Shown here in pieces: positions 1-64,000 of a DNA stretch of 64,000 nucleotides (the first letter of the stretch is position 1; each line of letters opens with the position of its first letter). The stretch is from Bdellovibrionota bacterium. GTDB taxonomy: Bacteria; Bdellovibrionota; UBA1018; CAIPTA01; JAALKR01. The stretch is taken from contig CBDBMJ010000001.1 in the NCBI GenBank assembly GCA_965207455.1, positions 352,001 to 416,000 on the forward strand, read 5' to 3'. The notes beneath the pieces were generated by a model that was given only the letters and a program-made list of their open reading frames with translations, was not told the origin of the DNA and made no database searches. The position numbers and the translations under genes are program-made.

Positions 1-2
1 AA

Positions 3-1322
3 GTAGATGAAAAAAAATATAACGATGGCTTCGATCGCCTCGTTCTCCATGATTTTTCAGGGAAAGTAACAAAATCTGTGGGTCTTACCATTGAAGTGGA
101 TTTGCCAAGTGCCACTGTTGGCGGGATCTGTGAGCTAAATGTTGGAGCAAATGCTCCCAGGGTTTCCTGTGAGGTAATTGGTTTTAAAAATGACAAAACT
201 GTTTTAATGCCCTTAGATAGCATGAAGGGTATTAGTACTCAATCCACAGTGAAATTTATTAGTAAGGAAGCCACTACTGTAGTTAGTGATAGTTTATTAG
301 GGCGAGTGCTTGATGGAGCAGGTAAGCCCGTAGATGGCAAGGGTGAGATTCCAGATGCCATAGAAAGATCTATTTATGTTTCATCAAGAAATCCATTGGA
401 TAGGATTTCTATTTCCGACCCTCTAGACCTGGGAGTTCGTTCTATCAATGGCTTTATGACCTGTGGTAGGGGTCAAAAAATGGGAATTATAGCGGGCTCT
501 GGAGTGGGAAAAAGTGTGCTCTTGGGAATGATTGCTCGAAATACAAATGCAGACGTTAATGTAATTGCTCTAGTGGGTGAGAGGGGAAGAGAGGTACGAG
601 AGTATATTGAGAACGATCTGGGACCTGAGGGTTTGAGCCGCTCTGTGCTTGTTGTGGCTACCAGTGATCAATCTCCATTGCTAAGAATGCGTGCCTCTTA
701 TATAGCGGCCACTATTGCTGAGCATTTTGCTGGACAAGGTAAGCATGTATTATTTCTTATGGATTCTCTTACAAGATTTTGTATAGCTCAGAGGGAAATT
801 GGTCTTTCTTTAGGTGAGTTGCCAGTCACAAAAGGATATACCCCATCTGTTTTTTCTGCACTTCCAAAGTTATTAGAAAGGGCGGGCACTCAGAGGGATG
901 GAAAGGGAAGTATTACTGGGTTGTACACGGTTTTAGTAGATGGTGATGATATGGATGATCCTATTGGTGATGCGGCCCGATCCTTTACAGATGGACACAT
1001 AGTTCTTTCCAGAAAGTTAGCTGATCGAGGGCATTATCCTCCTATAGATGTGGTTTCCAGTATTTCTAGGGTTATGAGAGGTATTACTTCTCAAGAGCAT
1101 TATGACTCAAGTGTAGCTCTCCGTGAGTTAATGGCCATATATTCAGACTCAGAAGATTTAATTCAAATAGGAGCTTATGTAAAAGGAATTAATTCCAAGT
1201 TAGATCAAGCAATATCTGTAAATAATACTATAAATGGATTATTGCGACAGCAAGTAGGAGAATCAACCTCCATTGATGAGACAAAAGCATTGATGAAGTC
1301 TATCTTAGGAGAGAGTCAATGA
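3..1322 (+). CDS. fliI: Flagellar export ATPase FliI (5' end lies upstream of the window)
   Basis: Walker A GSGVGKS, GERGRE, DSLTRF and DGHIVLSR motifs; the frame is open back to the window start, so GTG at 78 is probably internal. Confidence 0.95.
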   Translation, partial: VDEKKYNDGFDRLVLHDFSGKVTKSVGLTIEVDLPSATVGGICELNVGANAPRVSCEVIGFKNDKTVLMPLDSMKGISTQSTVKFISKEATTVVSDSLLGRVLDGAGKPVDGKGEIPDAIERSIYVSSRNPLDRISISDPLDLGVRSINGFMTCGRGQKMGIIAGSGVGKSVLLGMIARNTNADVNVIALVGERGREVREYIENDLGPEGLSRSVLVVATSDQSPLLRMRASYIAATIAEHFAGQGKHVLFLMDSLTRFCIAQREIGLSLGELPVTKGYTPSVFSALPKLLERAGTQRDGKGSITGLYTVLVDGDDMDDPIGDAARSFTDGHIVLSRKLADRGHYPPIDVVSSISRVMRGITSQEHYDSSVALRELMAIYSDSEDLIQIGAYVKGINSKLDQAISVNNTINGLLRQQVGESTSIDETKALMKSILGESQ

Positions 1323-1780
1323 AAAAGTATAAATTTAAATTACATGCAATAGAGAAGCATAAAAAAATGATTGAAAAAGACAGGAAGTCTCATTTGAGTC
1401 AAGAAATAATAAAGATGAGAGGCATAGAAAAAAACTTATTAATTATTAAAAATAATGAATCTAAATTTTCAAGTGTTTATGAAAAATTAGGAGATGGTTC
1501 AGAAAATATTCATCTTAATAAAATTTTTGTGATTGATAATTTTATAAATGCACAGAAAGTAAAGCGAAAAGAAATTCAAGAAATGATTCTACAGCAAGAA
1601 TCTGTATTGAAAAAGTCATTCGAGGGGTATATTGATGCCAGGAAAGACAAGAGAATAATAGAAATGCTTAGAGAAAAAGATTATAAAAAATATAAAAAGA
1701 ATTTACGTAAGAATGAACGTAAAGAATTAGATGACATATATACAACGAGAAGTTTTCAGAAAAATAAGGAAAATCATTAA
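1319..1780 (+). CDS. fliJ: Flagellar export chaperone FliJ
   Basis: MKKYKFKL N-terminus, coiled coil, C-terminal KELDD; ATGA overlap with fliI. Confidence 0.85.
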   Translation: MKKYKFKLHAIEKHKKMIEKDRKSHLSQEIIKMRGIEKNLLIIKNNESKFSSVYEKLGDGSENIHLNKIFVIDNFINAQKVKRKEIQEMILQQESVLKKSFEGYIDARKDKRIIEMLREKDYKKYKKNLRKNERKELDDIYTTRSFQKNKENH

Positions 1781-1791
1781 AGGACTATTTT

Positions 1792-2322
1792 ATGACTAAA
1801 TTTATTATATTATTTTTATCGTTTCAATTTTTATTGGCAGATATTGCTTTTTCTCAAGAAATTAAGGGAAAAAGAGCACGCAATGAGGCGCTTTTACTTA
1901 CAAGGGAGGGAATTGAAGAGCTTCAAGAAAGGGAGAGGAATATAGCTGAAAAGGAAAGTCTTTTATTAGAAAAAGAAAAAGCTCTAAAGATTCAAGAAAA
2001 AATATTGAAAGATAAGCTTAAAAAGATTGGAAGTATACAGAAGAGTATAGCAAAAAAATTAGATTATTTCAGTAATTCAATGGCTGGAAAAGTAAAGAAA
2101 TTAGTTACGATTGTGAGTGCAATGAAGCCAGACATGGCTGCAAGATATTTTGAAACTGTGGAGCCATATTTGGCAGTGGAGATTTTAGGGCAATTGGAAG
2201 CAAAAAGAGCAGCAAAAATTTTAAATAAAGTAGATAAAGAAGTTTCTGCTCGAATTTCAGAGTTATATACAGGTTATCAAAATAATTTTTCTAAGAAATA
2301 TAAATCAAAACCTTCAGGATAG
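1792..2322 (+). CDS. MotE/FlbB-like (MgtE_N-type) flagellar protein
   Basis: Signal peptide, coiled coil, then AMKPDMAA...AAKILNKV helical repeats; typical position between fliJ and fliK. Confidence 0.7.
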   Translation: MTKFIILFLSFQFLLADIAFSQEIKGKRARNEALLLTREGIEELQERERNIAEKESLLLEKEKALKIQEKILKDKLKKIGSIQKSIAKKLDYFSNSMAGKVKKLVTIVSAMKPDMAARYFETVEPYLAVEILGQLEAKRAAKILNKVDKEVSARISELYTGYQNNFSKKYKSKPSG

Positions 2323-2339
2323 CTATAGGAGAAAAAATT

Positions 2340-3452
2340 ATGGATATAAAAAATATAACAAGTTCTGGTCCAGCGTATGGTCTATTGGATATCATATTCG
2401 GCACTGTGCCCAATGAGAAGGAAGCAGAAGAAATGGCTGATGGAGAGAAATTTGATCCACTTTTGGCAGTACTGCAGAAACTAGAAACAAAAAATATAAT
2501 AGAGGAACCCACAATGTCCATAAAAAATATGAAAACAGAGAGTGAAGATATAGGGATGAAGTTCAATGACATTTCTGTGAAAATGCCTGTTTCTGATGAA
2601 AAGAATCTCACGCTGAATAATAATAGGATTCAGTTTAATGAGGATATTTCTAAAGCTATTCAAAATAAAGATACAGGGAAAATGATGGATATTATAGAAA
2701 AAAGAAAATCTCAATTGAAAGAAGAAATGCCAAGTCTTGTAAAATTAGAAAAAGTAATAGATAAGAAAGGTGTAAATCAATTTTCATCTATGGACTCCAT
2801 TGCAAAGTTAGTAAAAAAACTAGAATCAGAAATATCTAAACAAGAAAAATCTGTTTCTACGGAAGACTTCATTCGTATAAACAAGAGTAATGAAAAGAAA
2901 GTAGAAACAACGAAGAAAGAAGGTTCTACAGACTCCAATACTAAAGGAGAAATGCTCTTCAATGCAGAGTCAGCTACTGCTTTAAAATCTAAAAATGAAG
3001 GAGTGAAAATCATTAAATTAGACAGTTTACATTCATTAGGCAGCACACTTGCTCCAAAATTAGCAACAAACTTGAATTATATTGCTAATCAAGGTGGTGG
3101 TGAGATGAGGATAATTTTTACTCCAGAAAATTTTGGTGAAATGCAAGTAAGAGTTTCCACTCAAGGAGATAATGTAAATGTTAAATTCATAGTAGAAAAT
3201 TCAGAGGTGGCTTCTGCCCTTCGTAGCGAGGGACAAAATTTAAAAGAAGCATTATTTGCAAATAATCTTCGTTTGAATGGGGTTGAGGTGATAGTTCGAG
3301 ATTCTAATGACTTAAATAGTTTTGAAAATGAGGATAAACAGAATAATTCAAATAAGCGTTCACCTAGTAAAGATGATACATATGCTGATCACAAGCAAAA
3401 AAATGGGCAAGACCAAGAGGAAGAGCAGTTTAATTTGAGGAGATATGCATAA
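2340..3452 (+). CDS. fliK: Flagellar hook-length control protein FliK
   Basis: Low-complexity N-terminus plus C-terminal Flg_hook domain (FTPENFGEMQVRV...LKEALFANNL); directly upstream of flgD. Confidence 0.85.
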   Translation: MDIKNITSSGPAYGLLDIIFGTVPNEKEAEEMADGEKFDPLLAVLQKLETKNIIEEPTMSIKNMKTESEDIGMKFNDISVKMPVSDEKNLTLNNNRIQFNEDISKAIQNKDTGKMMDIIEKRKSQLKEEMPSLVKLEKVIDKKGVNQFSSMDSIAKLVKKLESEISKQEKSVSTEDFIRINKSNEKKVETTKKEGSTDSNTKGEMLFNAESATALKSKNEGVKIIKLDSLHSLGSTLAPKLATNLNYIANQGGGEMRIIFTPENFGEMQVRVSTQGDNVNVKFIVENSEVASALRSEGQNLKEALFANNLRLNGVEVIVRDSNDLNSFENEDKQNNSNKRSPSKDDTYADHKQKNGQDQEEEQFNLRRYA

Positions 3453-4321
3453 TGAATGGGAATGGAAGCATACCAAAGACATCTAATGATGCTATTCAAA
3501 GATTATTAGATAAATTTGGAAATAATTTCACAGATAAGCCAGCTACAAGTATTAAAAAAGAGTTGGGGAAAGATGATTTTGTGAAGCTTATGAGTGTACA
3601 ATTACAATACCAAGATCCCATGTCTCCATTAAATAATGAACAAATGGCTGCTCAACTAGCTCAGTTTTCAAGTTTAGAGCAGATGACAAATGTAAATAAA
3701 AATTTAAATGCCATGAGTGCTGCAGCAAGAGGCAGAGATAATATTATGGCAACAGCATTGATTGGAAAGGAAATAATAGCCAATTCTTCATTAGTTTCAT
3801 TGGATGGTAAAAATCCAGCTGATTTAGATTTTCACTTAGAAAGTAAAATTCGAGGTGGTCAGATTTCTATTTTAAATAAAAATGGAGCAGTTGTAAATAA
3901 AATCACTCTAAAGAATATGAATGAAGGTGCTCAAAAGTTGAAATGGGATGGTTTAAATGATGATGGTGTGAAAGTCCCCTCTGGTGAATATGCTTTTCAT
4001 ATAACTGCCTACGATCATAATATGAAGCAAGTTAAATCTTCTGCACAGATAAAAGGCATTGTTTCTGGAGTGGTATTTGAAAATAGTCAGGCAGTATTAA
4101 TTTTAGATAATAAAAAAATATCAATGGATTCAGTTAGTAAAATTTCTAGTGTGGAAGAGAAAAAAAATATTTCAACAGAGCTTAATAAATCGAATGATAC
4201 TGCTCTAAGTGTTGTGGAGAAAAAGAGTTTATCTGTAGTTGAGAAAAAAGAAGAAGATCCGGAAGATGCGATCTCTCCTGGATATATGGGTTCAAATTTA
4301 TGGAGGCCTGATTTACAGTAG
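3452..4321 (+). CDS. flgD: Hook capping protein FlgD
   Basis: LGKDDFVKL...QYQDPMSP...QLAQFSSLEQ and WDG...VPSGEY motifs. Confidence 0.93.
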   Translation: MNGNGSIPKTSNDAIQRLLDKFGNNFTDKPATSIKKELGKDDFVKLMSVQLQYQDPMSPLNNEQMAAQLAQFSSLEQMTNVNKNLNAMSAAARGRDNIMATALIGKEIIANSSLVSLDGKNPADLDFHLESKIRGGQISILNKNGAVVNKITLKNMNEGAQKLKWDGLNDDGVKVPSGEYAFHITAYDHNMKQVKSSAQIKGIVSGVVFENSQAVLILDNKKISMDSVSKISSVEEKKNISTELNKSNDTALSVVEKKSLSVVEKKEEDPEDAISPGYMGSNLWRPDLQ

Positions 4322-4328
4322 GTGTTTT

Positions 4329-4745
4329 ATGGGAAATAATATATCAAATAATATATCAAATATAAAGAATAATAATCTTCCTCAGTTGCAAAGGAACGAT
4401 CAGAAAGAGATAAAATCTGATGATCAATTTAAAAATTTACTTGAAAATAAGTTAAATTTAAAGAATGTAGAAAAAAAGCTACCAATTCAATCTGATTTGA
4501 TTTTTAGTAAACATGCTGTAGAGAGAATTCGGGATAGAGGAATTTCTATGCAGGCAGAGCAAGTGAGAAAATTGGAAAAAGCTGTGGATGCGGCATCGGA
4601 AAAGGGCTCTAGAGAAGCATTAATTTTAATGGATGATACAGCGTTTATTGTTAGTATTTCTAATAAAACAGTAATTACTGCTTTAGATAAAGAATCATCT
4701 AAGGGAAATATTTTTACAAATATTGATTCAACAATAATGATATAA
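4329..4745 (+). CDS. TIGR02530-like flagellar operon protein
   Basis: FSKHAVERI...A..KGSRE.L...NKTVITA...NIFTNIDS; located between flgD and flgE; ATG 4329 preferred over the overlapping TTG 4239. Confidence 0.85.
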   Translation: MGNNISNNISNIKNNNLPQLQRNDQKEIKSDDQFKNLLENKLNLKNVEKKLPIQSDLIFSKHAVERIRDRGISMQAEQVRKLEKAVDAASEKGSREALILMDDTAFIVSISNKTVITALDKESSKGNIFTNIDSTIMI

Positions 4746-4808
4746 ATAGGAGGTGGAACATGAAATATAAATGAAAAATAAATTAAATGTGATTTGAAAA
4801 AGATATAA

Positions 4809-4834
4809 AAAGCTGGACCCGTTAGGGAGGCTTT
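4809..4834 (+). promoter_or_regulatory. Candidate cis-regulatory RNA hairpin in the flgE leader
   Basis: AAAGC-UGGA-CCC-GUUA-GGG-AG-GCUUU: two stems with an asymmetric purine-rich internal loop; a GC-rich island in an AT-rich spacer. Confidence 0.45.
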
Positions 4835-4883
4835 GCATATATAAACATAAACAATGTTCATAATTAGCAGGAGGCTTAAAAAA

Positions 4884-6194
4884 ATGGGTATATTATCATC
4901 ATTATATACAGCTGTAAGCGGCGTTGAAGCTTATGGTACCGCACTCGGCGTTGTTGCCGATAACATAGCAAATGCAAATACTGTAGGATTTAAAACAAGT
5001 CGTGCAGAATTTGAAGATGTGATCGCAAGATCAATTAAGGGCGATGTTGGTGGAAACCAAATCGGTCGAGGAACTCACTTGGGAGCTGTGAAGCAGATAT
5101 TTTCCCAAGGGAGTCTAGTACAAACAGAAAGACCCACGGATCTGGCGATTAGTGGTGGGGGATTTTTTGTTCTTGATGGGCTGAGAGGTCAAACATTTAC
5201 CAGAAATGGAGCGTTTAATTTTAACAGAGAAGGTCAACTAGTTAATTCTGGTGACGAAAAAGTTCTTGGTTTTAAAGCAAACGAGAATGGTAAATTTGAA
5301 ACAAAACTATCTCCTATTAAAATAGAAGATAATGTGATTGGTGCGAGAGAGACTTCTCAGTTAAATCTTGCAGTGAATCTGGATGTTAGGAGCAGAGTGG
5401 TTTCTAATGGTTTTGATCTCAATAATGCAGATAAAACGTCTAGCTATTCCACAAGTGTAAATATTGTGGATTCTGTTGGAAACTCTCATGCAGTGAAGGT
5501 GTATTTTACACGTTTAGGAGATAATACATGGGACTGGAATGCCGTAGGCACTGGTAGACAGGAAATAAGTGGTGAAGAGGGTAAAAAAATCATTAAGGAG
5601 GATCAGAGCTTTATTGGGGCTAGTGGCACCATTGAGTTTGGATCGTCGGGTCAGTTGTCTCGTCAAACAATTGATTCGAATTCCTTTAATTTCGGAAGAG
5701 GAGCAGCGTCTAATCAGCAAGTAGAGTTTCTTTTTGGAAATGATAAGGATAGGGGTATTGAGGGATTATCTAATTCCACACAATACGGGTCAGCCAATGA
5801 TGTATATGAAAACAATCAAAATGGGTATGCAGCAGGAAGTATTACAGGTTTATCTTTCAGCGATGAAGGTATTCTTTCTGCGAGTTACTCTAATGGAATT
5901 ACAAAAGATGTAAGTCAAATTGCATTGGCAAAATTTCAGAATAATGAGGGTCTTCATAAACTAGGTAGCAACCTCTTCCAAAAGTCCATATCTTCTGGAG
6001 AAGCAAATCTTGGCTCACCTGCTCGTGGTGGGCGTGGTAAGATTTTTGCCAGAACAGTGGAATCTTCAACTACAGACATTGCTTCAGAGTTCGTGTCTCT
6101 TATTAAGCTACAACGTGCATTTCAAGCAAATGCCAGAACAATGACGGCTTCTGATGAGTTGATGCAAGAAATACTGAATATTCGCAGAGGGTAA
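4884..6194 (+). CDS. flgE: Flagellar hook protein FlgE
   Basis: SLYTAVSG...ADNIANANTVGFK, TDLAISGGGFF, QRAFQANAR; AGGAGG upstream of ATG 4884. Confidence 0.96.
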   Translation: MGILSSLYTAVSGVEAYGTALGVVADNIANANTVGFKTSRAEFEDVIARSIKGDVGGNQIGRGTHLGAVKQIFSQGSLVQTERPTDLAISGGGFFVLDGLRGQTFTRNGAFNFNREGQLVNSGDEKVLGFKANENGKFETKLSPIKIEDNVIGARETSQLNLAVNLDVRSRVVSNGFDLNNADKTSSYSTSVNIVDSVGNSHAVKVYFTRLGDNTWDWNAVGTGRQEISGEEGKKIIKEDQSFIGASGTIEFGSSGQLSRQTIDSNSFNFGRGAASNQQVEFLFGNDKDRGIEGLSNSTQYGSANDVYENNQNGYAAGSITGLSFSDEGILSASYSNGITKDVSQIALAKFQNNEGLHKLGSNLFQKSISSGEANLGSPARGGRGKIFARTVESSTTDIASEFVSLIKLQRAFQANARTMTASDELMQEILNIRRG

Positions 6195-6209
6195 CCCTCT
6201 ACATAAGGT

Positions 6210-6240
6210 CTGGCACTCTTAGATGAGTGCCAGGCTTTCC
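6210..6240 (+). terminator. Probable intrinsic terminator after flgE
   Basis: CTGGCACTC-ttagat-GAGTGCCAG 9-bp stem followed by a short T run. Confidence 0.6.
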
Positions 6241-6401
6241 CTATCGACAATTTATTGTCAATAAGTGCCTCCTAATGGAGTTCATTTGACATTTTAGTGA
6301 ATATATTCATACAATTTTATTTTCTCTAGGAATAAGACGACGCATATCGTTGATATGTTTGTGTTTTTTTAATTTCAAAATACACGGAATAAAATCAAAA
6401 C

Positions 6402-6417
6402 TGGCATAGCTATTGCA
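6402..6417 (+). promoter_or_regulatory. Sigma54 (-24/-12) promoter of the fliL operon
   Basis: TGGCATAGCTATTGCA = GG-N10-GC, ending 22 nt before the fliL ATG. Confidence 0.8.
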
Positions 6418-6439
6418 ATCTGTTTGTCAGGAGATTTCT

Positions 6440-6964
6440 ATGACGTTTATTTTGCCCAAATACCTTCACTCTTCTTCTGCTAAAGCAGGAAATGGGTTTT
6501 TAATGGGATTATTGGTTTTGAATATATTTTTTATTGCAGCAGTTTCCGTAGTTCTTTTCTTAGGACAAAAGCGACAAAAAGAATTGCAAAATATTAACCA
6601 AATAGTTCGATCGGCAGAGCAAGAAGAATCAGATGATAAAAACGTGAAGAATAGAGAGATTGAAGCTCGATTTTTTGATATGGGTGACTTTACAGTGAAT
6701 TTAAGTGGTTCTGGTCCAGCACATTATGTTCGACTTAAATTAAGTTTTGAATTAGGCAAAAATATTCAAGAAACGGAAATGAAGAGAAGATCTCCGCAAA
6801 TTAGAGATAAAATTATAACCATTCTAAACAGCAAGCGTCATCAGGATTTACAATCAAAAGATGGAAGATTTTTTCTAAAAGAAGAGATTGAAATAGCAGT
6901 TAATACATTTTTGCAAACAGGAAAAGTGCAGGGAGTTTATTTCTCTACATTTGTTTTTGAATAG
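6440..6964 (+). CDS. fliL: Flagellar basal body-associated protein FliL
   Basis: Single TM, FTVNL...HYVR...PQIRD..I..L...KEEI; ATG 6440 has an AGGAG RBS, while TTG 6413 lies inside the sigma54 promoter. Confidence 0.9.
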   Translation: MTFILPKYLHSSSAKAGNGFLMGLLVLNIFFIAAVSVVLFLGQKRQKELQNINQIVRSAEQEESDDKNVKNREIEARFFDMGDFTVNLSGSGPAHYVRLKLSFELGKNIQETEMKRRSPQIRDKIITILNSKRHQDLQSKDGRFFLKEEIEIAVNTFLQTGKVQGVYFSTFVFE

Positions 6965-6976
6965 GAGTATTGGGTT

Positions 6977-7969
6977 ATGGGCCAGATGTTGAGTCAAAAT
7001 GAGATAGATGCATTATTAGATGCAGTAATGTTGCCTGAAGAATCAAACAATATTAGTTCTAGTAGTGAGAAAAATCACAGCGCAGTCAATGTAACACCTT
7101 ACGATTTAGGTAATCAAGATAGGGTAATACGAGGAAGAATGATTACCTTTGATGTAATCTATGAGCGTTTCATTCGATTATTTAGGATCAATTTATCTTC
7201 TTCACTTAGGAAAATTGCTTCATTGAGTATTTTATCCACAGATTTAATGAAATTTGGAGAATTTCTGAATACTCTTCCCATTCCATCTTGTATTGGTGTA
7301 ATGCGATTTGAATCTTTACGAGGTTCTGGTCTCATTGTATTAGAGACAAAATTAGTTTATGCTCTCATAAATTCTTATTTTGGTGGCTCTGATCATAGCA
7401 GTAAAAAAGGAGATGGGAAGGAATACACTCGAATTGAATTATCCATTTTAGAAAAAGTAATTAAAACAGCTATTTCTGATTTAAATGAAGCATGGGAGCC
7501 AGTACATAAAACTGATATTTCTTTTACAAGACTTGAAGTGAATCCTCAATTTGTTAGCTTGATTCCTCCATCTGACGTGGTTGTTTCCACTGCGTTTGAA
7601 GTAGAGCTTGAGAATACTTCTGGAACTATTTCAATAGTGATTCCTTACTCTACATTAGATCCAATTAAGAAAAAATTGCATGCTGGATTTCAGCCAGATG
7701 GCGAGAAATTTGAAAAAGTTTGGGCAGAACAAGTTGGAAATCATCTTGATGATACAAAATTAAATAGTAAGGTTTGTTTAGGAGAAGCCGATCTCACTAT
7801 TTTTGATTTAATTAGTTTAAATTTAGGAGATACTGTTCTTTTGGATAGAAATGCAGATGAAGAATTAGATTTAAAAGTTGAAAATATTCCTAAATTTAAG
7901 TGCATTTTAGGAAATTCTAAGGGAAATAAGGCAATTCAAATTACCAGAAAAATAAATAATAGGAGATAA
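6977..7969 (+). CDS. fliM: Motor switch protein FliM
   Basis: LSQNEIDALL CheY-binding motif, EVNPQF, C-terminal SpoA domain. Confidence 0.96.
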   Translation: MGQMLSQNEIDALLDAVMLPEESNNISSSSEKNHSAVNVTPYDLGNQDRVIRGRMITFDVIYERFIRLFRINLSSSLRKIASLSILSTDLMKFGEFLNTLPIPSCIGVMRFESLRGSGLIVLETKLVYALINSYFGGSDHSSKKGDGKEYTRIELSILEKVIKTAISDLNEAWEPVHKTDISFTRLEVNPQFVSLIPPSDVVVSTAFEVELENTSGTISIVIPYSTLDPIKKKLHAGFQPDGEKFEKVWAEQVGNHLDDTKLNSKVCLGEADLTIFDLISLNLGDTVLLDRNADEELDLKVENIPKFKCILGNSKGNKAIQITRKINNRR

Positions 7970-7973
7970 AATC

Positions 7974-8354
7974 ATGAGCGATACTAATTCTGCAAAAAAA
8001 GATGAAGAAATAAAAGAAAATATTCCAGAGAAAGATTTTTCTAATTTAGATAATGAAAAGAAAATAGCTGAAAAAAAAATAAATAGCAATGATATACGAA
8101 GTTTGGATTTTATATTAGACATCCCATTAAAGGTGAGTGTTGAAGTTGGTCATACGAAAATATTGGTTAGAGATTTACTTCAATTGGGGCAGGGTTCAGT
8201 TGTGGAGTTAACTAAATTTGCTGGAGAGCCTTTAGAGATGCTAGTGAATGATAAATTAATCGCTAGAGGTGAAGTTGTTGTAGTTAATGAAAAATTTGGA
8301 TTAAGACTTACAGATATCATTTCGCCAGAAGACCGTGTAGAGCAATTAAGATAA
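7974..8354 (+). CDS. fliN: Motor switch protein FliN
   Basis: ILDIPLKVSVEVG...GEVVVVNEKFGLRLTDII. Confidence 0.96.
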   Translation: MSDTNSAKKDEEIKENIPEKDFSNLDNEKKIAEKKINSNDIRSLDFILDIPLKVSVEVGHTKILVRDLLQLGQGSVVELTKFAGEPLEMLVNDKLIARGEVVVVNEKFGLRLTDIISPEDRVEQLR

Positions 8355-8380
8355 TATTTTAGGATGTCAGGAGGACACCG

Positions 8381-9349
8381 ATGAGGAAATTCAAGACGAA
8401 TTTATTTAGTGAAAAATTATTATTTTTTCTTTCTAAGTTAGCTTTATTTTTTGTTTGTTTTATTATTTGTTTATGGATGATTTCAGGCGCAAAAGCTGCT
8501 GAACAGAGAATTGATAAAATAGATGTTATCCATAGCAGCCCAGAAAAATCCATAGTTGAGATTGTTTTCAACTCTCCAATTCAAGAAGACAAGATAACAG
8601 CAAGTTTTGATAGAGATTTCATTCAGTTTTCTTTACAAGATGTTAGTGCCTATCCCTCTAAATTAGAGAAAGTTGCTGGTGGGAAAGTTAGAAAGATATA
8701 TTCTTATCAATATAAACCAAATATTTCAAGAACTAGAATTTTCTTCGATGAGAAAGCTGAGAAAATTAAAAAATATGTCCATTGGGTTATAGATGGGAAT
8801 AAAATAAAGATTGAAATTAAATCAGAAGATCTTTTAAAAACAGTCAAAAGCTCCATATTAGAAGAGGAATTTACTGCAGAAGAGGAATTGCTATTTAGTT
8901 CTTTAAGTAAAAAAAATGATCTCTCCCCCACTAAAGAAAACGAAGGAAATAAGAATATTTATAGTAAAAATATGGAAATGATATACGCTTTGTTGTTTGT
9001 TGTTTTTTGCATTGGGGCAGTTTCATTTTTATTAAGAAAAATCATGAAAAATAAAGGACTCAAGGTTGCTAAAAGAAAGGTAATGATCAATGTCCTGGGA
9101 AGTCATACCCTATCACAAGGAAAAGAAATAAGTGTTATAAAAGTTGGTGAGCAGTATATGGTTATTGGCGTTACTAATCATAATATTAATTTAATTAAAT
9201 CAATCGAAGCTGATTTTAATGAGAACGATTCTTTTGATTCTGTTTTTAAGGAAGTTTCTGCCAAAGATAAGAATGAAGAAGTCATTCAGGATATGAGTGT
9301 CATTAGCTCTATAAAGAGAAAAATAAGAGGGTTTAAGCAGTTAAATTAA
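8381..9349 (+). CDS. fliO: Long-form FliO with N-terminal periplasmic (AMIN-like) domain
   Basis: Between fliN and fliP; TM followed by the FliO core ([22 protein letters not shown]). Confidence 0.75.
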
Positions 9350-9353
9350 ATTA

Positions 9354-10112
9354 ATGATTAAAAAAAATATTTTATTAGCTATGATGGTTTTGCTTGGAAT
9401 CCTATTTTTGGGGACTGCTGTATCAGCTCAGGGAGTGAAAATCCCATCAATTAATATCAGCATGGCAGATGGGAAGCCAGCAGATATGGTGGCAGCTATT
9501 AAAATTATTATCATGCTTACTATATTGTCTTTGGCGCCAGCTATTTTGATTATGATGACTTCTTTTACTCGAATAGTTGTTGTTTTATCATTCCTTCGTC
9601 AAGCGTTATCCACTCAGCATATGCCACCAAATCAGATCATAATAGGCTTGGCACTTTTTCTTTCCTTTTTTGTAATGGCGCCAGTATTTTCAGATATAAA
9701 TGATAAAGCAATTAAGCCTTATATGGATAAAAAAATCGATCAATCCTCGGCAATAAAGAATGCGGAAATGCCATTGAGAAAATTTATGTTTTCTCAAACA
9801 AGAGAAAGAGATTTAGTATTATTTTTAGATTTAGCAAAAGTAAAAAATGCGAAAAAGAAGAAAGATGTGCCTACCTGGGTTCTTATTCCAGCTTTTATTA
9901 TTAGTGAACTGAAGATGGCATTTCAGATTGGATTTATGCTATATTTGCCATTTTTAATAATTGACATGGTAATTGCCAGTGTTCTTATGGCTATGGGTAT
10001 GATGATGTTGCCTCCAGTGGTGATTTCATTGCCTTTTAAATTACTTTTATTTGTTTTAGTTGATGGTTGGGAGCTAGTAACAGGATCCCTTGTTAGATCT
10101 TTTGGTGGTTAG
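9354..10112 (+). CDS. fliP: Export gate protein FliP
   Basis: [40 protein letters not shown]. Confidence 0.97.
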
Positions 10113-10126
10113 AGGAGTGAAATATT

Positions 10127-10396
10127 ATGACAGAAGAAATGATTTTGAGTTTAAGCAGGGAAACTATATTTACTACACTATTAGTTGCAGGTCCTATTTT
10201 AGCAATGGCTCTAATAACAGGTCTTTTTATCAGTATCATTCAAGCCATTACTCAAATAAATGAAGCAACCTTAACTTTTATACCAAAAATACTGGCAATC
10301 GTCCTAACAGTTTTAATCATGTCTCCTTGGATGACTGAAGTTATGACAAATTATACAAGAGAATTGATTATCTCAGTTCCAGATAGAGTTAGGTAA
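10127..10396 (+). CDS. fliQ: Export gate protein FliQ
   Basis: QAITQINEATLTFIPK. Confidence 0.96.
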   Translation: MTEEMILSLSRETIFTTLLVAGPILAMALITGLFISIIQAITQINEATLTFIPKILAIVLTVLIMSPWMTEVMTNYTRELIISVPDRVR

Positions 10397-10408
10397 TAGA
10401 GGTTATTT

Positions 10409-11200
10409 TTGAATATATATGATTTTGATTACGCACATTTCATTCTTTTTTTCGGCGCTTTTGTGCGCATATCTGCTTTCATGCTGGTCTTACCAATATT
10501 CAGCAATAATGCTATACCATCATTAGTAAAAATTCTTCTATCTTTTTCATTATTAGTCATATTATTTCCATCTATTCAAATTGGTTTCGCTAATGGTGTT
10601 CCTCGGATGGATTCTTTAGGTGATATTTTTGTTTTAGTGGCAAAAGAATTATTTGTTGGACTAACAGTTGGATTTTTAGCTAAACTCATTTTTGAATCTA
10701 TTGCTTTTGGCTTTTCTTATCTTGGACTGCAGATGGGATTTGGATTTTCTTCTTTGTATGATCCAAACACTGAAGCAAATACACCAGTAGTTTCTAAATT
10801 TCTTATGGTAATTGTTTCTTTATTATTTATTACATTTGATGGACATTACATGATTATCCTATCCATATCTGAAACCTTTAATGTGGTCCCATTAGGAAAA
10901 GTTTTTATACAAAAAGATATTTTTTCTTATGTTATTGAAACTGGTTCCCAACTTTTTTTAATTGCAGTTAAATTGGGAGCGCCAATGGCACTTATTATTT
11001 TTTTAATGAATATAACCTTTGGAGTAATTGCTAGAGCTGTTCCTCAGATAAATGTTTTAATTTTAAGTTTTACAATTAATATTTTAGTAGGATTTCTTGT
11101 TTTAATTGTGATGATTCCATCATTAGGCACCAATGTGGAAACTATTATGGGCGAGATGTTTATGAGAGTTTTAGGTGCTTTGAGGTATCTCCATGCCTGA
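10409..11200 (+). CDS. fliR: Export gate protein FliR
   Basis: Multi-TM; QMGFGF...YDP, DGHY, ARAVPQINV. Confidence 0.95.
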   Translation: MNIYDFDYAHFILFFGAFVRISAFMLVLPIFSNNAIPSLVKILLSFSLLVILFPSIQIGFANGVPRMDSLGDIFVLVAKELFVGLTVGFLAKLIFESIAFGFSYLGLQMGFGFSSLYDPNTEANTPVVSKFLMVIVSLLFITFDGHYMIILSISETFNVVPLGKVFIQKDIFSYVIETGSQLFLIAVKLGAPMALIIFLMNITFGVIARAVPQINVLILSFTINILVGFLVLIVMIPSLGTNVETIMGEMFMRVLGALRYLHA

Positions 11201-12278
11201 AGCAAATGATAATGACGATTCAGAAAATAAAACCGAAGAACCCACGGCGCAGCGCTATGAGGATTTCCGAAAAGAAGGTCAAGTAGCGCAGTCTAGGGAG
11301 TTAAATGCGTTTATTGTACTGATTTCATGTGTTTTAGTTATTTATTTAGGTTCTCCATCTTTTTTAGTTAATTTTTTAGAAGTTTGTAGAAATTTATTCA
11401 AAACCAGCGCAACGATTGCTTTTACAGATGTTGAAATTAAAAGAGTATTAATGACAGTTTTTAAAAGTATATTATTCACTGTACTTCCTGTGGCAATAGT
11501 GGGGTTTTTGGCAGGAATTTTAGGAAGTATTTTACAAATAGGATTTAATTTATCTTGGAAACCTTTAGAACCAAATATTGAAAAAATAAATCCAATAAAA
11601 GGATTAAAGAAGATATTTTCAATGACTTCTGTTGTGGAAGGTATAAAATCAATTTTAAAAATAGGTGGAATCTCTTATATTGCTTATTTAATTATTTCAA
11701 ACTCTATTCTTACTTCATTCAGTATGACAGATTTAGATACAAATACTTTTATTACTTATATTGGCAGTACTGGATTTAAAATGATAGGAGCCATATCAAT
11801 AGCATTATTTGTTATTTCCATGGGGGATTTACTTTATAAGAAATATGAATATAGACAAAAATTAATGATGACAAGGAAAGAGATAAAGGATGAGCTAAAA
11901 GAACGAGAAGGTGACTCACTGTTAAGAGCGAGAGTTCGAAGTGTGCAAAGAGAAATGGCACAAAAAAGAATGATGGATAATATACCTGATTCCGATGTTA
12001 TTGTTACTAACCCTACCCATATAGCGGTAGCGATTAAATATGACAATGAAAATATGGCAGCTCCCAGAGTAGTGGCCAAGGGAGCGGATCATTTGGCTGA
12101 AAAAATCAAAAGTATTGCAAAAAAATCTAATATTCCAAGGGTGGAAAATGTGCTTTTGGCTCGAACATTGCATAAGCATGTAGAAGTGGGTCAATACATA
12201 CCTAGAAATCTTTATGAAGCAGTAGCAAAGGTTTTAGCTTATGTATATGGTCTTAAAGGAAAAGTAATAGGTCGATAA
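11193..12278 (+). CDS. flhB: Export switch protein FlhB
   Basis: KTEEPT N-terminal motif and NPTH autocleavage site. Confidence 0.97.
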   Translation: MPEANDNDDSENKTEEPTAQRYEDFRKEGQVAQSRELNAFIVLISCVLVIYLGSPSFLVNFLEVCRNLFKTSATIAFTDVEIKRVLMTVFKSILFTVLPVAIVGFLAGILGSILQIGFNLSWKPLEPNIEKINPIKGLKKIFSMTSVVEGIKSILKIGGISYIAYLIISNSILTSFSMTDLDTNTFITYIGSTGFKMIGAISIALFVISMGDLLYKKYEYRQKLMMTRKEIKDELKEREGDSLLRARVRSVQREMAQKRMMDNIPDSDVIVTNPTHIAVAIKYDNENMAAPRVVAKGADHLAEKIKSIAKKSNIPRVENVLLARTLHKHVEVGQYIPRNLYEAVAKVLAYVYGLKGKVIGR

Positions 12279-12293
12279 GGAGTAAATTGCTAA

Positions 12294-14399
12294 GTGTCTG
12301 AACTTCAAGGAAAAAATACTTTCTTTTCTGTAACAAAAAGTGCAGATTTGAGCGTTGCTGTCGGTCTGATAGGAATTTTGGTTTTGATGGTAATGCCCCT
12401 TCCCGCCTTCATTATCGATATTTTTTTGGCGCTTTCAATTGGTGGAAGTATCCTTCTTTTGCTTACAGCGGTATATGCTAGGCGTCCGTTGGATTTCAGT
12501 GTATTGCCGTCCATACTTTTGACGGCAACATTGTTTCGCTTAGCTTTAAACGTAGCCTCTACACGTTTAGTGTTATTAAATGGCCCAACTGAGGGGGCTG
12601 CAGCAGCTGGAAATATTATTCAGAGCTTTGGGGAATTTGTTGTTGGCGGTAATTACGCAGTCGGTATCATTATCTTCATTATATTAGTAATTATCAATTT
12701 TGTTGTAATTACAAAAGGAGCTGGTCGGGTAGCTGAGGTGGCAGCTAGATTTACCTTGGATGCCATGCCAGGTAAGCAAATGGCTATTGATGCGGACTTA
12801 AACGCAGGTGCCATATCGGAGAAGGAAGCCAAAGAGAGGCGAGAGACCATATCTAAAGAGGCTGACTTTTATGGAGCAATGGATGGTGCCTCTAAGTTTG
12901 TGCGAGGAGATGCCATTGCAGGCATCTTAATCGTTCTTGTGAATATTGTTGGCGGTATTATTATAGGAACGATTCAAAATGGAATGAGTATTTCTGATGC
13001 TGCTTCTGTTTTTGTACTTTTAACGGTGGGAGATGGTCTAGTAACTCAAATACCTGCATTAATAATTTCCACGGCAGCAGGTATAGTGGTTACCCATGCT
13101 AGCGGCTCTCAGGATTTGGGTGGTGAGGTTCGATCTCAGATGATGTCCCAGCCAAAATCATTGGCTATTGCTTCTTTAGTAATGGCTTTTATTGGGCTTA
13201 TTCCAGGGCTTCCTGCCTTTCCATTTCTTTTTATCAGTGGTTGTTTGGCCTATATTTTTCATCGAGTAACGAAAAGCAAACGGAAAGAAGAGGAAATGAA
13301 ACTTCAAAGAGAATCCATGGAACAGGAGAAATCTGCTGAAAATAAAATTGAAAAACTGTTGGCAATGGACGTATTGGAGTTGGAGGTAGGATATGGTCTT
13401 GTTAATATTGTCGATCCAGATCAAGGCGGTGAATTACTTAGTAGAATCAATCAAATCAGGAGGCAGTTCGCTTTAGAATTTGGAATTATTATTCCCTCAT
13501 TACGGATTAGAGATAATTTACAATTAAACCCAGGTGAATATAATTTTATTTTAAAAGGAGTTTCTTGTGGTAGGGCTGATTTGGTTACAGATCATTTACT
13601 TGCCATGGATCCGGGAAGTGTTGTGGAATCAGTACCAGGTATTGATACAAAAGAGCCTGCGTTTGGTTTACCTGCAATTTGGATTAATCCAAATAATAAA
13701 GAATTAGCTCAAATGAATGGCTATACGGTTGTAGATATTTCTACTGTTATAGCCACACATATTACGGAGTTATTAAGAAAGCATTTATATACATTGTTGG
13801 GTCGTCAAGAGCTTCAGACTTTACTGGATGGTATTAAAGAGGAATATCCAAAAGTTGTTGAGGATTTAATTCCTGGAATTCTTCCGGTTGGTACAATTTT
13901 AAAGGTACTGCAGAATTTGCTCCATGAAGGTGTTCCCATTCGTGATTTGAGGACTATATTAGAAATTCTTGCAGATGAAGGGGCTAGCTCTAAAGATGTG
14001 ATTCTGCTTACAGAGCGCGTGCGCTGCGGCCTTCAGAGGACAATATGCTCCCGCTTGGTGAATGAGGATAAGGAAATTCATATTTTAACATTAGAGAGGC
14101 AAATTGAAGAAAATATTGCCAATTCTATAATAAAAACGGAATCAGGTGTGGAAATTTCTCCTGATCCAGATTTTGTTCAGAAACTTTTAGGTGCTCTGAA
14201 TGTGGATGTGGCTCGTTCCATAGAAGAATATTCCCAATCTATTGTGTTGTGCTCACCATCAGTGAGGTATCACTTAAAGAAATTAATTGAGAGATTTATC
14301 CCGAATTTAATAGTTTTATCTCATGATGAGATATCCCCAGAAGTAAATTTAAAGTCAATTGGAATAGTGAGGTTAAATAATGCAAGTCAAGAAATTTGA
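12294..14399 (+). CDS. flhA: Export apparatus protein FlhA
   Basis: FHIPEP signature RVAEVAARFTLDAMPGKQMAIDADL. Confidence 0.98.
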   Translation: MSELQGKNTFFSVTKSADLSVAVGLIGILVLMVMPLPAFIIDIFLALSIGGSILLLLTAVYARRPLDFSVLPSILLTATLFRLALNVASTRLVLLNGPTEGAAAAGNIIQSFGEFVVGGNYAVGIIIFIILVIINFVVITKGAGRVAEVAARFTLDAMPGKQMAIDADLNAGAISEKEAKERRETISKEADFYGAMDGASKFVRGDAIAGILIVLVNIVGGIIIGTIQNGMSISDAASVFVLLTVGDGLVTQIPALIISTAAGIVVTHASGSQDLGGEVRSQMMSQPKSLAIASLVMAFIGLIPGLPAFPFLFISGCLAYIFHRVTKSKRKEEEMKLQRESMEQEKSAENKIEKLLAMDVLELEVGYGLVNIVDPDQGGELLSRINQIRRQFALEFGIIIPSLRIRDNLQLNPGEYNFILKGVSCGRADLVTDHLLAMDPGSVVESVPGIDTKEPAFGLPAIWINPNNKELAQMNGYTVVDISTVIATHITELLRKHLYTLLGRQELQTLLDGIKEEYPKVVEDLIPGILPVGTILKVLQNLLHEGVPIRDLRTILEILADEGASSKDVILLTERVRCGLQRTICSRLVNEDKEIHILTLERQIEENIANSIIKTESGVEISPDPDFVQKLLGALNVDVARSIEEYSQSIVLCSPSVRYHLKKLIERFIPNLIVLSHDEISPEVNLKSIGIVRLNNASQEI

Positions 14400-15705
14400 A
14401 GCTCCAACCATACAGGAAGCCATTAATGTTATTAAGCGTGAAATGGGTCCAAATGCGATTATTTTGTCTAAAAAAGAGCATAAAAAAGGTTTTGGATTAA
14501 TGAGTAAAAAATCTATTGAGGTTACAGCAGCGGTCTCAAATGAAGAAATAGAAAAGAAAAATTTAATTGAAAGAGATTTACCAGAGAAAGATAAAAAGGA
14601 GATTTGGAGTAAGACTGTAAAAAAACAAAAGAAAGTGTATGGAAATTATTTTGAAAATCAATTATCGAATCAAGATAAAGACAGCATTGAAATAAGTTCT
14701 TTGGCTAAAGATAAATCTCAAGAAGTAGTTACTCAGAAAAGATATGCTTATATTGATGGGGATGATATCGAGCCCATAAGTGAAGGAGAGGAAAATATTG
14801 ACTCTTTATTAAAAGAGGTAAATGGATTGAAACAAGTGGTTCGAGATATGGCTGCGGATCGAAAAAAAGTTCAATATCAAGATTCCCCTGATTTATCTAA
14901 TATGGATTGGAGTGATGAACTAATAGAGGCTTATCACATGCTTGCTAATTCAGGTATGAAAAAAAGTTATGTTCGTGAGCTTATTCAAGAGGTGAATTTT
15001 GATTTAAAAGATTCAGATTATACAAATAAGGAACTGGTTCAAGAAAGATTAGCTACATGTTTGATGAAAAAAGTAACAATAGCGGATCCATTGAAGAATG
15101 TGGGTGCTATATCAGGTACTTCTGATCCCTCTATTATTGCCATAATAGGCCCCACAGGTGTGGGAAAAACAACCACGATAGCAAAGATTGCAAGCAAGGC
15201 CACTGCTAAAAATATCAGAGTAGGTCTGGTGAATTTAGATTCTTATAAAATTGGTGCTGCAGATCAATTATCTATGTATTCAAAATTAATGAAGCTCCCT
15301 TTTCGAAATACAAGAAAAAAAGAAGAGTTACAGCAGATTTTATATGATTTCAGTTCATTAGATTTAATCTTGGTTGATACAGTTGGCTCGAGTCAAAAGG
15401 ATCAAGATAAATTAGCAGAAATAAAGGGGTTGCTTTCTTCTATTTCGGGAATTAAATCTTTGTTAGTTTTAAGTGCATCTACTAGAGGTTCTGATGTTTC
15501 TGACATTGTTAAAAGATATAGTATACTTCAACCTCAAGGGGTGATTTTTTCTAAGCTAGATGAAACCAGTGCTTTTGGTTCCATGTTTAATATTCATTTG
15601 TCTTCTAAATTGCCATTAAGTTATTTTTGTGTGGGGCAAAAGGTTCCGGATGACATTGAAATGGCAAGTTCAGAGAGATTGGCAGATTTAATTTTAGATT
15701 TATAG
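14380..15705 (+). CDS. flhF: SRP-type GTPase FlhF
   Basis: MQVKKFEA N-terminus, GPTGVGKTTTIAK, SKLDE, GQKVPDDI. Confidence 0.95.
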   Translation: MQVKKFEAPTIQEAINVIKREMGPNAIILSKKEHKKGFGLMSKKSIEVTAAVSNEEIEKKNLIERDLPEKDKKEIWSKTVKKQKKVYGNYFENQLSNQDKDSIEISSLAKDKSQEVVTQKRYAYIDGDDIEPISEGEENIDSLLKEVNGLKQVVRDMAADRKKVQYQDSPDLSNMDWSDELIEAYHMLANSGMKKSYVRELIQEVNFDLKDSDYTNKELVQERLATCLMKKVTIADPLKNVGAISGTSDPSIIAIIGPTGVGKTTTIAKIASKATAKNIRVGLVNLDSYKIGAADQLSMYSKLMKLPFRNTRKKEELQQILYDFSSLDLILVDTVGSSQKDQDKLAEIKGLLSSISGIKSLLVLSASTRGSDVSDIVKRYSILQPQGVIFSKLDETSAFGSMFNIHLSSKLPLSYFCVGQKVPDDIEMASSERLADLILDL

Positions 15706-15732
15706 CAATTACATAAAAAGGAGGGATATTTT

Positions 15733-16590
15733 TTGGAATCAAAACAAAATAAAAGTGAGAATAAAAAGAAATTATGGAATGGAGAGGACTTCATGCGTAT
15801 TATTTCTGTTACTAGTGGAAAAGGCGGTGTTGGAAAATCAAATATTGTTTTGAATCTTGGAATAGCAATAAGAAAAATGGGATTGCGTGTATTGATATTA
15901 GATGGAGATTTTGGATTGGCTAATATTGATATATTAATGAACTTAAATATAAATGCTACTTTGTTTGATGTTTTAAAGAAAGATAAGAGCATTGATGAAA
16001 TCATTTATAAAAGTAAATACGGCATAGATATTATTCCATCTAGCTCTGGAATGTTGAGTATGACAAATTTATCTATTCATGAGAAGGCGCAGTTTTTAAA
16101 TTGCATGAAAGAGCTTGAATGTAAATATGACGTACTACTTATGGATACTGGTGCAGGAATAAATAGTGATATGATTTATTTAAATACTTCAGCAGATGAT
16201 ATTTTTGTTGTTACTACTGGAGAGCCAACGTCAATAACAGATGCATATGCTGTTATAAAAATCCTTCATAAGGAATACAAAATTAAAAAAGTAAATTTAT
16301 TAGTAAATCAAGTTCGAGATGATAATGAGGGTCTTGCCATATACAATAGAATTCATGAAGTTAGTGATAGATTTTTAAATGTTAGAATTGACTATCTTGG
16401 TTCTGTGAGATGGGATTCAAATGTAGTCGATTCTGTAAAAACGAGTCATCCATTTTTATCAAAATATCCAAATGGAATGGCTTCTTTGAATTGCAAAGAA
16501 ATAGCAAGAAAAGTGTACCGCACTCAACATGAAAATAATTTTCATTTAAGTAAGAAATGTTTTTGGTCGGCTTTAGTGGATAGAGCTTAA
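15733..16590 (+). CDS. flhG: MinD-like ATPase FlhG/FleN (alternative start ATG 15793)
   Basis: SGKGGVGKS, DGDFGLANID, DTGAGI, EPTSITDAYA; between flhF and fliA. Confidence 0.93.
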   Translation: MESKQNKSENKKKLWNGEDFMRIISVTSGKGGVGKSNIVLNLGIAIRKMGLRVLILDGDFGLANIDILMNLNINATLFDVLKKDKSIDEIIYKSKYGIDIIPSSSGMLSMTNLSIHEKAQFLNCMKELECKYDVLLMDTGAGINSDMIYLNTSADDIFVVTTGEPTSITDAYAVIKILHKEYKIKKVNLLVNQVRDDNEGLAIYNRIHEVSDRFLNVRIDYLGSVRWDSNVVDSVKTSHPFLSKYPNGMASLNCKEIARKVYRTQHENNFHLSKKCFWSALVDRA

Positions 16591-16610
16591 TAAATTAATG
16601 GAGGATTAAA

Positions 16611-17444
16611 GTGAATAAAGAAGTAGAAAAATACAAGAGTGTGGAAAATGAAGAAAATAAATCTTCCAATGACTCATATAAATCGAAAGCGCCAAAAAAT
16701 ATTATTATAGAGGGTCTTACGAAAGAAGAGTTAGTTATTCGTTATGCTTATTTAGTGAAATATTTAGCTCAGAAATTGGTGGTGCGATTGCCGGCTAATA
16801 TTGAATTAGATGATTTAATTAGCGTGGGAGTAATGGGTTTGATAGATGCCATAGATAAATATGATCCAAACAGACAAAATAAGTTTAAAACTTACGCGGA
16901 GTTCAGAATTCGAGGTAGTATGCTGGATGAGCTTAGAGCTCAAGATTGGGCTCCCAGGAGCGTGAGGGAAAAATCCAAGCGATTAGAGCGGACTCATGCG
17001 CAATTGATGCAAAAAACAGGTAGACAAGCAACGGAAGAAGAGGTTCGTACAGAACTCAAAATGAATCGAAAAGAATACCATGACTTATTATATGAGATAC
17101 GCACTGTATCATTAGTGAATTTTGAAGATATAGGGACTCTCAAAAAAGCAGATAAGAAAGCCGTAATGGATCTTGTGGATAAAGGAATAGTGCCTAATCC
17201 GCTGGCGGAAGCTAGCCGGAATAATATTAAGAAAGTAATAGAAAATGCTATTTATGCTTTACCTGAAAAACAAAGACTAGTTTTATCTTTATACTATTAT
17301 GAGGAGCTTAATTTAAGAGAGATAGGAGGAATATTGAATGTGACTGAATCAAGAGTAAGTCAACTTCATACGCAAGCAATTGTTCGATTGAAATCTAGAC
17401 TTAAAAATAGATTTGATGAATTTGTACAAATGTTTAATAAATAA
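16611..17444 (+). CDS. fliA: Flagellar sigma factor FliA (sigma28)
   Basis: FKTYAEFRIRGSMLDELR, LYYYEELNLREIG.IL.VTESRVSQLH. Confidence 0.96.
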   Translation: MNKEVEKYKSVENEENKSSNDSYKSKAPKNIIIEGLTKEELVIRYAYLVKYLAQKLVVRLPANIELDDLISVGVMGLIDAIDKYDPNRQNKFKTYAEFRIRGSMLDELRAQDWAPRSVREKSKRLERTHAQLMQKTGRQATEEEVRTELKMNRKEYHDLLYEIRTVSLVNFEDIGTLKKADKKAVMDLVDKGIVPNPLAEASRNNIKKVIENAIYALPEKQRLVLSLYYYEELNLREIGGILNVTESRVSQLHTQAIVRLKSRLKNRFDEFVQMFNK

Positions 17445-17455
17445 AATATTATTTC

Positions 17456-18511
17456 ATGAGACGCGACATACAAAAAAATATGGGAAGATTGGAAGAGCAA
17501 TTAAGTGAGCTAGAGGCAATTGTACTTAATTGTCCTTTACAAGAAAACGCAAATAAGTTAATCGATAATATACAAACTGCAAAAATCCGATCGCAACATA
17601 TTCGAGAAGAGATAGAAGAAGATATACTGTGGGGAGAGTACCGTTCTTTGGAGGAATTTTGTGATAATTTATCTCGATTTATTATCAAGGAATCAAATAA
17701 AAAAGGAATTAATATTTCTTTGCTCACCCATTTTATAGGGAAAGTTCCAGAATCTATTTTGAATAAAGTAAAACCTATTTTGGAGAGTTTGTTATATATT
17801 TGTTTGGAACGATTACGTGAAGAAGGGATTGAGAAAAGACTTGAAGGCAATAAATTTTCTTCCTCCACATTGCTTTTCCAAGCAACTAGTGATCATGACT
17901 GTTTTCGTGTGAAAATTATGGATGACGGACCGAAAGATGGCGAGAGTGTTGTGAGAGAAAAAATAGATTTTTCTAATATAGTTGAGCTTTCTGGAATTTA
18001 CATGTTTCGAAAATTAGAAAGATATGGATTAAATTTTGAATTGAAAATTCCCATTCCGAGAGTTCGTCCCTTGGCCTATATACTGAAGTGGGAAAGAGAA
18101 GTTTTTGCTATTCCAGGAATTTCTGTTATTGGGAAAATGGAAAAGCTGTATTTTTCTGATTTCTTTATTTCTGATGAAAAATTATTATGTTCTGTTAGAT
18201 TTAAAAATGAAAAAATTCCTATTTTTATAGTAAAATCTGGTTTAGAGCGCTTAGATCAAGAAAAATTAAAATCCTATTCCACAGATTTCTTCTGTGTAAT
18301 TGTGGTTGGAACAGTGGAGACAAAAATGGCTATTCTTACGGAAAAGATTCCTGATAGGCAAATGGTTCGTATGCAATTATTGGAAAAGGTATTATCTGAT
18401 GATTCTTGGTATAAGGGCTTTGCAATGTTTGATGAAGAAGGTAAGGAAAAAGTGGTTCCTTTACTGGATAGTAAAAGTTTAGAAAATTACTGTAGGATGT
18501 ATGGGATATGA
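17456..18511 (+). CDS. Degenerate CheA-like protein (dimerisation, eroded HATPase and CheW-like segments; no Hpt domain)
   Basis: CheA-like order of segments: helical hairpin, KVKPILES, EKRLEGNK, RVKIMDDG, GLNFELKIP, FAIP; N-box Asn and G2 box not present. Confidence 0.6.
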   Translation: MRRDIQKNMGRLEEQLSELEAIVLNCPLQENANKLIDNIQTAKIRSQHIREEIEEDILWGEYRSLEEFCDNLSRFIIKESNKKGINISLLTHFIGKVPESILNKVKPILESLLYICLERLREEGIEKRLEGNKFSSSTLLFQATSDHDCFRVKIMDDGPKDGESVVREKIDFSNIVELSGIYMFRKLERYGLNFELKIPIPRVRPLAYILKWEREVFAIPGISVIGKMEKLYFSDFFISDEKLLCSVRFKNEKIPIFIVKSGLERLDQEKLKSYSTDFFCVIVVGTVETKMAILTEKIPDRQMVRMQLLEKVLSDDSWYKGFAMFDEEGKEKVVPLLDSKSLENYCRMYGI

Positions 18512-20808
18512 AATCAGCTTCTGTTAACTCTAGCTTTACTTCCTATTTCTCTATTCTTTGCCTGTCAATCTTGCTTTTCTATGCTTTATTCTTGGTGTAT
18601 GGCTCACTGAATGATGCGTCTCGCCTTGGACTGGAGGCAACGAAAAAAGTAAGAGTTTTATCTGGCTTAAAAGAGACTTTTAAAAATATTGAAACTCCAA
18701 AAGATTATATTTCTGCACGTAAACAGCTAAAAAAGAAAAAATTTAATGGATTTATAAAAAAAGAATTAAAAGAGATTGAATCTTGGTCCAATAAGGCAGC
18801 ACTATCGAATAAAACCTTAATGAAAAACAAAAGGCTAGTTTTTTCTGAGATTTTTTCTCTGCATAAAAAAAATATTGTACCAAGAAAAATGCGACCTATA
18901 ATTTCAAGATCTATTCAAAATGTAAATAAATTATTTATATCCAATAGTCGCCCTGAGTTCATCTTGTTATTTACGGACACAGAAAAAGAAAAATTTTTGA
19001 AAATGAAAAAAAGTCTATCCAATTTGCCTAGGCGATCAATTTCGAGTATTGATTATGTGATTAATGCTTTGAATAAGTTAAGTAAATCTGCAAAGAAAAG
19101 TGTTTCCTTGGGAAAAAACAAGAAGAGTGCTGTAAGAAATATTAACATTGCATTGAGTAAGGAGATTTCGGGAATAGAGTCGAACTTATTAAAAAATATA
19201 AATCAATTGCAGAGAAATTTTTATTTGTTCTTAGTTGTTGTTATGTTTGTGATTTTTATGAGTATATTTGGTGTGAAAATGAGTGGAAAAAGCATTTCAG
19301 CAGCATTTAAAAAGAAAAAGAAAACACTCGGTCTTTACTTGAGCTTGTATGGTTATGATAAACCTGAAGAAGTACTTAAAGAAGTAGATAAGGTTATGGA
19401 TGAAGATAAAGACTGGAATGATTTTATACGAGAAGTTGCTTATCATGAGAAAAAGTTTATAGAAAAAAATTCAGCAGAACTTTCTTTGAGCAGGAGTACA
19501 CATTTCCCATTTGTTGTTTTTTCTTCAGAAGGAAAGGCAATTTACTGGAATTCTCATTTAGTCCGTACTTTGGGCGTGGGTTCCTATGATGAGGTAGGTT
19601 CTCTTTCTTTGAAAGAGTTTTTTAATCAAAGTAGTTTCTTTGATAAAGATAGGAATTTTTTAGAATCCTTTCCTTTGCCTTATAATGAATTTAGTTCCAT
19701 AAAAGAAATGGAATGTTTGGATTTATTTTTAAGGACAACCAAACAAGAAATGTTGCCAATTCGAGCATATATATACCCAATAGATACAGGAAAATTATCT
19801 GGTGGTATTCTGGTAGGTTTTGAAGATAGGAGCGATGCGGAGGAAGAAATTTCAAGAAAAATCACTGAAACTATAATGATTTTAGATGATGTTATTACGG
19901 TGATTTCCGAAGATAGCACCCAACCGCTACCGTATTTAGACTTAGAATCTGTATCTCCACAAGTATTACCATTACTGGAGAAATTTAAACGCTTGCAAAT
20001 TCATTTGAATGAAAAAGCAGATATTTTTAGAAGTGAGTTGGCAGCAGTCTTGTCATACGTGCAAAAAGAGCAAGAAATTTTACACCATATTCACAGGGAG
20101 TCAGAGGATTTAAGCAGTAAGCAAGATATCTTGCATTCCGCATTAGAGCAATTGAATCGAACAGATGGAATTTTGTCAAAAAATTGTTCTCTTGCAGAGA
20201 ATAGATTGGAGAATTTAATTCAAAGATGGAAACGATTGACTGTCGATATTGAAAATAAAGATAAAGCTAATACTAAGGCGAAAAGCTATGAAAACCAAGT
20301 GCAAAAAGTAGTGGAACAAATGCAAGTATGGGTTAAAGCTTTTTCTGAAGCTGTGGAAGTTATGAGGGAATGTAGAGATTGGGTGAAATCAGAAGCTATT
20401 AACGTCAACTTAAATGACAAGGAAAACAAAGATGTTTTTAGAGGGCGTGTGAGAAAATTCTCTATTTCAGTTTCTGAATTTTTTCATCAATTGGAAGCTG
20501 TGGAAAAAGACTTAAAAAGCTTTATTGATAAGCACCCGGGAGGAATGGACTTTTTGGGTATTGATAGTGGTGTGGATCTGAATCCAGTATTGGAAGAGAT
20601 GAGTAAAACTTATGAAGATATGGCACAGTACCTCGCACAGTGGAAAGATGGAAATCGAAATATTAAAGAGGCTAGTCAGAAAGCAGAAAAATTTCAAGAA
20701 ATTATACAAAAGTATGATTTAGAATTGAAGGTTCTCAATAAAAACTCCCTTGTTTTAAATGAGAATGCTTGCCAAAGCCTTGTGAGATGGAGTTCACCAA
20801 AGGCTTAG
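18508..20808 (+). CDS. Membrane protein with PAS-like domain and degenerate MCP-like coiled coil
   Basis: Two TMs flanking an extracytoplasmic domain; PAS-like FPFVVFSSEGKAIYWN...GGILVGFEDRS; C-terminal EAINVNL...VRKFS resembles the MCP ALNAAIE...VRKLA; ATGA overlap with upstream gene. Confidence 0.55.
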   Translation: MKSASVNSSFTSYFSILCLSILLFYALFLVYGSLNDASRLGLEATKKVRVLSGLKETFKNIETPKDYISARKQLKKKKFNGFIKKELKEIESWSNKAALSNKTLMKNKRLVFSEIFSLHKKNIVPRKMRPIISRSIQNVNKLFISNSRPEFILLFTDTEKEKFLKMKKSLSNLPRRSISSIDYVINALNKLSKSAKKSVSLGKNKKSAVRNINIALSKEISGIESNLLKNINQLQRNFYLFLVVVMFVIFMSIFGVKMSGKSISAAFKKKKKTLGLYLSLYGYDKPEEVLKEVDKVMDEDKDWNDFIREVAYHEKKFIEKNSAELSLSRSTHFPFVVFSSEGKAIYWNSHLVRTLGVGSYDEVGSLSLKEFFNQSSFFDKDRNFLESFPLPYNEFSSIKEMECLDLFLRTTKQEMLPIRAYIYPIDTGKLSGGILVGFEDRSDAEEEISRKITETIMILDDVITVISEDSTQPLPYLDLESVSPQVLPLLEKFKRLQIHLNEKADIFRSELAAVLSYVQKEQEILHHIHRESEDLSSKQDILHSALEQLNRTDGILSKNCSLAENRLENLIQRWKRLTVDIENKDKANTKAKSYENQVQKVVEQMQVWVKAFSEAVEVMRECRDWVKSEAINVNLNDKENKDVFRGRVRKFSISVSEFFHQLEAVEKDLKSFIDKHPGGMDFLGIDSGVDLNPVLEEMSKTYEDMAQYLAQWKDGNRNIKEASQKAEKFQEIIQKYDLELKVLNKNSLVLNENACQSLVRWSSPKA

Positions 20809-21437
20809 CTAGAAAAACGGTTCCTCAGTGTAAAAACCAACTTTTGGACATTTTCCCTTAACTCAACCTCATTCCCCTCGTTAGGGATAATGTAGTCTGC
20901 ATGTTTGATCTTTTCTTCCTCAGGCATCTGAGTCCTCATGATTTGCTTTATCTGTTCCACGGGCATTCCATTTCGAAGAGTGATTCGTTGGATGCGAAGA
21001 TCTTCCGGTGCTGTAACACAGATAACGGCTTTAAGATGACTAGTGGATCCAGCCTCCAGTAGTACGGGAGCCTCGTAGATTATAATTTTCCCTGTGCTCT
21101 CTATGGCTAACTGTTGGGCTTTTTTGAGAGCCTGCCGTCGTATTTCAGGATGGAGGAGGGCTTCCAGTTGCTTGCGTTGTTCCGGATGGGTGAAAATTTT
21201 CTTTTTTAGCCATGGTCGTTTCAGGGCTCCTTCATGATCAAGGGCCTGGGATCCAAAGATTTCTACAATTTTAGGAAGAATGGGGCTTTGGGGAGCAGTA
21301 ATCTCACGGGCAATACTGTCTGCATCTAAGGTGGGAAAACCAAGCTCTTCAAAAAATTTTCGCACAGTGGATTTGCCCGAACCAATCCCTCCAGTGAGGC
21401 CCACCATAATAGGGATATCTTTTATTGTTTTAGCCAC
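20805..21437 (-). CDS. coaE: Dephospho-CoA kinase
   Basis: VGLTGGIGSGKST, LDADSIA, LLHPEIR, ADYIIPN. Confidence 0.96.
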   Translation of the reverse strand: MAKTIKDIPIMVGLTGGIGSGKSTVRKFFEELGFPTLDADSIAREITAPQSPILPKIVEIFGSQALDHEGALKRPWLKKKIFTHPEQRKQLEALLHPEIRRQALKKAQQLAIESTGKIIIYEAPVLLEAGSTSHLKAVICVTAPEDLRIQRITLRNGMPVEQIKQIMRTQMPEEEKIKHADYIIPNEGNEVELRENVQKLVFTLRNRFSS

Positions 21438-21576
21438 AATATATTATTACATATAGTAGACACCAAAAACCTCCTTTATTTCTAAAGGAGGCTTAGGGTA
21501 TCTTTTTTATCAATAGTCACAATATATTATCAGGTATTTAAACACCGAAAACTCACTTTATTTCTAAAGAAGCTTT
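21410..21576. repeat. Degenerate ~83-bp tandem duplication of the coaE 5' end and upstream hairpin
   Basis: tagggatatc..tagccacaatatattat..acaccaaaaacctcctttatttctaaaggaggctt versus tagggtatc..tagtcacaatatattat..acaccgaaaactcactttatttctaaagaagctt. Confidence 0.8.
21465..21491 (-). terminator. Intrinsic terminator downstream of rocD
   Basis: On the minus strand CCTCCTTTA-gaaa-TAAAGGAGG followed by TTTTT. Confidence 0.75.
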
Positions 21577-22858
21577 ATATATTACGATTATATTCCGCAA
21601 AAGTTTCTTGGATAATTTTACATGCTCTAAGAATTTGTGCTTCTGTAATGACTAGAGGAGGTGCGAATCGAATAATCGTTTCGTGTATGGGTTTTGCTAG
21701 AAGACCATTTTTCTCTAGTTTCGCAGAAATATCCCATGCTGATATTTTCTTCTCTTCCTGAGAATAAAATTCAATAACATTGAACAGCCCCTTACCTCGA
21801 ACTTCTTTAATCCAAGGGTATTTCATGGTGGACATTTCTTTACGAAATATGGCACCGAGAGTGCTTGAATTTTCAGCCAAGTTTTCCTCTTCTAGGATTT
21901 GTAGGGCAGCCATGGTTGTGGAACAAGCAAGAGGATTTCCTCCGTATGTTGAGCCATGCTCTCCGGGTCTGAGACACGACATAATATCTTCATCCGCCAG
22001 TACCAAAGATACGGGAAAGGCCCCTCCAGACAGAGCTTTTCCAAGAATGAGGATATGGGGACGAACGTCCTCATGATCACAGGCTAACTTTCTCCCTGTT
22101 CTGCCTAATCCCGTCTGCACTTCATCCGCGATAAATAAAACATTCTTTTCTTCGCATAGTTGGAACGTTTTTCTTAGGTAGCCATCATCTGGCACAACTA
22201 CGCCAGCCTCTCCTTGTATGGGTTCTAGTAGAATGCCTGCAACATTAGGATCCTGTAGAGCTTCTTCCACAGCATTTATATTATTGTAAGGAATAATTTC
22301 AATTCCAGGTAGGAACGGACCAAAGCCATCTCGCACAAAAGAATAAGTGGAACCAGAAACAACGGCTAGGGTTCGTCCATGGAAGTTTCCTTCCATAAAT
22401 ATAATTTTAGCTTGATTCTTTGGAATTCCTTTCTTTCTATAGGCCCATTGTCGGCATAATTTTAGAGCAGTTTCCACACCTTCCGCACCTGTGTTCATGG
22501 GATACATTTGCTGGTAGTTGAAAAAATTTGTGACAAACTTTTCATACTCTTCAAATGTATCATTATGAAAAGCACGGGAAGTAAGCATTAATTTTTCTGC
22601 TTGACTCTTTAGTGCTTCAAGTATTTTCGGGTGGCAATGACCTTGGTTTATGGTGGAGTAGGCAGAGTGGAAATCAAAGTATTTTTTATTTTCCACATCC
22701 CATACATAAATCCCCTCGCCTCGATTGAGTGTAACAGGGATTGTTCGGTAGTTATGAGCTCCATAACTTTCTTTTGATTCTGTATTATTTTTATTAAGTA
22801 CAACAGGCGTTGTCTTACAGTTATGAGACCCATAACTGTTTTCTGAAGTATTATCCAC
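21575..22858 (-). CDS. rocD: Ornithine aminotransferase (class III PLP enzyme)
   Basis: YGAHNY, SAYS..NQGHCHP, PMNTGAEGVETA, EPIQGEAGV, DEVQTGLGRTG, LGKALSGG, GEHGSTYGGNP; start taken as GTG 22858 behind a GGGAGG RBS. Confidence 0.95.
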   Translation of the reverse strand: MDNTSENSYGSHNCKTTPVVLNKNNTESKESYGAHNYRTIPVTLNRGEGIYVWDVENKKYFDFHSAYSTINQGHCHPKILEALKSQAEKLMLTSRAFHNDTFEEYEKFVTNFFNYQQMYPMNTGAEGVETALKLCRQWAYRKKGIPKNQAKIIFMEGNFHGRTLAVVSGSTYSFVRDGFGPFLPGIEIIPYNNINAVEEALQDPNVAGILLEPIQGEAGVVVPDDGYLRKTFQLCEEKNVLFIADEVQTGLGRTGRKLACDHEDVRPHILILGKALSGGAFPVSLVLADEDIMSCLRPGEHGSTYGGNPLACSTTMAALQILEEENLAENSSTLGAIFRKEMSTMKYPWIKEVRGKGLFNVIEFYSQEEKKISAWDISAKLEKNGLLAKPIHETIIRFAPPLVITEAQILRACKIIQETFAEYNRNI

Positions 22859-22982
22859 CGGACCCTCCCCACCACATGGGCGTAGGATTCCCCATAGCAA
22901 ATCCCGGAGTAAATCCCAGAGTAAAAGTTGAACTCACATTCAATTTCGATAGTTTCGATAGTTTTAGTTTTTTCGTTTTCAT
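22851..22982 (-). CDS. 43-aa leader ORF overlapping the rocD start (not in the ORF track)
   Basis: AGAAAGGAAAG RBS, then MKTKKLKLSKLSKLNVSSTFTLGFTPGFAMGNPTPMWWGGSGG*; last 8 nt (GTGGATAA) overlap the rocD GTG. Confidence 0.55.
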   Translation of the reverse strand: MKTKKLKLSKLSKLNVSSTFTLGFTPGFAMGNPTPMWWGGSGG

Positions 22983-23326
22983 AATCTTTCCTTTCTTTGT
23001 TAAAAATTAATTTGATCAGTGCGTCTAATAGAGATTTTTTTATAAATCAATACTTTTATTTTCTCTGTAAGGTCGAAATTAAAATTTTACACCCTCTAGC
23101 AAAATGAAAATTTCACAACACGACGCGTAACTACTTTTGTTTTTAAATAATATGTACATTATGTTGCGCAATATAAAAGCATTCGATTTTTCAGGAAAGA
23201 TTATCGTATCGTTTGCGCATAGTTCAACACTGAAAGTCAAAGACTTAAAAGTCAAAGACTTAAATGTGTTTTGTCGACTGCGCCAGCATAGAGCATTATT
23301 TAATAGATCGCAAAAGTTGTGATTAT

Positions 23327-23522
23327 TACCTTAAACACCGTAATTCATTTACTGGGGGTAGGGCTGTTGAGGACTCCGGCTGTTAAAAGCCTATTCAAAC
23401 GCCTCTTCTGACCAAAATCTCCGGTTGAAGTTAGATAAAATTACTTTATTATATTTTTTCTGCTCCATTTTGATTTCCTCCGTAAATTCAAGCTTGTTAC
23501 AAAAGATTACGGAGCTAAAGTA
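23327..23522. mobile_element. Candidate 196-bp MITE or internally deleted IS with TA termini
   Basis: Imperfect terminal inverted repeats TACCTTAAACACCGTAAT and (reverse complement) TACTTTAGCTCCGTAAT. Confidence 0.45.
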
Positions 23523-23664
23523 CCTAATTATAGCAAAAGTAATTAGATTTAAAGAAAAAAATATTGACACTAAATTGAAAAGTGTATAGTAATGCCTTTA
23601 ACGGAGGGGGCATATGGTGTGTCCTTTTAAAATTAAAAAATTAAATTAGAAAGGAAAGAAAGTT

Positions 23665-23856
23665 ATGAACAACAAAACAAAAAATAATGCGCTATGGTTA
23701 ACTGTTTTTTTTGCAGGGGTAGGACTGGTGTCAACTAGTTTTGCATTTGACGAAGGAGCTGAAGATTTGAGGGAGCGATCTCTGAATAATTCTAGAAGGA
23801 TTGTATCTGAGCCTCTATTTTCCACAGCCTCCTATAAGAAGATAGAAGCTCTTTAG
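23665..23856 (+). pseudogene. 5' fragment of a secreted-protein gene cut off by the IS remnant
   Basis: RBS and Sec signal peptide (MNNKTKNNALWLTVFFAGVGLVSTSFA); its 3' part is antisense transposase sequence. Confidence 0.6.
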
Positions 23857-25141
23857 GTGTTGCCTCTTCTATATTCGTACAAAGACCGGCAATACCATCC
23901 CATTTTCTATCTTCCTCGATTATTTTTTTATTTACAGCCACGCTGCCCTTAGATTTTTCCAGAAATCGTCCAATACCTCTATTTTGAGTAAGTTTTTTTG
24001 TATCAATGGTGCCGTCTTTTCCTTTTAATTTTTCTATCACACTCAAGATCTTCTCTCTCTTATATGCATCGTGTGCAGCTCTCTTTTGAGAATAAACTGC
24101 TACCACTCGTCTCCCATCATTGCAGAACTCGAATACGCTCCTATCTTCATCTATAGCGTTATAGTTATTTAAATTCAAAACTTCCTCCTGTAGCTTCTTC
24201 GTCATTTTCCTCAAAGGACAAGAGATAATATACTCCATAGAACGCTCACCATGATCTTCTTTATCTTCAAAATAAGAGAAGTTCTTTTTTGAGAACATTG
24301 CTTTATCCGCAGTCACTCGAATTTTATTTAATTTATATTTCTTCTTAATTTTTTCTAGGCAATGGATAAACGTTTTTGTTTCTGCGGTATTGCCTGGGAA
24401 TACCTCATAACTAATTGGTAAGCCATCGGAGTCTGTAAGCAGTGCAAGCACCACTTGTACTTCTTTAAATTTACTATCCTTGCTGAAACCAAAGTTTTTT
24501 AAATCTGTCACATTCGTATTTTCAAAGTATAGTGTCGTTACATCAAATAGCATAATATCTAAAGCCTGACTCTTATCTATCATTTTCCTTGATAATTTAG
24601 CCTTGATTTCCTCTTCTCTCTCAGAAAGATGGTCCATCATTCTGAGTATCTGGCTATGAGAGGATTGCATTTCAAATCTATCTAACATTACTTGGATAGA
24701 TCTGCGTTTACTAGATGGCTCAACATATCTGGCAAGCACGCAGTATTTCAAAACTTTGTTCCACTCTCTATCTTTTCTAGTATTTGAAATGATTTCATTA
24801 AGACCTAGCTGATCATAAATGAAACCGAGAATATCCGGAATACCATCATTAATAGCATCCCTCCCCTCAAGGTAACAAAGGCTTGTGGTAAGTGGAAGAG
24901 GAATGGGTTCTTGCTTTTGCTTTGTTTCCATTTCTGCTTTTATATTCAAAGCAATTTTTTTATAATACTCTATCATTTGTGGATCCTTGGATTGACCCAC
25001 TGTTTTGATTATTTCCTGCCTAACTTTTCCATTTATTCTGTATCCACGAACTAGGCGAACAACCGTATTATGGCAAAATAAAAATAATATTTTATTTTTT
25101 AAAGACGATGCTGACAAAATGTTTTTTCTATTACGACACAA
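23792..25141 (-). mobile_element. IS1634-family DDE transposase, truncated
   Basis: YRINGKVRQ, FDVTTLYFE, FGFSKD.K..EVQVVLALL...GLPI.YEVFPGN..E, VTADKAM, WDG..G..TN, YRRLWKIE followed by an abrupt stop. Confidence 0.9.
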
Positions 25142-25415
25142 AAAAGTTTGGAATCTTTTTGAGATAAGGTCATAGTTACTATTAAATGACCATTAACCAC
25201 ACACCACAATAGGGAAACATTTCCAGGATCCCCCGACCCTTAAAATTTTCGATTAAAATACTATTCTCGATCCGCAATAACGCATCGACCTATTTCTTTA
25301 TTGTTGTTCCCAGCATATTTTGAGGCAAATATACACGGTTTTCGTATTTATATTTCTTTTTTTATGAAAATACACTGTGTTTTCCTGTATTTTCCCAATT
25401 AAATGAGGCAGTTTT

Positions 25416-25443
25416 TAACTTTTTATTTTATGGTTGCCGATAG
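25416..25443 (+). promoter_or_regulatory. Possible sigma28 promoter for the HD phosphodiesterase-ybeY operon
   Basis: TAAC-N16-GCCGATAG: strong -10, weak -35 and spacing one base long. Confidence 0.4.
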
Positions 25444-25470
25444 AGCATACAGGAGAAGGTAGAGTTTATT

Positions 25471-28023
25471 ATGCCTGGAAATGACAAGAAAAAAAACGTG
25501 GGTAAAAACGGGGAGAAACGATCCGACAGGAAAACGAAATCGGTATTGCTTTCTGATAATCCTTTGTTTAAGAAAAGTCGAGTGGAACTGCCGATTCGTC
25601 ATAAAAATCTCCAGGGCTTTCGACGACTACCTTTGCTCGATGAATTAAGCCGAAAATTCCAACCATTGGACGAGCGCTATAACTTGCGCCCTAAAATTGT
25701 AATTGTTTTTCTAGCTGTTTTCTTGTCTTTTTTCATTTTTCATAAAATTACAGACCCATTTTATGATTATCGTTTAGGAGAAATCGCACAGCGCCACTTT
25801 ATTTCTCAGCATATTTTAGAGTTTGTGGACAAAGACACCACAGAGGCGAAACGCAAACAAGCCCTTCAGTCTGTTCTGCCCGTGTATGACTATGATCATC
25901 AAATTATTCATAAAAATACGCAACAAATGCGAAATGCATTTCAACAGATGCGCAAAAAATTTCCCAATTTGGTCAAGAAGAATAGGCGTTTGCACCGCAA
26001 GGCTTTAGCCGACGGAGGAGAAAAACTCTCTGAATTTCAGGAAGCTAGAAAATTATTTGCCTCTGCCTTGGGTCTAGAGGTTTCCGATGGGGAATTCAAA
26101 TCAGCCATGCGACTAAATTTTTCCTATAAATTTGAACGAACCCTTATTCATTTATTTTCTGCTATTGATAACCGTCTTTTAGTTTTAAGTAAGGAAGTGC
26201 TGAATAGTAGCCCAGAAAAAGGGATTATCATTAATCATCTCAATGATCCCTTTCTGGAAAATAGGGAAGAGGTTTTTAAGAATTTGTCTACTATTGTGGA
26301 TATAAAAAAATCGAGAGAGAATTTGCTGTCGAAAGGGTCAGAAATCTTCTTAAGTAGTCGCAAGGAAGATGAAAAAAATATTTTCAAACTTATGTCCAAG
26401 TTAGTGGTGCCAAACCTAACTTTTAATAAGCAAATAACCGAACGAAGAAAAACTGCCGTGGTGGACGAGGTAAACCCTGTGATTATTAAGATCAGCAAAG
26501 GTGATATTATTGTTCGCTATGGAGATAGGATAACAGAGAGGCACCTTACCATTCTGAGATACATGGAAACTCAACAGAAAGATCAAGCATCCCATGTTCG
26601 ATTTTTATTCACAGTAATTCTCCTCACAATATTGCTGTATGTATTATACAAATTTTGCTCCCATGGCTTTGAATCCTATACCTATACATTTAGAGACTTA
26701 GTTGTTTTTATGGCGCTGATGGTGGGAACAATTCTTAGTGTGAAGGGAATACAGTTTGTGGCTATAGAAGCATTTAGAGAAAAATTTCCTCAAATTCCAC
26801 TAGAGTTTTATCAATTTTTATTACCCCTGGGTGCTTGTCCTGTGGTGATTCGCATGATTAGCTCCCGGCTTTCTGCTCTGATGTTTATGATCATCATGTC
26901 TGTTATCTGTGGAATTCTTTTGGATAGAAGTTTCTTTTTTGTTTGCTATGCACTCATTACCTCTCTTACGGCAACTACTCTTGCCAATAGGATTAAAACT
27001 AGGAGAGTGATATACCGAATGGGGCTGATTACTGGCTTGGTGAATATTGTGGTGATCACTTGTATTGCAGCGAATGTTCGTGATGGAGCTAATTTATCGT
27101 TGCTTTGGGACGATATGTATTGGATTTTTTGGGCAGGATTTCTTTCAGGACTCCTTACTTCTGCTGTTGTTACTACCCTAGTGCCCATTATTGAGTTTTT
27201 TTCCGGTCACTCCACGGATTTGCGTTTACTGGAACTGGCATCCATGGATCACCCTCTGCTCCAAGAACTGATGGTAAAGGCTCCAGGCACATACCACCAT
27301 TCCATCATTATTGGTTCATTGGTGGAGAAATCAGCCGATGCCATTGGGGCGAATCCACTTTTAGCTCGTGTAATGGCCTATTACCATGATGTGGGCAAAA
27401 CTGAACGTCCCCTGTACTTTATTGAAAATCAAGGGGGAGGTTATAATCGCCATGATGGACTACAACCCCACATGAGTGCCATGATCATTCGAGAACACGT
27501 TAAGAGGGGACAAGAGTTGGGCTATAAATATAAACTTCCTCAGCCCATTATCGATGCCATGAGTGAGCACCATGGCTCCTCTACGATCACCTATTTTTAT
27601 AATAAAGCAAGAGGCCTGGCAGAGGATCCGGACTCTGTTATGGAAACGGACTACCAATATGATGGCGAAAGCCCACAGTCCAAGGAGTCTGCCCTGGTGA
27701 TGTTGGGAGATGTGGTGGAGGCAGCTACCCGTTCCCTGGTGGATCCAACGCCACTAAGGCTGTCTGGTTTAGTAAGGAATGTGCTTAATAAATATTTTGC
27801 AGAAGGGCACTTGTCTGAGTGTAGCCTTACCCTAAGGGATCTGGACCTTATTGCAAAAAACTTCGTGGACGTGCTTATTGGTATTTATCATGCACGAATT
27901 GATTATGGTGTTTCCATTACGAAGGAACTTGATGTAAAGAAGAAAGAAAATGGAAATTTGGATTCAAAAGGAAACGGTCATAAGCGCGCCGGTGGTGGCA
28001 CACTTAAAGCACGCAATATGTAA
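25471..28023 (+). CDS. 7TM-HD (HDIG) phosphohydrolase, PgpH-like cyclic-dinucleotide phosphodiesterase family
   Basis: Extracellular domain, 7 TMs, APGTYHHS, YYHDVGK, YFIENQ, EHHG, DVVEAA; upstream of ybeY as is typical. Confidence 0.9.
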   Translation: MPGNDKKKNVGKNGEKRSDRKTKSVLLSDNPLFKKSRVELPIRHKNLQGFRRLPLLDELSRKFQPLDERYNLRPKIVIVFLAVFLSFFIFHKITDPFYDYRLGEIAQRHFISQHILEFVDKDTTEAKRKQALQSVLPVYDYDHQIIHKNTQQMRNAFQQMRKKFPNLVKKNRRLHRKALADGGEKLSEFQEARKLFASALGLEVSDGEFKSAMRLNFSYKFERTLIHLFSAIDNRLLVLSKEVLNSSPEKGIIINHLNDPFLENREEVFKNLSTIVDIKKSRENLLSKGSEIFLSSRKEDEKNIFKLMSKLVVPNLTFNKQITERRKTAVVDEVNPVIIKISKGDIIVRYGDRITERHLTILRYMETQQKDQASHVRFLFTVILLTILLYVLYKFCSHGFESYTYTFRDLVVFMALMVGTILSVKGIQFVAIEAFREKFPQIPLEFYQFLLPLGACPVVIRMISSRLSALMFMIIMSVICGILLDRSFFFVCYALITSLTATTLANRIKTRRVIYRMGLITGLVNIVVITCIAANVRDGANLSLLWDDMYWIFWAGFLSGLLTSAVVTTLVPIIEFFSGHSTDLRLLELASMDHPLLQELMVKAPGTYHHSIIIGSLVEKSADAIGANPLLARVMAYYHDVGKTERPLYFIENQGGGYNRHDGLQPHMSAMIIREHVKRGQELGYKYKLPQPIIDAMSEHHGSSTITYFYNKARGLAEDPDSVMETDYQYDGESPQSKESALVMLGDVVEAATRSLVDPTPLRLSGLVRNVLNKYFAEGHLSECSLTLRDLDLIAKNFVDVLIGIYHARIDYGVSITKELDVKKKENGNLDSKGNGHKRAGGGTLKARNM

Positions 28024-28426
28024 AGTATTCCACAATTTATCCCGCCGACGATTGCTGAGTGCGTCGGCACTGAAAAAAATGGAGATTTCCATTCTTTTAA
28101 CGGGAAATCTGGGAATACGAAAACTCAATAAGCAATGGAGAAAAAAAGATCGAGCTACCGATGTTCTATCCTTTCCCCAGTATACAGAGGCAGAACTGAA
28201 GAACTTTCCCATGAAGCGCACTTCATGGAGCCTGGGAGATGTGGTCCTCAATGTGGAACGTGCCCGAGTGGATGCAAAAAAAAATAAAATAACCCTGCGG
28301 GCAGAGCTGGATCGGTTATTAATCCATGGAATTGTTCATTTATTGGGTTACGACCATGAACTAGGAGAAAAAGAAGCCAAGCGCATGGAACGCCTAGAGA
28401 AGTACTTATTAGGTCATCACAGATAA
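27950..28426 (+). CDS. ybeY: rRNA maturation endoribonuclease YbeY
   Basis: LNKQWR.KD..TDVLSFP, LGDVV, HGIVHLLGYDH. Confidence 0.95.
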   Translation: MEIWIQKETVISAPVVAHLKHAICKVFHNLSRRRLLSASALKKMEISILLTGNLGIRKLNKQWRKKDRATDVLSFPQYTEAELKNFPMKRTSWSLGDVVLNVERARVDAKKNKITLRAELDRLLIHGIVHLLGYDHELGEKEAKRMERLEKYLLGHHR

Positions 28427-28516
28427 ACCCACCACAAACAGAAAAAAACGTCGGCTGACACTGTGCGCGCATTCAATAAGTTGACAACGCCACCAAGGAT
28501 AGGGTGTCATTAGGGT

Positions 28517-29098
28517 ATGGACAATAGAAACACTACTTATTTTGATCAAGACGGCGAGGAAGCCTTAAGACCCATTCATACCTATTCAGGAAATAGACGG
28601 TGGATTAAACAATTGGTTCGCAACGAAGTGAACTTATCCCATACGGGCACAGGGGATTTAGTGGGTCACCAGGATCATAAGAAAGTTGTGGGAGAAGCCA
28701 CAGTGGAGCTTCTAATAAGTTTAAAAGAGGAGTTTACCTCCTGTGTGGACATGTTTAATTCCTATCGAGGCGACAAGGACATGTTCAACTCCATCAAAAT
28801 TTTTCATGTCTCTAAGACAGCAGCAGACTTCATTCTCTTTCGCAATAACCTGAAATTCTTAACGAGTAACGAAAACCTTGGAGTAATTAATTTTTCATTT
28901 ATTTCCCGCATGGGCCTTTTGCCCCAGCAAACAGACACTGAGAATAAGACGAATTCCTCTAAGGAGAGTTACGACATTATAGCTCAAATATATCCATTTA
29001 ATGAATTGGCTTGGACGTTTCACGGTGAAAGAATCAACATGGAAGCACTGGTTCGTTACATGTTTGTGGAGTTCGTAAAAACCTCAGCAGTATACTAG
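28517..29098 (+). CDS. Hypothetical protein
   Basis: 193-aa ORF filling the gap, protein-like composition; no recognised motif. Confidence 0.7.
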   Translation: MDNRNTTYFDQDGEEALRPIHTYSGNRRWIKQLVRNEVNLSHTGTGDLVGHQDHKKVVGEATVELLISLKEEFTSCVDMFNSYRGDKDMFNSIKIFHVSKTAADFILFRNNLKFLTSNENLGVINFSFISRMGLLPQQTDTENKTNSSKESYDIIAQIYPFNELAWTFHGERINMEALVRYMFVEFVKTSAVY

Positions 29099-29105
29099 CA
29101 CTTTT

Positions 29106-30005
29106 TTAAATATGATCGCTTATTTGGTTTGATTGCTTTTTTATATTTGCTGAAAACTCTTCCTTTGTTTCTGGTTTCCAATTAAATTGATTTGAAAATT
29201 TCTTTGAACTAAGGGTGTAGTTTTGAGTTGCGCTATCTTCTTCTAAAAGAAGTTTCAAAGGTTTTGGAAACTGAAGACATTGGCCAAGCAGTGTACAAAT
29301 ATTTTTCTCATTTTCTTCCACTCCTCCTAAATGATAGATGGGAGAGAGGTTAGCGGGTTTATTTTCTAACAACCGCTCTATGGCATAGATTAAGTTGTAT
29401 AGACTGATATAACTATGTGTAGTGTTTGGGTTAACAGGTAGAGATTTGTCTTGGGTTAGATTTTTTCTAACAGTATCTAGGAAACTGGGTTGGTGAAAAT
29501 GGCTTATTCCCAATACTCTTCCAAAGCGTAGAATGGTACTGCTGATGGATTGTGTTCGAATATAGCCCTCTCCAGTTGCCTTGCTTTGGGCAAGTTCATG
29601 GGAATGAAAATTTTGGTTTTCTTCTTTGGATTGTTTTTTTTTTCCATCTAATATTTCAGCACAGCTAAGATGAATATTGGGAATTTCTCTATCCGACGCA
29701 CTTTGGGCGAGAGCTAGAGGTATGTAAGTATTTACTATACTAGCAAGAGATTTATTTTCCTCACATTCCTTTAGATTGTTTAATCCACTGGCCATGATGG
29801 TATAGCTGGGGCGTAGCATTTTCATATACCTGTCTATTAATAGTTTAAAAGAATCCATATTGAGAGGGTAAGAGTGCACATCGGGTATGGATATGGGATG
29901 ATTGAAATAAACTCCTGTTACGGAGTATTTGTGTCTTAGGTGGTAAGCTAGATTGTACCCAATAAATCCACTGATTCCCAATATGAAGATACGTTTTTTT
30001 ACCAT
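29106..30005 (-). CDS. RmlD-like SDR protein lacking the catalytic Tyr
   Basis: IFILGISGFIG Rossmann motif, VNTYIP..LA, ILRFG; YxxxK position reads LAQSK. Confidence 0.75.
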   Translation of the reverse strand: MVKKRIFILGISGFIGYNLAYHLRHKYSVTGVYFNHPISIPDVHSYPLNMDSFKLLIDRYMKMLRPSYTIMASGLNNLKECEENKSLASIVNTYIPLALAQSASDREIPNIHLSCAEILDGKKKQSKEENQNFHSHELAQSKATGEGYIRTQSISSTILRFGRVLGISHFHQPSFLDTVRKNLTQDKSLPVNPNTTHSYISLYNLIYAIERLLENKPANLSPIYHLGGVEENEKNICTLLGQCLQFPKPLKLLLEEDSATQNYTLSSKKFSNQFNWKPETKEEFSANIKKQSNQISDHI

Positions 30006-30049
30006 TCACTCTATGGTAGCAGAAAATAAAAGAGCTGTTTTAAAGATTA

Positions 30050-30075
30050 ATTCCGGCCCATTGCTGGGCCGGAAT
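30050..30075 (-). terminator. Stem-loop downstream of flagellin
   Basis: ATTCCGGCCCA-ttgc-TGGGCCGGAAT 11-bp stem. Confidence 0.7.
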
Positions 30076-30114
30076 CTGAAGCAGGAAATGAACTATTATC
30101 TGCTTATGAAATTT

Positions 30115-30954
30115 TTAAACTCTTCCTAAAAGCTGTACTACGCCTTCTCCATGACTATTAGCTTGTCCTAAGACGGCGATACCTGCTTGCATTAAAATTT
30201 TGTTTTTTGCGAGTTCTGCTGTTTCCTCTGCCATATCTGCGTCGCTTATACGAGAGTTTGCAGCAGACATATTTTCCACACTTACTCTAATATTATTTAG
30301 AGTGGACTGTAGCCTGTTTTGTATGGCTCCAAAATTAGCACGGATTCTAGACACCTGTACAATGGCGCTATCTATTGTATCCAGAGAATTCTGTGAATTT
30401 ACTTTTTCTTCCACACTTGTTTCGTCTAATTCAAGTGCGGCTGAGGAAACATTTGTTCGGCTGACATCAAAGGTAATTCTATCCACTGTGGGATTATTTC
30501 GAGTACCCACTTGGATGTCTATTTTTTTACCAGAACCATTTAGTAGAGGCACTCGATTAAACTCGGAAGAGTTAGCAATTCGATCTATTTCATCTTTAAG
30601 AGCGCTATATTCCACATTTAAAAATTTTCGTTCTTCTGCTCCAATAGTATCGGAAGCTGCTTGTACGGAGAGTTCTCTTAGTCGAATTAAAATTCTACTT
30701 ACTTCCGTGAGTCCGCCTTCAGCTACTTGAATCAGGGAGATACCGTCTTGGGCATTTCTGCCAGCTTGCCCCAATCCTCTTATTTGTGCTTTTAGGTTTT
30801 CACTAATGGCCAGCCCAGCTGCATCGTCTCCTGCACGATTGATGCGGTTACCGCTAGCCAATCTTTCCAGAGATTTTTCTAAAGCAGTACTGGTGCCTGC
30901 CAGCGACCTTTGGGCGTTTATTGATGATATATTGGTGTTTATCCTTAAACTCAT
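30115..30954 (-). CDS. fliC: Flagellin (short, 279 aa)
   Basis: MSLRINTN, LASGNRINRAGDDAAGLAISE, GAIQNRL, SRISDADMAEE. Confidence 0.97.
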   Translation of the reverse strand: MSLRINTNISSINAQRSLAGTSTALEKSLERLASGNRINRAGDDAAGLAISENLKAQIRGLGQAGRNAQDGISLIQVAEGGLTEVSRILIRLRELSVQAASDTIGAEERKFLNVEYSALKDEIDRIANSSEFNRVPLLNGSGKKIDIQVGTRNNPTVDRITFDVSRTNVSSAALELDETSVEEKVNSQNSLDTIDSAIVQVSRIRANFGAIQNRLQSTLNNIRVSVENMSAANSRISDADMAEETAELAKNKILMQAGIAVLGQANSHGEGVVQLLGRV

Positions 30955-31009
30955 ATCCGCTCCTCCTTGAGGGTTTTTGTTATTGTTTGCTCTACATGTT
31001 TCAAAAATA

Positions 31010-31036
31010 TAATCGGAACTTTGGGATAGAACTTTA
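31010..31036 (-). promoter_or_regulatory. Sigma28 promoter of fliC
   Basis: Minus strand TAAA-N15-TCCGATTA, about 55 nt upstream of the ATG. Confidence 0.8.
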
Positions 31037-31062
31037 TGAAAAAATAAAATATAATTTAATAG

Positions 31063-32217
31063 ATGGATTTAAAATCAAGAAATATACATCCGCATGAACT
31101 GGAAGAGGTGATATCCATGGTTTCCGATGAGTTTTCCTATCCCAATGGAGAGAAAATTAGTCGAGATTTCCCGTTATTATTCTCCATGTCCAACCATAAG
31201 CACTTATGGGTACATGCCTCCGAAGAAGATACAACAAGTAATATTTATTCCCATAGTGGAAGTTTTTTTACTCAAATGTATATAGATGGATTTTCCTTGC
31301 CTGTTGGTGGTATTGGAGGGGTGGTAGCTAGAAAAAACAAGCAAGGAAAGGGGCTGGCCACTGATTTAGTAGAGAAATGTATTCAAGATTTGAGGAAGCA
31401 GGGAGCTGCTCTGGCTTTTTTATGGACAGGTAATTTCGACTTCTACAGAAGGCTTGGCTTCGATCTGGTGGGTCGTCAGTGGTTTATTCATCTATTAAAG
31501 GAAAGAAGGTATTTGCTCCTACGGATGGCAAAGAAATTAGCTGAAGAGCAGGGGAAGTCTTTGGAGGATTGGACCATACTGGATAGTTTTGAAGCAAAAC
31601 GCTGTGTGATGAAAGAGGGTAAGGCACTTTTGGATCAACATAGTTTGCGTGTGGAGCGTGATTTAGAACAATTCTCTAAATTATTATCTTTACCTAAGTC
31701 TAGGGTGTTGGGTTCTCAGTATAGAGGTAATTTAGATGCCTACCTTGTGATAGATAAGGGAATTGACTTAAAGGATCATATTCATGAGTGGGCAGGAGAT
31801 ACGGTGCCCCTGCTACTACTCATGGCAAAAGCATTGGAGGAAGGTTCTCTTACATTCATTTCGCCTCAATTTACATTAGAGGAGGCGCCTATCTTATATG
31901 AGTTAGAAAAGAATGGGTTTCTTGCCCAAGCGGGATATATGTCCATGGTGAAGTTATTGGATTTCTCAGCTATTGAAAAGCTTATTTATCAAAAAATAGA
32001 GGGTATGAAATTATCCAAAGAAGATTTTTCTTTGGAAAAAAAAGAAGGGCGTTATTGGATTGGCAATGAATTAAATCTAAGTGAGTCTGACTTTTTAAAG
32101 TTAATTTTTGGTCCAGAATTGCCATCAACATACTTTCAGTGTGAAAAGGAACTGCAGAATTACCTGGATGCTCTCTTTCCTCTACGCCTATGGTGGTGGG
32201 GTTTAGATTCTGTATAA
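31063..32217 (+). CDS. GNAT-family (Eis-like) acetyltransferase
   Basis: VGGIGGVV...QGKGLA acetyl-CoA motif, AFLWT..FDFYRRLGF. Confidence 0.8.
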   Translation: MDLKSRNIHPHELEEVISMVSDEFSYPNGEKISRDFPLLFSMSNHKHLWVHASEEDTTSNIYSHSGSFFTQMYIDGFSLPVGGIGGVVARKNKQGKGLATDLVEKCIQDLRKQGAALAFLWTGNFDFYRRLGFDLVGRQWFIHLLKERRYLLLRMAKKLAEEQGKSLEDWTILDSFEAKRCVMKEGKALLDQHSLRVERDLEQFSKLLSLPKSRVLGSQYRGNLDAYLVIDKGIDLKDHIHEWAGDTVPLLLLMAKALEEGSLTFISPQFTLEEAPILYELEKNGFLAQAGYMSMVKLLDFSAIEKLIYQKIEGMKLSKEDFSLEKKEGRYWIGNELNLSESDFLKLIFGPELPSTYFQCEKELQNYLDALFPLRLWWWGLDSV

Positions 32218-34214
32218 GCAACGGGTTCCAGTTCAATTTTCAGTAGATGGATACTTACTCGAGCTATTTGTACTTCTATCCGGTCGCCTAGGATGATTTT
32301 TTTTCCAGACCGTAGTTTTCTAAAAAACATATATTTTTCGTTATACACATAGTCTGCTCCCATTCTATTAATATCTACGAATCCTTCAATTAGGAGAGTG
32401 TCTAGTTCCACAAAAGCCCCTTTTCTATTAAAACTCATGATGGTGCCAGTAAATGTATGTCCCAGGTATTTGCTAGCATAGCGAGCTTGTTTTAGTTGTA
32501 TCATTTGTCTTTCTGCTTCGATGGCAGCTCGGTCCCTTTCGGAGCAATTTTGAGCAATCGTGGAAAGGTATTTTGGAGAAAATAATTTTTTAGCCTTAGG
32601 TAGTGATTGGAATGTAGCTTTGAGGGAGCGGTGAACAGTAAGATCCGCATACCTGCGTATGGGGCTAGTAAAGTGGGTGTAAAAATCAGAGGCAAGAGCA
32701 AAATGCTTCAAGTTATTTTTGCTATAAATAGCTTGTTTTAAGCTCCTTAGCAGGAGTATGTTTAATACTTTTTTAGATGGATGATTGTCTATTGCTTTCA
32801 AGAAATGTTGATAGGAGGTTTGAATGCCAGAATTTTTTTGATTTTTTACAGGTATACCTAAGGATTGGGCAATGGTTAGAAATGTTTCTGTGGAGTTACT
32901 TTCGGGTGGCTCATGAACACGGAAAATAATTGGAACTCTTTTTTCCGATAGAGATTTAGCAGTGGCTTCATTAGCTGCTATCATGCATTCCTCTATTAGT
33001 CTGTGGGAATTTAGTCTTTGAATTTTCTCTACTCCAAGTGGCTTTCCTTCAGGACTTACTTTGATAGCGGACTCCTGTATATCCAGATCTATATTTCCTC
33101 TTTGATTTCTATTTTTTAATAAAGATTCATATATGGCGAATAAGGATTTCAGGCTTTCTTTTATGGGAGAATCAAAGTCTTTCTTCTTTTCAAAGAAATC
33201 TTCCACTTCGCGATAAGTGCAGCGTTTTTGGCTTTGGATAACAGCATTATAAAAGTTAGATTTCTCTACCTCTCCTTTTTTATTAAATTGTATTTCACAA
33301 ACCACAGCTAGTCGGTCCACATTTGGTTTTAGAGAGCAGATTCCATTGGAGAGTTTTTCAGGCAACATGGGCACAGCCATGTGAGGAAAATAAACGCTTG
33401 TTCCTCGAAGGAAAGCTTCTTTATCTATGGGTGAATTGGGTATTACATAATGGGATACATCGGCAATAGCAACCCAAAGGGTATGACCGCCGGATTTTAA
33501 TTTTTCAGCACATACGGCATCGTCGAAATCTTTAGCTGTGGGACCATCTATGGTGATAAATGCCATGTCTCTTAGATCTTTCCGGTCTTTATATTCTTCT
33601 TTTTTTACATGGGAAGGAATTCGCTTTTCTTGATCTACACACGCTTTAGGAAACACAGTATTTAAATTATGCTTAGAAGTGATATATAGATCATCTGTGG
33701 TGAAATCCATGGATTCGCCTAGGATGGAAACAATCTCTCCTTTAGGAAGCTCATATAAATTCTTGCCATAGACGATTTTCACTAGAATAGCATTTCCTGG
33801 CTTTAAATTTTTCATGGATGTTTGCTTTTCGTGTAGTTTGAGAGGAATCATAAGGTCCATGCCCTTACCTTGAACCTCTATCATGGGTTTTTTCCGGTCT
33901 AAAACAAAAGTACCAACCACGGTTTTTAAATTGTGTTTGATAATACGAATTAGTTCACCACTATATTTTTTTGTTGAGCGGTGAGAAGTGGAGACTCGAA
34001 CCTCCACGATATCTCCAGTTATTAAGGGAGCAGCCTCGTCAGCACCTAGGAAAATATCTTCATTAAACCCTTTAACGGGTGGTTGGATAGCTATGAAGGC
34101 AAAACCTTTAGAGTTTTTAATAACCCGACCACAGACAATAGTATTACTCGGATTTTTTTTTGAAAAGTTTCGTTTTCGAGATTTTTTTGCGAAAGATTTT
34201 TTTTTTCTTTTCAT
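32160..34214 (-). CDS. rnr: Ribonuclease R (RNB family)
   Basis: Cold-shock domain KGFAFI, TIDGPTAKDFDDA, YTHFTSPIRRYADL, C-terminal S1; start ATG 34214 preferred. Confidence 0.92.
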   Translation of the reverse strand: MKRKKKSFAKKSRKRNFSKKNPSNTIVCGRVIKNSKGFAFIAIQPPVKGFNEDIFLGADEAAPLITGDIVEVRVSTSHRSTKKYSGELIRIIKHNLKTVVGTFVLDRKKPMIEVQGKGMDLMIPLKLHEKQTSMKNLKPGNAILVKIVYGKNLYELPKGEIVSILGESMDFTTDDLYITSKHNLNTVFPKACVDQEKRIPSHVKKEEYKDRKDLRDMAFITIDGPTAKDFDDAVCAEKLKSGGHTLWVAIADVSHYVIPNSPIDKEAFLRGTSVYFPHMAVPMLPEKLSNGICSLKPNVDRLAVVCEIQFNKKGEVEKSNFYNAVIQSQKRCTYREVEDFFEKKKDFDSPIKESLKSLFAIYESLLKNRNQRGNIDLDIQESAIKVSPEGKPLGVEKIQRLNSHRLIEECMIAANEATAKSLSEKRVPIIFRVHEPPESNSTETFLTIAQSLGIPVKNQKNSGIQTSYQHFLKAIDNHPSKKVLNILLLRSLKQAIYSKNNLKHFALASDFYTHFTSPIRRYADLTVHRSLKATFQSLPKAKKLFSPKYLSTIAQNCSERDRAAIEAERQMIQLKQARYASKYLGHTFTGTIMSFNRKGAFVELDTLLIEGFVDINRMGADYVYNEKYMFFRKLRSGKKIILGDRIEVQIARVSIHLLKIELEPVAYTESKPHHHRRRGKRASR

Positions 34215-34465
34215 GACTTTTGTTTTTATAAAAACGATTCTCAAAGATTCTGAATATACCTTTATAATAGCATAGATAAGGCTAATCGAGAGAAAATACC
34301 TGTTCAAAGGCATAGCTAAGTTTCATTCATATTTTTTTATACTGATTATCGTGTAGGTAATGATGTATTTTTTATACCGTTGACTTTTTGATGCGGTATG
34401 GAATAAAATAATATTTGTAATTATAAAAATAACAATAACACAGTGACAACTTGGAGGTTGCTATA

Positions 34466-36172
34466 ATGAAAAAATATATTTCTATCGTAATGATGATTAG
34501 CATTGGGATTTTATTAGGCAATATTGCCCAAACAAACACAAACAAATATATACAAATGTTAGACACTAAAGATCGTGTGCTAGGGGAAGCTATAGTAAAG
34601 TTTCGTCGAACAGAAGCACAGGTGGTGCAGATGGAAAATACATTGCTCTCTATGAATGTTTCTTCTTTTGAAATGTTTGCAACAGATAGTCGGTTTTTTA
34701 AAATTAAATTGGCTGATGATAAGGATATGGTTCGTTTTTTACAAGAAGCCAATAGAAATCCAAAAATATTGTACGCAGAACCTAACTATATCTATAAAGC
34801 AATCGCTAGTGAGGATTCAGGAACTATTCCTAAAGATACGGATTTTCAGAAACAGTGGGCTTTACACAATACAGGTCAAGAAGATTCTGGAGGACAAGTG
34901 GGAGTGGTTGGTGCAGATATAAATGCATTAAAAGCTTGGGAAGTAACCAAAGGTTCTAAAGATATAATAGTGGCAGTAATCGATACGGGTGTGGACTATA
35001 CTCACACAGAACTTACTAAGAACATATACCGTAATCCTGGAGAGAGTGGAGATGGCAAAGAAACCAATGGCATTGATGATGATGCTAATGGTTTTATCGA
35101 TGATCACGTGGGATGGAATTTTAGTGCTTCTAATAATGATCCCATAGATCAAGATGGTCATGGCACTCATTGCTCTGGAGTAATAGGTGCAGAAGGTAAT
35201 AATGACAAAGGTATAGTTGGTATTTCATGGAATGTGAGTATTTTACCCATTAAGTTTCTTGGGGTAGGAGGAGGAACAGCTGCACATGCTGTTCAATCTA
35301 TACAGTATGCTACAAAAATGGGTGCTCATATTATGAGTAATTCTTGGGGTGGAGGCTTTTTCTCTCAAGCAATCAAGGATGCTATTGGAGAAGCTGAGGA
35401 AGCAGGTATTTTATTTGTGGCAGCGGCTGGAAATTCCGGCAATGATAGCGATGCGCGCCCCCACTATCCGTCCAGTTATCCAGAAAAAAACATCATATCC
35501 GTAGCAGCAACAAATAACTCCGACGACTTAAGTTATTTTAGTACCTGGGGTAAGGAGTCTGTGGATATTGCAGCACCTGGGTCGAATATCTATAGCACAG
35601 TTATAAAGGAGAAGTATGCTAGCTTCAGTGGAACCTCCATGGCCACTCCTCATGTGGCAGGGGCTGCAGCCTTGTTATGGAGTATGGATAAAGAAATGAG
35701 TGCGGCAGAAATAAAAGATCGACTACTTCGTTCCAGGGATCCGAGCTTTGCCCTATACCGCAAGTTAGGCTTTAGTGGACGATTAAATGTCAACAATGCA
35801 GTTCGCGGTATTTTTCCTCCTAGGATTCAAATTCCAGAAGAAAATGAATGGATAGATGGAGAACTTGTTGAGCCTGTTGAATCTGCTCATCCGTATACAG
35901 ACCGTTTTTCCCAAAAATGGGTGATCCGTGGTCCAGAGAATGCGAAATTTATGCGAGTTCATTTCTCTCGACTGGAATTGGAAGATAAATATGATTTTGT
36001 ATACATTCTTGATAGTAAAGGTAGGCGCATGGATACTATTACTAGCACTTCTCCAGATGGAGCAAATTCATGGCTTGTATCGGGAAATGAATTGACGGTA
36101 GAGTTTAAAACAGATTTTTCCCAAGTGAAATGGGGCTTTGCTGTTGATAAATTTCAGTACGTCACAGAATAA
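34466..36172 (+). CDS. Secreted S8 subtilase with C-terminal CUB-like domain, copy 1
   Basis: Catalytic triad VIDTGVD / HGTHCSG / SGTSMA; ESAHPY...RVHFSRLELE..YDFV. Confidence 0.92.
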   Translation: MKKYISIVMMISIGILLGNIAQTNTNKYIQMLDTKDRVLGEAIVKFRRTEAQVVQMENTLLSMNVSSFEMFATDSRFFKIKLADDKDMVRFLQEANRNPKILYAEPNYIYKAIASEDSGTIPKDTDFQKQWALHNTGQEDSGGQVGVVGADINALKAWEVTKGSKDIIVAVIDTGVDYTHTELTKNIYRNPGESGDGKETNGIDDDANGFIDDHVGWNFSASNNDPIDQDGHGTHCSGVIGAEGNNDKGIVGISWNVSILPIKFLGVGGGTAAHAVQSIQYATKMGAHIMSNSWGGGFFSQAIKDAIGEAEEAGILFVAAAGNSGNDSDARPHYPSSYPEKNIISVAATNNSDDLSYFSTWGKESVDIAAPGSNIYSTVIKEKYASFSGTSMATPHVAGAAALLWSMDKEMSAAEIKDRLLRSRDPSFALYRKLGFSGRLNVNNAVRGIFPPRIQIPEENEWIDGELVEPVESAHPYTDRFSQKWVIRGPENAKFMRVHFSRLELEDKYDFVYILDSKGRRMDTITSTSPDGANSWLVSGNELTVEFKTDFSQVKWGFAVDKFQYVTE

Positions 36173-36211
36173 CGTAGCCAGCAGTACAGAACAGTAGAAA
36201 GTAGAATTTTA

Positions 36212-36248
36212 GAATCACTCTCATGGGGGACGGAACTCCTTGAGAGTG
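36212..36248 (+). terminator. Intrinsic terminator between the protease paralogs
   Basis: AATCACTCTCA...TGAGAGTGATT stem followed by a T run. Confidence 0.75.
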
Positions 36249-36398
36249 ATTTTTTTATTTTATTCCTTTATTTATAAATTTAATATAAATTGCTGAAGAG
36301 ATTAGCTGTTAAAAGGTAACGAGAAGCTATGCATTTCTTACACAGTTGACTTTTGTTTCCACTATAGAATATTATTTTATTAACAGTGGAGGATTAAC

Positions 36399-38114
36399 AT
36401 GAAAAAATATATTTCTATCGTAATGATGGTTAGCATTGGGATTTTATTAGGCAATATTGCCCAAACAAATACAAATAAATATACACAAATGTTGGATACT
36501 AAAGATCGTGTATTGGGGGAAGCTATAGTAAAGTTTCATCGAACAGAAGCAGGGGTGGTGCAGATGGAAAGTACGCTGCTTTCCATGAATGTCTTTTCCT
36601 CTACAGTGTTTGCAACAGATAGTCGATTTTTCAAAGTTAAATTGGCTGATGATAAAGATATGGTTCGTTTTTTAAAAGAGGCCAACAGAAATCCAGAAAT
36701 ATCGTATGCGGAACCTAATTATATCTACAGAGCAGTTGGCTATAAGGATTCAGAAATTCTTCCCAACGACACGGATTTTCAAAAGCAATGGGCTTTACAC
36801 AATACCGGTCAAAAAGATCCAAGAGGACTGGTGGGAGTGGCTGGTGCAGATATAAATGCATTAAAAGCCTGGGAAATAACGAAAGGTTCTAAAGATATAA
36901 TAGTAGCCGTAATCGATACGGGCGTGGACTATAATCATACAGATCTTGCTGCTAACATATATCATAATCCTGGAGAGAGTGGAGACGGCAAGGAAGCTAA
37001 TGGTATTGATGATGATGGCAATGGTTTCATCGATGATCATATGGGTTGGAATTTTTATATCTCTAATAATGATCCCATGGATCATATCGGTCATGGTACT
37101 CACTGTTCTGGAATAATAGGTGCAGAAGGCGATAACGACAAAGGCATCGTAGGTGTTTCATGGAACGTTAGCATTTTACCCATTAAATTTCTTGGCGGAA
37201 GAGGATCAGGAACAACTGAGGGTGCTATTCAAGCCATACAGTACGCCATAAAAATGGGTGCCCATATTATGAGTAACTCTTGGGGAGGAAGCAATTTTTC
37301 TCAAGGAATCAAGGACGCTATTGGGGAAGCCAAGGAAGCGGGTATTTTATTTGTGGCATCCGCTGGAAATAATGCTGAGGATAGCGATGCGTATCCTCAC
37401 TATCCATCCGGTTATTCAGAGGAAAATATCATATCCGTAGCAGCAACAGATAATTCCGATAATTTAAGTTCTTTTAGTACCTGGGGTAAGGAATCTGTGG
37501 ATATTGCAGCACCTGGAACAAATATCTATAGCACGATGAGAGATGGGTATGCTAGCCACAGTGGGACCTCCATGGCTGTTCCTCACGTGGCAGGAGCAGC
37601 AGCCTTGTTATGGAGTGTGAATAAGAAAATGACTGCAATGGAGATAAAAGATCGATTGCTTCGTTCCAGGGATCCCTACCTAAATCTATATCGTAAGTTA
37701 AGCGTTGGTGGTCGATTAAATGTTAATAATGCAATTCGCAGTATTTTCCCTCCCCAAGTTCAAATTCCAAAAGAAAATGAATGGATAGATGGAGAGCTTA
37801 TAGAAACCATTGAATCTTCCCATCCGTATGAAAACAATTTTTCTCAAAAATGGGTGATTCGTGGTCCAGAAAATGCAAAGTTTATGCGGGTTCATTTCTC
37901 TCGACTGGATTTGGAAGAGGCCTATGATTTTGTACACATTACTGGTAGTAATGGAAAGCGTATGGATAGTGTTTCCGGCCTATCTCCAGATGGACTGAAC
38001 TCATGGCTTGTGTTGGGAAATGAAATAACCATAGAGTTTAAAGCAGATTTGAACAAAACAGGATGGGGCTTTGCTATTGATAAATTTCAGTACGCTAGAG
38101 AGCATAGCCAATAG
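36399..38114 (+). CDS. Secreted S8 subtilase with C-terminal CUB-like domain, copy 2
   Basis: Same motifs; collinear paralog of 34466..36172. Confidence 0.92.
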   Translation: MKKYISIVMMVSIGILLGNIAQTNTNKYTQMLDTKDRVLGEAIVKFHRTEAGVVQMESTLLSMNVFSSTVFATDSRFFKVKLADDKDMVRFLKEANRNPEISYAEPNYIYRAVGYKDSEILPNDTDFQKQWALHNTGQKDPRGLVGVAGADINALKAWEITKGSKDIIVAVIDTGVDYNHTDLAANIYHNPGESGDGKEANGIDDDGNGFIDDHMGWNFYISNNDPMDHIGHGTHCSGIIGAEGDNDKGIVGVSWNVSILPIKFLGGRGSGTTEGAIQAIQYAIKMGAHIMSNSWGGSNFSQGIKDAIGEAKEAGILFVASAGNNAEDSDAYPHYPSGYSEENIISVAATDNSDNLSSFSTWGKESVDIAAPGTNIYSTMRDGYASHSGTSMAVPHVAGAAALLWSVNKKMTAMEIKDRLLRSRDPYLNLYRKLSVGGRLNVNNAIRSIFPPQVQIPKENEWIDGELIETIESSHPYENNFSQKWVIRGPENAKFMRVHFSRLDLEEAYDFVHITGSNGKRMDSVSGLSPDGLNSWLVLGNEITIEFKADLNKTGWGFAIDKFQYAREHSQ

Positions 38115-38133
38115 AAAGAATCTTTAGATCTCT

Positions 38134-38385
38134 TTATTTTGACTTTTTTTTGTTGAAGGATCGTTTTACAGAGTTTTCTGGAAAATAGTCTTTATGGGTG
38201 GCAATAAATCGCCTAAGGGCTGTGTTGACAATTTCATTTTTGCTCATAGAGGCATGTTCCGACATAATGGTTAGGCAGTCGCATACGAATTTTTCCACCT
38301 TCACTTCCACAGTGGTATTAAGATTAAGTTGCTGACCTGGAACTCTCATTCCTTCCCAATACCCCATTATTTTGAATTTTTCCAT
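38134..38385 (-). CDS. Small hypothetical protein, possibly ribbon-helix-helix DNA-binding
   Basis: Beta-helix-helix pattern TTVEVKV...MSKNEIVNTALRRFI. Confidence 0.55.
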   Translation of the reverse strand: MEKFKIMGYWEGMRVPGQQLNLNTTVEVKVEKFVCDCLTIMSEHASMSKNEIVNTALRRFIATHKDYFPENSVKRSFNKKKSK

Positions 38386-38427
38386 AGAAAATGGCTTGGT
38401 CGGAAAGATGACTCAGTGAATTACCGC

Positions 38428-38976
38428 TTAGTTTTCGTTGGAAGAGTCCACAATCTTTATAACCACGGACTCAATCTGTTGCCATTTCTCTGGACTACCC
38501 GTTAGTTTCAGCTCTATGAGTACACTCTTCTCAATAATACTCATTCTCACTTTAGCCTTCATTTCTGCTCCAACAAGCAATCCCAGTCGATCCTCTCGTT
38601 TGTCGGACTTTTGAGTTACATGTACAGAGACCTTAATATGATCAGGGGCTTTTTCCTGTAGCTCTTGGAGAGCCTCTTCCGATAGTTCGTCTTGGCTCAG
38701 GAAAATGATGAGGCTTTCCTTCTCTTGGTTTTTCAATGGTTGGAGATCTTCGCCGCTGATGTATATGCTGTGAATTACAGGAGAGTCCGTATTTCTTGCT
38801 TGAGGGCCCTCTATAATTAGACTGCTCTCTAGGGGCTGGAGTTCACTTATTAATAGCTCCTCTGGTAGGGATGAGTTGTTCACAAGGGTGCTGGAGGATA
38901 GGGGAGAGCACTGAGTGAAGGCGGTGAAGGCACTGAGGAAGAGTAGTATGGGACTTATGGTTTTTTGTATATTCAT
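38428..38976 (-). CDS. Hypothetical exported protein, possible lipoprotein
   Basis: Signal-like N-terminus ending FTQC; sigma54 motif immediately upstream. Confidence 0.65.
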   Translation of the reverse strand: MNIQKTISPILLFLSAFTAFTQCSPLSSSTLVNNSSLPEELLISELQPLESSLIIEGPQARNTDSPVIHSIYISGEDLQPLKNQEKESLIIFLSQDELSEEALQELQEKAPDHIKVSVHVTQKSDKREDRLGLLVGAEMKAKVRMSIIEKSVLIELKLTGSPEKWQQIESVVIKIVDSSNEN

Positions 38977-38988
38977 ACCAATAGATAA

Positions 38989-39005
38989 AGCAAGAATGAT
39001 GCCAA
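38989..39005 (-). promoter_or_regulatory. Sigma54 promoter
   Basis: Minus strand TTGGCATCATTCTTGCT = GG-N10-GC. Confidence 0.7.
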
Positions 39006-39141
39006 CAGTACACGGTATGGAATCCTTGAAAAATAAGGGTTTTTTTGTTTTTTGACACTATTATTTTGTCTATTTTTTCGTCACTTGAACAAAGAATTTG
39101 CACATATATGTGGTAGGCTGGTGGGGAAAAAGGAGTCTTGT

Positions 39142-40884
39142 ATGGAAACCTACCTATCCTTGCCCACGTACTTGCGTAGTTACTGTGTGGAGCAGGATTA
39201 TAATGCCTATACGGCAAGGGATCAGGCTGCATGGAGATATATCATGCGCCAAAATCGGAGTTTTTTCGACTCCCACGCATTGCCTATTTATATAAAGGGC
39301 CTAGCTGAGACGGGTATTTCCATTGACCGTATTCCTCGAATTTCTGAGATGGACAAGGCTTTACGAAAATTTGGTTGGGGAGCAGTGTCTGTTTCGGGTT
39401 TTATTCCTCCAGCGGCCTTTTTAGAGTTTCAGGCTCGCGGAGTTTTAGCCATTGCTTGCGACATGCGTACCATTGAAAATATTTTGTATACTCCTGCTCC
39501 GGATATTGTCCACGAGGCTGCTGGCCATGCCCCTATTATTGCGGATCCGTCCTATGCAAATTATTTAAAGCTCTATGCGAAGATGGCCCATCGAGCGATT
39601 TTTTCTTCTGAGGATATCGACGTATATGAGTCCATTCGTTACCTGTCGGACATTAAAGAAAACCCGGACACCACAGCCGCTCAAGTTAAGAAAGCAGAGG
39701 AGCGGTTTCAGGAAATGTCCCGGGCAGTAACCCATGTATCCGAGGCTTCCGAGGTTTCTCGTATGGCTTGGTGGACGGTGGAGTATGGTTTATTGGGTTC
39801 CATGGAAAAGCCGCTTATCTATGGAGCGGGTCTTTTATCTTCGGTGGGAGAGAGTCACGACTATTTGTCGGACAGGGTAAAGAAAATTCCTTTAAGCGTG
39901 GATTGTGTCAATGTATCCTATGATATTACCCGGCCTCAGCCCCAACTGTTTGTGGCAAAAGATATGGAAAACCTCACGAATGTATTGAAGGAATATGAAA
40001 AGACAATGGCATTTTGTACAGGGGGAAAAGAGGGTTTGGAGAAAGCGTTGCGAGCGAAATCCGTTATTACCATAGAGTTGGATTCCCGTTTGCAGATGAG
40101 TGGAACATTAGATTTTTATGAATTCAGCGACACCATAGACTTTATTAAGTTGGAGGGGCCGGTGCAATTAGCAGCTGAAGGTAGGCAGTTATTGGGGCAT
40201 GGAAGAGAACGTCACCCAAAGGGGTTTAGTTCCCCCATTGGTCTGTGGGAGAACTTTGAGGGTTTGCCTAGGGAGGCTAGTGACGAGGATTTGTGGCGTT
40301 TAGGGATTCGACATGGACAGGAGGCTACCCTTGTTTTTTCCAGTGGTTTTACGGTCACAGGCACTGTTGGGGGCTGGTACCGCAGGCAGGGAAAGCTCAC
40401 TTATATTACTTGGCGAAACTGCACTGTACGTTGTGGGGAGAAGGTATATTTTGAACCCAGTTGGGGAGACTTTGATATGGCTGTTGGCTGTAGTGTGGTT
40501 TCTGTTTTTGGTGGACCCGCTTCTTTTGAGGAGTATGGTTCCTATAACGTGGGTAGTGCTTCCACTACGCCTGGTAGAGTGAGTGCGTATAGTGAGCAGG
40601 AGGTTCGCACTTTTGACTTATACCGTAAGATCCAGGACTTTCGGTATAACGGTGTTTCCTCTCAGGAGTTGGAGGATTTTTTTCCATCCATACAGAAGCA
40701 TTGTAATGGGGAGTGGTTGCTTATTTTGGAGGTTATGGAGTTAGCGTTCCAGAAGGCTCATTTGGATCGTAAGGACACGCCATGGTTACAGTCTTTATAC
40801 GCAATGATTATGGATAGCAAAGGTAAGGGAAGTGCCCAAAAATTATTTCAAGAAGGTTTGCGTCTTGTGAATGTGGTTGATTAG
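39142..40884 (+). CDS. phhA: Aromatic amino acid (phenylalanine 4-) hydroxylase, long form
   Basis: YTPAPDIVHEAAGH and WWTVEYGL iron ligands, IYGAGLLSS, YDIT.PQPQLFV; AGGAG RBS before ATG 39142. Confidence 0.9.
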   Translation: METYLSLPTYLRSYCVEQDYNAYTARDQAAWRYIMRQNRSFFDSHALPIYIKGLAETGISIDRIPRISEMDKALRKFGWGAVSVSGFIPPAAFLEFQARGVLAIACDMRTIENILYTPAPDIVHEAAGHAPIIADPSYANYLKLYAKMAHRAIFSSEDIDVYESIRYLSDIKENPDTTAAQVKKAEERFQEMSRAVTHVSEASEVSRMAWWTVEYGLLGSMEKPLIYGAGLLSSVGESHDYLSDRVKKIPLSVDCVNVSYDITRPQPQLFVAKDMENLTNVLKEYEKTMAFCTGGKEGLEKALRAKSVITIELDSRLQMSGTLDFYEFSDTIDFIKLEGPVQLAAEGRQLLGHGRERHPKGFSSPIGLWENFEGLPREASDEDLWRLGIRHGQEATLVFSSGFTVTGTVGGWYRRQGKLTYITWRNCTVRCGEKVYFEPSWGDFDMAVGCSVVSVFGGPASFEEYGSYNVGSASTTPGRVSAYSEQEVRTFDLYRKIQDFRYNGVSSQELEDFFPSIQKHCNGEWLLILEVMELAFQKAHLDRKDTPWLQSLYAMIMDSKGKGSAQKLFQEGLRLVNVVD

Positions 40885-41027
40885 ATGACTCATTGCGCGT
40901 TGTGTTGTAACGCTTCCTTTTGTTTCTACATTAAAAATTAAGCTCTTGAAACAGAGTAATAGAAGTGGGATAGTTTCGATTGCAACTTAAATTTATAACG
41001 AATGAAAAATAAAGAGAGGAGTACATT

Positions 41028-41639
41028 ATGAGATTAATACCAGCATTATTGATATGTTTACTTACACTTTCAGGGTGTTCGAGTTTTCAGGCTAAGCGAG
41101 TAAGTGATTCTGAGGTGGACAAGGAGGCTTTAGCCATTACGGGTGAGTGGGTGGATGGAGATACCATTCGAGTTATTCAGAAAACCATTAAAAAAATAGA
41201 CAAGCACCGCAGGTTTGGTCGATTTTTGAAAGCTCGGAACAATAAGCCTCTTAGGCTTTTTGTGGGAGAAATTAAGAATAACACCTCTGAGGCGTATTTT
41301 CCTGTGGGAGATATGGAGGAGGCTCTCTTAGAGCAGTTGTCGGACACGGAAACCTTTATCTTAATCGATGCTAAACAGCGGACTGCTTTGCTCAAAGAGT
41401 TGACGTACCAAAATAGTGGAGCAGTGAGTGCCAGAACAGCAAAAAAGATTGGTCGTCAGAGTGGAGCTGATGCGCTTCTATTTGGTACTGTAAATATGCG
41501 TCCTTTTCAGCGAGATGGACAAGCCATTAAGACCTATACAATCAATTTCCGTCTCACAGATTTATCGACGGGAGAGGAATTGCTTCGTACGAGGTCGAAA
41601 ATAAATAAATTTATCGATCAGTCTGCTAGCGGTTGGTGA
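41028..41639 (+). CDS. LpoB-like (PBP activator / CsgG-fold) lipoprotein
   Basis: Lipobox LSGC; IKNNTSE, AKKIGRQSGADALLFG, FRLTDLSTGE. Confidence 0.8.
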   Translation: MRLIPALLICLLTLSGCSSFQAKRVSDSEVDKEALAITGEWVDGDTIRVIQKTIKKIDKHRRFGRFLKARNNKPLRLFVGEIKNNTSEAYFPVGDMEEALLEQLSDTETFILIDAKQRTALLKELTYQNSGAVSARTAKKIGRQSGADALLFGTVNMRPFQRDGQAIKTYTINFRLTDLSTGEELLRTRSKINKFIDQSASGW

Positions 41640-41655
41640 GCAAAAAAAACAGATA

Positions 41656-43377
41656 ATGTCTCTACAAAAAGTTATTTTGCTATTTTTATCCACAGGTCTC
41701 ATTGCTTGTGGCACGGGACAGTCCGCTCTTAGGTTACAAGCCAGAGATGATTTTTTTAAGGGCAACTTTAAGGAAGCAGAGAAAAAAATAATTACTCCCG
41801 CTGTGGTTGGAGAAACGAAGAATCGTTTTCTTACCTTAGTGGAGTTGGCTTCCATTGCCCACTACCAAGGAGACTTGGAAAAATCCAATATTTTCTTTTT
41901 TCAAGCAGAGAAGCTAGCGCAGCGTTTGTATACGGAATCTATTCGTGAAAAGGCAGCGTCCCTGCTGCTCAACAATAATGCCATTTCCTATGGAGGTACG
42001 GACTACGAGCGATCCCTTATTTATTATTATACGGTGATGAACTTTATTCTCATGAGTCAAGGGGATCACATACCTGCTTGGGAGATGCCTGAAATTCGGG
42101 AGGGCAAAAAAGTTATTTTTGCGAAAAAACTGCATAAAAAGCGCAGCCTGAGTAAAAAAGAGAAGGCAAAAATGTTGAGTCAAGCAAGTAATCAGCTTCT
42201 AGCCTGGGAGTCCTTTCTTTCAGAGGTGCGACGAAAAAATAAAGGAAAGCCTTACTATAAGGATGATTTATTAAATAAAACGTTAGCAGCCTATATCTAT
42301 CGCATGAGCAATCGATCGGGAGACACTTCTCGCATACTCTATAACGATGCTCAAAAAACTTTAGTGCGATCGTATGGAGCCTATCCCACATTCAATAAGA
42401 AAAGTTCTCAGTATGTGGACAAGTATGGTGATTTTCCTAAAATAGGTGAGAAGAGGGTGCTGAAAGAGTATATTCAAAAAACGTCGTATTTTGAAACCAC
42501 AAAGGAAGCCATACAATTTTCTCAAAAGAATTTAAAAAAACAAAAAGGAAACGTGCTGTATGTATTGGAGTATGGAATAGTACCCATAAAGAAATCTAAG
42601 CGATATGTTATCGGATTAAGTACTTTATTCAAAAATGTAAAAAATGCTAAATTACGTGCACAACTGGAACTATTGGGCCTTCAGGCAATTACCGTATTAG
42701 CTCCTGATTTTGGCTTGGTTGTTACGGGAGCGACCCTTATAGGAGATGCTGTAAAAAGAGCTAAAAGTAAACCAAAGGATAAGCCTGTACACCTATCAGA
42801 TACCACAGATCAAATCATTGGTTTTGAATTCCATTTACCCACCTTGGAAAAAGATCCAACTAAGTATCCACTTACCTTAAGTTTTATTCGGGAAAAAGAT
42901 TCCAAGGTGATTGAAAAGAAGATAGCTCTCATGAATCCTTTGAACGACATAGTGGAGTTAGATATAAATAGGAAATCAACTGCATTGGCTTTCGAAACAG
43001 GGGTTCGTGTTGGTTTGAAATATTTAGCAGCGCTGGTGCCTACCATTCTTTTATACAATAAAATAAAAGGTCCAAAGTTATTGAAGGCATTGATTGCCAC
43101 GGCTTCATGGTATGCAGCAAAAAGAATTATAGATAAATCTGAAGCGGCTGATGTTCGTGCTTGGAATTTACTTCCTAAATGGATTGGGCTTACAGAAGTG
43201 GATCTACCCAAGGGGAGGTATAAGGTTTTTATTAACGGTGGTGACGAAAAAGAAAACAAGAAATTGTTTATGGGTTCCGTGAATATAGAGAATGAAAAAG
43301 TGAAAAAGGTGCTAAGAGGTCGAATTTTTACAAAGGATTTCTTGGGGGATTCGTCGGGAGATAATATAATGAATTAG
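41656..43377 (+). CDS. COG3014-like TPR lipoprotein
   Basis: Lipobox LIAC; YGGTDYER, YGIVPIK, ADVRAWNLLP; adjacent to the LpoB-like gene. Confidence 0.75.
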   Translation: MSLQKVILLFLSTGLIACGTGQSALRLQARDDFFKGNFKEAEKKIITPAVVGETKNRFLTLVELASIAHYQGDLEKSNIFFFQAEKLAQRLYTESIREKAASLLLNNNAISYGGTDYERSLIYYYTVMNFILMSQGDHIPAWEMPEIREGKKVIFAKKLHKKRSLSKKEKAKMLSQASNQLLAWESFLSEVRRKNKGKPYYKDDLLNKTLAAYIYRMSNRSGDTSRILYNDAQKTLVRSYGAYPTFNKKSSQYVDKYGDFPKIGEKRVLKEYIQKTSYFETTKEAIQFSQKNLKKQKGNVLYVLEYGIVPIKKSKRYVIGLSTLFKNVKNAKLRAQLELLGLQAITVLAPDFGLVVTGATLIGDAVKRAKSKPKDKPVHLSDTTDQIIGFEFHLPTLEKDPTKYPLTLSFIREKDSKVIEKKIALMNPLNDIVELDINRKSTALAFETGVRVGLKYLAALVPTILLYNKIKGPKLLKALIATASWYAAKRIIDKSEAADVRAWNLLPKWIGLTEVDLPKGRYKVFINGGDEKENKKLFMGSVNIENEKVKKVLRGRIFTKDFLGDSSGDNIMN

Positions 43378-44817
43378 ATGAATATATATCTTTGTTCGGA
43401 ATACAACGAATTGTCAGAGCGGTCAGGCATTGCTCTGTGGGACACGCTTATTTCCAACAATCGAGGTTCCGTTGTATTGGATTCAAAAATATCTGTTAAG
43501 GGAACGTATCGTTTCTTTTTAGACATCATAAAAAATTCCAGCATCAAGCTAGACAGGTTTCACTGGTACTATCCTTTTGAACTTATAGGTTCTTCGGGGG
43601 AAGGGCCTTTGGCCGAGATGCTCCACAAGCATTTGATGAATGAATTAAATATAAATAAAAATAAATTCCATGCTTGGCCTCAAGATAGGTCCAAAGCCCA
43701 GGAAGCGGTTTTGGGTTGGGAAAAAGAATTTGAAAGGGATCCACCCGTTGTTTCTGTATTGGGATTGGATGAAAATGGCGGTATTGGTTTTAATGAGCCG
43801 GGTAGTTCTTTTCTTTCTTCTACTCGACTATTAAAGCTAAAACCAGATGCCCAAGAATCCTTGAAGAAATTTTTTCCAGAAAAAACAGTGCCCAAGGAGT
43901 CTATTGGTTTAGGTATCCGAACTCTCTTGCGTTCTCAAAAAATTATCCTTATCGTCACTGGAAAAGAAAAAGCACGGGCATGGGCTAATGTGCTTCGTGG
44001 AGAAATCAGTCCAAAATATCCAGCGAGTTTTCTTCGACTTCACGATAATGTGGATGTATTTCTAGATACAGAGGCTGCATCGAACTGGCAAAATATTTCT
44101 AAACTTTCTGGAAATGAAAATCATGTTATCCGGGATATTATTGAGGGAAATATATTATTTATGTCTCCGTATTCCAATGGGGCAGGCCTAGTTGCAGGAG
44201 GCTTGTTGAGTCGATTGGCGACTATGCGAAATACAAAGATTATTAATTTTTATTCAGGCCATCGTCACCCTAGTTTGAATGGAACCCGTGAAGAAAGGAT
44301 TGAACTGCGTAGGAAGGAAAGCCTAGAGGAAGCTAAAATACTTAATTTATCCAGCTATTTCGCAGATTTTATGGGTTACGATTTCGACTACAAACTAAAT
44401 ATGCAGGACGTGGAAGCATTGAAAAAACAAATTAATGAATTCGCTCCATGCCATATTTTTATGCCAAAATTAAACCATGTTGAGTTGGGATGGTATGCTT
44501 GTACCCAACTTACGTTGAAGGCACTGGAGGGGGTAGCTATAAACCGTCCTCTATATGTCTGGTTCTATGAAACCCCTTGGAATCTTTTTCAACCGGAACA
44601 AATCAATACTTTTGTGCCGTTGAGTTCCCATGAGCTCAATAAAAAATTATGCGCTATCGGAGTGAATCACTCTCAAGTTCAACACGTTCCCTATAATGAT
44701 GTGGCAATTTCTCTGGCTCGATTTCGCGCTATTGTGTCCGAAAGGAAGCAGTTTTCTAAACAAAATAAAGAACTAAGCAAACATATAGAGTGTTTTCTAA
44801 GGGTACAGATAGCTTAG
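43378..44817 (+). CDS. NagB-like domain fused to a PIG-L deacetylase-like domain; catalytic residues missing in both
   Basis: GFNEPGSSF.S.TR, VP..SI.LGI.T, PASFLRLH..V..FLD.EAA; R..ES..EA..L, FYETPW, K..AI....SQ. Confidence 0.8.
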   Translation: MNIYLCSEYNELSERSGIALWDTLISNNRGSVVLDSKISVKGTYRFFLDIIKNSSIKLDRFHWYYPFELIGSSGEGPLAEMLHKHLMNELNINKNKFHAWPQDRSKAQEAVLGWEKEFERDPPVVSVLGLDENGGIGFNEPGSSFLSSTRLLKLKPDAQESLKKFFPEKTVPKESIGLGIRTLLRSQKIILIVTGKEKARAWANVLRGEISPKYPASFLRLHDNVDVFLDTEAASNWQNISKLSGNENHVIRDIIEGNILFMSPYSNGAGLVAGGLLSRLATMRNTKIINFYSGHRHPSLNGTREERIELRRKESLEEAKILNLSSYFADFMGYDFDYKLNMQDVEALKKQINEFAPCHIFMPKLNHVELGWYACTQLTLKALEGVAINRPLYVWFYETPWNLFQPEQINTFVPLSSHELNKKLCAIGVNHSQVQHVPYNDVAISLARFRAIVSERKQFSKQNKELSKHIECFLRVQIA

Positions 44818-44820
44818 TTA

Positions 44821-45141
44821 TTATATTTCTAGAGAAGATCGTGTTGAGCGGTTGCTATGAGTAGGGGATTTCTTTTTTGTATTTAGCTTCAGCATTTTTC
44901 GTACATAACGTTCTTCTTCGTTCAATAGTAATTTAGATATTCTTTCTAAAGATGCAGACGGACAAGCCTTTGTAAGTAAAATAAACTTTTTCAAAGGTAG
45001 AGTACACAGCCCCCGTTCGCAGTTGGAAATAAATTGACCGGAGTCATAACCAAGAAATGTTGCTAAGCTTAGTTGGGATAAACCAGCTTTTGAACGATGG
45101 AGTTTAATGTAATCGCCTATTTCGTCAAACCTTTTAGTCAT
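44821..45141 (-). CDS. XRE-family HTH regulator
   Basis: R.KAGLSQ..LA..LGY.SGQFISNCERG; GGAG RBS before ATG 45141. Confidence 0.85.
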   Translation of the reverse strand: MTKRFDEIGDYIKLHRSKAGLSQLSLATFLGYDSGQFISNCERGLCTLPLKKFILLTKACPSASLERISKLLLNEEERYVRKMLKLNTKKKSPTHSNRSTRSSLEI

Positions 45142-45290
45142 GTCTTCTCCTTTTGTTCTGTTGAACCCTTTGCGCCCCATATGCAACCTTTTTAGCCTAT
45201 TAATGCCGATGTAGTCAAGGGTATTTATGAATAATGACTAGATTATTTTTGCTTTATACTAAAAATAATAGTTTAAGTGTATGATCAATT

Positions 45291-46115
45291 ATGCTCTGGT
45301 CTTCCCGTTTTTATACGATCCGTACTACTTTTTTTTTGCCTTTGCTACTGTTTTTTCTAAGTTGCCTTTTTTATTATGAAATTGCATTGAGTCAAATTCA
45401 TACTTCGAAAGAGGTTGACGCTGAGTGGCGATTGACCCATATTAAGCTTTCCATTGGGGTAGAGTACTTGTCCAACCTTTCTCAAAGGGGAGCTACCTTT
45501 TATGATGCGCCGCAAATTTTTCCTATCTTTGCACTAGAGATTTTTTCTCCCCAATTGCAATTGCTGGGGAGCTCTTTATTTTACCGCACCCGTCTTCGTC
45601 CTAATCTTGTTTACCGTTCTCAACTAAATACCATAAAAGATCGTGTTGTTTATAAAACTAGAGTTCCCCTTACCGATAGAAATAAAAGAGAAAAAACAAT
45701 GGAATTTAGTCAAATAATAGATTGGGAAATTCCCAACCATGGAGAAATTCGATTTTCCGCTGCTCAAGATATAAAAGCCCATGGAGGAATATATTTGTCC
45801 ACCCAATTAAGACTAGTGCCCATGTCTCTAAAGATATATTCCAAAACGATTGAGCCAGCTCTATTTATAACAATTGGAGCAGGAAGCAAAGCCCATAATC
45901 AATACCTATACGGACGGGGCGCTGAAGAGTTTTCTTTTACGGACTATTCCATTGGCTTTTCCCTGTCGTTGCCACCCACAATTGATCCATTTTTTCCGTT
46001 TTTAAAAATACAGCACTATGGAGTTTTAGGGACAAAAAATAAAAATGCTTCTCTTGTTCGAGGAGAGCCTAGGGGATGGCAGTTTTTACTTTTGGGGGCT
46101 GTGAAGGTTTTTTAA
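45291..46115 (+). CDS. MipA/OmpV-like outer membrane protein
   Basis: Signal peptide, amphipathic strands, HNQYLYG, terminal Phe. Confidence 0.6.
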   Translation: MLWSSRFYTIRTTFFLPLLLFFLSCLFYYEIALSQIHTSKEVDAEWRLTHIKLSIGVEYLSNLSQRGATFYDAPQIFPIFALEIFSPQLQLLGSSLFYRTRLRPNLVYRSQLNTIKDRVVYKTRVPLTDRNKREKTMEFSQIIDWEIPNHGEIRFSAAQDIKAHGGIYLSTQLRLVPMSLKIYSKTIEPALFITIGAGSKAHNQYLYGRGAEEFSFTDYSIGFSLSLPPTIDPFFPFLKIQHYGVLGTKNKNASLVRGEPRGWQFLLLGAVKVF

Positions 46116-46122
46116 TTTATTC

Positions 46123-46878
46123 TTAAATTTCTAGAGCAAAGGCAATGGCTGCTGTCTCTGCATCCAGCTTGCCATTGTACAAAGAGGGTCGGAAGTGGAG
46201 CTGGAACGCCCATAAAAGATTTTCTTTTTCTTTAGAGTTTGGCTTTTGGTAACCATACGCCTCCAGCAGAGTAAAAACTTCGTTAGGGCTAGGGAGTTTT
46301 TTTTGAAATTGCTCTTCGTAGTCTAATTTTTTCTTTTCGTCGTACCAAGCACCAATGCCTTCCTTATGGAGCTTTTTCCATGGAAAAAGAGGACCTGGAT
46401 CCCCCTTTCGGGTATAGGCAATATCTGAGTGACCAATCACATTTGTGGGAACGATGCTTGGGTGTCGCTTGAGAATATCTTTACACAAACTGATGATCAA
46501 TTGAATCTGCTCTTCAGGAAATTGAGGGAGACCCGTTGTGGGAGACTGAGGGTAGGTGAACCCAGGGGCAAGGTTTACAATTTCAATTCCAATGGAAGTA
46601 TTGTTCAGGCTTTCAAATTTCTTCCAATGGCTCACACCCGCATGGAATGCTTTTTTCTCTTCGCTTACGAGATTAAATATTCGCATGTCTTCAAAGGGAT
46701 AGGTGGGGTCTGTTTGTAAGGGAATGAGGTAGTGAGCACTTACCGTTGTGGTGAGGTAGCGGATAGAGTTTTTGAAATTTTGTGCCGTATAGTGGAGCAC
46801 TAAAAATTTAGGAGCATCAGTGCGCGATCCATGGGTGGGAGAGATGTGAGTATGGGAATCTATGGGTAGAGAGTTCAT
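46123..46878 (-). CDS. N-acetylmuramoyl-L-alanine amidase (Amidase_2, AmiD-like) with C-terminal PG-binding-like region
   Basis: LVLHYT, VSAHYLI, AFHAGVSHW, SIGIEIVN, GHSDIA..RK.DPGP.FPW, AFQLHFRP. Confidence 0.92.
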   Translation of the reverse strand: MNSLPIDSHTHISPTHGSRTDAPKFLVLHYTAQNFKNSIRYLTTTVSAHYLIPLQTDPTYPFEDMRIFNLVSEEKKAFHAGVSHWKKFESLNNTSIGIEIVNLAPGFTYPQSPTTGLPQFPEEQIQLIISLCKDILKRHPSIVPTNVIGHSDIAYTRKGDPGPLFPWKKLHKEGIGAWYDEKKKLDYEEQFQKKLPSPNEVFTLLEAYGYQKPNSKEKENLLWAFQLHFRPSLYNGKLDAETAAIAFALEI

Positions 46879-46934
46879 GCCTTGGTAAATAGTTTACGCT
46901 TCCTTTCCCTTAGGTGTAAAGCACTTTAAAGTAT

Positions 46935-47873
46935 TTATGAACTGCTTAAAATGGATTTCGCTTTTTCCATATCTCGATGAATTTGTTCCACTAGCTCTTT
47001 GGCACCAGGGAAGCGCTTTTCTTCTCGAATAAAATCCACAAACTGTACTTCCTGTTTCTTTCCATATACATTTCCCGTGAAATTTAAAATATGGGTTTCC
47101 ACAGTGATGGGAGGTTTTTTTTCCATTGATTGAAAAGTGGGCGCCTTGCCCACATTGGTAATGGAAAGATATTTTTTCCCATCGATCAAAGAGTAAGTAG
47201 CATAAACTCCTTGGCGAGGAATCTTCCTGTAGCCAATATCCAGATTTGTTGTGGGAACATTTATTTGAGTTCCCCTGCCATGCCCCTTTACGATAATGCC
47301 ACGAATGAAAAAATACCGCCCCAAATAGGAATGTGCTGTGCCCACTTCTCCACTCTCTAGTAGTGCGCGTATTTTGGAACTGGATACCACCACTCCATTT
47401 TTTGCGAAAGGCTCTACTTTGCATACTTTTATTCTTTCCTTTATATGAGCTTGGATAAAGTCCACAGTTCCTGTTCTGTTTTTTCCAAAAGCAAAGTCAT
47501 GGCCCAAATATAGAGTACTTACATTTAGTTTTTTTAAGAGGTAGTCCTCTAAAAATGTTTTTGGAGAAGTATTGCTGAAATCTCTGCTAAAGGGTTCTTC
47601 AATCACTAACTCTATACCGTACTTTTCTAAAAATTCCATTTTTTCGCCGTAAGTATTGATCAGTTCCGAGGATTTCTTGGGCTGGAGGGCAACCTGAGGA
47701 TGGGGACGAAAGGTGACGACTGTGGGCACACTGCTACTTTGTTTTTTTGCACATTCCACCAAGGAACGAAAAATTTTCTGGTGACCAATATGTACACCGT
47801 CGAAATTTCCCACGGTGGTCACACAGTTCTGAGAGTGCGTATCTAGATCAGCTATTCCTTGGTAAATTTTCAT
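46935..47873 (-). CDS. ribF: Bifunctional riboflavin kinase/FAD synthetase
   Basis: GNFDGVHIGH, GHDFAFGK, VSSSKIR, GRG..I.VPTTN, GVYA, VETHIL. Confidence 0.96.
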   Translation of the reverse strand: MKIYQGIADLDTHSQNCVTTVGNFDGVHIGHQKIFRSLVECAKKQSSSVPTVVTFRPHPQVALQPKKSSELINTYGEKMEFLEKYGIELVIEEPFSRDFSNTSPKTFLEDYLLKKLNVSTLYLGHDFAFGKNRTGTVDFIQAHIKERIKVCKVEPFAKNGVVVSSSKIRALLESGEVGTAHSYLGRYFFIRGIIVKGHGRGTQINVPTTNLDIGYRKIPRQGVYATYSLIDGKKYLSITNVGKAPTFQSMEKKPPITVETHILNFTGNVYGKKQEVQFVDFIREEKRFPGAKELVEQIHRDMEKAKSILSSS

Positions 47874-47886
47874 GTGTTTCGATTAC

Positions 47887-48816
47887 CTAAGAGGCTACAA
47901 AGGAGGATTTCTCTCGCTGTAACACAGTCTCTTTTACTTCCTCCGTCGCCCGTTCCTCTTTTGGACGGGTGGTGGCAATCCTATAGGCAGACTTCTTTGC
48001 CAGTAACGTACGAATGAGTGTGGTTTGTAACTCATGACCAGATTTATGGAGCTCAAAACTTCCTACGATGGGGTAACCTCCCAAGGCAAAATCCCCAATA
48101 GCGTCCAGTATTTTATGGCGTACAAATTCATCGGGAAAGCGCAAGCCCTCTGGATTCACAACTTTCTCTGGGTCCAGCAAAACTGCATTTTCCACAGAAC
48201 CTCCTAAGCCCAATCCCCTGGACTGAATGAGTTCCATTTCACTAAGAAAGCCAAAGGTGCGGCTGGGAGCAATTTCTTTTTCGTAGTCCATACTTTCGGT
48301 ATAGACAAGGTGCTGTTTTTGGATGATAGGGTGGGGAAAGTCAATAAAACATTCTATGCGTAGCTCTTCCGAGGGACGAATGCAGGCATATTTTTCACCA
48401 TCCCGTACTTCCACTTTTTCTTGAACAAATAATATTTTTTGGACTGCTTTTTGCTCTTCAATTCCAACCTTTCGGATCATGGCAAGGAATGGAGCGGAAC
48501 TACCGTCTAGTACGGGCAACTCCTCGGCATTTATGTGGCAAGCTAGGTTTGTTATTCCTAATGCATAGAGGGCGGATAGGAGGTGCTCCACGGTGGCCAC
48601 CTGTATGTGACCGTTGCCGAGTCGGGTGGCGCGCATGGTGGTATACACATTTTTTGCATTGGCAGGGACACAATTGTTTGTTTCAGTGTCGGTGCGTAGA
48701 AAATAGATACCCGTGTTCACTCCCGAAGGGTGCAGTTCTAGGTGAACGGGCTTTCCCGTGTGCAGACCAATACCGTCAATGGAAATGAGAGTCTTTATAG
48801 TTTTTTGGTACTTCAT
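47887..48816 (-). CDS. lpxC: UDP-3-O-acyl-GlcNAc deacetylase
   Basis: QKTIK, GIGLHTG, TVEHLLSAL, PVLDGSS, SRTFGF, HKILDAIGD, KSGH; ATG 48816 preferred. Confidence 0.96.
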   Translation of the reverse strand: MKYQKTIKTLISIDGIGLHTGKPVHLELHPSGVNTGIYFLRTDTETNNCVPANAKNVYTTMRATRLGNGHIQVATVEHLLSALYALGITNLACHINAEELPVLDGSSAPFLAMIRKVGIEEQKAVQKILFVQEKVEVRDGEKYACIRPSEELRIECFIDFPHPIIQKQHLVYTESMDYEKEIAPSRTFGFLSEMELIQSRGLGLGGSVENAVLLDPEKVVNPEGLRFPDEFVRHKILDAIGDFALGGYPIVGSFELHKSGHELQTTLIRTLLAKKSAYRIATTRPKEERATEEVKETVLQREKSSFVAS

Positions 48817-48844
48817 ATTATCGCTGTACTCCGTCCTATCTCTC

Positions 48845-48860
48845 TGCAAAGGTCGTGCCA
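48845..48860 (-). promoter_or_regulatory. Sigma54 promoter of lpxC(-ribF-amidase)
   Basis: Minus strand TGGCACGACCTTTGCA, a full match to TGGCACG-N4-TTGC. Confidence 0.85.
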
Positions 48861-49236
48861 GTATATAATAAGAGTTGACGCATAGAAAGGGAATAAAATA
48901 GTGATAATTTTCAAGCACTTATACCCTTACTCCTTTTCTCTCCCCAATCAAAGCACTCCTGTTTGCACAATAGGAGACACTTTGGGGCTCTCAGACTGTG
49001 GATTTTTTGGTACAAGTGAATAGTCCTCGTATGGTATTTGCTGGCATTATCCATTTTGAAGGAAGCTGTAATATACCAAAATCGCTTAAGCTGATAAAAA
49101 CAGTCGGTTTTTTTTGATGCGAAGTATAAAATAATGCTTGATTTTAAGATTGACTTAATGCACTATTTGCGTACTGACTCGATGCATGGCTCGGCTTGTC
49201 AGTGTAAATTTAATACCAACAGAAAGAAATTGTAAA

Positions 49237-49863
49237 ATGAAAAAACAAAACATAACAACAGCAACACTAGCAATGACCCTTGCCATTGGATTAACAGGAT
49301 ATACTATACCAACGTATGGGGACACGAGTTCACCCGCTAATGATACAGGTCCAGTAGTGAACCTTGACTACAGCAAAATGAAAAAGGCTTTCGAGGAGGC
49401 AGAACCAGCAAAGGCTAGTGATATTGTTGGTTGGATGAGTGGATGGTGCTTTGATAAAGAGCGTGAAGGTAGCGAAAATTACGTTGAAGCCTCAGTCCTC
49501 ACTGGCTTTTTAGATTTAGATAGGGATGGGAAGCACACATTTAGGACTTTTCTTGACGCAGAAAGCGAGGGAGCAACGTATTATGATACTGCTCGTTTCG
49601 ATGTGGAAAAGGCTCAGGCTGTTTTGGAAGAGGCTCAGGCTATTGTAAAGCGGTTTTCGATGCCATCACATGAAGCTAATGGAAGCCTTAGAATCGTTCG
49701 TCCTTTTGACGGCGAGACTAATGTAAGAATGGGAACAGTAGGGTCAGGAGCAGATACATACCTTTTGGCTAAACATGAAACAGGTTTCCCATTGGTTGAG
49801 GGTTTTTTGGGGTTTAAGATGAAAGAGAGATACTGCTATTACTTTATGAAAAAAGGATTCTAA
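49237..49863 (+). CDS. Hypothetical secreted protein
   Basis: Sec signal MKKQNITTATLAMTLAIGLTG; two Cys in the mature part (WCF, YCY). Confidence 0.7.
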   Translation: MKKQNITTATLAMTLAIGLTGYTIPTYGDTSSPANDTGPVVNLDYSKMKKAFEEAEPAKASDIVGWMSGWCFDKEREGSENYVEASVLTGFLDLDRDGKHTFRTFLDAESEGATYYDTARFDVEKAQAVLEEAQAIVKRFSMPSHEANGSLRIVRPFDGETNVRMGTVGSGADTYLLAKHETGFPLVEGFLGFKMKERYCYYFMKKGF

Positions 49864-50067
49864 CAGCAAAGAACAGATTTGATGCGTCATGCCTTTTGCT
49901 GAATTGAAAGCATTTTAAAGCGTCCCTATTTCTGTGTGACCGGAACGTGATCGACTCCTTTTGATATTTAGTGGTTGGGATTTTTTTCCTTATTGCTGTT
50001 AGTACTTGGTTAGTGAAAGAATATGCTCAATATGCTAAAGAAATAGGGAAAAGAGGTTTTATAAATT

Positions 50068-51507
50068 ATGAGTGAAATTAATAAGCAGACAATACTGGAG
50101 GCCCTGCAGGGAGTCCGTGATCCAAAGACACAGAAAGATATTGTAACGTTAGGTTGGGTGGGTAACGTGGATACCCGCTTTGGAAATGTTTCCATTACGT
50201 TGCACGCTCCAAAGGAGAGCAATCAGGAAGATTTGCGGAGTGTTGTGGTGGGTGTGGTAAAGCAGATTCCTGGTGTACAGGCAGTGCTACCGAGTTTTAG
50301 CAAGAAGCCGCCACCTAGGGCAAGTCGTTTGTCGTCCACAGGAGACCTTTCTCGTATTCAGAATATTATTGCCATTGGTTCGGGCAAGGGTGGGGTGGGA
50401 AAGTCCACCAGTGCGGTGAACATCGCCTTAGGAGTGGCTCAAAAGGGCTATAAGGTGGGTTTGTTGGATGCGGATATCTATGGTCCCTCTGTTCCCACCA
50501 TGTTAGCTAAGGGGTTGGAATCCACTGCTGGAGTGAAAACTCAAGGGGAGAAGCTCATTCCATTTGAAATGTATGGAATCAAGGTTATTTCGTTAGCGAT
50601 GTTAATAGATAAAAATCAGCCCACGGTATGGCGAGCGCCCATTGCTACGAAGATGATTCACCAGTTTTTAAATGGGGTTGTTTGGGGCGATTTAGATTTT
50701 TTATTTATTGATTTGCCGCCGGGGACGGGAGACATTCAGTTGACCTTAGCTCAGCAGGCAAACATTACAGGAGCCATTGTGGTGACCACGCCACAGCGGG
50801 TGGCTTTAAATATTGCGGAGAAGGGTCTCTTGATGTTTCAGCACCTGCATGTGCCTATTTTGGGAATTTTAGAGAATATGAGTGGTTTTGCTTGTGGATC
50901 TTGTGGGAGTGTTACGCCTATTTTTGGAGAAAAGGGTGCGCGTGAGTTATCCATGAAAAATTCTGTGCCTGTTTTGGGAGAGATTCCCTTGGACGTGGAG
51001 CTAATGCGCAGTGGAGATTTGGGCAAGCCCATTATTTTAAGCGACCCTCAGGCTCCTTCTGCCCAAGCCTATATGACCACGGTCGAGGCTCTTTTAAAGG
51101 CGTTGAGCACTTCGGAAGAGGATAAAACCTTGGCTCCCTTAGCTGTGGAGAGTATACCCAACGACCCTGAAAATAATCAGAAACATAGTATTGCTATTTA
51201 TTGGACCGACGGAATGAAGTACGTCTACGATTGTTTGGATCTTCGTTTGGGTTGCCCTTGTGCTGGTTGTGTGGATGAGTTGACGAAGGAAAGAAAGATT
51301 CAAGCAAAGGATATTAACTCTGATATTTATATTGAAAAAGCGCTTCCCGTGGGTCGTTATGGTTTAAACATAATATGGACGGACGGTCACTCCACGGGTA
51401 TTTATACCTATACGAGTTTGAGAGATTTAAACTGTCGAAAGGTCAAGGAAAGTCCCCATGTACCCAAAGCACACGAGCAGGATGCGGGTGAACATGCGCG
51501 AGTATAG
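50068..51507 (+). CDS. mrp: Mrp/NBP35 Fe-S carrier ATPase with N-terminal DUF59-like and C-terminal DUF971-like domains
   Basis: GKGGVGKST, DADIYGPS, DLPPGTGD, ENMS, CGSC; tail LRLGCPCAGC...VGRYG..I.W.DGH.TGIY. Confidence 0.9.
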   Translation: MSEINKQTILEALQGVRDPKTQKDIVTLGWVGNVDTRFGNVSITLHAPKESNQEDLRSVVVGVVKQIPGVQAVLPSFSKKPPPRASRLSSTGDLSRIQNIIAIGSGKGGVGKSTSAVNIALGVAQKGYKVGLLDADIYGPSVPTMLAKGLESTAGVKTQGEKLIPFEMYGIKVISLAMLIDKNQPTVWRAPIATKMIHQFLNGVVWGDLDFLFIDLPPGTGDIQLTLAQQANITGAIVVTTPQRVALNIAEKGLLMFQHLHVPILGILENMSGFACGSCGSVTPIFGEKGARELSMKNSVPVLGEIPLDVELMRSGDLGKPIILSDPQAPSAQAYMTTVEALLKALSTSEEDKTLAPLAVESIPNDPENNQKHSIAIYWTDGMKYVYDCLDLRLGCPCAGCVDELTKERKIQAKDINSDIYIEKALPVGRYGLNIIWTDGHSTGIYTYTSLRDLNCRKVKESPHVPKAHEQDAGEHARV

Positions 51508-52987
51508 CGAAGAAGAAAAAGATCGACGAAAAAAACTTCTTGACCTTAGAAAGGCAGGGGTTAATCCCTACTCCAATGGACTCACTCCCTCCCATGCCAT
51601 AAAAGATGTGGTTGGTCGTTGGGGTTTAAGTTCTGGAGATGAGTTAGGGGAAGATAGGGTTTCCATTGCAGGTAGAATTATGGCTTTTCGTTATTTCGGA
51701 AAGGCTTCTTTTATTGAGGTTAAAGATGGTTCGGGTAGTTTGCAGGCGTATGTGACTGGAGACAATATTCCTAAGGAGAGTTTTGAGCATTTTAAAACTT
51801 TCGACGTGGGAGATTTTGTTTTTCTTGAAGGGGAGTTATTTCGAACCAAAAAAAATGTTCTTTCTGTGCGAGCCAGAGAGTTGACTCTTTTAACAAAAAG
51901 TCTTCGTCCATTGCCAGAAAAGTTCCATGGTCTGGTGAATATGGATCAGAAATACCGGATGCGCTATGTGGATTTATTGGTGAACAAGGGTGTGCGTGAG
52001 GTATTTGAAAAGCGCTCGAAGATTTTACACTACCTACGAACGTTTTTCCAAGAACGGGATTTTCTTGAGGTGGAAACCCCCATGATGCATCCCATAGCAG
52101 GGGGAGCAGCAGCTCGACCTTTTCAAACACACCACAATACATTGGGCATGGATTTGTTTCTTCGAATTGCCCCGGAACTATATTTAAAGCGTTTAGTGGT
52201 TGGGGGTATAGAAAGGGTTTTTGAAATCAATAGGAATTTTCGTAATGAGGGAATGTCCATTCAGCACAATCCGGAGTTTACAATGTTGGAGTTTTACCAA
52301 GCCTACGCCACTTACGAGGATTTAATGGTGATCACGGAAAAACTTTTTATAGAGCTTGCTTTTGCTGTACGAGGGAGTTTGAAATTTATGTACCAGGATA
52401 CGGAGTTGGATTTTTCCACGCCTTGGCAGAAGTTTTCCATGCTGGAATCTGTGCAAAAGTTTAGTGGGCTTCCCAAGGAACTGGTGACGAAAAAAGCACT
52501 CAGTACAGTGGGGGGGCTTTGTAAGGCACTGGAGCATGCAGGAGTAAAGGGAGTGGATAGGAATAAAAAAGCTGGTGTGTTGTTGGAATTATTATTTGGA
52601 GAATGTGTGGAGGGTAAATTAATCCAACCCACGTTTATTACAGAGTATCCCAAAGAGATTAGTTTTCTTTCTCGTTCTAACGAGAAGAATCCAGATATAG
52701 TCGATAGGTTTGAGTTATTTATTTATGGAAGAGAAATTGCCAATGGTTTTAGTGAATTAAACGATCCCATTGACCAACGGGAGCGCCTAGAGGCACAGGC
52801 TAAGGAAAAGGCTCAGGGAAATAAGGAGGCCTGCGATTTGGATGAAGATTTTCTTCGAGCTTTAGAGTATGGCATGCCCCCAACTGCAGGAGAGGGAATA
52901 GGCATTGATCGCTTAACAATGCTCCTTACTGATCAGTCGTCTATTCGTGACGTGATTCTTTTTCCCCAAATGCGTCCTGAATCGTAG
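51494..52987 (+). CDS. lysS: Lysyl-tRNA synthetase, class II
   Basis: PLPEKFHG, LEVETP, GGAAARPF, LRIAPELYLK, HNPEFTMLE, YGMPPTAGEGIGIDRL; exact start uncertain. Confidence 0.97.
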   Translation: MREYSEEEKDRRKKLLDLRKAGVNPYSNGLTPSHAIKDVVGRWGLSSGDELGEDRVSIAGRIMAFRYFGKASFIEVKDGSGSLQAYVTGDNIPKESFEHFKTFDVGDFVFLEGELFRTKKNVLSVRARELTLLTKSLRPLPEKFHGLVNMDQKYRMRYVDLLVNKGVREVFEKRSKILHYLRTFFQERDFLEVETPMMHPIAGGAAARPFQTHHNTLGMDLFLRIAPELYLKRLVVGGIERVFEINRNFRNEGMSIQHNPEFTMLEFYQAYATYEDLMVITEKLFIELAFAVRGSLKFMYQDTELDFSTPWQKFSMLESVQKFSGLPKELVTKKALSTVGGLCKALEHAGVKGVDRNKKAGVLLELLFGECVEGKLIQPTFITEYPKEISFLSRSNEKNPDIVDRFELFIYGREIANGFSELNDPIDQRERLEAQAKEKAQGNKEACDLDEDFLRALEYGMPPTAGEGIGIDRLTMLLTDQSSIRDVILFPQMRPES

Positions 52988-52988
52988 A

Positions 52989-54245
52989 ATGGGATTTATT
53001 AGTCTATTGGCTTGTCGTTTTTTGACGGGGGGAAAGGGGTTTCTTTCCTTTATTTCCGCTTTTTCTTTATTTGGTGTGGCCCTAGGGGTAGCTGCAATGG
53101 TGGTTGTGATGGCTGTCCTCGACGGCTTTCAAGAAAAGCTCCATGAATTAATCACCAGCAACCATTCCCATATCCTACTCTATTCCTTGACGAAGAATAT
53201 TCAGGACAGCAAAGCCATAGAAAAAAAATTAAAAGATCTATTTCCAGAGGAGATAGAGGCCAGCAGTTCTTTTATATTTAGTGAGGTGATGCTTATCCAT
53301 AAGGGACGGGTCTTGGGTTCTCTTTTAGAGGGAATTGATCGGGAGAGTTCCGTGCGCACAACTGATATTTTAAAAAAAATAAACAACAAGAAGCAGGGAG
53401 GACTCTTTAGATCGCAGACAAGCCAATCGACTACACAGTCAACCGGTAACTCCAAACTTCCCCCTATTGTACTTGGATCCGTACTTTTGGAACAACTGGG
53501 AGCCTCTCCCGGCGACACCATATCCGTCATGGCACCTTTTTTAAAAAAATGGGGAATTGTGCCCCGGTCTCAGCGTTTTTATGTTGCGGGTGTATTGTCC
53601 ACGGGCATGTATGAATACGATTCTAAATACAGTTTAATGGAGAAAAAAAATAGTATAGAATTTTTAGGCCTTCCCCCCAACAGTGCCAGTGCTTTGCGAA
53701 TTAAAACCAAAGACCCTAAGACTTCCCATGAGTTGAGTAAGAAAATTAAACAAGTCATGGGATATTCCTATAGCGTTCGGGATTGGACACAACTCAATCA
53801 AAATCTTTTGTATGCTATTAAGCTTCAAAAAATAATTATTTTTATTGTTTTAGTTTCTATTATTCTAGTGGCTGCTTTTAATATTATGAGTACATTGGTG
53901 ATTATGACCGATGAGAAAAAACGAGAGATGGCTATTTTAAGTGCCATTGGTCTTTTACCCCGGCACGCGACCTATATTTTTATGATTATCGGAGGAATTA
54001 TTGCTCTATCGGGTTCTGCGGCAGGGGTGGCCCTTGGTTTAGGAATTGCACAATTTTTAGCAAAGACGAGTTTTATTACATTGCCGCCAGACATATACTT
54101 TATCTCCTATTTGCCTGTAAACATCCATCCTGCTACAGTGGGACTAGTAGTGGGTATTGCCATAGTTACAGCATTGCTGGCAACTATTTACCCATCTATA
54201 CGAGTAGCAAGAAAGTCTCCTATTGAGGTTTTACGATATGAATGA
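52989..54245 (+). CDS. lolC: Lipoprotein-releasing ABC permease LolC/E
   Basis: GVALGVAAMVVVMAV..GF, VAAFNI.STL, KKRE.AIL, P.EVLRYE. Confidence 0.9.
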   Translation: MGFISLLACRFLTGGKGFLSFISAFSLFGVALGVAAMVVVMAVLDGFQEKLHELITSNHSHILLYSLTKNIQDSKAIEKKLKDLFPEEIEASSSFIFSEVMLIHKGRVLGSLLEGIDRESSVRTTDILKKINNKKQGGLFRSQTSQSTTQSTGNSKLPPIVLGSVLLEQLGASPGDTISVMAPFLKKWGIVPRSQRFYVAGVLSTGMYEYDSKYSLMEKKNSIEFLGLPPNSASALRIKTKDPKTSHELSKKIKQVMGYSYSVRDWTQLNQNLLYAIKLQKIIIFIVLVSIILVAAFNIMSTLVIMTDEKKREMAILSAIGLLPRHATYIFMIIGGIIALSGSAAGVALGLGIAQFLAKTSFITLPPDIYFISYLPVNIHPATVGLVVGIAIVTALLATIYPSIRVARKSPIEVLRYE

Positions 54246-54921
54246 ACAGCATGTGGTTTTACAGTGTAAGCAATTGATGAAGAACTTTTTTAAAGAGGAT
54301 CAATGCACAGAGGTGCTTCGGGGAATTGATCTTTCTTTACTTCGAGGGGAAAGTACCGCAATACAGGGAGTATCGGGGGTGGGTAAGTCCACCTTGCTCC
54401 ATATTTTTGGTACGTTGGAAAAACCAAGTTCGGGAAAACTTTTATTTGAGGGTCAAGACACCGAGACGTTTTCTAGCGCCCAACTGGCAGAATTTCGGAA
54501 TAAAAATCTGGGTTTTATTTTTCAATTTCATTACCTTATGCAGGAGTTTAGTGCTTTAGAAAATATTATTATGCCAGCGTTGATTGCTGGTGAGCCCAAG
54601 GAAAAATATATGGATAGGGCTCAACGTCTTCTTAGGGATGTGGATCTGTGGAATCGTCGTAGTCACAGGCCGGGAGAGCTATCAGGTGGAGAGCAGCAAC
54701 GAATAGCTGTGGCAAGAGCCCTTATACAAAATCCCAAGCTTGTGTTAGGAGATGAGCCCACGGGGAATTTAGATTCGGAAAATGCTCAGCGGGTAACGAA
54801 GCTTCTCCTAGAACTTTGCAACTCAAGGGGTTCCACTCTTGTGGTTGTGACCCATGATGAAAGTCTAGCCAAGAAGTTTTCCCGTCAGATTCTTATGCGT
54901 GACGGTCGGGTGGTTACATAA
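54238..54921 (+). CDS. lolD: Lipoprotein-releasing ABC ATPase LolD
   Basis: GVSGVGKST, GFIFQFHYL, LSGGEQQR, DEPTGNLD. Confidence 0.93.
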   Translation: MNEQHVVLQCKQLMKNFFKEDQCTEVLRGIDLSLLRGESTAIQGVSGVGKSTLLHIFGTLEKPSSGKLLFEGQDTETFSSAQLAEFRNKNLGFIFQFHYLMQEFSALENIIMPALIAGEPKEKYMDRAQRLLRDVDLWNRRSHRPGELSGGEQQRIAVARALIQNPKLVLGDEPTGNLDSENAQRVTKLLLELCNSRGSTLVVVTHDESLAKKFSRQILMRDGRVVT

Positions 54922-54940
54922 TTATTTACTACGGAGTGTT

Positions 54941-55702
54941 CTAACGACTCTCTTTAGTCTTAGTTGAGTCAGTTGATTTAGTTGAGGTTGTTGCATTTAA
55001 CTTTGGAGTTATTTTCACTCTGTCACCTTGAACGTCGGGAGAGGAGGGGTTTGCCACGGAAGGGTCGCAGGGAAATAGTGTTTGCATAATTTTTTCAGGA
55101 TGGTAAGGTCCATTAAAATTTTCATCTACTTCGTCTCCTCCTAACTCACAGTGGACTAAACTAAGAATTTCTGCTGATAGTCTTTTGCTATAGTTAAAAC
55201 TAGCGAAACTTTCACCATCGTCGGCGCTCTTTATTCTATCTAAAATGCTCGAGTCTTTTAGATTTTTTGAGCCTTCCAGAAGTTTTAAAACATCCTCTTT
55301 TTTCAAAAAGTTAGCACTGCTCATAGTCATCACATTCCATTGGGTAGAGATTTTGCCTGCAGAAACCACAGTCATCGTACTTCCACTAGCGTAGTTTTTG
55401 GCAATAACCTCAACATTATCCGTGCCTTCTGGAAATACGAGCTTTATTTCTAACGCAACGTCTTCTTCTGGGCAGGGATCCTGCCTTCCCATGCTTGTGT
55501 CTTCTTTGGCTGTTTTCTCGCCTGTGAGCTGGTGTATGATTTCGTTGATCTGAAAGAGCATATTACTTGTAAACTTGTCGCATTTGCTTAGTTTTGGAGG
55601 TTCTGCCTGATCGGAAGATTCTGGATGACCTTTACTGTAGGCAGTCAATGGCAGAAAAATGATAGTACTCAAAAGGGTGAGCGCTTTGATATATCTTCTC
55701 AT
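54941..55702 (-). CDS. Hypothetical secreted protein
   Basis: Signal peptide MRRYIKALTLLSTIIFLPLTAYS; four Cys; opposite strand between lolD and bamA. Confidence 0.7.
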   Translation of the reverse strand: MRRYIKALTLLSTIIFLPLTAYSKGHPESSDQAEPPKLSKCDKFTSNMLFQINEIIHQLTGEKTAKEDTSMGRQDPCPEEDVALEIKLVFPEGTDNVEVIAKNYASGSTMTVVSAGKISTQWNVMTMSSANFLKKEDVLKLLEGSKNLKDSSILDRIKSADDGESFASFNYSKRLSAEILSLVHCELGGDEVDENFNGPYHPEKIMQTLFPCDPSVANPSSPDVQGDRVKITPKLNATTSTKSTDSTKTKESR

Positions 55703-55889
55703 GTCTAACTTATATTATAGGGCAAGCAGTATGTATTTCCTAGAGGTTCCGCAGATAGGCGCTATGCAGTGTTTCCGTATTTTTTCTTGAGCTGGATAAT
55801 TATCACCCCATAAACACGCAAATAGTTGAGTAGAGCACCATATTTAGAGTATAGTGCGTGCATAGGTTGGGATTGGTCGTTTTTTAAAT

Positions 55890-58184
55890 ATGATGAAGAA
55901 AAATCAACACGACAGATGGAAATACAGTGTACTTTATGTTTCCCTATGCCTTTGCTTTATGGTTATGGCAAGTTTCGCTCAGGGAGCGGAACGGGTAAAG
56001 AGAATTGAGATTCGTGGAAATCGTAAAATTGAAAAGCAAGCTATTCTCCAGAAAATTAAAAGTGCTAGGGGTAAGCGCCTTTCCAGACGAACAGTGGAAG
56101 GAGATATTCGCCGACTCCATAAACTAGGCTTTTTTCATTCCATAAGAGTGGATTTTAAAAAAGGGAGATTGGTATATTTCGTCCGTGAACGTCCTTCCAT
56201 TAAAAGCATTTCCTTTAATGGAAACGAAGAAATCAATACAGAGGATTTACGGGAACTACTCAACATAGCCACGTATGGTATTTATGATGAAAATCTTGTG
56301 CGCGAGTCTGTGAAAAAAATAAAGGATTATTATGAAGATAAAGGTTTCTATCTAGCAAAAATAACTCACCGGACAAAGTATAATAAAAAAAATGATACCG
56401 TCAATCTTATTTTTACGGTCAAAGAAAATCATAAGGTAAAAGTTAAAAAGATAACTTTTCTGGGAAACAAAGCATTTACGGATGTACAGTTAAAGAGAGT
56501 ATTGCGAAATACAGGGGAAGAATCTTTTTTCTCTTGGCTCACGGGTAGTGGAAGTTTCAAGGGCACAGGTTTTCGCCAAGACATGGAGTTGCTGCAAATT
56601 TGGTATTTAAATGAGGGCTATGTACGCTTTAGCTACGACCCTCCCATTATAACGGTGAGTGAAGATAAAAAATGGGTCTACATAACAGTTAAACTTACAG
56701 AAGGTAAGCAATATAGGGTAGGTGAGGTTGATTTTTCAGGAGATCTTCTCTTTCCTGAGAAAGAGATGAGTTCCATGATTAGTATGAATGCGGGCACAGT
56801 TTTTTCCATCATTAAACGTAACCAAGATGCCTTAGCAATAACAGAAAAATACCAGGATTTGGGTTATGCCAACACCAACGTTATTCCTCGTATGGAAGTG
56901 GACGATGAAACTCTTACCATAAATATTATCTATGAGTTCCAAAAGGGCAGCCTCGTGTACTTTGGGAGAATTTCAGTCAAGGGGAATGTGAAGACTTGGG
57001 ATGAGGTTATTAGGCGAGAGTTGAGAATTAAAGAGGGAGAACTCTATAGTGGTACAAAGGTGAGAGAGTCTAAGGAAAATATCATTCGATTAGGATTTTT
57101 TGTTCCAGAAAAGGTTCGAGTTGTTACGAACTCTCCCCATGGTCAACCGGACATAGTAGACGTGGAAGTGCATGTGGAGGAGCGTCCCACGGGGCAATTT
57201 CAATTAGGAGCTGGTTATGGTACAGCCTCTAAATTTTTCTTTACCACAGAAGTGGCAGAAACAAATTTTAGGGGCTTGGGTCAGGATCTTCGTCTAAAAG
57301 CACAACTTTCTTCAGACAAGCGTTCCCGAAGCTTCACCTTTGGATTAACGGACCCTTACGCCTTTGATACAAACTGGAGCGTTGGAGGTGATATATTCTA
57401 CACATCCTCTGTCTTTCCCAGTCGCTACATAAAAAAACGCATAGGAGTGAGCCTAAATGTGGGTTATCCTATTTTCGATTATACCCGACTGTTTTTAGGG
57501 CATCGATTGGAGAAGATATCCTTAGACGAGATAGAGGATTCTTTTGTGGAAAAGAATAAGGATAGGGAGGAGGGCTTGCTTTCTGCTCTTACGGCCACAG
57601 CAGTGCTGGATAAAAGAAATAATCGTTGGGAACCCAGCTCTGGGCATTACCTGAAAATTAAAAATGAGTTTGCTGGATTGGGTGGAAACCGACACTACTT
57701 GAAACTTGTTCTCGATGCTCGATACTATAAGAAAATTTTAGGAGATTTGGTGTTGAGAACGAAATTTGAAGTGGGCACTTTAATTGCCACAAAAGAAAAT
57801 GGAATACCATCCACAGAGCGCTTTTATCTGGGAGGTCCCAGTAGTTTAAAGGGATACGAGGCATTTACCATTGGTCCTAGTCGTACAGCAGAAGATGGAG
57901 CAACTTTCAACGAAGGTGCTTTGAATAAGATGTTCTATATTCTTGAGTTTGAATACCCACTGGTAAAGGATTTGGGCTTAAAACTACTTGCCTTCTACGA
58001 TGCTGGAGATGCCTATGGCAACGATAGCGGAACACATAGCTTTTCTTTGAAGCAAGACTATGGCTGGGGACTTCGCTGGTTTTCTCCACTAGGACCCCTA
58101 AGATTTGAATGGGGCTATCCCATTAACTCAAAATCAGGCAATAATGATCCTGTTTTTCATTTTATGATTGGACCACCATTCTAA
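55890..58184 (+). CDS. bamA: Outer membrane protein assembly factor BamA
   Basis: POTRA repeats, VEERPTGQF, ERFYLGG..SLKGY, GLRWFSPLGPLRFEWGYP. Confidence 0.96.
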   Translation: MMKKNQHDRWKYSVLYVSLCLCFMVMASFAQGAERVKRIEIRGNRKIEKQAILQKIKSARGKRLSRRTVEGDIRRLHKLGFFHSIRVDFKKGRLVYFVRERPSIKSISFNGNEEINTEDLRELLNIATYGIYDENLVRESVKKIKDYYEDKGFYLAKITHRTKYNKKNDTVNLIFTVKENHKVKVKKITFLGNKAFTDVQLKRVLRNTGEESFFSWLTGSGSFKGTGFRQDMELLQIWYLNEGYVRFSYDPPIITVSEDKKWVYITVKLTEGKQYRVGEVDFSGDLLFPEKEMSSMISMNAGTVFSIIKRNQDALAITEKYQDLGYANTNVIPRMEVDDETLTINIIYEFQKGSLVYFGRISVKGNVKTWDEVIRRELRIKEGELYSGTKVRESKENIIRLGFFVPEKVRVVTNSPHGQPDIVDVEVHVEERPTGQFQLGAGYGTASKFFFTTEVAETNFRGLGQDLRLKAQLSSDKRSRSFTFGLTDPYAFDTNWSVGGDIFYTSSVFPSRYIKKRIGVSLNVGYPIFDYTRLFLGHRLEKISLDEIEDSFVEKNKDREEGLLSALTATAVLDKRNNRWEPSSGHYLKIKNEFAGLGGNRHYLKLVLDARYYKKILGDLVLRTKFEVGTLIATKENGIPSTERFYLGGPSSLKGYEAFTIGPSRTAEDGATFNEGALNKMFYILEFEYPLVKDLGLKLLAFYDAGDAYGNDSGTHSFSLKQDYGWGLRWFSPLGPLRFEWGYPINSKSGNNDPVFHFMIGPPF

Positions 58185-58221
58185 ATTTATGTAATATTTA
58201 AGAATAAAAGGAAAAGAGAAG

Positions 58222-58297
58222 GGGCCCTTAGCTCAGCTGGTAGAGCGCCTGATTTGCATTCAGGAGGTCAGGAGTTCGACTCTCCTAGGGTCCACCA
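58222..58297 (+). tRNA. tRNA-Ala(TGC)
   Basis: 76-nt cloverleaf GGGCCCT...AGGGTCC-A-CCA with G3:U70 pair, anticodon loop TTTGCAT, GTTCGA T-loop. Confidence 0.98.
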
Positions 58298-58524
58298 TCG
58301 TAAGTAGCTGAAATTATTGAGTTTTATTTTTTTTATCTTCATTTTTACGGTGATTTCACTGCAATTAATTGGGCTTTTCAGCCTTGGCTTTAAAAAACTT
58401 ATGCCACCTCTAAGTCTAACTCTATTTTAGAATATTCAAGAATAGGTATTTTCACAGCAGATCAGGAGACCGCAGTGGACCAGGAAAATAAAATAGCGCC
58501 TGTGAGCTTTCTTCTTCTCTCATA

Positions 58525-58572
58525 TAAAACAATAGTGAGAACTAATCTTGTGTAGGTTTCACTATTGTTTTA
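58525..58572. terminator. Long AT-rich stem-loop downstream of the small Cys-rich gene
   Basis: TAAAACAATAGTGA...TCACTATTGTTTTA 14-bp inverted repeat. Confidence 0.55.
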
Positions 58573-58588
58573 GATCATTTATGTTTTA

Positions 58589-58882
58589 TTACTTTGATAG
58601 GCATGCTCTTTGTAATTGAGAGTAATAGTGAAGTGTTTCCCCTTCAAACGAAATACCACCAGGAACATAACAGCTTTCAGTAACGCTAGGATCAGAACCT
58701 ACTTGCTTACAATACCTACTCAATGCAGGAGTGTATGTGTATAGATCACACGTTATTTCACAATCGAAATCGCATTTGGGGAAGTTACACTCAGTATGGG
58801 TATAAGCCTCGGCAGTTGTTGATAAAAAGCCGGCAGCTAGACAAAGGACTAGAGCGGTGTATTGTTTTTTTATTTTTTTCAT
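58589..58882 (-). CDS. Small secreted cysteine-rich protein
   Basis: GGGAG RBS, signal peptide ending AEA, seven Cys in the 71-aa mature part. Confidence 0.75.
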   Translation of the reverse strand: MKKIKKQYTALVLCLAAGFLSTTAEAYTHTECNFPKCDFDCEITCDLYTYTPALSRYCKQVGSDPSVTESCYVPGGISFEGETLHYYSQLQRACLSK

Positions 58883-58983
58883 TTTTTGTTCTCCCTTTTT
58901 AATTTTATTTCTATATTAAGCGTTATTGCTTTTGATTTCCCTTTTAGAATAAAACAAACAAATCAACATATCAATAGTTTTAC

Positions 58984-59019
58984 CCTTACATAGCCTTACA
59001 TAGTTTTGTCCTTGCATAG
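58984..59019. repeat. Three 10-bp direct repeats CCTTRCATAG
   Basis: 58984 and 58994 exact; 59010 with one mismatch. Confidence 0.7.
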
Positions 59020-59504
59020 TTTTTTAATAATTTCATTAACGTGTTTTGTAATTTTATTTGACGCAAAAAACTTTCAAATCTCCAATTATTTAAGTTAGAA
59101 AAAAAAAATCATAACTTGTTAAAATTAAATAAACCTGCTCTTTGCGCAAAACAAAACCTAGCTATTGCTGCGCACTCCTTGCTGCAATTACTAATCACTC
59201 CACGTCAACCATGGGAGGAAGATCAATTGTTTTTCTTTGATGCATAAAAAAATACTGACATGCAAAAAATATTCAGTTACTAAACCCTTTATAAAAAAGA
59301 CGCGCAGTGTGTCCCATAAAAATCTTTTTATCTTTTCTTTAACATCTTTTCTTAATTTACGGATTCCAACATGGTTTTCATTTAGTCGGTAGATTCTTTT
59401 GTAAGAGGTGCTTATTTTTTCATTGAACAAATAACTGTTTAATCCAGATTACCTTTTAAATTAGTAAATAAATTCAAGAGTCCAAAAAAGTTTAAAAATA
59501 TATT

Positions 59505-59531
59505 TAAAGTTTTCCAAAAATTTGTCGTTAT
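59505..59531 (+). promoter_or_regulatory. Possible sigma28 promoter of the giant repeat lipoprotein
   Basis: TAAA-N15-GTCGTTAT; the -35 context TAAAGTT is the same as at the fliC promoter. Confidence 0.45.
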
Positions 59532-59574
59532 GTAATTTTTACGAATCTGAATTAAATTAGGGGGATTTTTAGTT

Positions 59575-62500
59575 ATGAGAAATTTACTTATGAAAATGAT
59601 TGTGAGCCATTATAAACTAATTTTACAGCGTAGGAGGGATGCTCGGCGGATAGAGTATAAAAAAATAAATTTCCGCTTAGTGCCGTTTATACTTTTTATT
59701 TTCATCACGGGTTGTAGCAATGCCTTGAATTCTATTTTCTCCGCTAGTTTTTCCTTTACAATAGAGGAAGGTTATTCTGAGAACGGTATATACTATTCCA
59801 GAAATCCGTCACCAGTTTTTAAATTTTCCAATGTGAAGGCTGGAGCGTTAGTTACTCTGCACGAAGATGCAGAATGTGCTGGAGTGATAATCAGTGAAGA
59901 TGCAGTACCAACAGTGGATCAAGTGGACATACAACTAAAAGAAAGTATTGTATCCGATGGCAGCGAAACTTATTACGCAAAACACGCCTTGGGAGAAAAT
60001 ATTTTTAATTGTATAGAAATAAACTATGTATTGGATAGGATGGCAGCTAGACCCACTCTTGCTCTAGGTAATGAACTTAGCAGCCCTTCCACAGAACCCA
60101 ATCTCAGTTTTCTTGTCTCTGATCTAGAAATTGGATCTGAGGTGAGCTTGCATACAGATAGTAACTGCATAGATGAAAAAGTGACATCAAGCATAGCCAC
60201 AGGTACCACACTAACAATAGCAACTGCTCTAAACAGCGATGGAACATATAACTACTATGCCAAGCAGGTAGACAGAATTGGCAATATTTCTAATTGCTCC
60301 AGTGTGGTAGAGTATGTGCTAGATAGGGAGAATCCTTCTGAACCATCCATAGGTCTAGCTCAAGGAACTACAAGTCCTTCTAGTAATGTAAATCCTAATT
60401 TTCTTGTTTCAGGTGTGGAAGATGGGGCAACTGTAAGCTTGCATATGGATGATGCTTGCAGTGATAGCTCAAGTGCCATCGGAACTGCTTCCAGTAACTC
60501 TATTACACTAGAGTCGATTATAACAAATGGGAACGATACCTATAACTATTATGCCAAACAAGTAGATGGGGCTGGCAATGCTTCTAGCTGCTCTAACTTG
60601 AGTGCGGAATATATACTAGATGACTCTCTTTTCGGTATTCCTGTTGTGGGATTAGCCGGTACTGGTACAAGCCCTTCTCAGAATACCAATCCTAGTTTCC
60701 TTATTACTAATATAGAAGATGGAGCTACTGTAACCCTACACACGGATAGTGCTTGCAGTGATGCAAGTCAAACAGCATCAGGTACATCTTCTGGTGATTT
60801 CATCACACTCTCACTTGCAACCAGTTTAACGGATGATGAAACCTATACCTATTATGCAAAACAAATAAAGCCACCCAACTCCGCATGTTCTAGTACAGGT
60901 CTAACATATGTATTGGATAGAGTGGCACCAACTGTGCCTAGCCTAGTTCTAGGCAGTCCTTCTAGGAATTTGGATCCTAGTTTTGTGGTTTCAGGTGTAG
61001 AGAATGAAGCAACTGTAGGCCTATATACAGATAGCAGTTGTACAGAGGCAAACAAAGTAGCATCAGGTACAGCTACAGCTAGCTCCATTACACTATCACT
61101 TGCAACCAGTTTAACGGATGATAAAACCTATATCTATTATGTAAAACAAGTGGATAGGGCTAGCAATTCCTCTAACTGCTCTAATGCAGTGGAATATGAA
61201 CTAGACACAAATGCCCTGGCACCAACAATAGCATTGCCTTCAGGACTTACAAGCCCTTCAACTGATACAACACCAAGTTTTTCTGTCTCTGGTCTAGAAA
61301 TTGGGGGAGTGGTAAGTTTATACACAGATAGTACTTGCACAGACTCAAATAAAATAGCCTCAAAGACAGTCGCTAGTAGTTCTATTTCAATAGAAGTTAC
61401 TATCAGTAGTGATGGAATATACAACTATTATGCAAAACAGGTGGATAGTTTGGGAAATGCTTCCTTTTGTTCCAGTGCACTGGAATATGAACTGGACATA
61501 ACAGCTCTTACACCAACAATAGCATTGCCTTCAGGAGGTACAAGCCCTTCAACTGATACAACACCAAGTTTTTCTGTCTCTGGTCTAGAAATTGGAGCAG
61601 TGGTAAGTTTATACACAGATAGTACTTGCACAGACTCAAATCAAATAGCATCAAAGACAGTCGCTAGTAGTTCTATTTCAATAGAAATTACTGTTGGTAG
61701 TGATGGAATATACAACTATTATGCAAAACAGGTGGATAGTTTGGGAAATGTTTCTTCTTGCTCCAGTGTACTGGAATATGAACTGGACACAACGGTTCTT
61801 ACACCAACAATAGCATTGCCTTCAGGAGGTACAAGTCCTTCAACGGATACAACACCAAGTTTTTCTGTCTCTGGTCTAGAAATTGGATCAGTGGTAAGTT
61901 TATACACAGATAGTACTTGCACAGACTCAAATAAAATATCGTCAGAGACAGTCGTTAGTAGTTCTATTTCAATAGAAATTACTATCAGTAGTGATGGAAC
62001 ATATAACTATTATGCAAAACAGGTGGATAGTTTGGGAAATGCTTCCTCTTGCTCCAGTCCACTGGAATATGAACTGGACACAACGGCTCTTACACCAATA
62101 ATAGCATTGCCTTCAGGAGGTACAAGTCCTTCAACGGATACAACACCAAGTTTTTCTGTCTCTGGTCTAGAAATTGGGGGAGTGGTAAGTTTATACACAG
62201 ATAGTACTTGCACAGACTCAAATAAAATATCGTCAGAGACAGTCGTTAGTAGTTCTATTTCAATAGAAGTTACTATCAGTAGTGATGGAACATATAGCTA
62301 TTATGCAAAACAGGTGGATAGTTTGGGAAATGCTTCCTCTTGCTCCAGTGTGCTGGAATATGAACTGGACACAACGGCTCTTACACCAACAATAGCATTG
62401 CCTTCAGGACTTACAAGTCCTTCAACGGATACAACACCAAGTTTTTCTGTCTCTGGTCTAGAAATTGGGGGAGTGGTAAGTTTACACACAGATAGTACTT

Positions 62501-64000
62501 GCACAGACTCAAATCAAATAGCATCAAAGACAGTCGCTAGTAGTTCTATTTCAATAGAAATTACTGTTGGTAGTGATGGAATATACAACTATTATGCAAA
62601 ACAGGTGGATAGTTTGGGAAATGTTTCTTCTTGCTCCAGTGTACTGGAATATGAACTGGACACAACGGTTCTTACACCAACAATAGCATTGCCTTCAGGA
62701 GGTACAAGTCCTTCAACGGATACAACACCAAGTTTTTCTGTCTCTGGTCTAGAAATTGGATCAGTGGTAAGTTTATACACAGATAGTACTTGCACAGACT
62801 CAAATAAAATATCGTCAGAGACAGTCGTTAGTAGTTCTATTTCAATAGAAATTACTATCAGTAGTGATGGAACATATAACTATTATGCAAAACAGGTGGA
62901 TAGTTTGGGAAATGCTTCCTCTTGCTCCAGTCCACTGGAATATGAACTGGACACAACGGCTCTTACACCAATAATAGCATTGCCTTCAGGAGGTACAAGT
63001 CCTTCAACGGATACAACACCAAGTTTTTCTGTCTCTGGTCTAGAAATTGGGGGAGTGGTAAGTTTATACACAGATAGTACTTGCACAGACTCAAATAAAA
63101 TATCGTCAGAGACAGTCGTTAGTAGTTCTATTTCAATAGAAATTACTATCAGTAGTGATGGAATATATAACTATTATGCAAAACAGGTGGATAGTTTGGG
63201 AAATGCTTCCTCTTGCTCCAGTGTGCTGGAATATGAACTGGACACAACGGCTCTTACACCAACAATAGCATTGCCTTCAGGAGGTACAAGTCCTTCAACG
63301 GATACAACACCAAGTTTTTCTGTCTCTGGTCTAGAAATTGGATCAGTGGTAAGTTTATACACAGATAGTACTTGCACAGACTCAAATAAAATATCGTCAG
63401 AGACAGTCGTTAGTAGTTCTATTTCAGTAGACGTTACTATCAGTAGTGATGGAACATATAACTATTATGCAAAACAGGTGGATAGTCTAGGAAATATTTC
63501 CTCTTGTTCCAGTGCACTGGAATATGAACTGGACACAACGGCTCTTACACCAACAATAGCATTGCCTTCAGGACGTACAAGTCCTTCAAATAATGCAACA
63601 CCAAGTTTTTCTGTCTCTGGTCTAGAAATTGGGGGAGTGGTAAGTTTATACACAGATAGTACTTGCACAGACTCAAATCAAATAGCGTCAAAGACAGTCG
63701 CTAGTGGTTCTGTTTCAATAGAAATTACTATTGGTAGTGATGGAATATACAACTATTATGCAAAACAGGTGGATAGTCTAGGAAATATTTCCTCTTGCTC
63801 CAGTGTACTGGAATATGAGCTAGATAGAACAAATCCTCCTGAACCTTCCATAGCGCTAGCTCAAGGAGGCATAAGTCCTTCCACGAACACAAATCCTAAT
63901 TTTCTCATCTCAGATGTAGAAGATGGAGCAATGGTGAGTCTATATACAGATAGTACTTGTACGGATTCAAGTCAAGTAGCATCAGGCACAGCTACAGCTA
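59575..64000 (+). CDS. Giant surface lipoprotein with tandem 97-aa Ig-like repeats; runs off the window end and is absent from the ORF track
   Basis: Frame read open from ATG 59575 to 64000 (at least 1475 codons); lipobox FIFITG-C; repeat PTIALPSG.TSPSTDTTPSFSVSGLEIG.VVSLYTDSTC...SDG.YNYYAKQVDSLGN.S.CSS.LEYELDT. Confidence 0.9.
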   Translation, partial: MRNLLMKMIVSHYKLILQRRRDARRIEYKKINFRLVPFILFIFITGCSNALNSIFSASFSFTIEEGYSENGIYYSRNPSPVFKFSNVKAGALVTLHEDAECAGVIISEDAVPTVDQVDIQLKESIVSDGSETYYAKHALGENIFNCIEINYVLDRMAARPTLALGNELSSPSTEPNLSFLVSDLEIGSEVSLHTDSNCIDEKVTSSIATGTTLTIATALNSDGTYNYYAKQVDRIGNISNCSSVVEYVLDRENPSEPSIGLAQGTTSPSSNVNPNFLVSGVEDGATVSLHMDDACSDSSSAIGTASSNSITLESIITNGNDTYNYYAKQVDGAGNASSCSNLSAEYILDDSLFGIPVVGLAGTGTSPSQNTNPSFLITNIEDGATVTLHTDSACSDASQTASGTSSGDFITLSLATSLTDDETYTYYAKQIKPPNSACSSTGLTYVLDRVAPTVPSLVLGSPSRNLDPSFVVSGVENEATVGLYTDSSCTEANKVASGTATASSITLSLATSLTDDKTYIYYVKQVDRASNSSNCSNAVEYELDTNALAPTIALPSGLTSPSTDTTPSFSVSGLEIGGVVSLYTDSTCTDSNKIASKTVASSSISIEVTISSDGIYNYYAKQVDSLGNASFCSSALEYELDITALTPTIALPSGGTSPSTDTTPSFSVSGLEIGAVVSLYTDSTCTDSNQIASKTVASSSISIEITVGSDGIYNYYAKQVDSLGNVSSCSSVLEYELDTTVLTPTIALPSGGTSPSTDTTPSFSVSGLEIGSVVSLYTDSTCTDSNKISSETVVSSSISIEITISSDGTYNYYAKQVDSLGNASSCSSPLEYELDTTALTPIIALPSGGTSPSTDTTPSFSVSGLEIGGVVSLYTDSTCTDSNKISSETVVSSSISIEVTISSDGTYSYYAKQVDSLGNASSCSSVLEYELDTTALTPTIALPSGLTSPSTDTTPSFSVSGLEIGGVVSLHTDSTCTDSNQIASKTVASSSISIEITVGSDGIYNYYAKQVDSLGNVSSCSSVLEYELDTTVLTPTIALPSGGTSPSTDTTPSFSVSGLEIGSVVSLYTDSTCTDSNKISSETVVSSSISIEITISSDGTYNYYAKQVDSLGNASSCSSPLEYELDTTALTPIIALPSGGTSPSTDTTPSFSVSGLEIGGVVSLYTDSTCTDSNKISSETVVSSSISIEITISSDGIYNYYAKQVDSLGNASSCSSVLEYELDTTALTPTIALPSGGTSPSTDTTPSFSVSGLEIGSVVSLYTDSTCTDSNKISSETVVSSSISVDVTISSDGTYNYYAKQVDSLGNISSCSSALEYELDTTALTPTIALPSGRTSPSNNATPSFSVSGLEIGGVVSLYTDSTCTDSNQIASKTVASGSVSIEITIGSDGIYNYYAKQVDSLGNISSCSSVLEYELDRTNPPEPSIALAQGGISPSTNTNPNFLISDVEDGAMVSLYTDSTCTDSSQVASGTATA
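61137..63830 (+). repeat. Near-identical 291-bp tandem repeats, flanked by more diverged units
   Basis: TTATGYAAAACARGTGGATAG recurs at 61137, 61428, 61719, 62010, 62301, 62592, 62883, 63174, 63465, 63756. Confidence 0.97.

Follow-up and report, generated by a model that had tools for sequence, protein, structure and literature searches.

A conserved gene pair behind fliA in Bdellovibrionota encodes a putative kinase-dead CheA derivative and a receptor-like membrane protein

Few components of bacterial signaling are as strongly conserved as CheA and the receptor tip. The locus described here raises the question of why a flagellar operon should end in two genes whose products resemble CheA and a chemoreceptor shorn of catalytic and signaling residues, and whether these genes are decaying or have been kept for another task. 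The window, by which we mean the whole 64,000-nucleotide stretch that was analyzed, belongs to a Bdellovibrionota genome (G000) that is 94.7% complete in 3 contigs.

In the window, flhF-flhG-fliA (positions 14380 to 17444, forward strand) closes the fliI...fliM-fliN-fliOPQR-flhBA operon. FliA carries the sigma-70 regions, and the flhF and flhG names are presumptive, given from sequence motifs. ORF1 (351 amino acids; 17456 to 18511, forward strand) starts 11 nt past the fliA stop and is coupled by an ATGA overlap to ORF2 (766 amino acids; 18508 to 20808, forward strand), all as recorded in the initial annotation. The tie to flhF-flhG-fliA claimed there also extends to relatives, in which the same gene order is kept and these three genes are the constant upstream neighbor of the pair. 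The GC and GC3 contents of ORF1 and ORF2 are in line with those of flhA to fliA (GC3 of 0.26 and 0.29 versus 0.21 to 0.30). The convergent coaE gene (20805 to 21437, reverse strand), whose stop codon overlaps that of ORF2, is the downstream border in most relatives and lies outside the module. The window has no exact match to a sigma-28 consensus pattern with zero mismatches allowed, an uninformative result.

ORF1 and the loss of kinase motifs

ORF1 had been traced to the P3-P4-P5 region of CheA through short motifs, and these (e.g., KRLEGNK, RVKIMDDG, GLNFELKIP, and FAIP) are all present in the translations. Profile and structure comparisons bear out the tracing. A seven-sequence ORF1 profile matched solved CheA with an E value of 5.8e-7, the AlphaFold model matched CheA in Foldseek with an E value of 2.3e-11, and profile-profile comparison with CheA gave an E value of 3e-29. 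ORF1 has the P3-P4-P5 fold and order of CheA and is without P1/Hpt and P2. Residues 1 to 60 (17456 to 17635) form a P3-like two-helix dimerization hairpin, with model helices at residues 2 to 24 and 29 to 60 that align with CheA P3, although the segment falls under the Pfam H-kinase_dim threshold. It is followed by a P4-like GHKL fold without catalytic equipment (17636 to 18055), of which residues 159 to 192 are modeled with low confidence, and by a P5/CheW-like domain at residues ~201 to 351 (18056 to 18508; Pfam CheW E value of 0.2), the model of which matched CheW 2qdl with a Z score of 11.4 (rmsd of 3.4, 129 residues aligned) and 4jpb with a TM score of 0.69 by target.

GHKL kinases require the N-box Asn and the ATP lid. 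P0076 and P0133, near-canonical CheAs of other origin, were left out of the ORF1 family before motifs were counted. The N-box Asn was found in none of the 46 family members and is replaced by Ile115 in ORF1. The F-box columns are gapped in all 46 rows, GxGxG[ML] occurs in none, and the ATP lid is ~40 residues shorter, with 39 to 52 residues from G1 to the linker compared to 84 to 89. The G1 motif DxGxG is partly kept (Asp in 42/46, the first Gly in 33/46, and the second Gly in 26/46), and ORF1 has DDGPK, with the DDG at residues 156 to 158. ORF1 itself begins at P3; no Hpt domain is attached in the family (members of 296 to 368 amino acids), and the window locus gave no Hpt match. The absence of the Hpt domain, the N-box, and most of the lid, including G2, from ORF1, as first noted from the sequence, is thus a family-wide trait, and the loss of the N-box Asn, F box, G2, and Hpt supports the view that ORF1 is a CheA derivative predicted to be kinase dead.

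A quick-version tree with long branches did not name the donor CheA of ORF1. A single-sequence search of 5.8 billion proteins with ORF1 returned only ORF1, and a profile search of a protein database with ORF2 returned only ORF2. Both proteins escape Pfam and NCBIfam scans of single sequences, which points to a blind spot of such scans. Internalin and tropomyosin, which appeared as single-sequence matches in the PDB, were at chance level and were rejected.

ORF2, a receptor-like membrane protein

ORF2 was described initially as a TM-periplasmic-TM-PAS-coiled-coil protein, and this layout agrees with two hydrophobic helices, a PAS_9 match (Pfam E value of 0.0019), and a modeled hairpin. Hydropathy and structure matches place TM1 at residues 16 to 34, an all-helical HBM-type periplasmic domain at residues 35 to 237, and TM2 at residues 238 to 256 (18553 to 19275). 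The periplasmic model matched the TorS sensor (Z score of 12.2, rmsd of 3.1, 190 residues aligned), McpS (Z score of 11.7, rmsd of 2.7, 191 residues aligned), and PilJ (Z score of 11.1). The next segment (19276 to 19965) contains the PAS domain (residues ~333 to 442) between two putative HAMP-like segments, as suggested by HAMP/PAS clusters in Atlas (0.93) and the helix pattern. A cytoplasmic antiparallel helical hairpin (residues 487 to 762; 19966 to 20793) then turns at residues 632 to 637 (20401 to 20418; model turn at 633 to 637), where Asn632 is near-invariant in the class and matches the position of the Asn at the MCP tip. Apart from the HAMP, which is a prediction, the TM-sensor-TM-HAMP-hairpin layout of MCPs is present.

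The hairpin tip had been interpreted as an eroded MCP signature. The modeled turn does lie at the claimed site, but the sequence evidence for an MCP is not significant. Pfam MCPsignal (PF00015) matched none of seven ORF2-family members, a local MCP profile gave E values of 0.11 or worse for all 18 class ORF2s, and hhalign of the hairpin against 35 true MCPs was not significant in any subfamily, locally or globally. In a pooled scan, the MCP tip profile coincided in register with the hairpin turn in f8/f9 (z of 4.0 to 4.2), whereas in the subfamily of the window ORF2 it ranked second (z of 3.0). In a structural search with the ORF2 hairpin, MCPs scored level with the dynein stalk and SMC. A methylation-type site, searched for with a consensus pattern, occurred in none of 24 ORF2 homologues compared to 31 of 35 MCPs. 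Chemoreceptor ancestry of ORF2 is consistent with the predicted architecture, which fits, while the sequence signal is weak.

Distribution and selection in relatives

Of the 127 class genomes, 18, from four families, carry the pair. The two genes lie together in all 18, with frames that touch or overlap, and no internal stops were found in these 18 matches. The ratio dN/dS was 0.09 to 0.32 for ORF2 in seven computable pairs of relatives and ~0.12 to 0.30 for ORF1 and its f22 counterpart in five, all well under 1, and protein length and domain order are preserved over two classes. The sequences themselves diverge strongly: between G004 and G007, the two proteins are 24% and 27% identical, compared to values of 55% (true CheA) and 87% (FliA). 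The pair is absent from most flagellated relatives (f4, f5, f18, f21, and others) and is therefore not required for the flagellum in general. The sister genome G001 has the flagellar operon with neither gene, together with an intact mcp-cheW-cheA-cheY operon. No intact ancestor of the pair was found behind fliA in 40 loci from other classes.

In family f22, which holds Halobacteriovorax and Bacteriovorax, the receptor-like gene is present in 67/67 genomes, whereas only 29 have the upstream gene and 38 lack it, indicating that ORF2 is the core and its partner dispensable. ORF2 lies immediately or one gene behind fliA in all 22 f22 loci fetched and follows fliA on its own in 12 of them. Two f22 copies (L164 and L166) stop ahead of the tip, G334 has one broken ORF2, and the gene is annotated only as hypothetical. 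The f22 upstream gene (e.g., BMS_0567) is not demonstrably homologous to ORF1, as there was no HMM match, global scores were barely above shuffles in 10/10 comparisons, and hhalign gave E values of 0.35 and 0.56 (0.023 for the N-terminal 108 columns, with a probability of 2%); we therefore take it as a positional counterpart only. Its protein had no plasmid match.

The coupling of the two genes proposed at the outset thus holds for every class carrier but is not obligate, given f22 and G001. The proposal of a kinase-dead, conserved pair rather than decay fared better: motif loss in 46/46 supports a kinase-dead CheA derivative, the gene order is kept in relatives, and the dN/dS values there support purifying selection on ORF1 and ORF2 and argue against recent decay.

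Role of the pair and comparison with known systems

G000 has flagellins and MotB. A Pfam search of this genome gave no MCPsignal, CheW, CheR, or H-kinase_dim match, and a search with local profiles gave no MCP, CheW, CheC/X, CheR, or CheD match. There was also no match to an intact CheA, so that the CheA kinase, CheW, and MCP trio of a chemosensory system was not found. The pair is also retained in G026 (92%), with no CheW or H-kinase_dim match. That many Bdellovibrionota keep a look-alike kinase and receptor, even G000, in which the searches turned up no functional chemotaxis genes, makes a new, nonenzymatic flagellar role likely, to judge from sequences and models.

At about even confidence, we favor the interpretation that the pair derives from a chemosensory core as a conserved, kinase-dead relic, now probably serving the flagellum as a nonenzymatic membrane scaffold and sensor. 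ORF1 and ORF2 would be cotranscribed with flhF-flhG-fliA. ORF2 would form dimers in the inner membrane, with the pole, where receptors sit, as the probable site, and ORF1, dimerizing via P3, may cap or cross-link ORF2 tips through P5, as CheW or ParP would. HBM and PAS signals could then be passed by contact rather than phosphate to flagellar placement or assembly proteins, with FlhF/FlhG as first candidates. ORF2 would be the core and ORF1 an accessory dropped in some lineages. The localization and partner of the pair are guesses from gene order.

Other explanations have to be weighed against this. ORF2 may be a stand-alone HBM-HAMP-PAS-coiled-coil sensor that needs no MCP descent, with ORF1 a nonbinding neighbor. 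The lack of a significant MCP profile match and the 12/22 f22 loci with ORF2 alone behind fliA fit such a sensor, but strict pairing in 18/18 class carriers with touching or overlapping frames, the in-register tip match in f8/f9, and the improbability that a CheA derivative would adjoin a receptor-shaped protein by chance make it unlikely. That the pair acts as a decoy or modulator inside ordinary chemoreceptor arrays, damping true CheA, is quite unlikely. Most carriers do have a separate intact mcp-cheW-cheA-cheY operon, but both genes are open in G000, where no MCP, CheW, or CheA was found, G001 has the intact operon without the pair, and the residues that let receptors mix are gone from the ORF2 tip.

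We regard as similarly improbable a slowly eroding relic, open only through weak selection and destined to be lost. Long branches, a patchy distribution, the lack of the upstream gene from 38/67 f22 genomes, and the broken ORF2 in G334 would suit it, yet dN/dS is well under 1 in all seven ORF2 and five upstream-gene pairs computed, ORF2 persists throughout f22, and length, domain order, and open frames are preserved. Finally, it is very improbable that ORF1 is an active split kinase that phosphorylates a stand-alone Hpt protein feeding a CheY. The domain set of ORF1 equals that of Rhodobacter CheA4 (PMC6829392), G000 has two small stand-alone Hpt-like frames and three single-domain receivers, and its FliM presumably retains a CheY-binding-type N-terminal motif. 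However, none of the 46 family members has the Mg-binding N-box Asn, the ATP lid is deleted, and an intact P4 with a separate P1-bearing CheA of the CheA3/CheA4 type was not found, the small Hpt frames elsewhere in G000 being the only candidates.

Beyond the favored reading as scaffold and sensor, we raise a more specific scenario only tentatively: a chemoreceptor and a CheA may have been co-opted before two Bdellovibrionota classes split, as a phosphorylation-free polar organizer that conveys periplasmic and cytoplasmic cues to FlhF/FlhG on when and where the predator flagellum is built and that outlives the loss of all chemotaxis. A lineage-wide selected family shorn of catalytic and signaling residues beside flhF-flhG-fliA, with at least one genome in which no chemotaxis system was found, would be a case of arrays taking on a structural use in place of kinase switching. 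The universality of the receptor-like gene in sampled f22, a family of cultured predators, is new and, with its hypothetical-only annotation, makes the gene a direct knockout target for flagellum placement and timing in these predators.

A literature search did not find the ORF1/ORF2 family described. Compared to the CheA core (PDB 1b3q, 6s1k, and 3ja6), ORF1 shares the P3, P4, and P5 fold and order, the G1 Asp, and the P4-P5 linker Pro but lacks P1/P2, the N-box Asn, the F box, G2, and ~40 lid residues. The likeness to the MCP-CheW-CheA core signaling unit is a neighbor with receptor architecture; in contrast to that unit, no CheW, CheR, or MCP was found in G000, and the ORF2 tip is eroded and without methylation sites. 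Rhodobacter sphaeroides CheA4 is a CheA without the histidine domain that keeps P4 and a receptor-binding P5 and works with CheA3 as an active kinase (PMC6829392). ORF1 likewise has no histidine domain, but its ATP-site motifs are lost and no CheA3-like partner lies alongside. ORF2 resembles the HBM receptors McpS, TorS, and PilJ (PDB 2yfa, 3o1h, and 8wdf) in its predicted periplasmic bimodular helical bundle (Z of 11 to 12 over ~190 residues), at ~8% identity and with Z scores that helical bundles can reach through arrangement alone. ParP of Vibrio and Pseudomonas is a noncatalytic CheW-fold protein that sits at receptor tips and serves working arrays, whereas ORF1 has retained P3 along with a dead P4 and no working array was found in G000. 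The HubP/FimV polar landmarks are membrane anchors linked to FlhF/FlhG placement. With no sequence relation seen, the presumed likeness of the pair to ParP and HubP/FimV lies in a noncatalytic CheW fold at receptor tips, in membrane anchoring linked to FlhF/FlhG placement, and in a gene site near flhF-flhG-fliA.

Locus and distribution

In the window, the flagellar operon, ending flhF-flhG-fliA, is followed 11 nt past the fliA stop by ORF1 (17456-18511), encoding a CheA-like protein of 351 aa. This gene overlaps by ATGA with ORF2 (18508-20808), encoding a receptor-like membrane protein of 766 aa, and coaE is convergent with ORF2. These coordinates bear out the initial annotation. Both genes resemble the flagellar genes in base composition. 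The genome (G000) comprises 2.38 Mb in 3 contigs and is 94.7% complete.

Farther along, a transposase-like frame (23792-25141, minus strand), which from its look we take to be IS1634-like, lies between an aminotransferase gene and an HD-domain membrane gene and interrupts the coaE-HD synteny of relatives. By look, the window also encodes tandem duplicate subtilisin-like proteases bearing a CUB-like domain at the C terminus (34451-36172 and 36399-38114), a long phenylalanine-hydroxylase-like protein (39052-40884), and a glucosamine-6-phosphate deaminase-like domain fused with a deacetylase-like domain (43378-44817). In most families of the class, FliA is extended at its N terminus by 50-130 residues (L056-L075), a stretch that is missing in the window's order.

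An ORF2 profile matched 19 of 127 class genomes; G054, with weak partial matches only, was dropped, leaving G000 and members of families f2 (8/9), f8 (7/10), and f9 (2/2). Of the 18 loci, 17 have ORF1 directly upstream; in G006 ORF1 follows fliA and is parted from ORF2 by a contig break. Past fliA in 20 further class loci, the pair was present in 4, missing in 15, and met by a contig edge in 1. In the sister genome G001 (88%), fliA lies directly against coaE. G002, at 96% completeness, encodes flagellins and MotB and shows no match to either gene or to flagellar fliA, the last of which may be an assembly gap or a real loss. NCBI labels the homologues' sources Oligoflexia or Bdellovibrionota bacterium.

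Among 20 genomes of other classes, a large membrane protein similar to ORF2 was seen past fliA in f22, the family holding Halobacteriovorax and Bacteriovorax. Its profile matched that of the class ORF2 (probability 97.8, E 9.7e-13, 520 columns). In f22 the receptor-like gene follows fliA in 22/22 loci, with a gene of 296-321 aa in between in 10; genome-wide, they occur in 67/67 and 29/67 genomes, respectively. Because over half of the f22 genomes have ORF2 but not the upstream gene, ORF2 is the core of the pair. The f22 upstream protein was considered as a more eroded ORF1, and comparisons with the ORF1 family failed to show homology. Neither gene was found in the other sampled families, e.g., f18 (0/34) and f21 (0/35). 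The f22 proteins are recorded as hypothetical (Bacteriovorax stolpii WP_102244735/6; Halobacteriovorax marinus BMS_0567, CBW25478.1). Two f22 receptor-like proteins without an upstream partner are cut to about 640 aa and stop before the hairpin tip (L164:848-2770 and L166:818-2734), and another receptor-like gene is interrupted by stops (G334:C4:67905-69399). A canonical-profile scan found no intact cheA or MCP gene after fliA in 40 loci, so the ancestor was not caught.

CheA ancestry and motif loss in ORF1

As a single sequence, ORF1 scored solely against CheW (E 0.2) and matched only itself among 5.8 billion proteins. A seven-row profile of ORF1 and relatives' orthologues matched solved CheA (E 5.8e-7) over two separate segments, P3-P4 and P4-P5, and the AlphaFold model (pLDDT 71) matched CheA 1b3q and 6s1k (Foldseek E 2.3e-11; Z 14.8 and 13.1) as well as CheW (Z 11.4, rmsd 3.4). 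The large whole-chain rmsd probably reflects domain orientation. Language-model features pointed to CheW/CheA clusters (0.94, 193 shared). Among 1.8 billion cluster representatives, 31 proteins matched with E up to 1e-30, nearly all of 296-364 aa, followed by long CheAs, and profile-profile comparison of the family with canonical CheA gave a probability of 99.8 (E 2.9e-29, 302 columns). ORF1 is a CheA derivative, with P3-P4-P5 as initially traced.

After removing two near-canonical outsiders, P0076 and P0133, from 48 family rows, we aligned the remaining 46 with 60 canonical CheAs; the latter were chosen from the 85 of 106 matches with N-box and G2 patterns, and conservation there is by construction. 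The N-box Asn occurs in 0/46 rows, the F-box columns are gapped in 46/46, and G2 is absent; G1 lies 39-52 residues from the linker, versus 84-89 in canonical CheAs. The G1 Asp (42/46), the Arg of the EER segment (39/46), the G3 Gly (38/46), and the linker Pro (43/46) are kept. The space upstream of ORF1 is too small for an Hpt domain, and the losses of Hpt, N box, and G2 noted at the outset hold. GHKL kinases require this Asn for Mg-ATP, and they need the lid for nucleotide; by motif, the ORF1 family is predicted to be kinase dead.

In a quick tree, 16 family rows, with long branches, fell to one side of a branch with weak support (33); two other CheAs lacking the lid were placed separately, amid canonical sequences, indicating that the lid was lost more than once. 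P0076 and P0133, which are unrelated to the family on the tree, are CheA-like and about 365 aa long; they have no Hpt domain, their N box is damaged, and the G2 lid is missing. Another family of this kind may be represented by an 82-member Atlas cluster (rank 1 for ORF1) that is found most often in Campylobacterota. At L055:3866-6126 (G088), a small MCP precedes a 402-aa frame weakly similar to CheA P4-P5 (E 1e-8), possibly another short CheA derivative.

Architecture of ORF2 and constraint on the pair

ORF2 has two membrane helices (16-34 and 238-256). In its model (pLDDT 78, pTM 0.33), the periplasmic part is entirely helical; a PAS domain follows, then a helix (487-632), a turn (633-637), and return helices to 762. 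The annotated TM-periplasmic-TM-PAS-coiled-coil layout stands, and ORF2 is receptor-shaped. The periplasmic part resembles TorS (Z 12.2, rmsd 3.1, 190 aligned), McpS (Z 11.7, rmsd 2.7), and PilJ (Z 11.1); Foldseek returned mainly PAS, and the Atlas returned HAMP/PAS clusters. The hairpin matches MCP 2ch7 (Z 11.5, rmsd 7.8, 275 aligned) and HAMP-Tsr (Z 11.0), which tie with dynein stalk (Z 13.0) and SMC (Z 11.6). The eroded MCP tip fared less well: none of the sequence comparisons between the hairpin and 35 true MCPs reached significance, but in a pooled ungapped scan the MCP tip profile scored best on NANNSILG of the f8/f9 subfamily (z 4.0, 4.2), in MCP-tip register. The corresponding site ranked second in the window's subfamily (z 3.0), where the turn is, by eye, about six residues shorter. 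Methylation-type sites were found in 0/24 homologues scanned (18 class, 6/22 f22) versus 31/35 MCPs. ORF2 likely descends from an MCP.

Both genes diverge fast: between G004 and G007, identity is 24% and 27% for the pair versus 55% for true CheA and 87% for FliA. The expected constraint was observed in relatives' copies, none close to G000. In dN/dS estimates (Nei-Gojobori, Jukes-Cantor correction; one saturated pair left out), ORF1 gave 0.24-0.30 (three f2 pairs), ORF2 gave 0.09-0.32 (seven pairs), and the f22 upstream gene gave 0.12 and 0.22; with dS close to saturation (1.0-2.5), these values are rough. G000 has both frames at full length.

Chemotaxis genes and the proposed role

G000 had no match to MCPsignal, CheW, CheR, or H-kinase_dim (controls positive), nor, with relatives' local profiles over 15,260 frames, to MCP, CheW, CheC/X, CheR, or CheD; the assembly may lack about 5% of the genome. 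The CheA profile found ORF1 (E 7e-16) and, weakly, two ordinary kinases. Flagellins, MotB, two small Hpt-like frames, and three single-domain receivers are present, and the pair exists here independently of a chemotaxis system. A single-domain receiver gene and a stand-alone Hpt-like gene lie close together, separated by an msrA-like gene on the opposite strand (G000:C1:1305824-1307158). In G026 (92%), the pair and two MCPs are retained, and neither CheW nor H-kinase_dim gave a match; the H-kinase_dim negative is weak alone because that family also misses true CheAs in G001 and G004. Most carriers have a separate intact chemotaxis operon. Relatives have in common a divergent layout, with cheC/X-like and cheY-like genes on one strand and mcp-cheW-cheA on the other and with cheR/cheB not adjoining (L046-L048, L051-L052), which is absent from G000.

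We propose that ORF1 and ORF2 would be cotranscribed with flhF-flhG-fliA, that ORF2 would form a membrane dimer, probably polar, and that ORF1 would sit on its tip as a dimeric P5 adaptor. Output would be relayed through contact and not by phosphate, and its most likely target would be the placement or assembly of the flagellum. For this non-phosphate mechanism as a whole, the scales are evenly balanced. An independent ORF2 sensor with a nonbinding neighbor, which the recurrence of ORF2 alone in f22 would favor and the tight linkage in the class speaks against, is unlikely. A decoy in true chemoreceptor arrays, which most carriers might hold and G000 apparently does not, is less probable still. 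Much the same, or slightly less, can be said of slow decay, given fast divergence on one side and constrained, open frames on the other. The stand-alone Hpt-like frames notwithstanding, an active split kinase is highly improbable with N box and lid gone.

The pair is built from CheA and MCP parts and by membership is neither a CheA, an MCP, nor a chemosensory system. ParP and HubP/FimV offer possible analogies. The pair is real and conserved and apparently undescribed: searches of open-access full texts returned no description of the ORF1/ORF2 family or BMS_0567. The architecture nearest to ORF1 is CheA4 of R. sphaeroides, which is an active kinase (PMC6829392).
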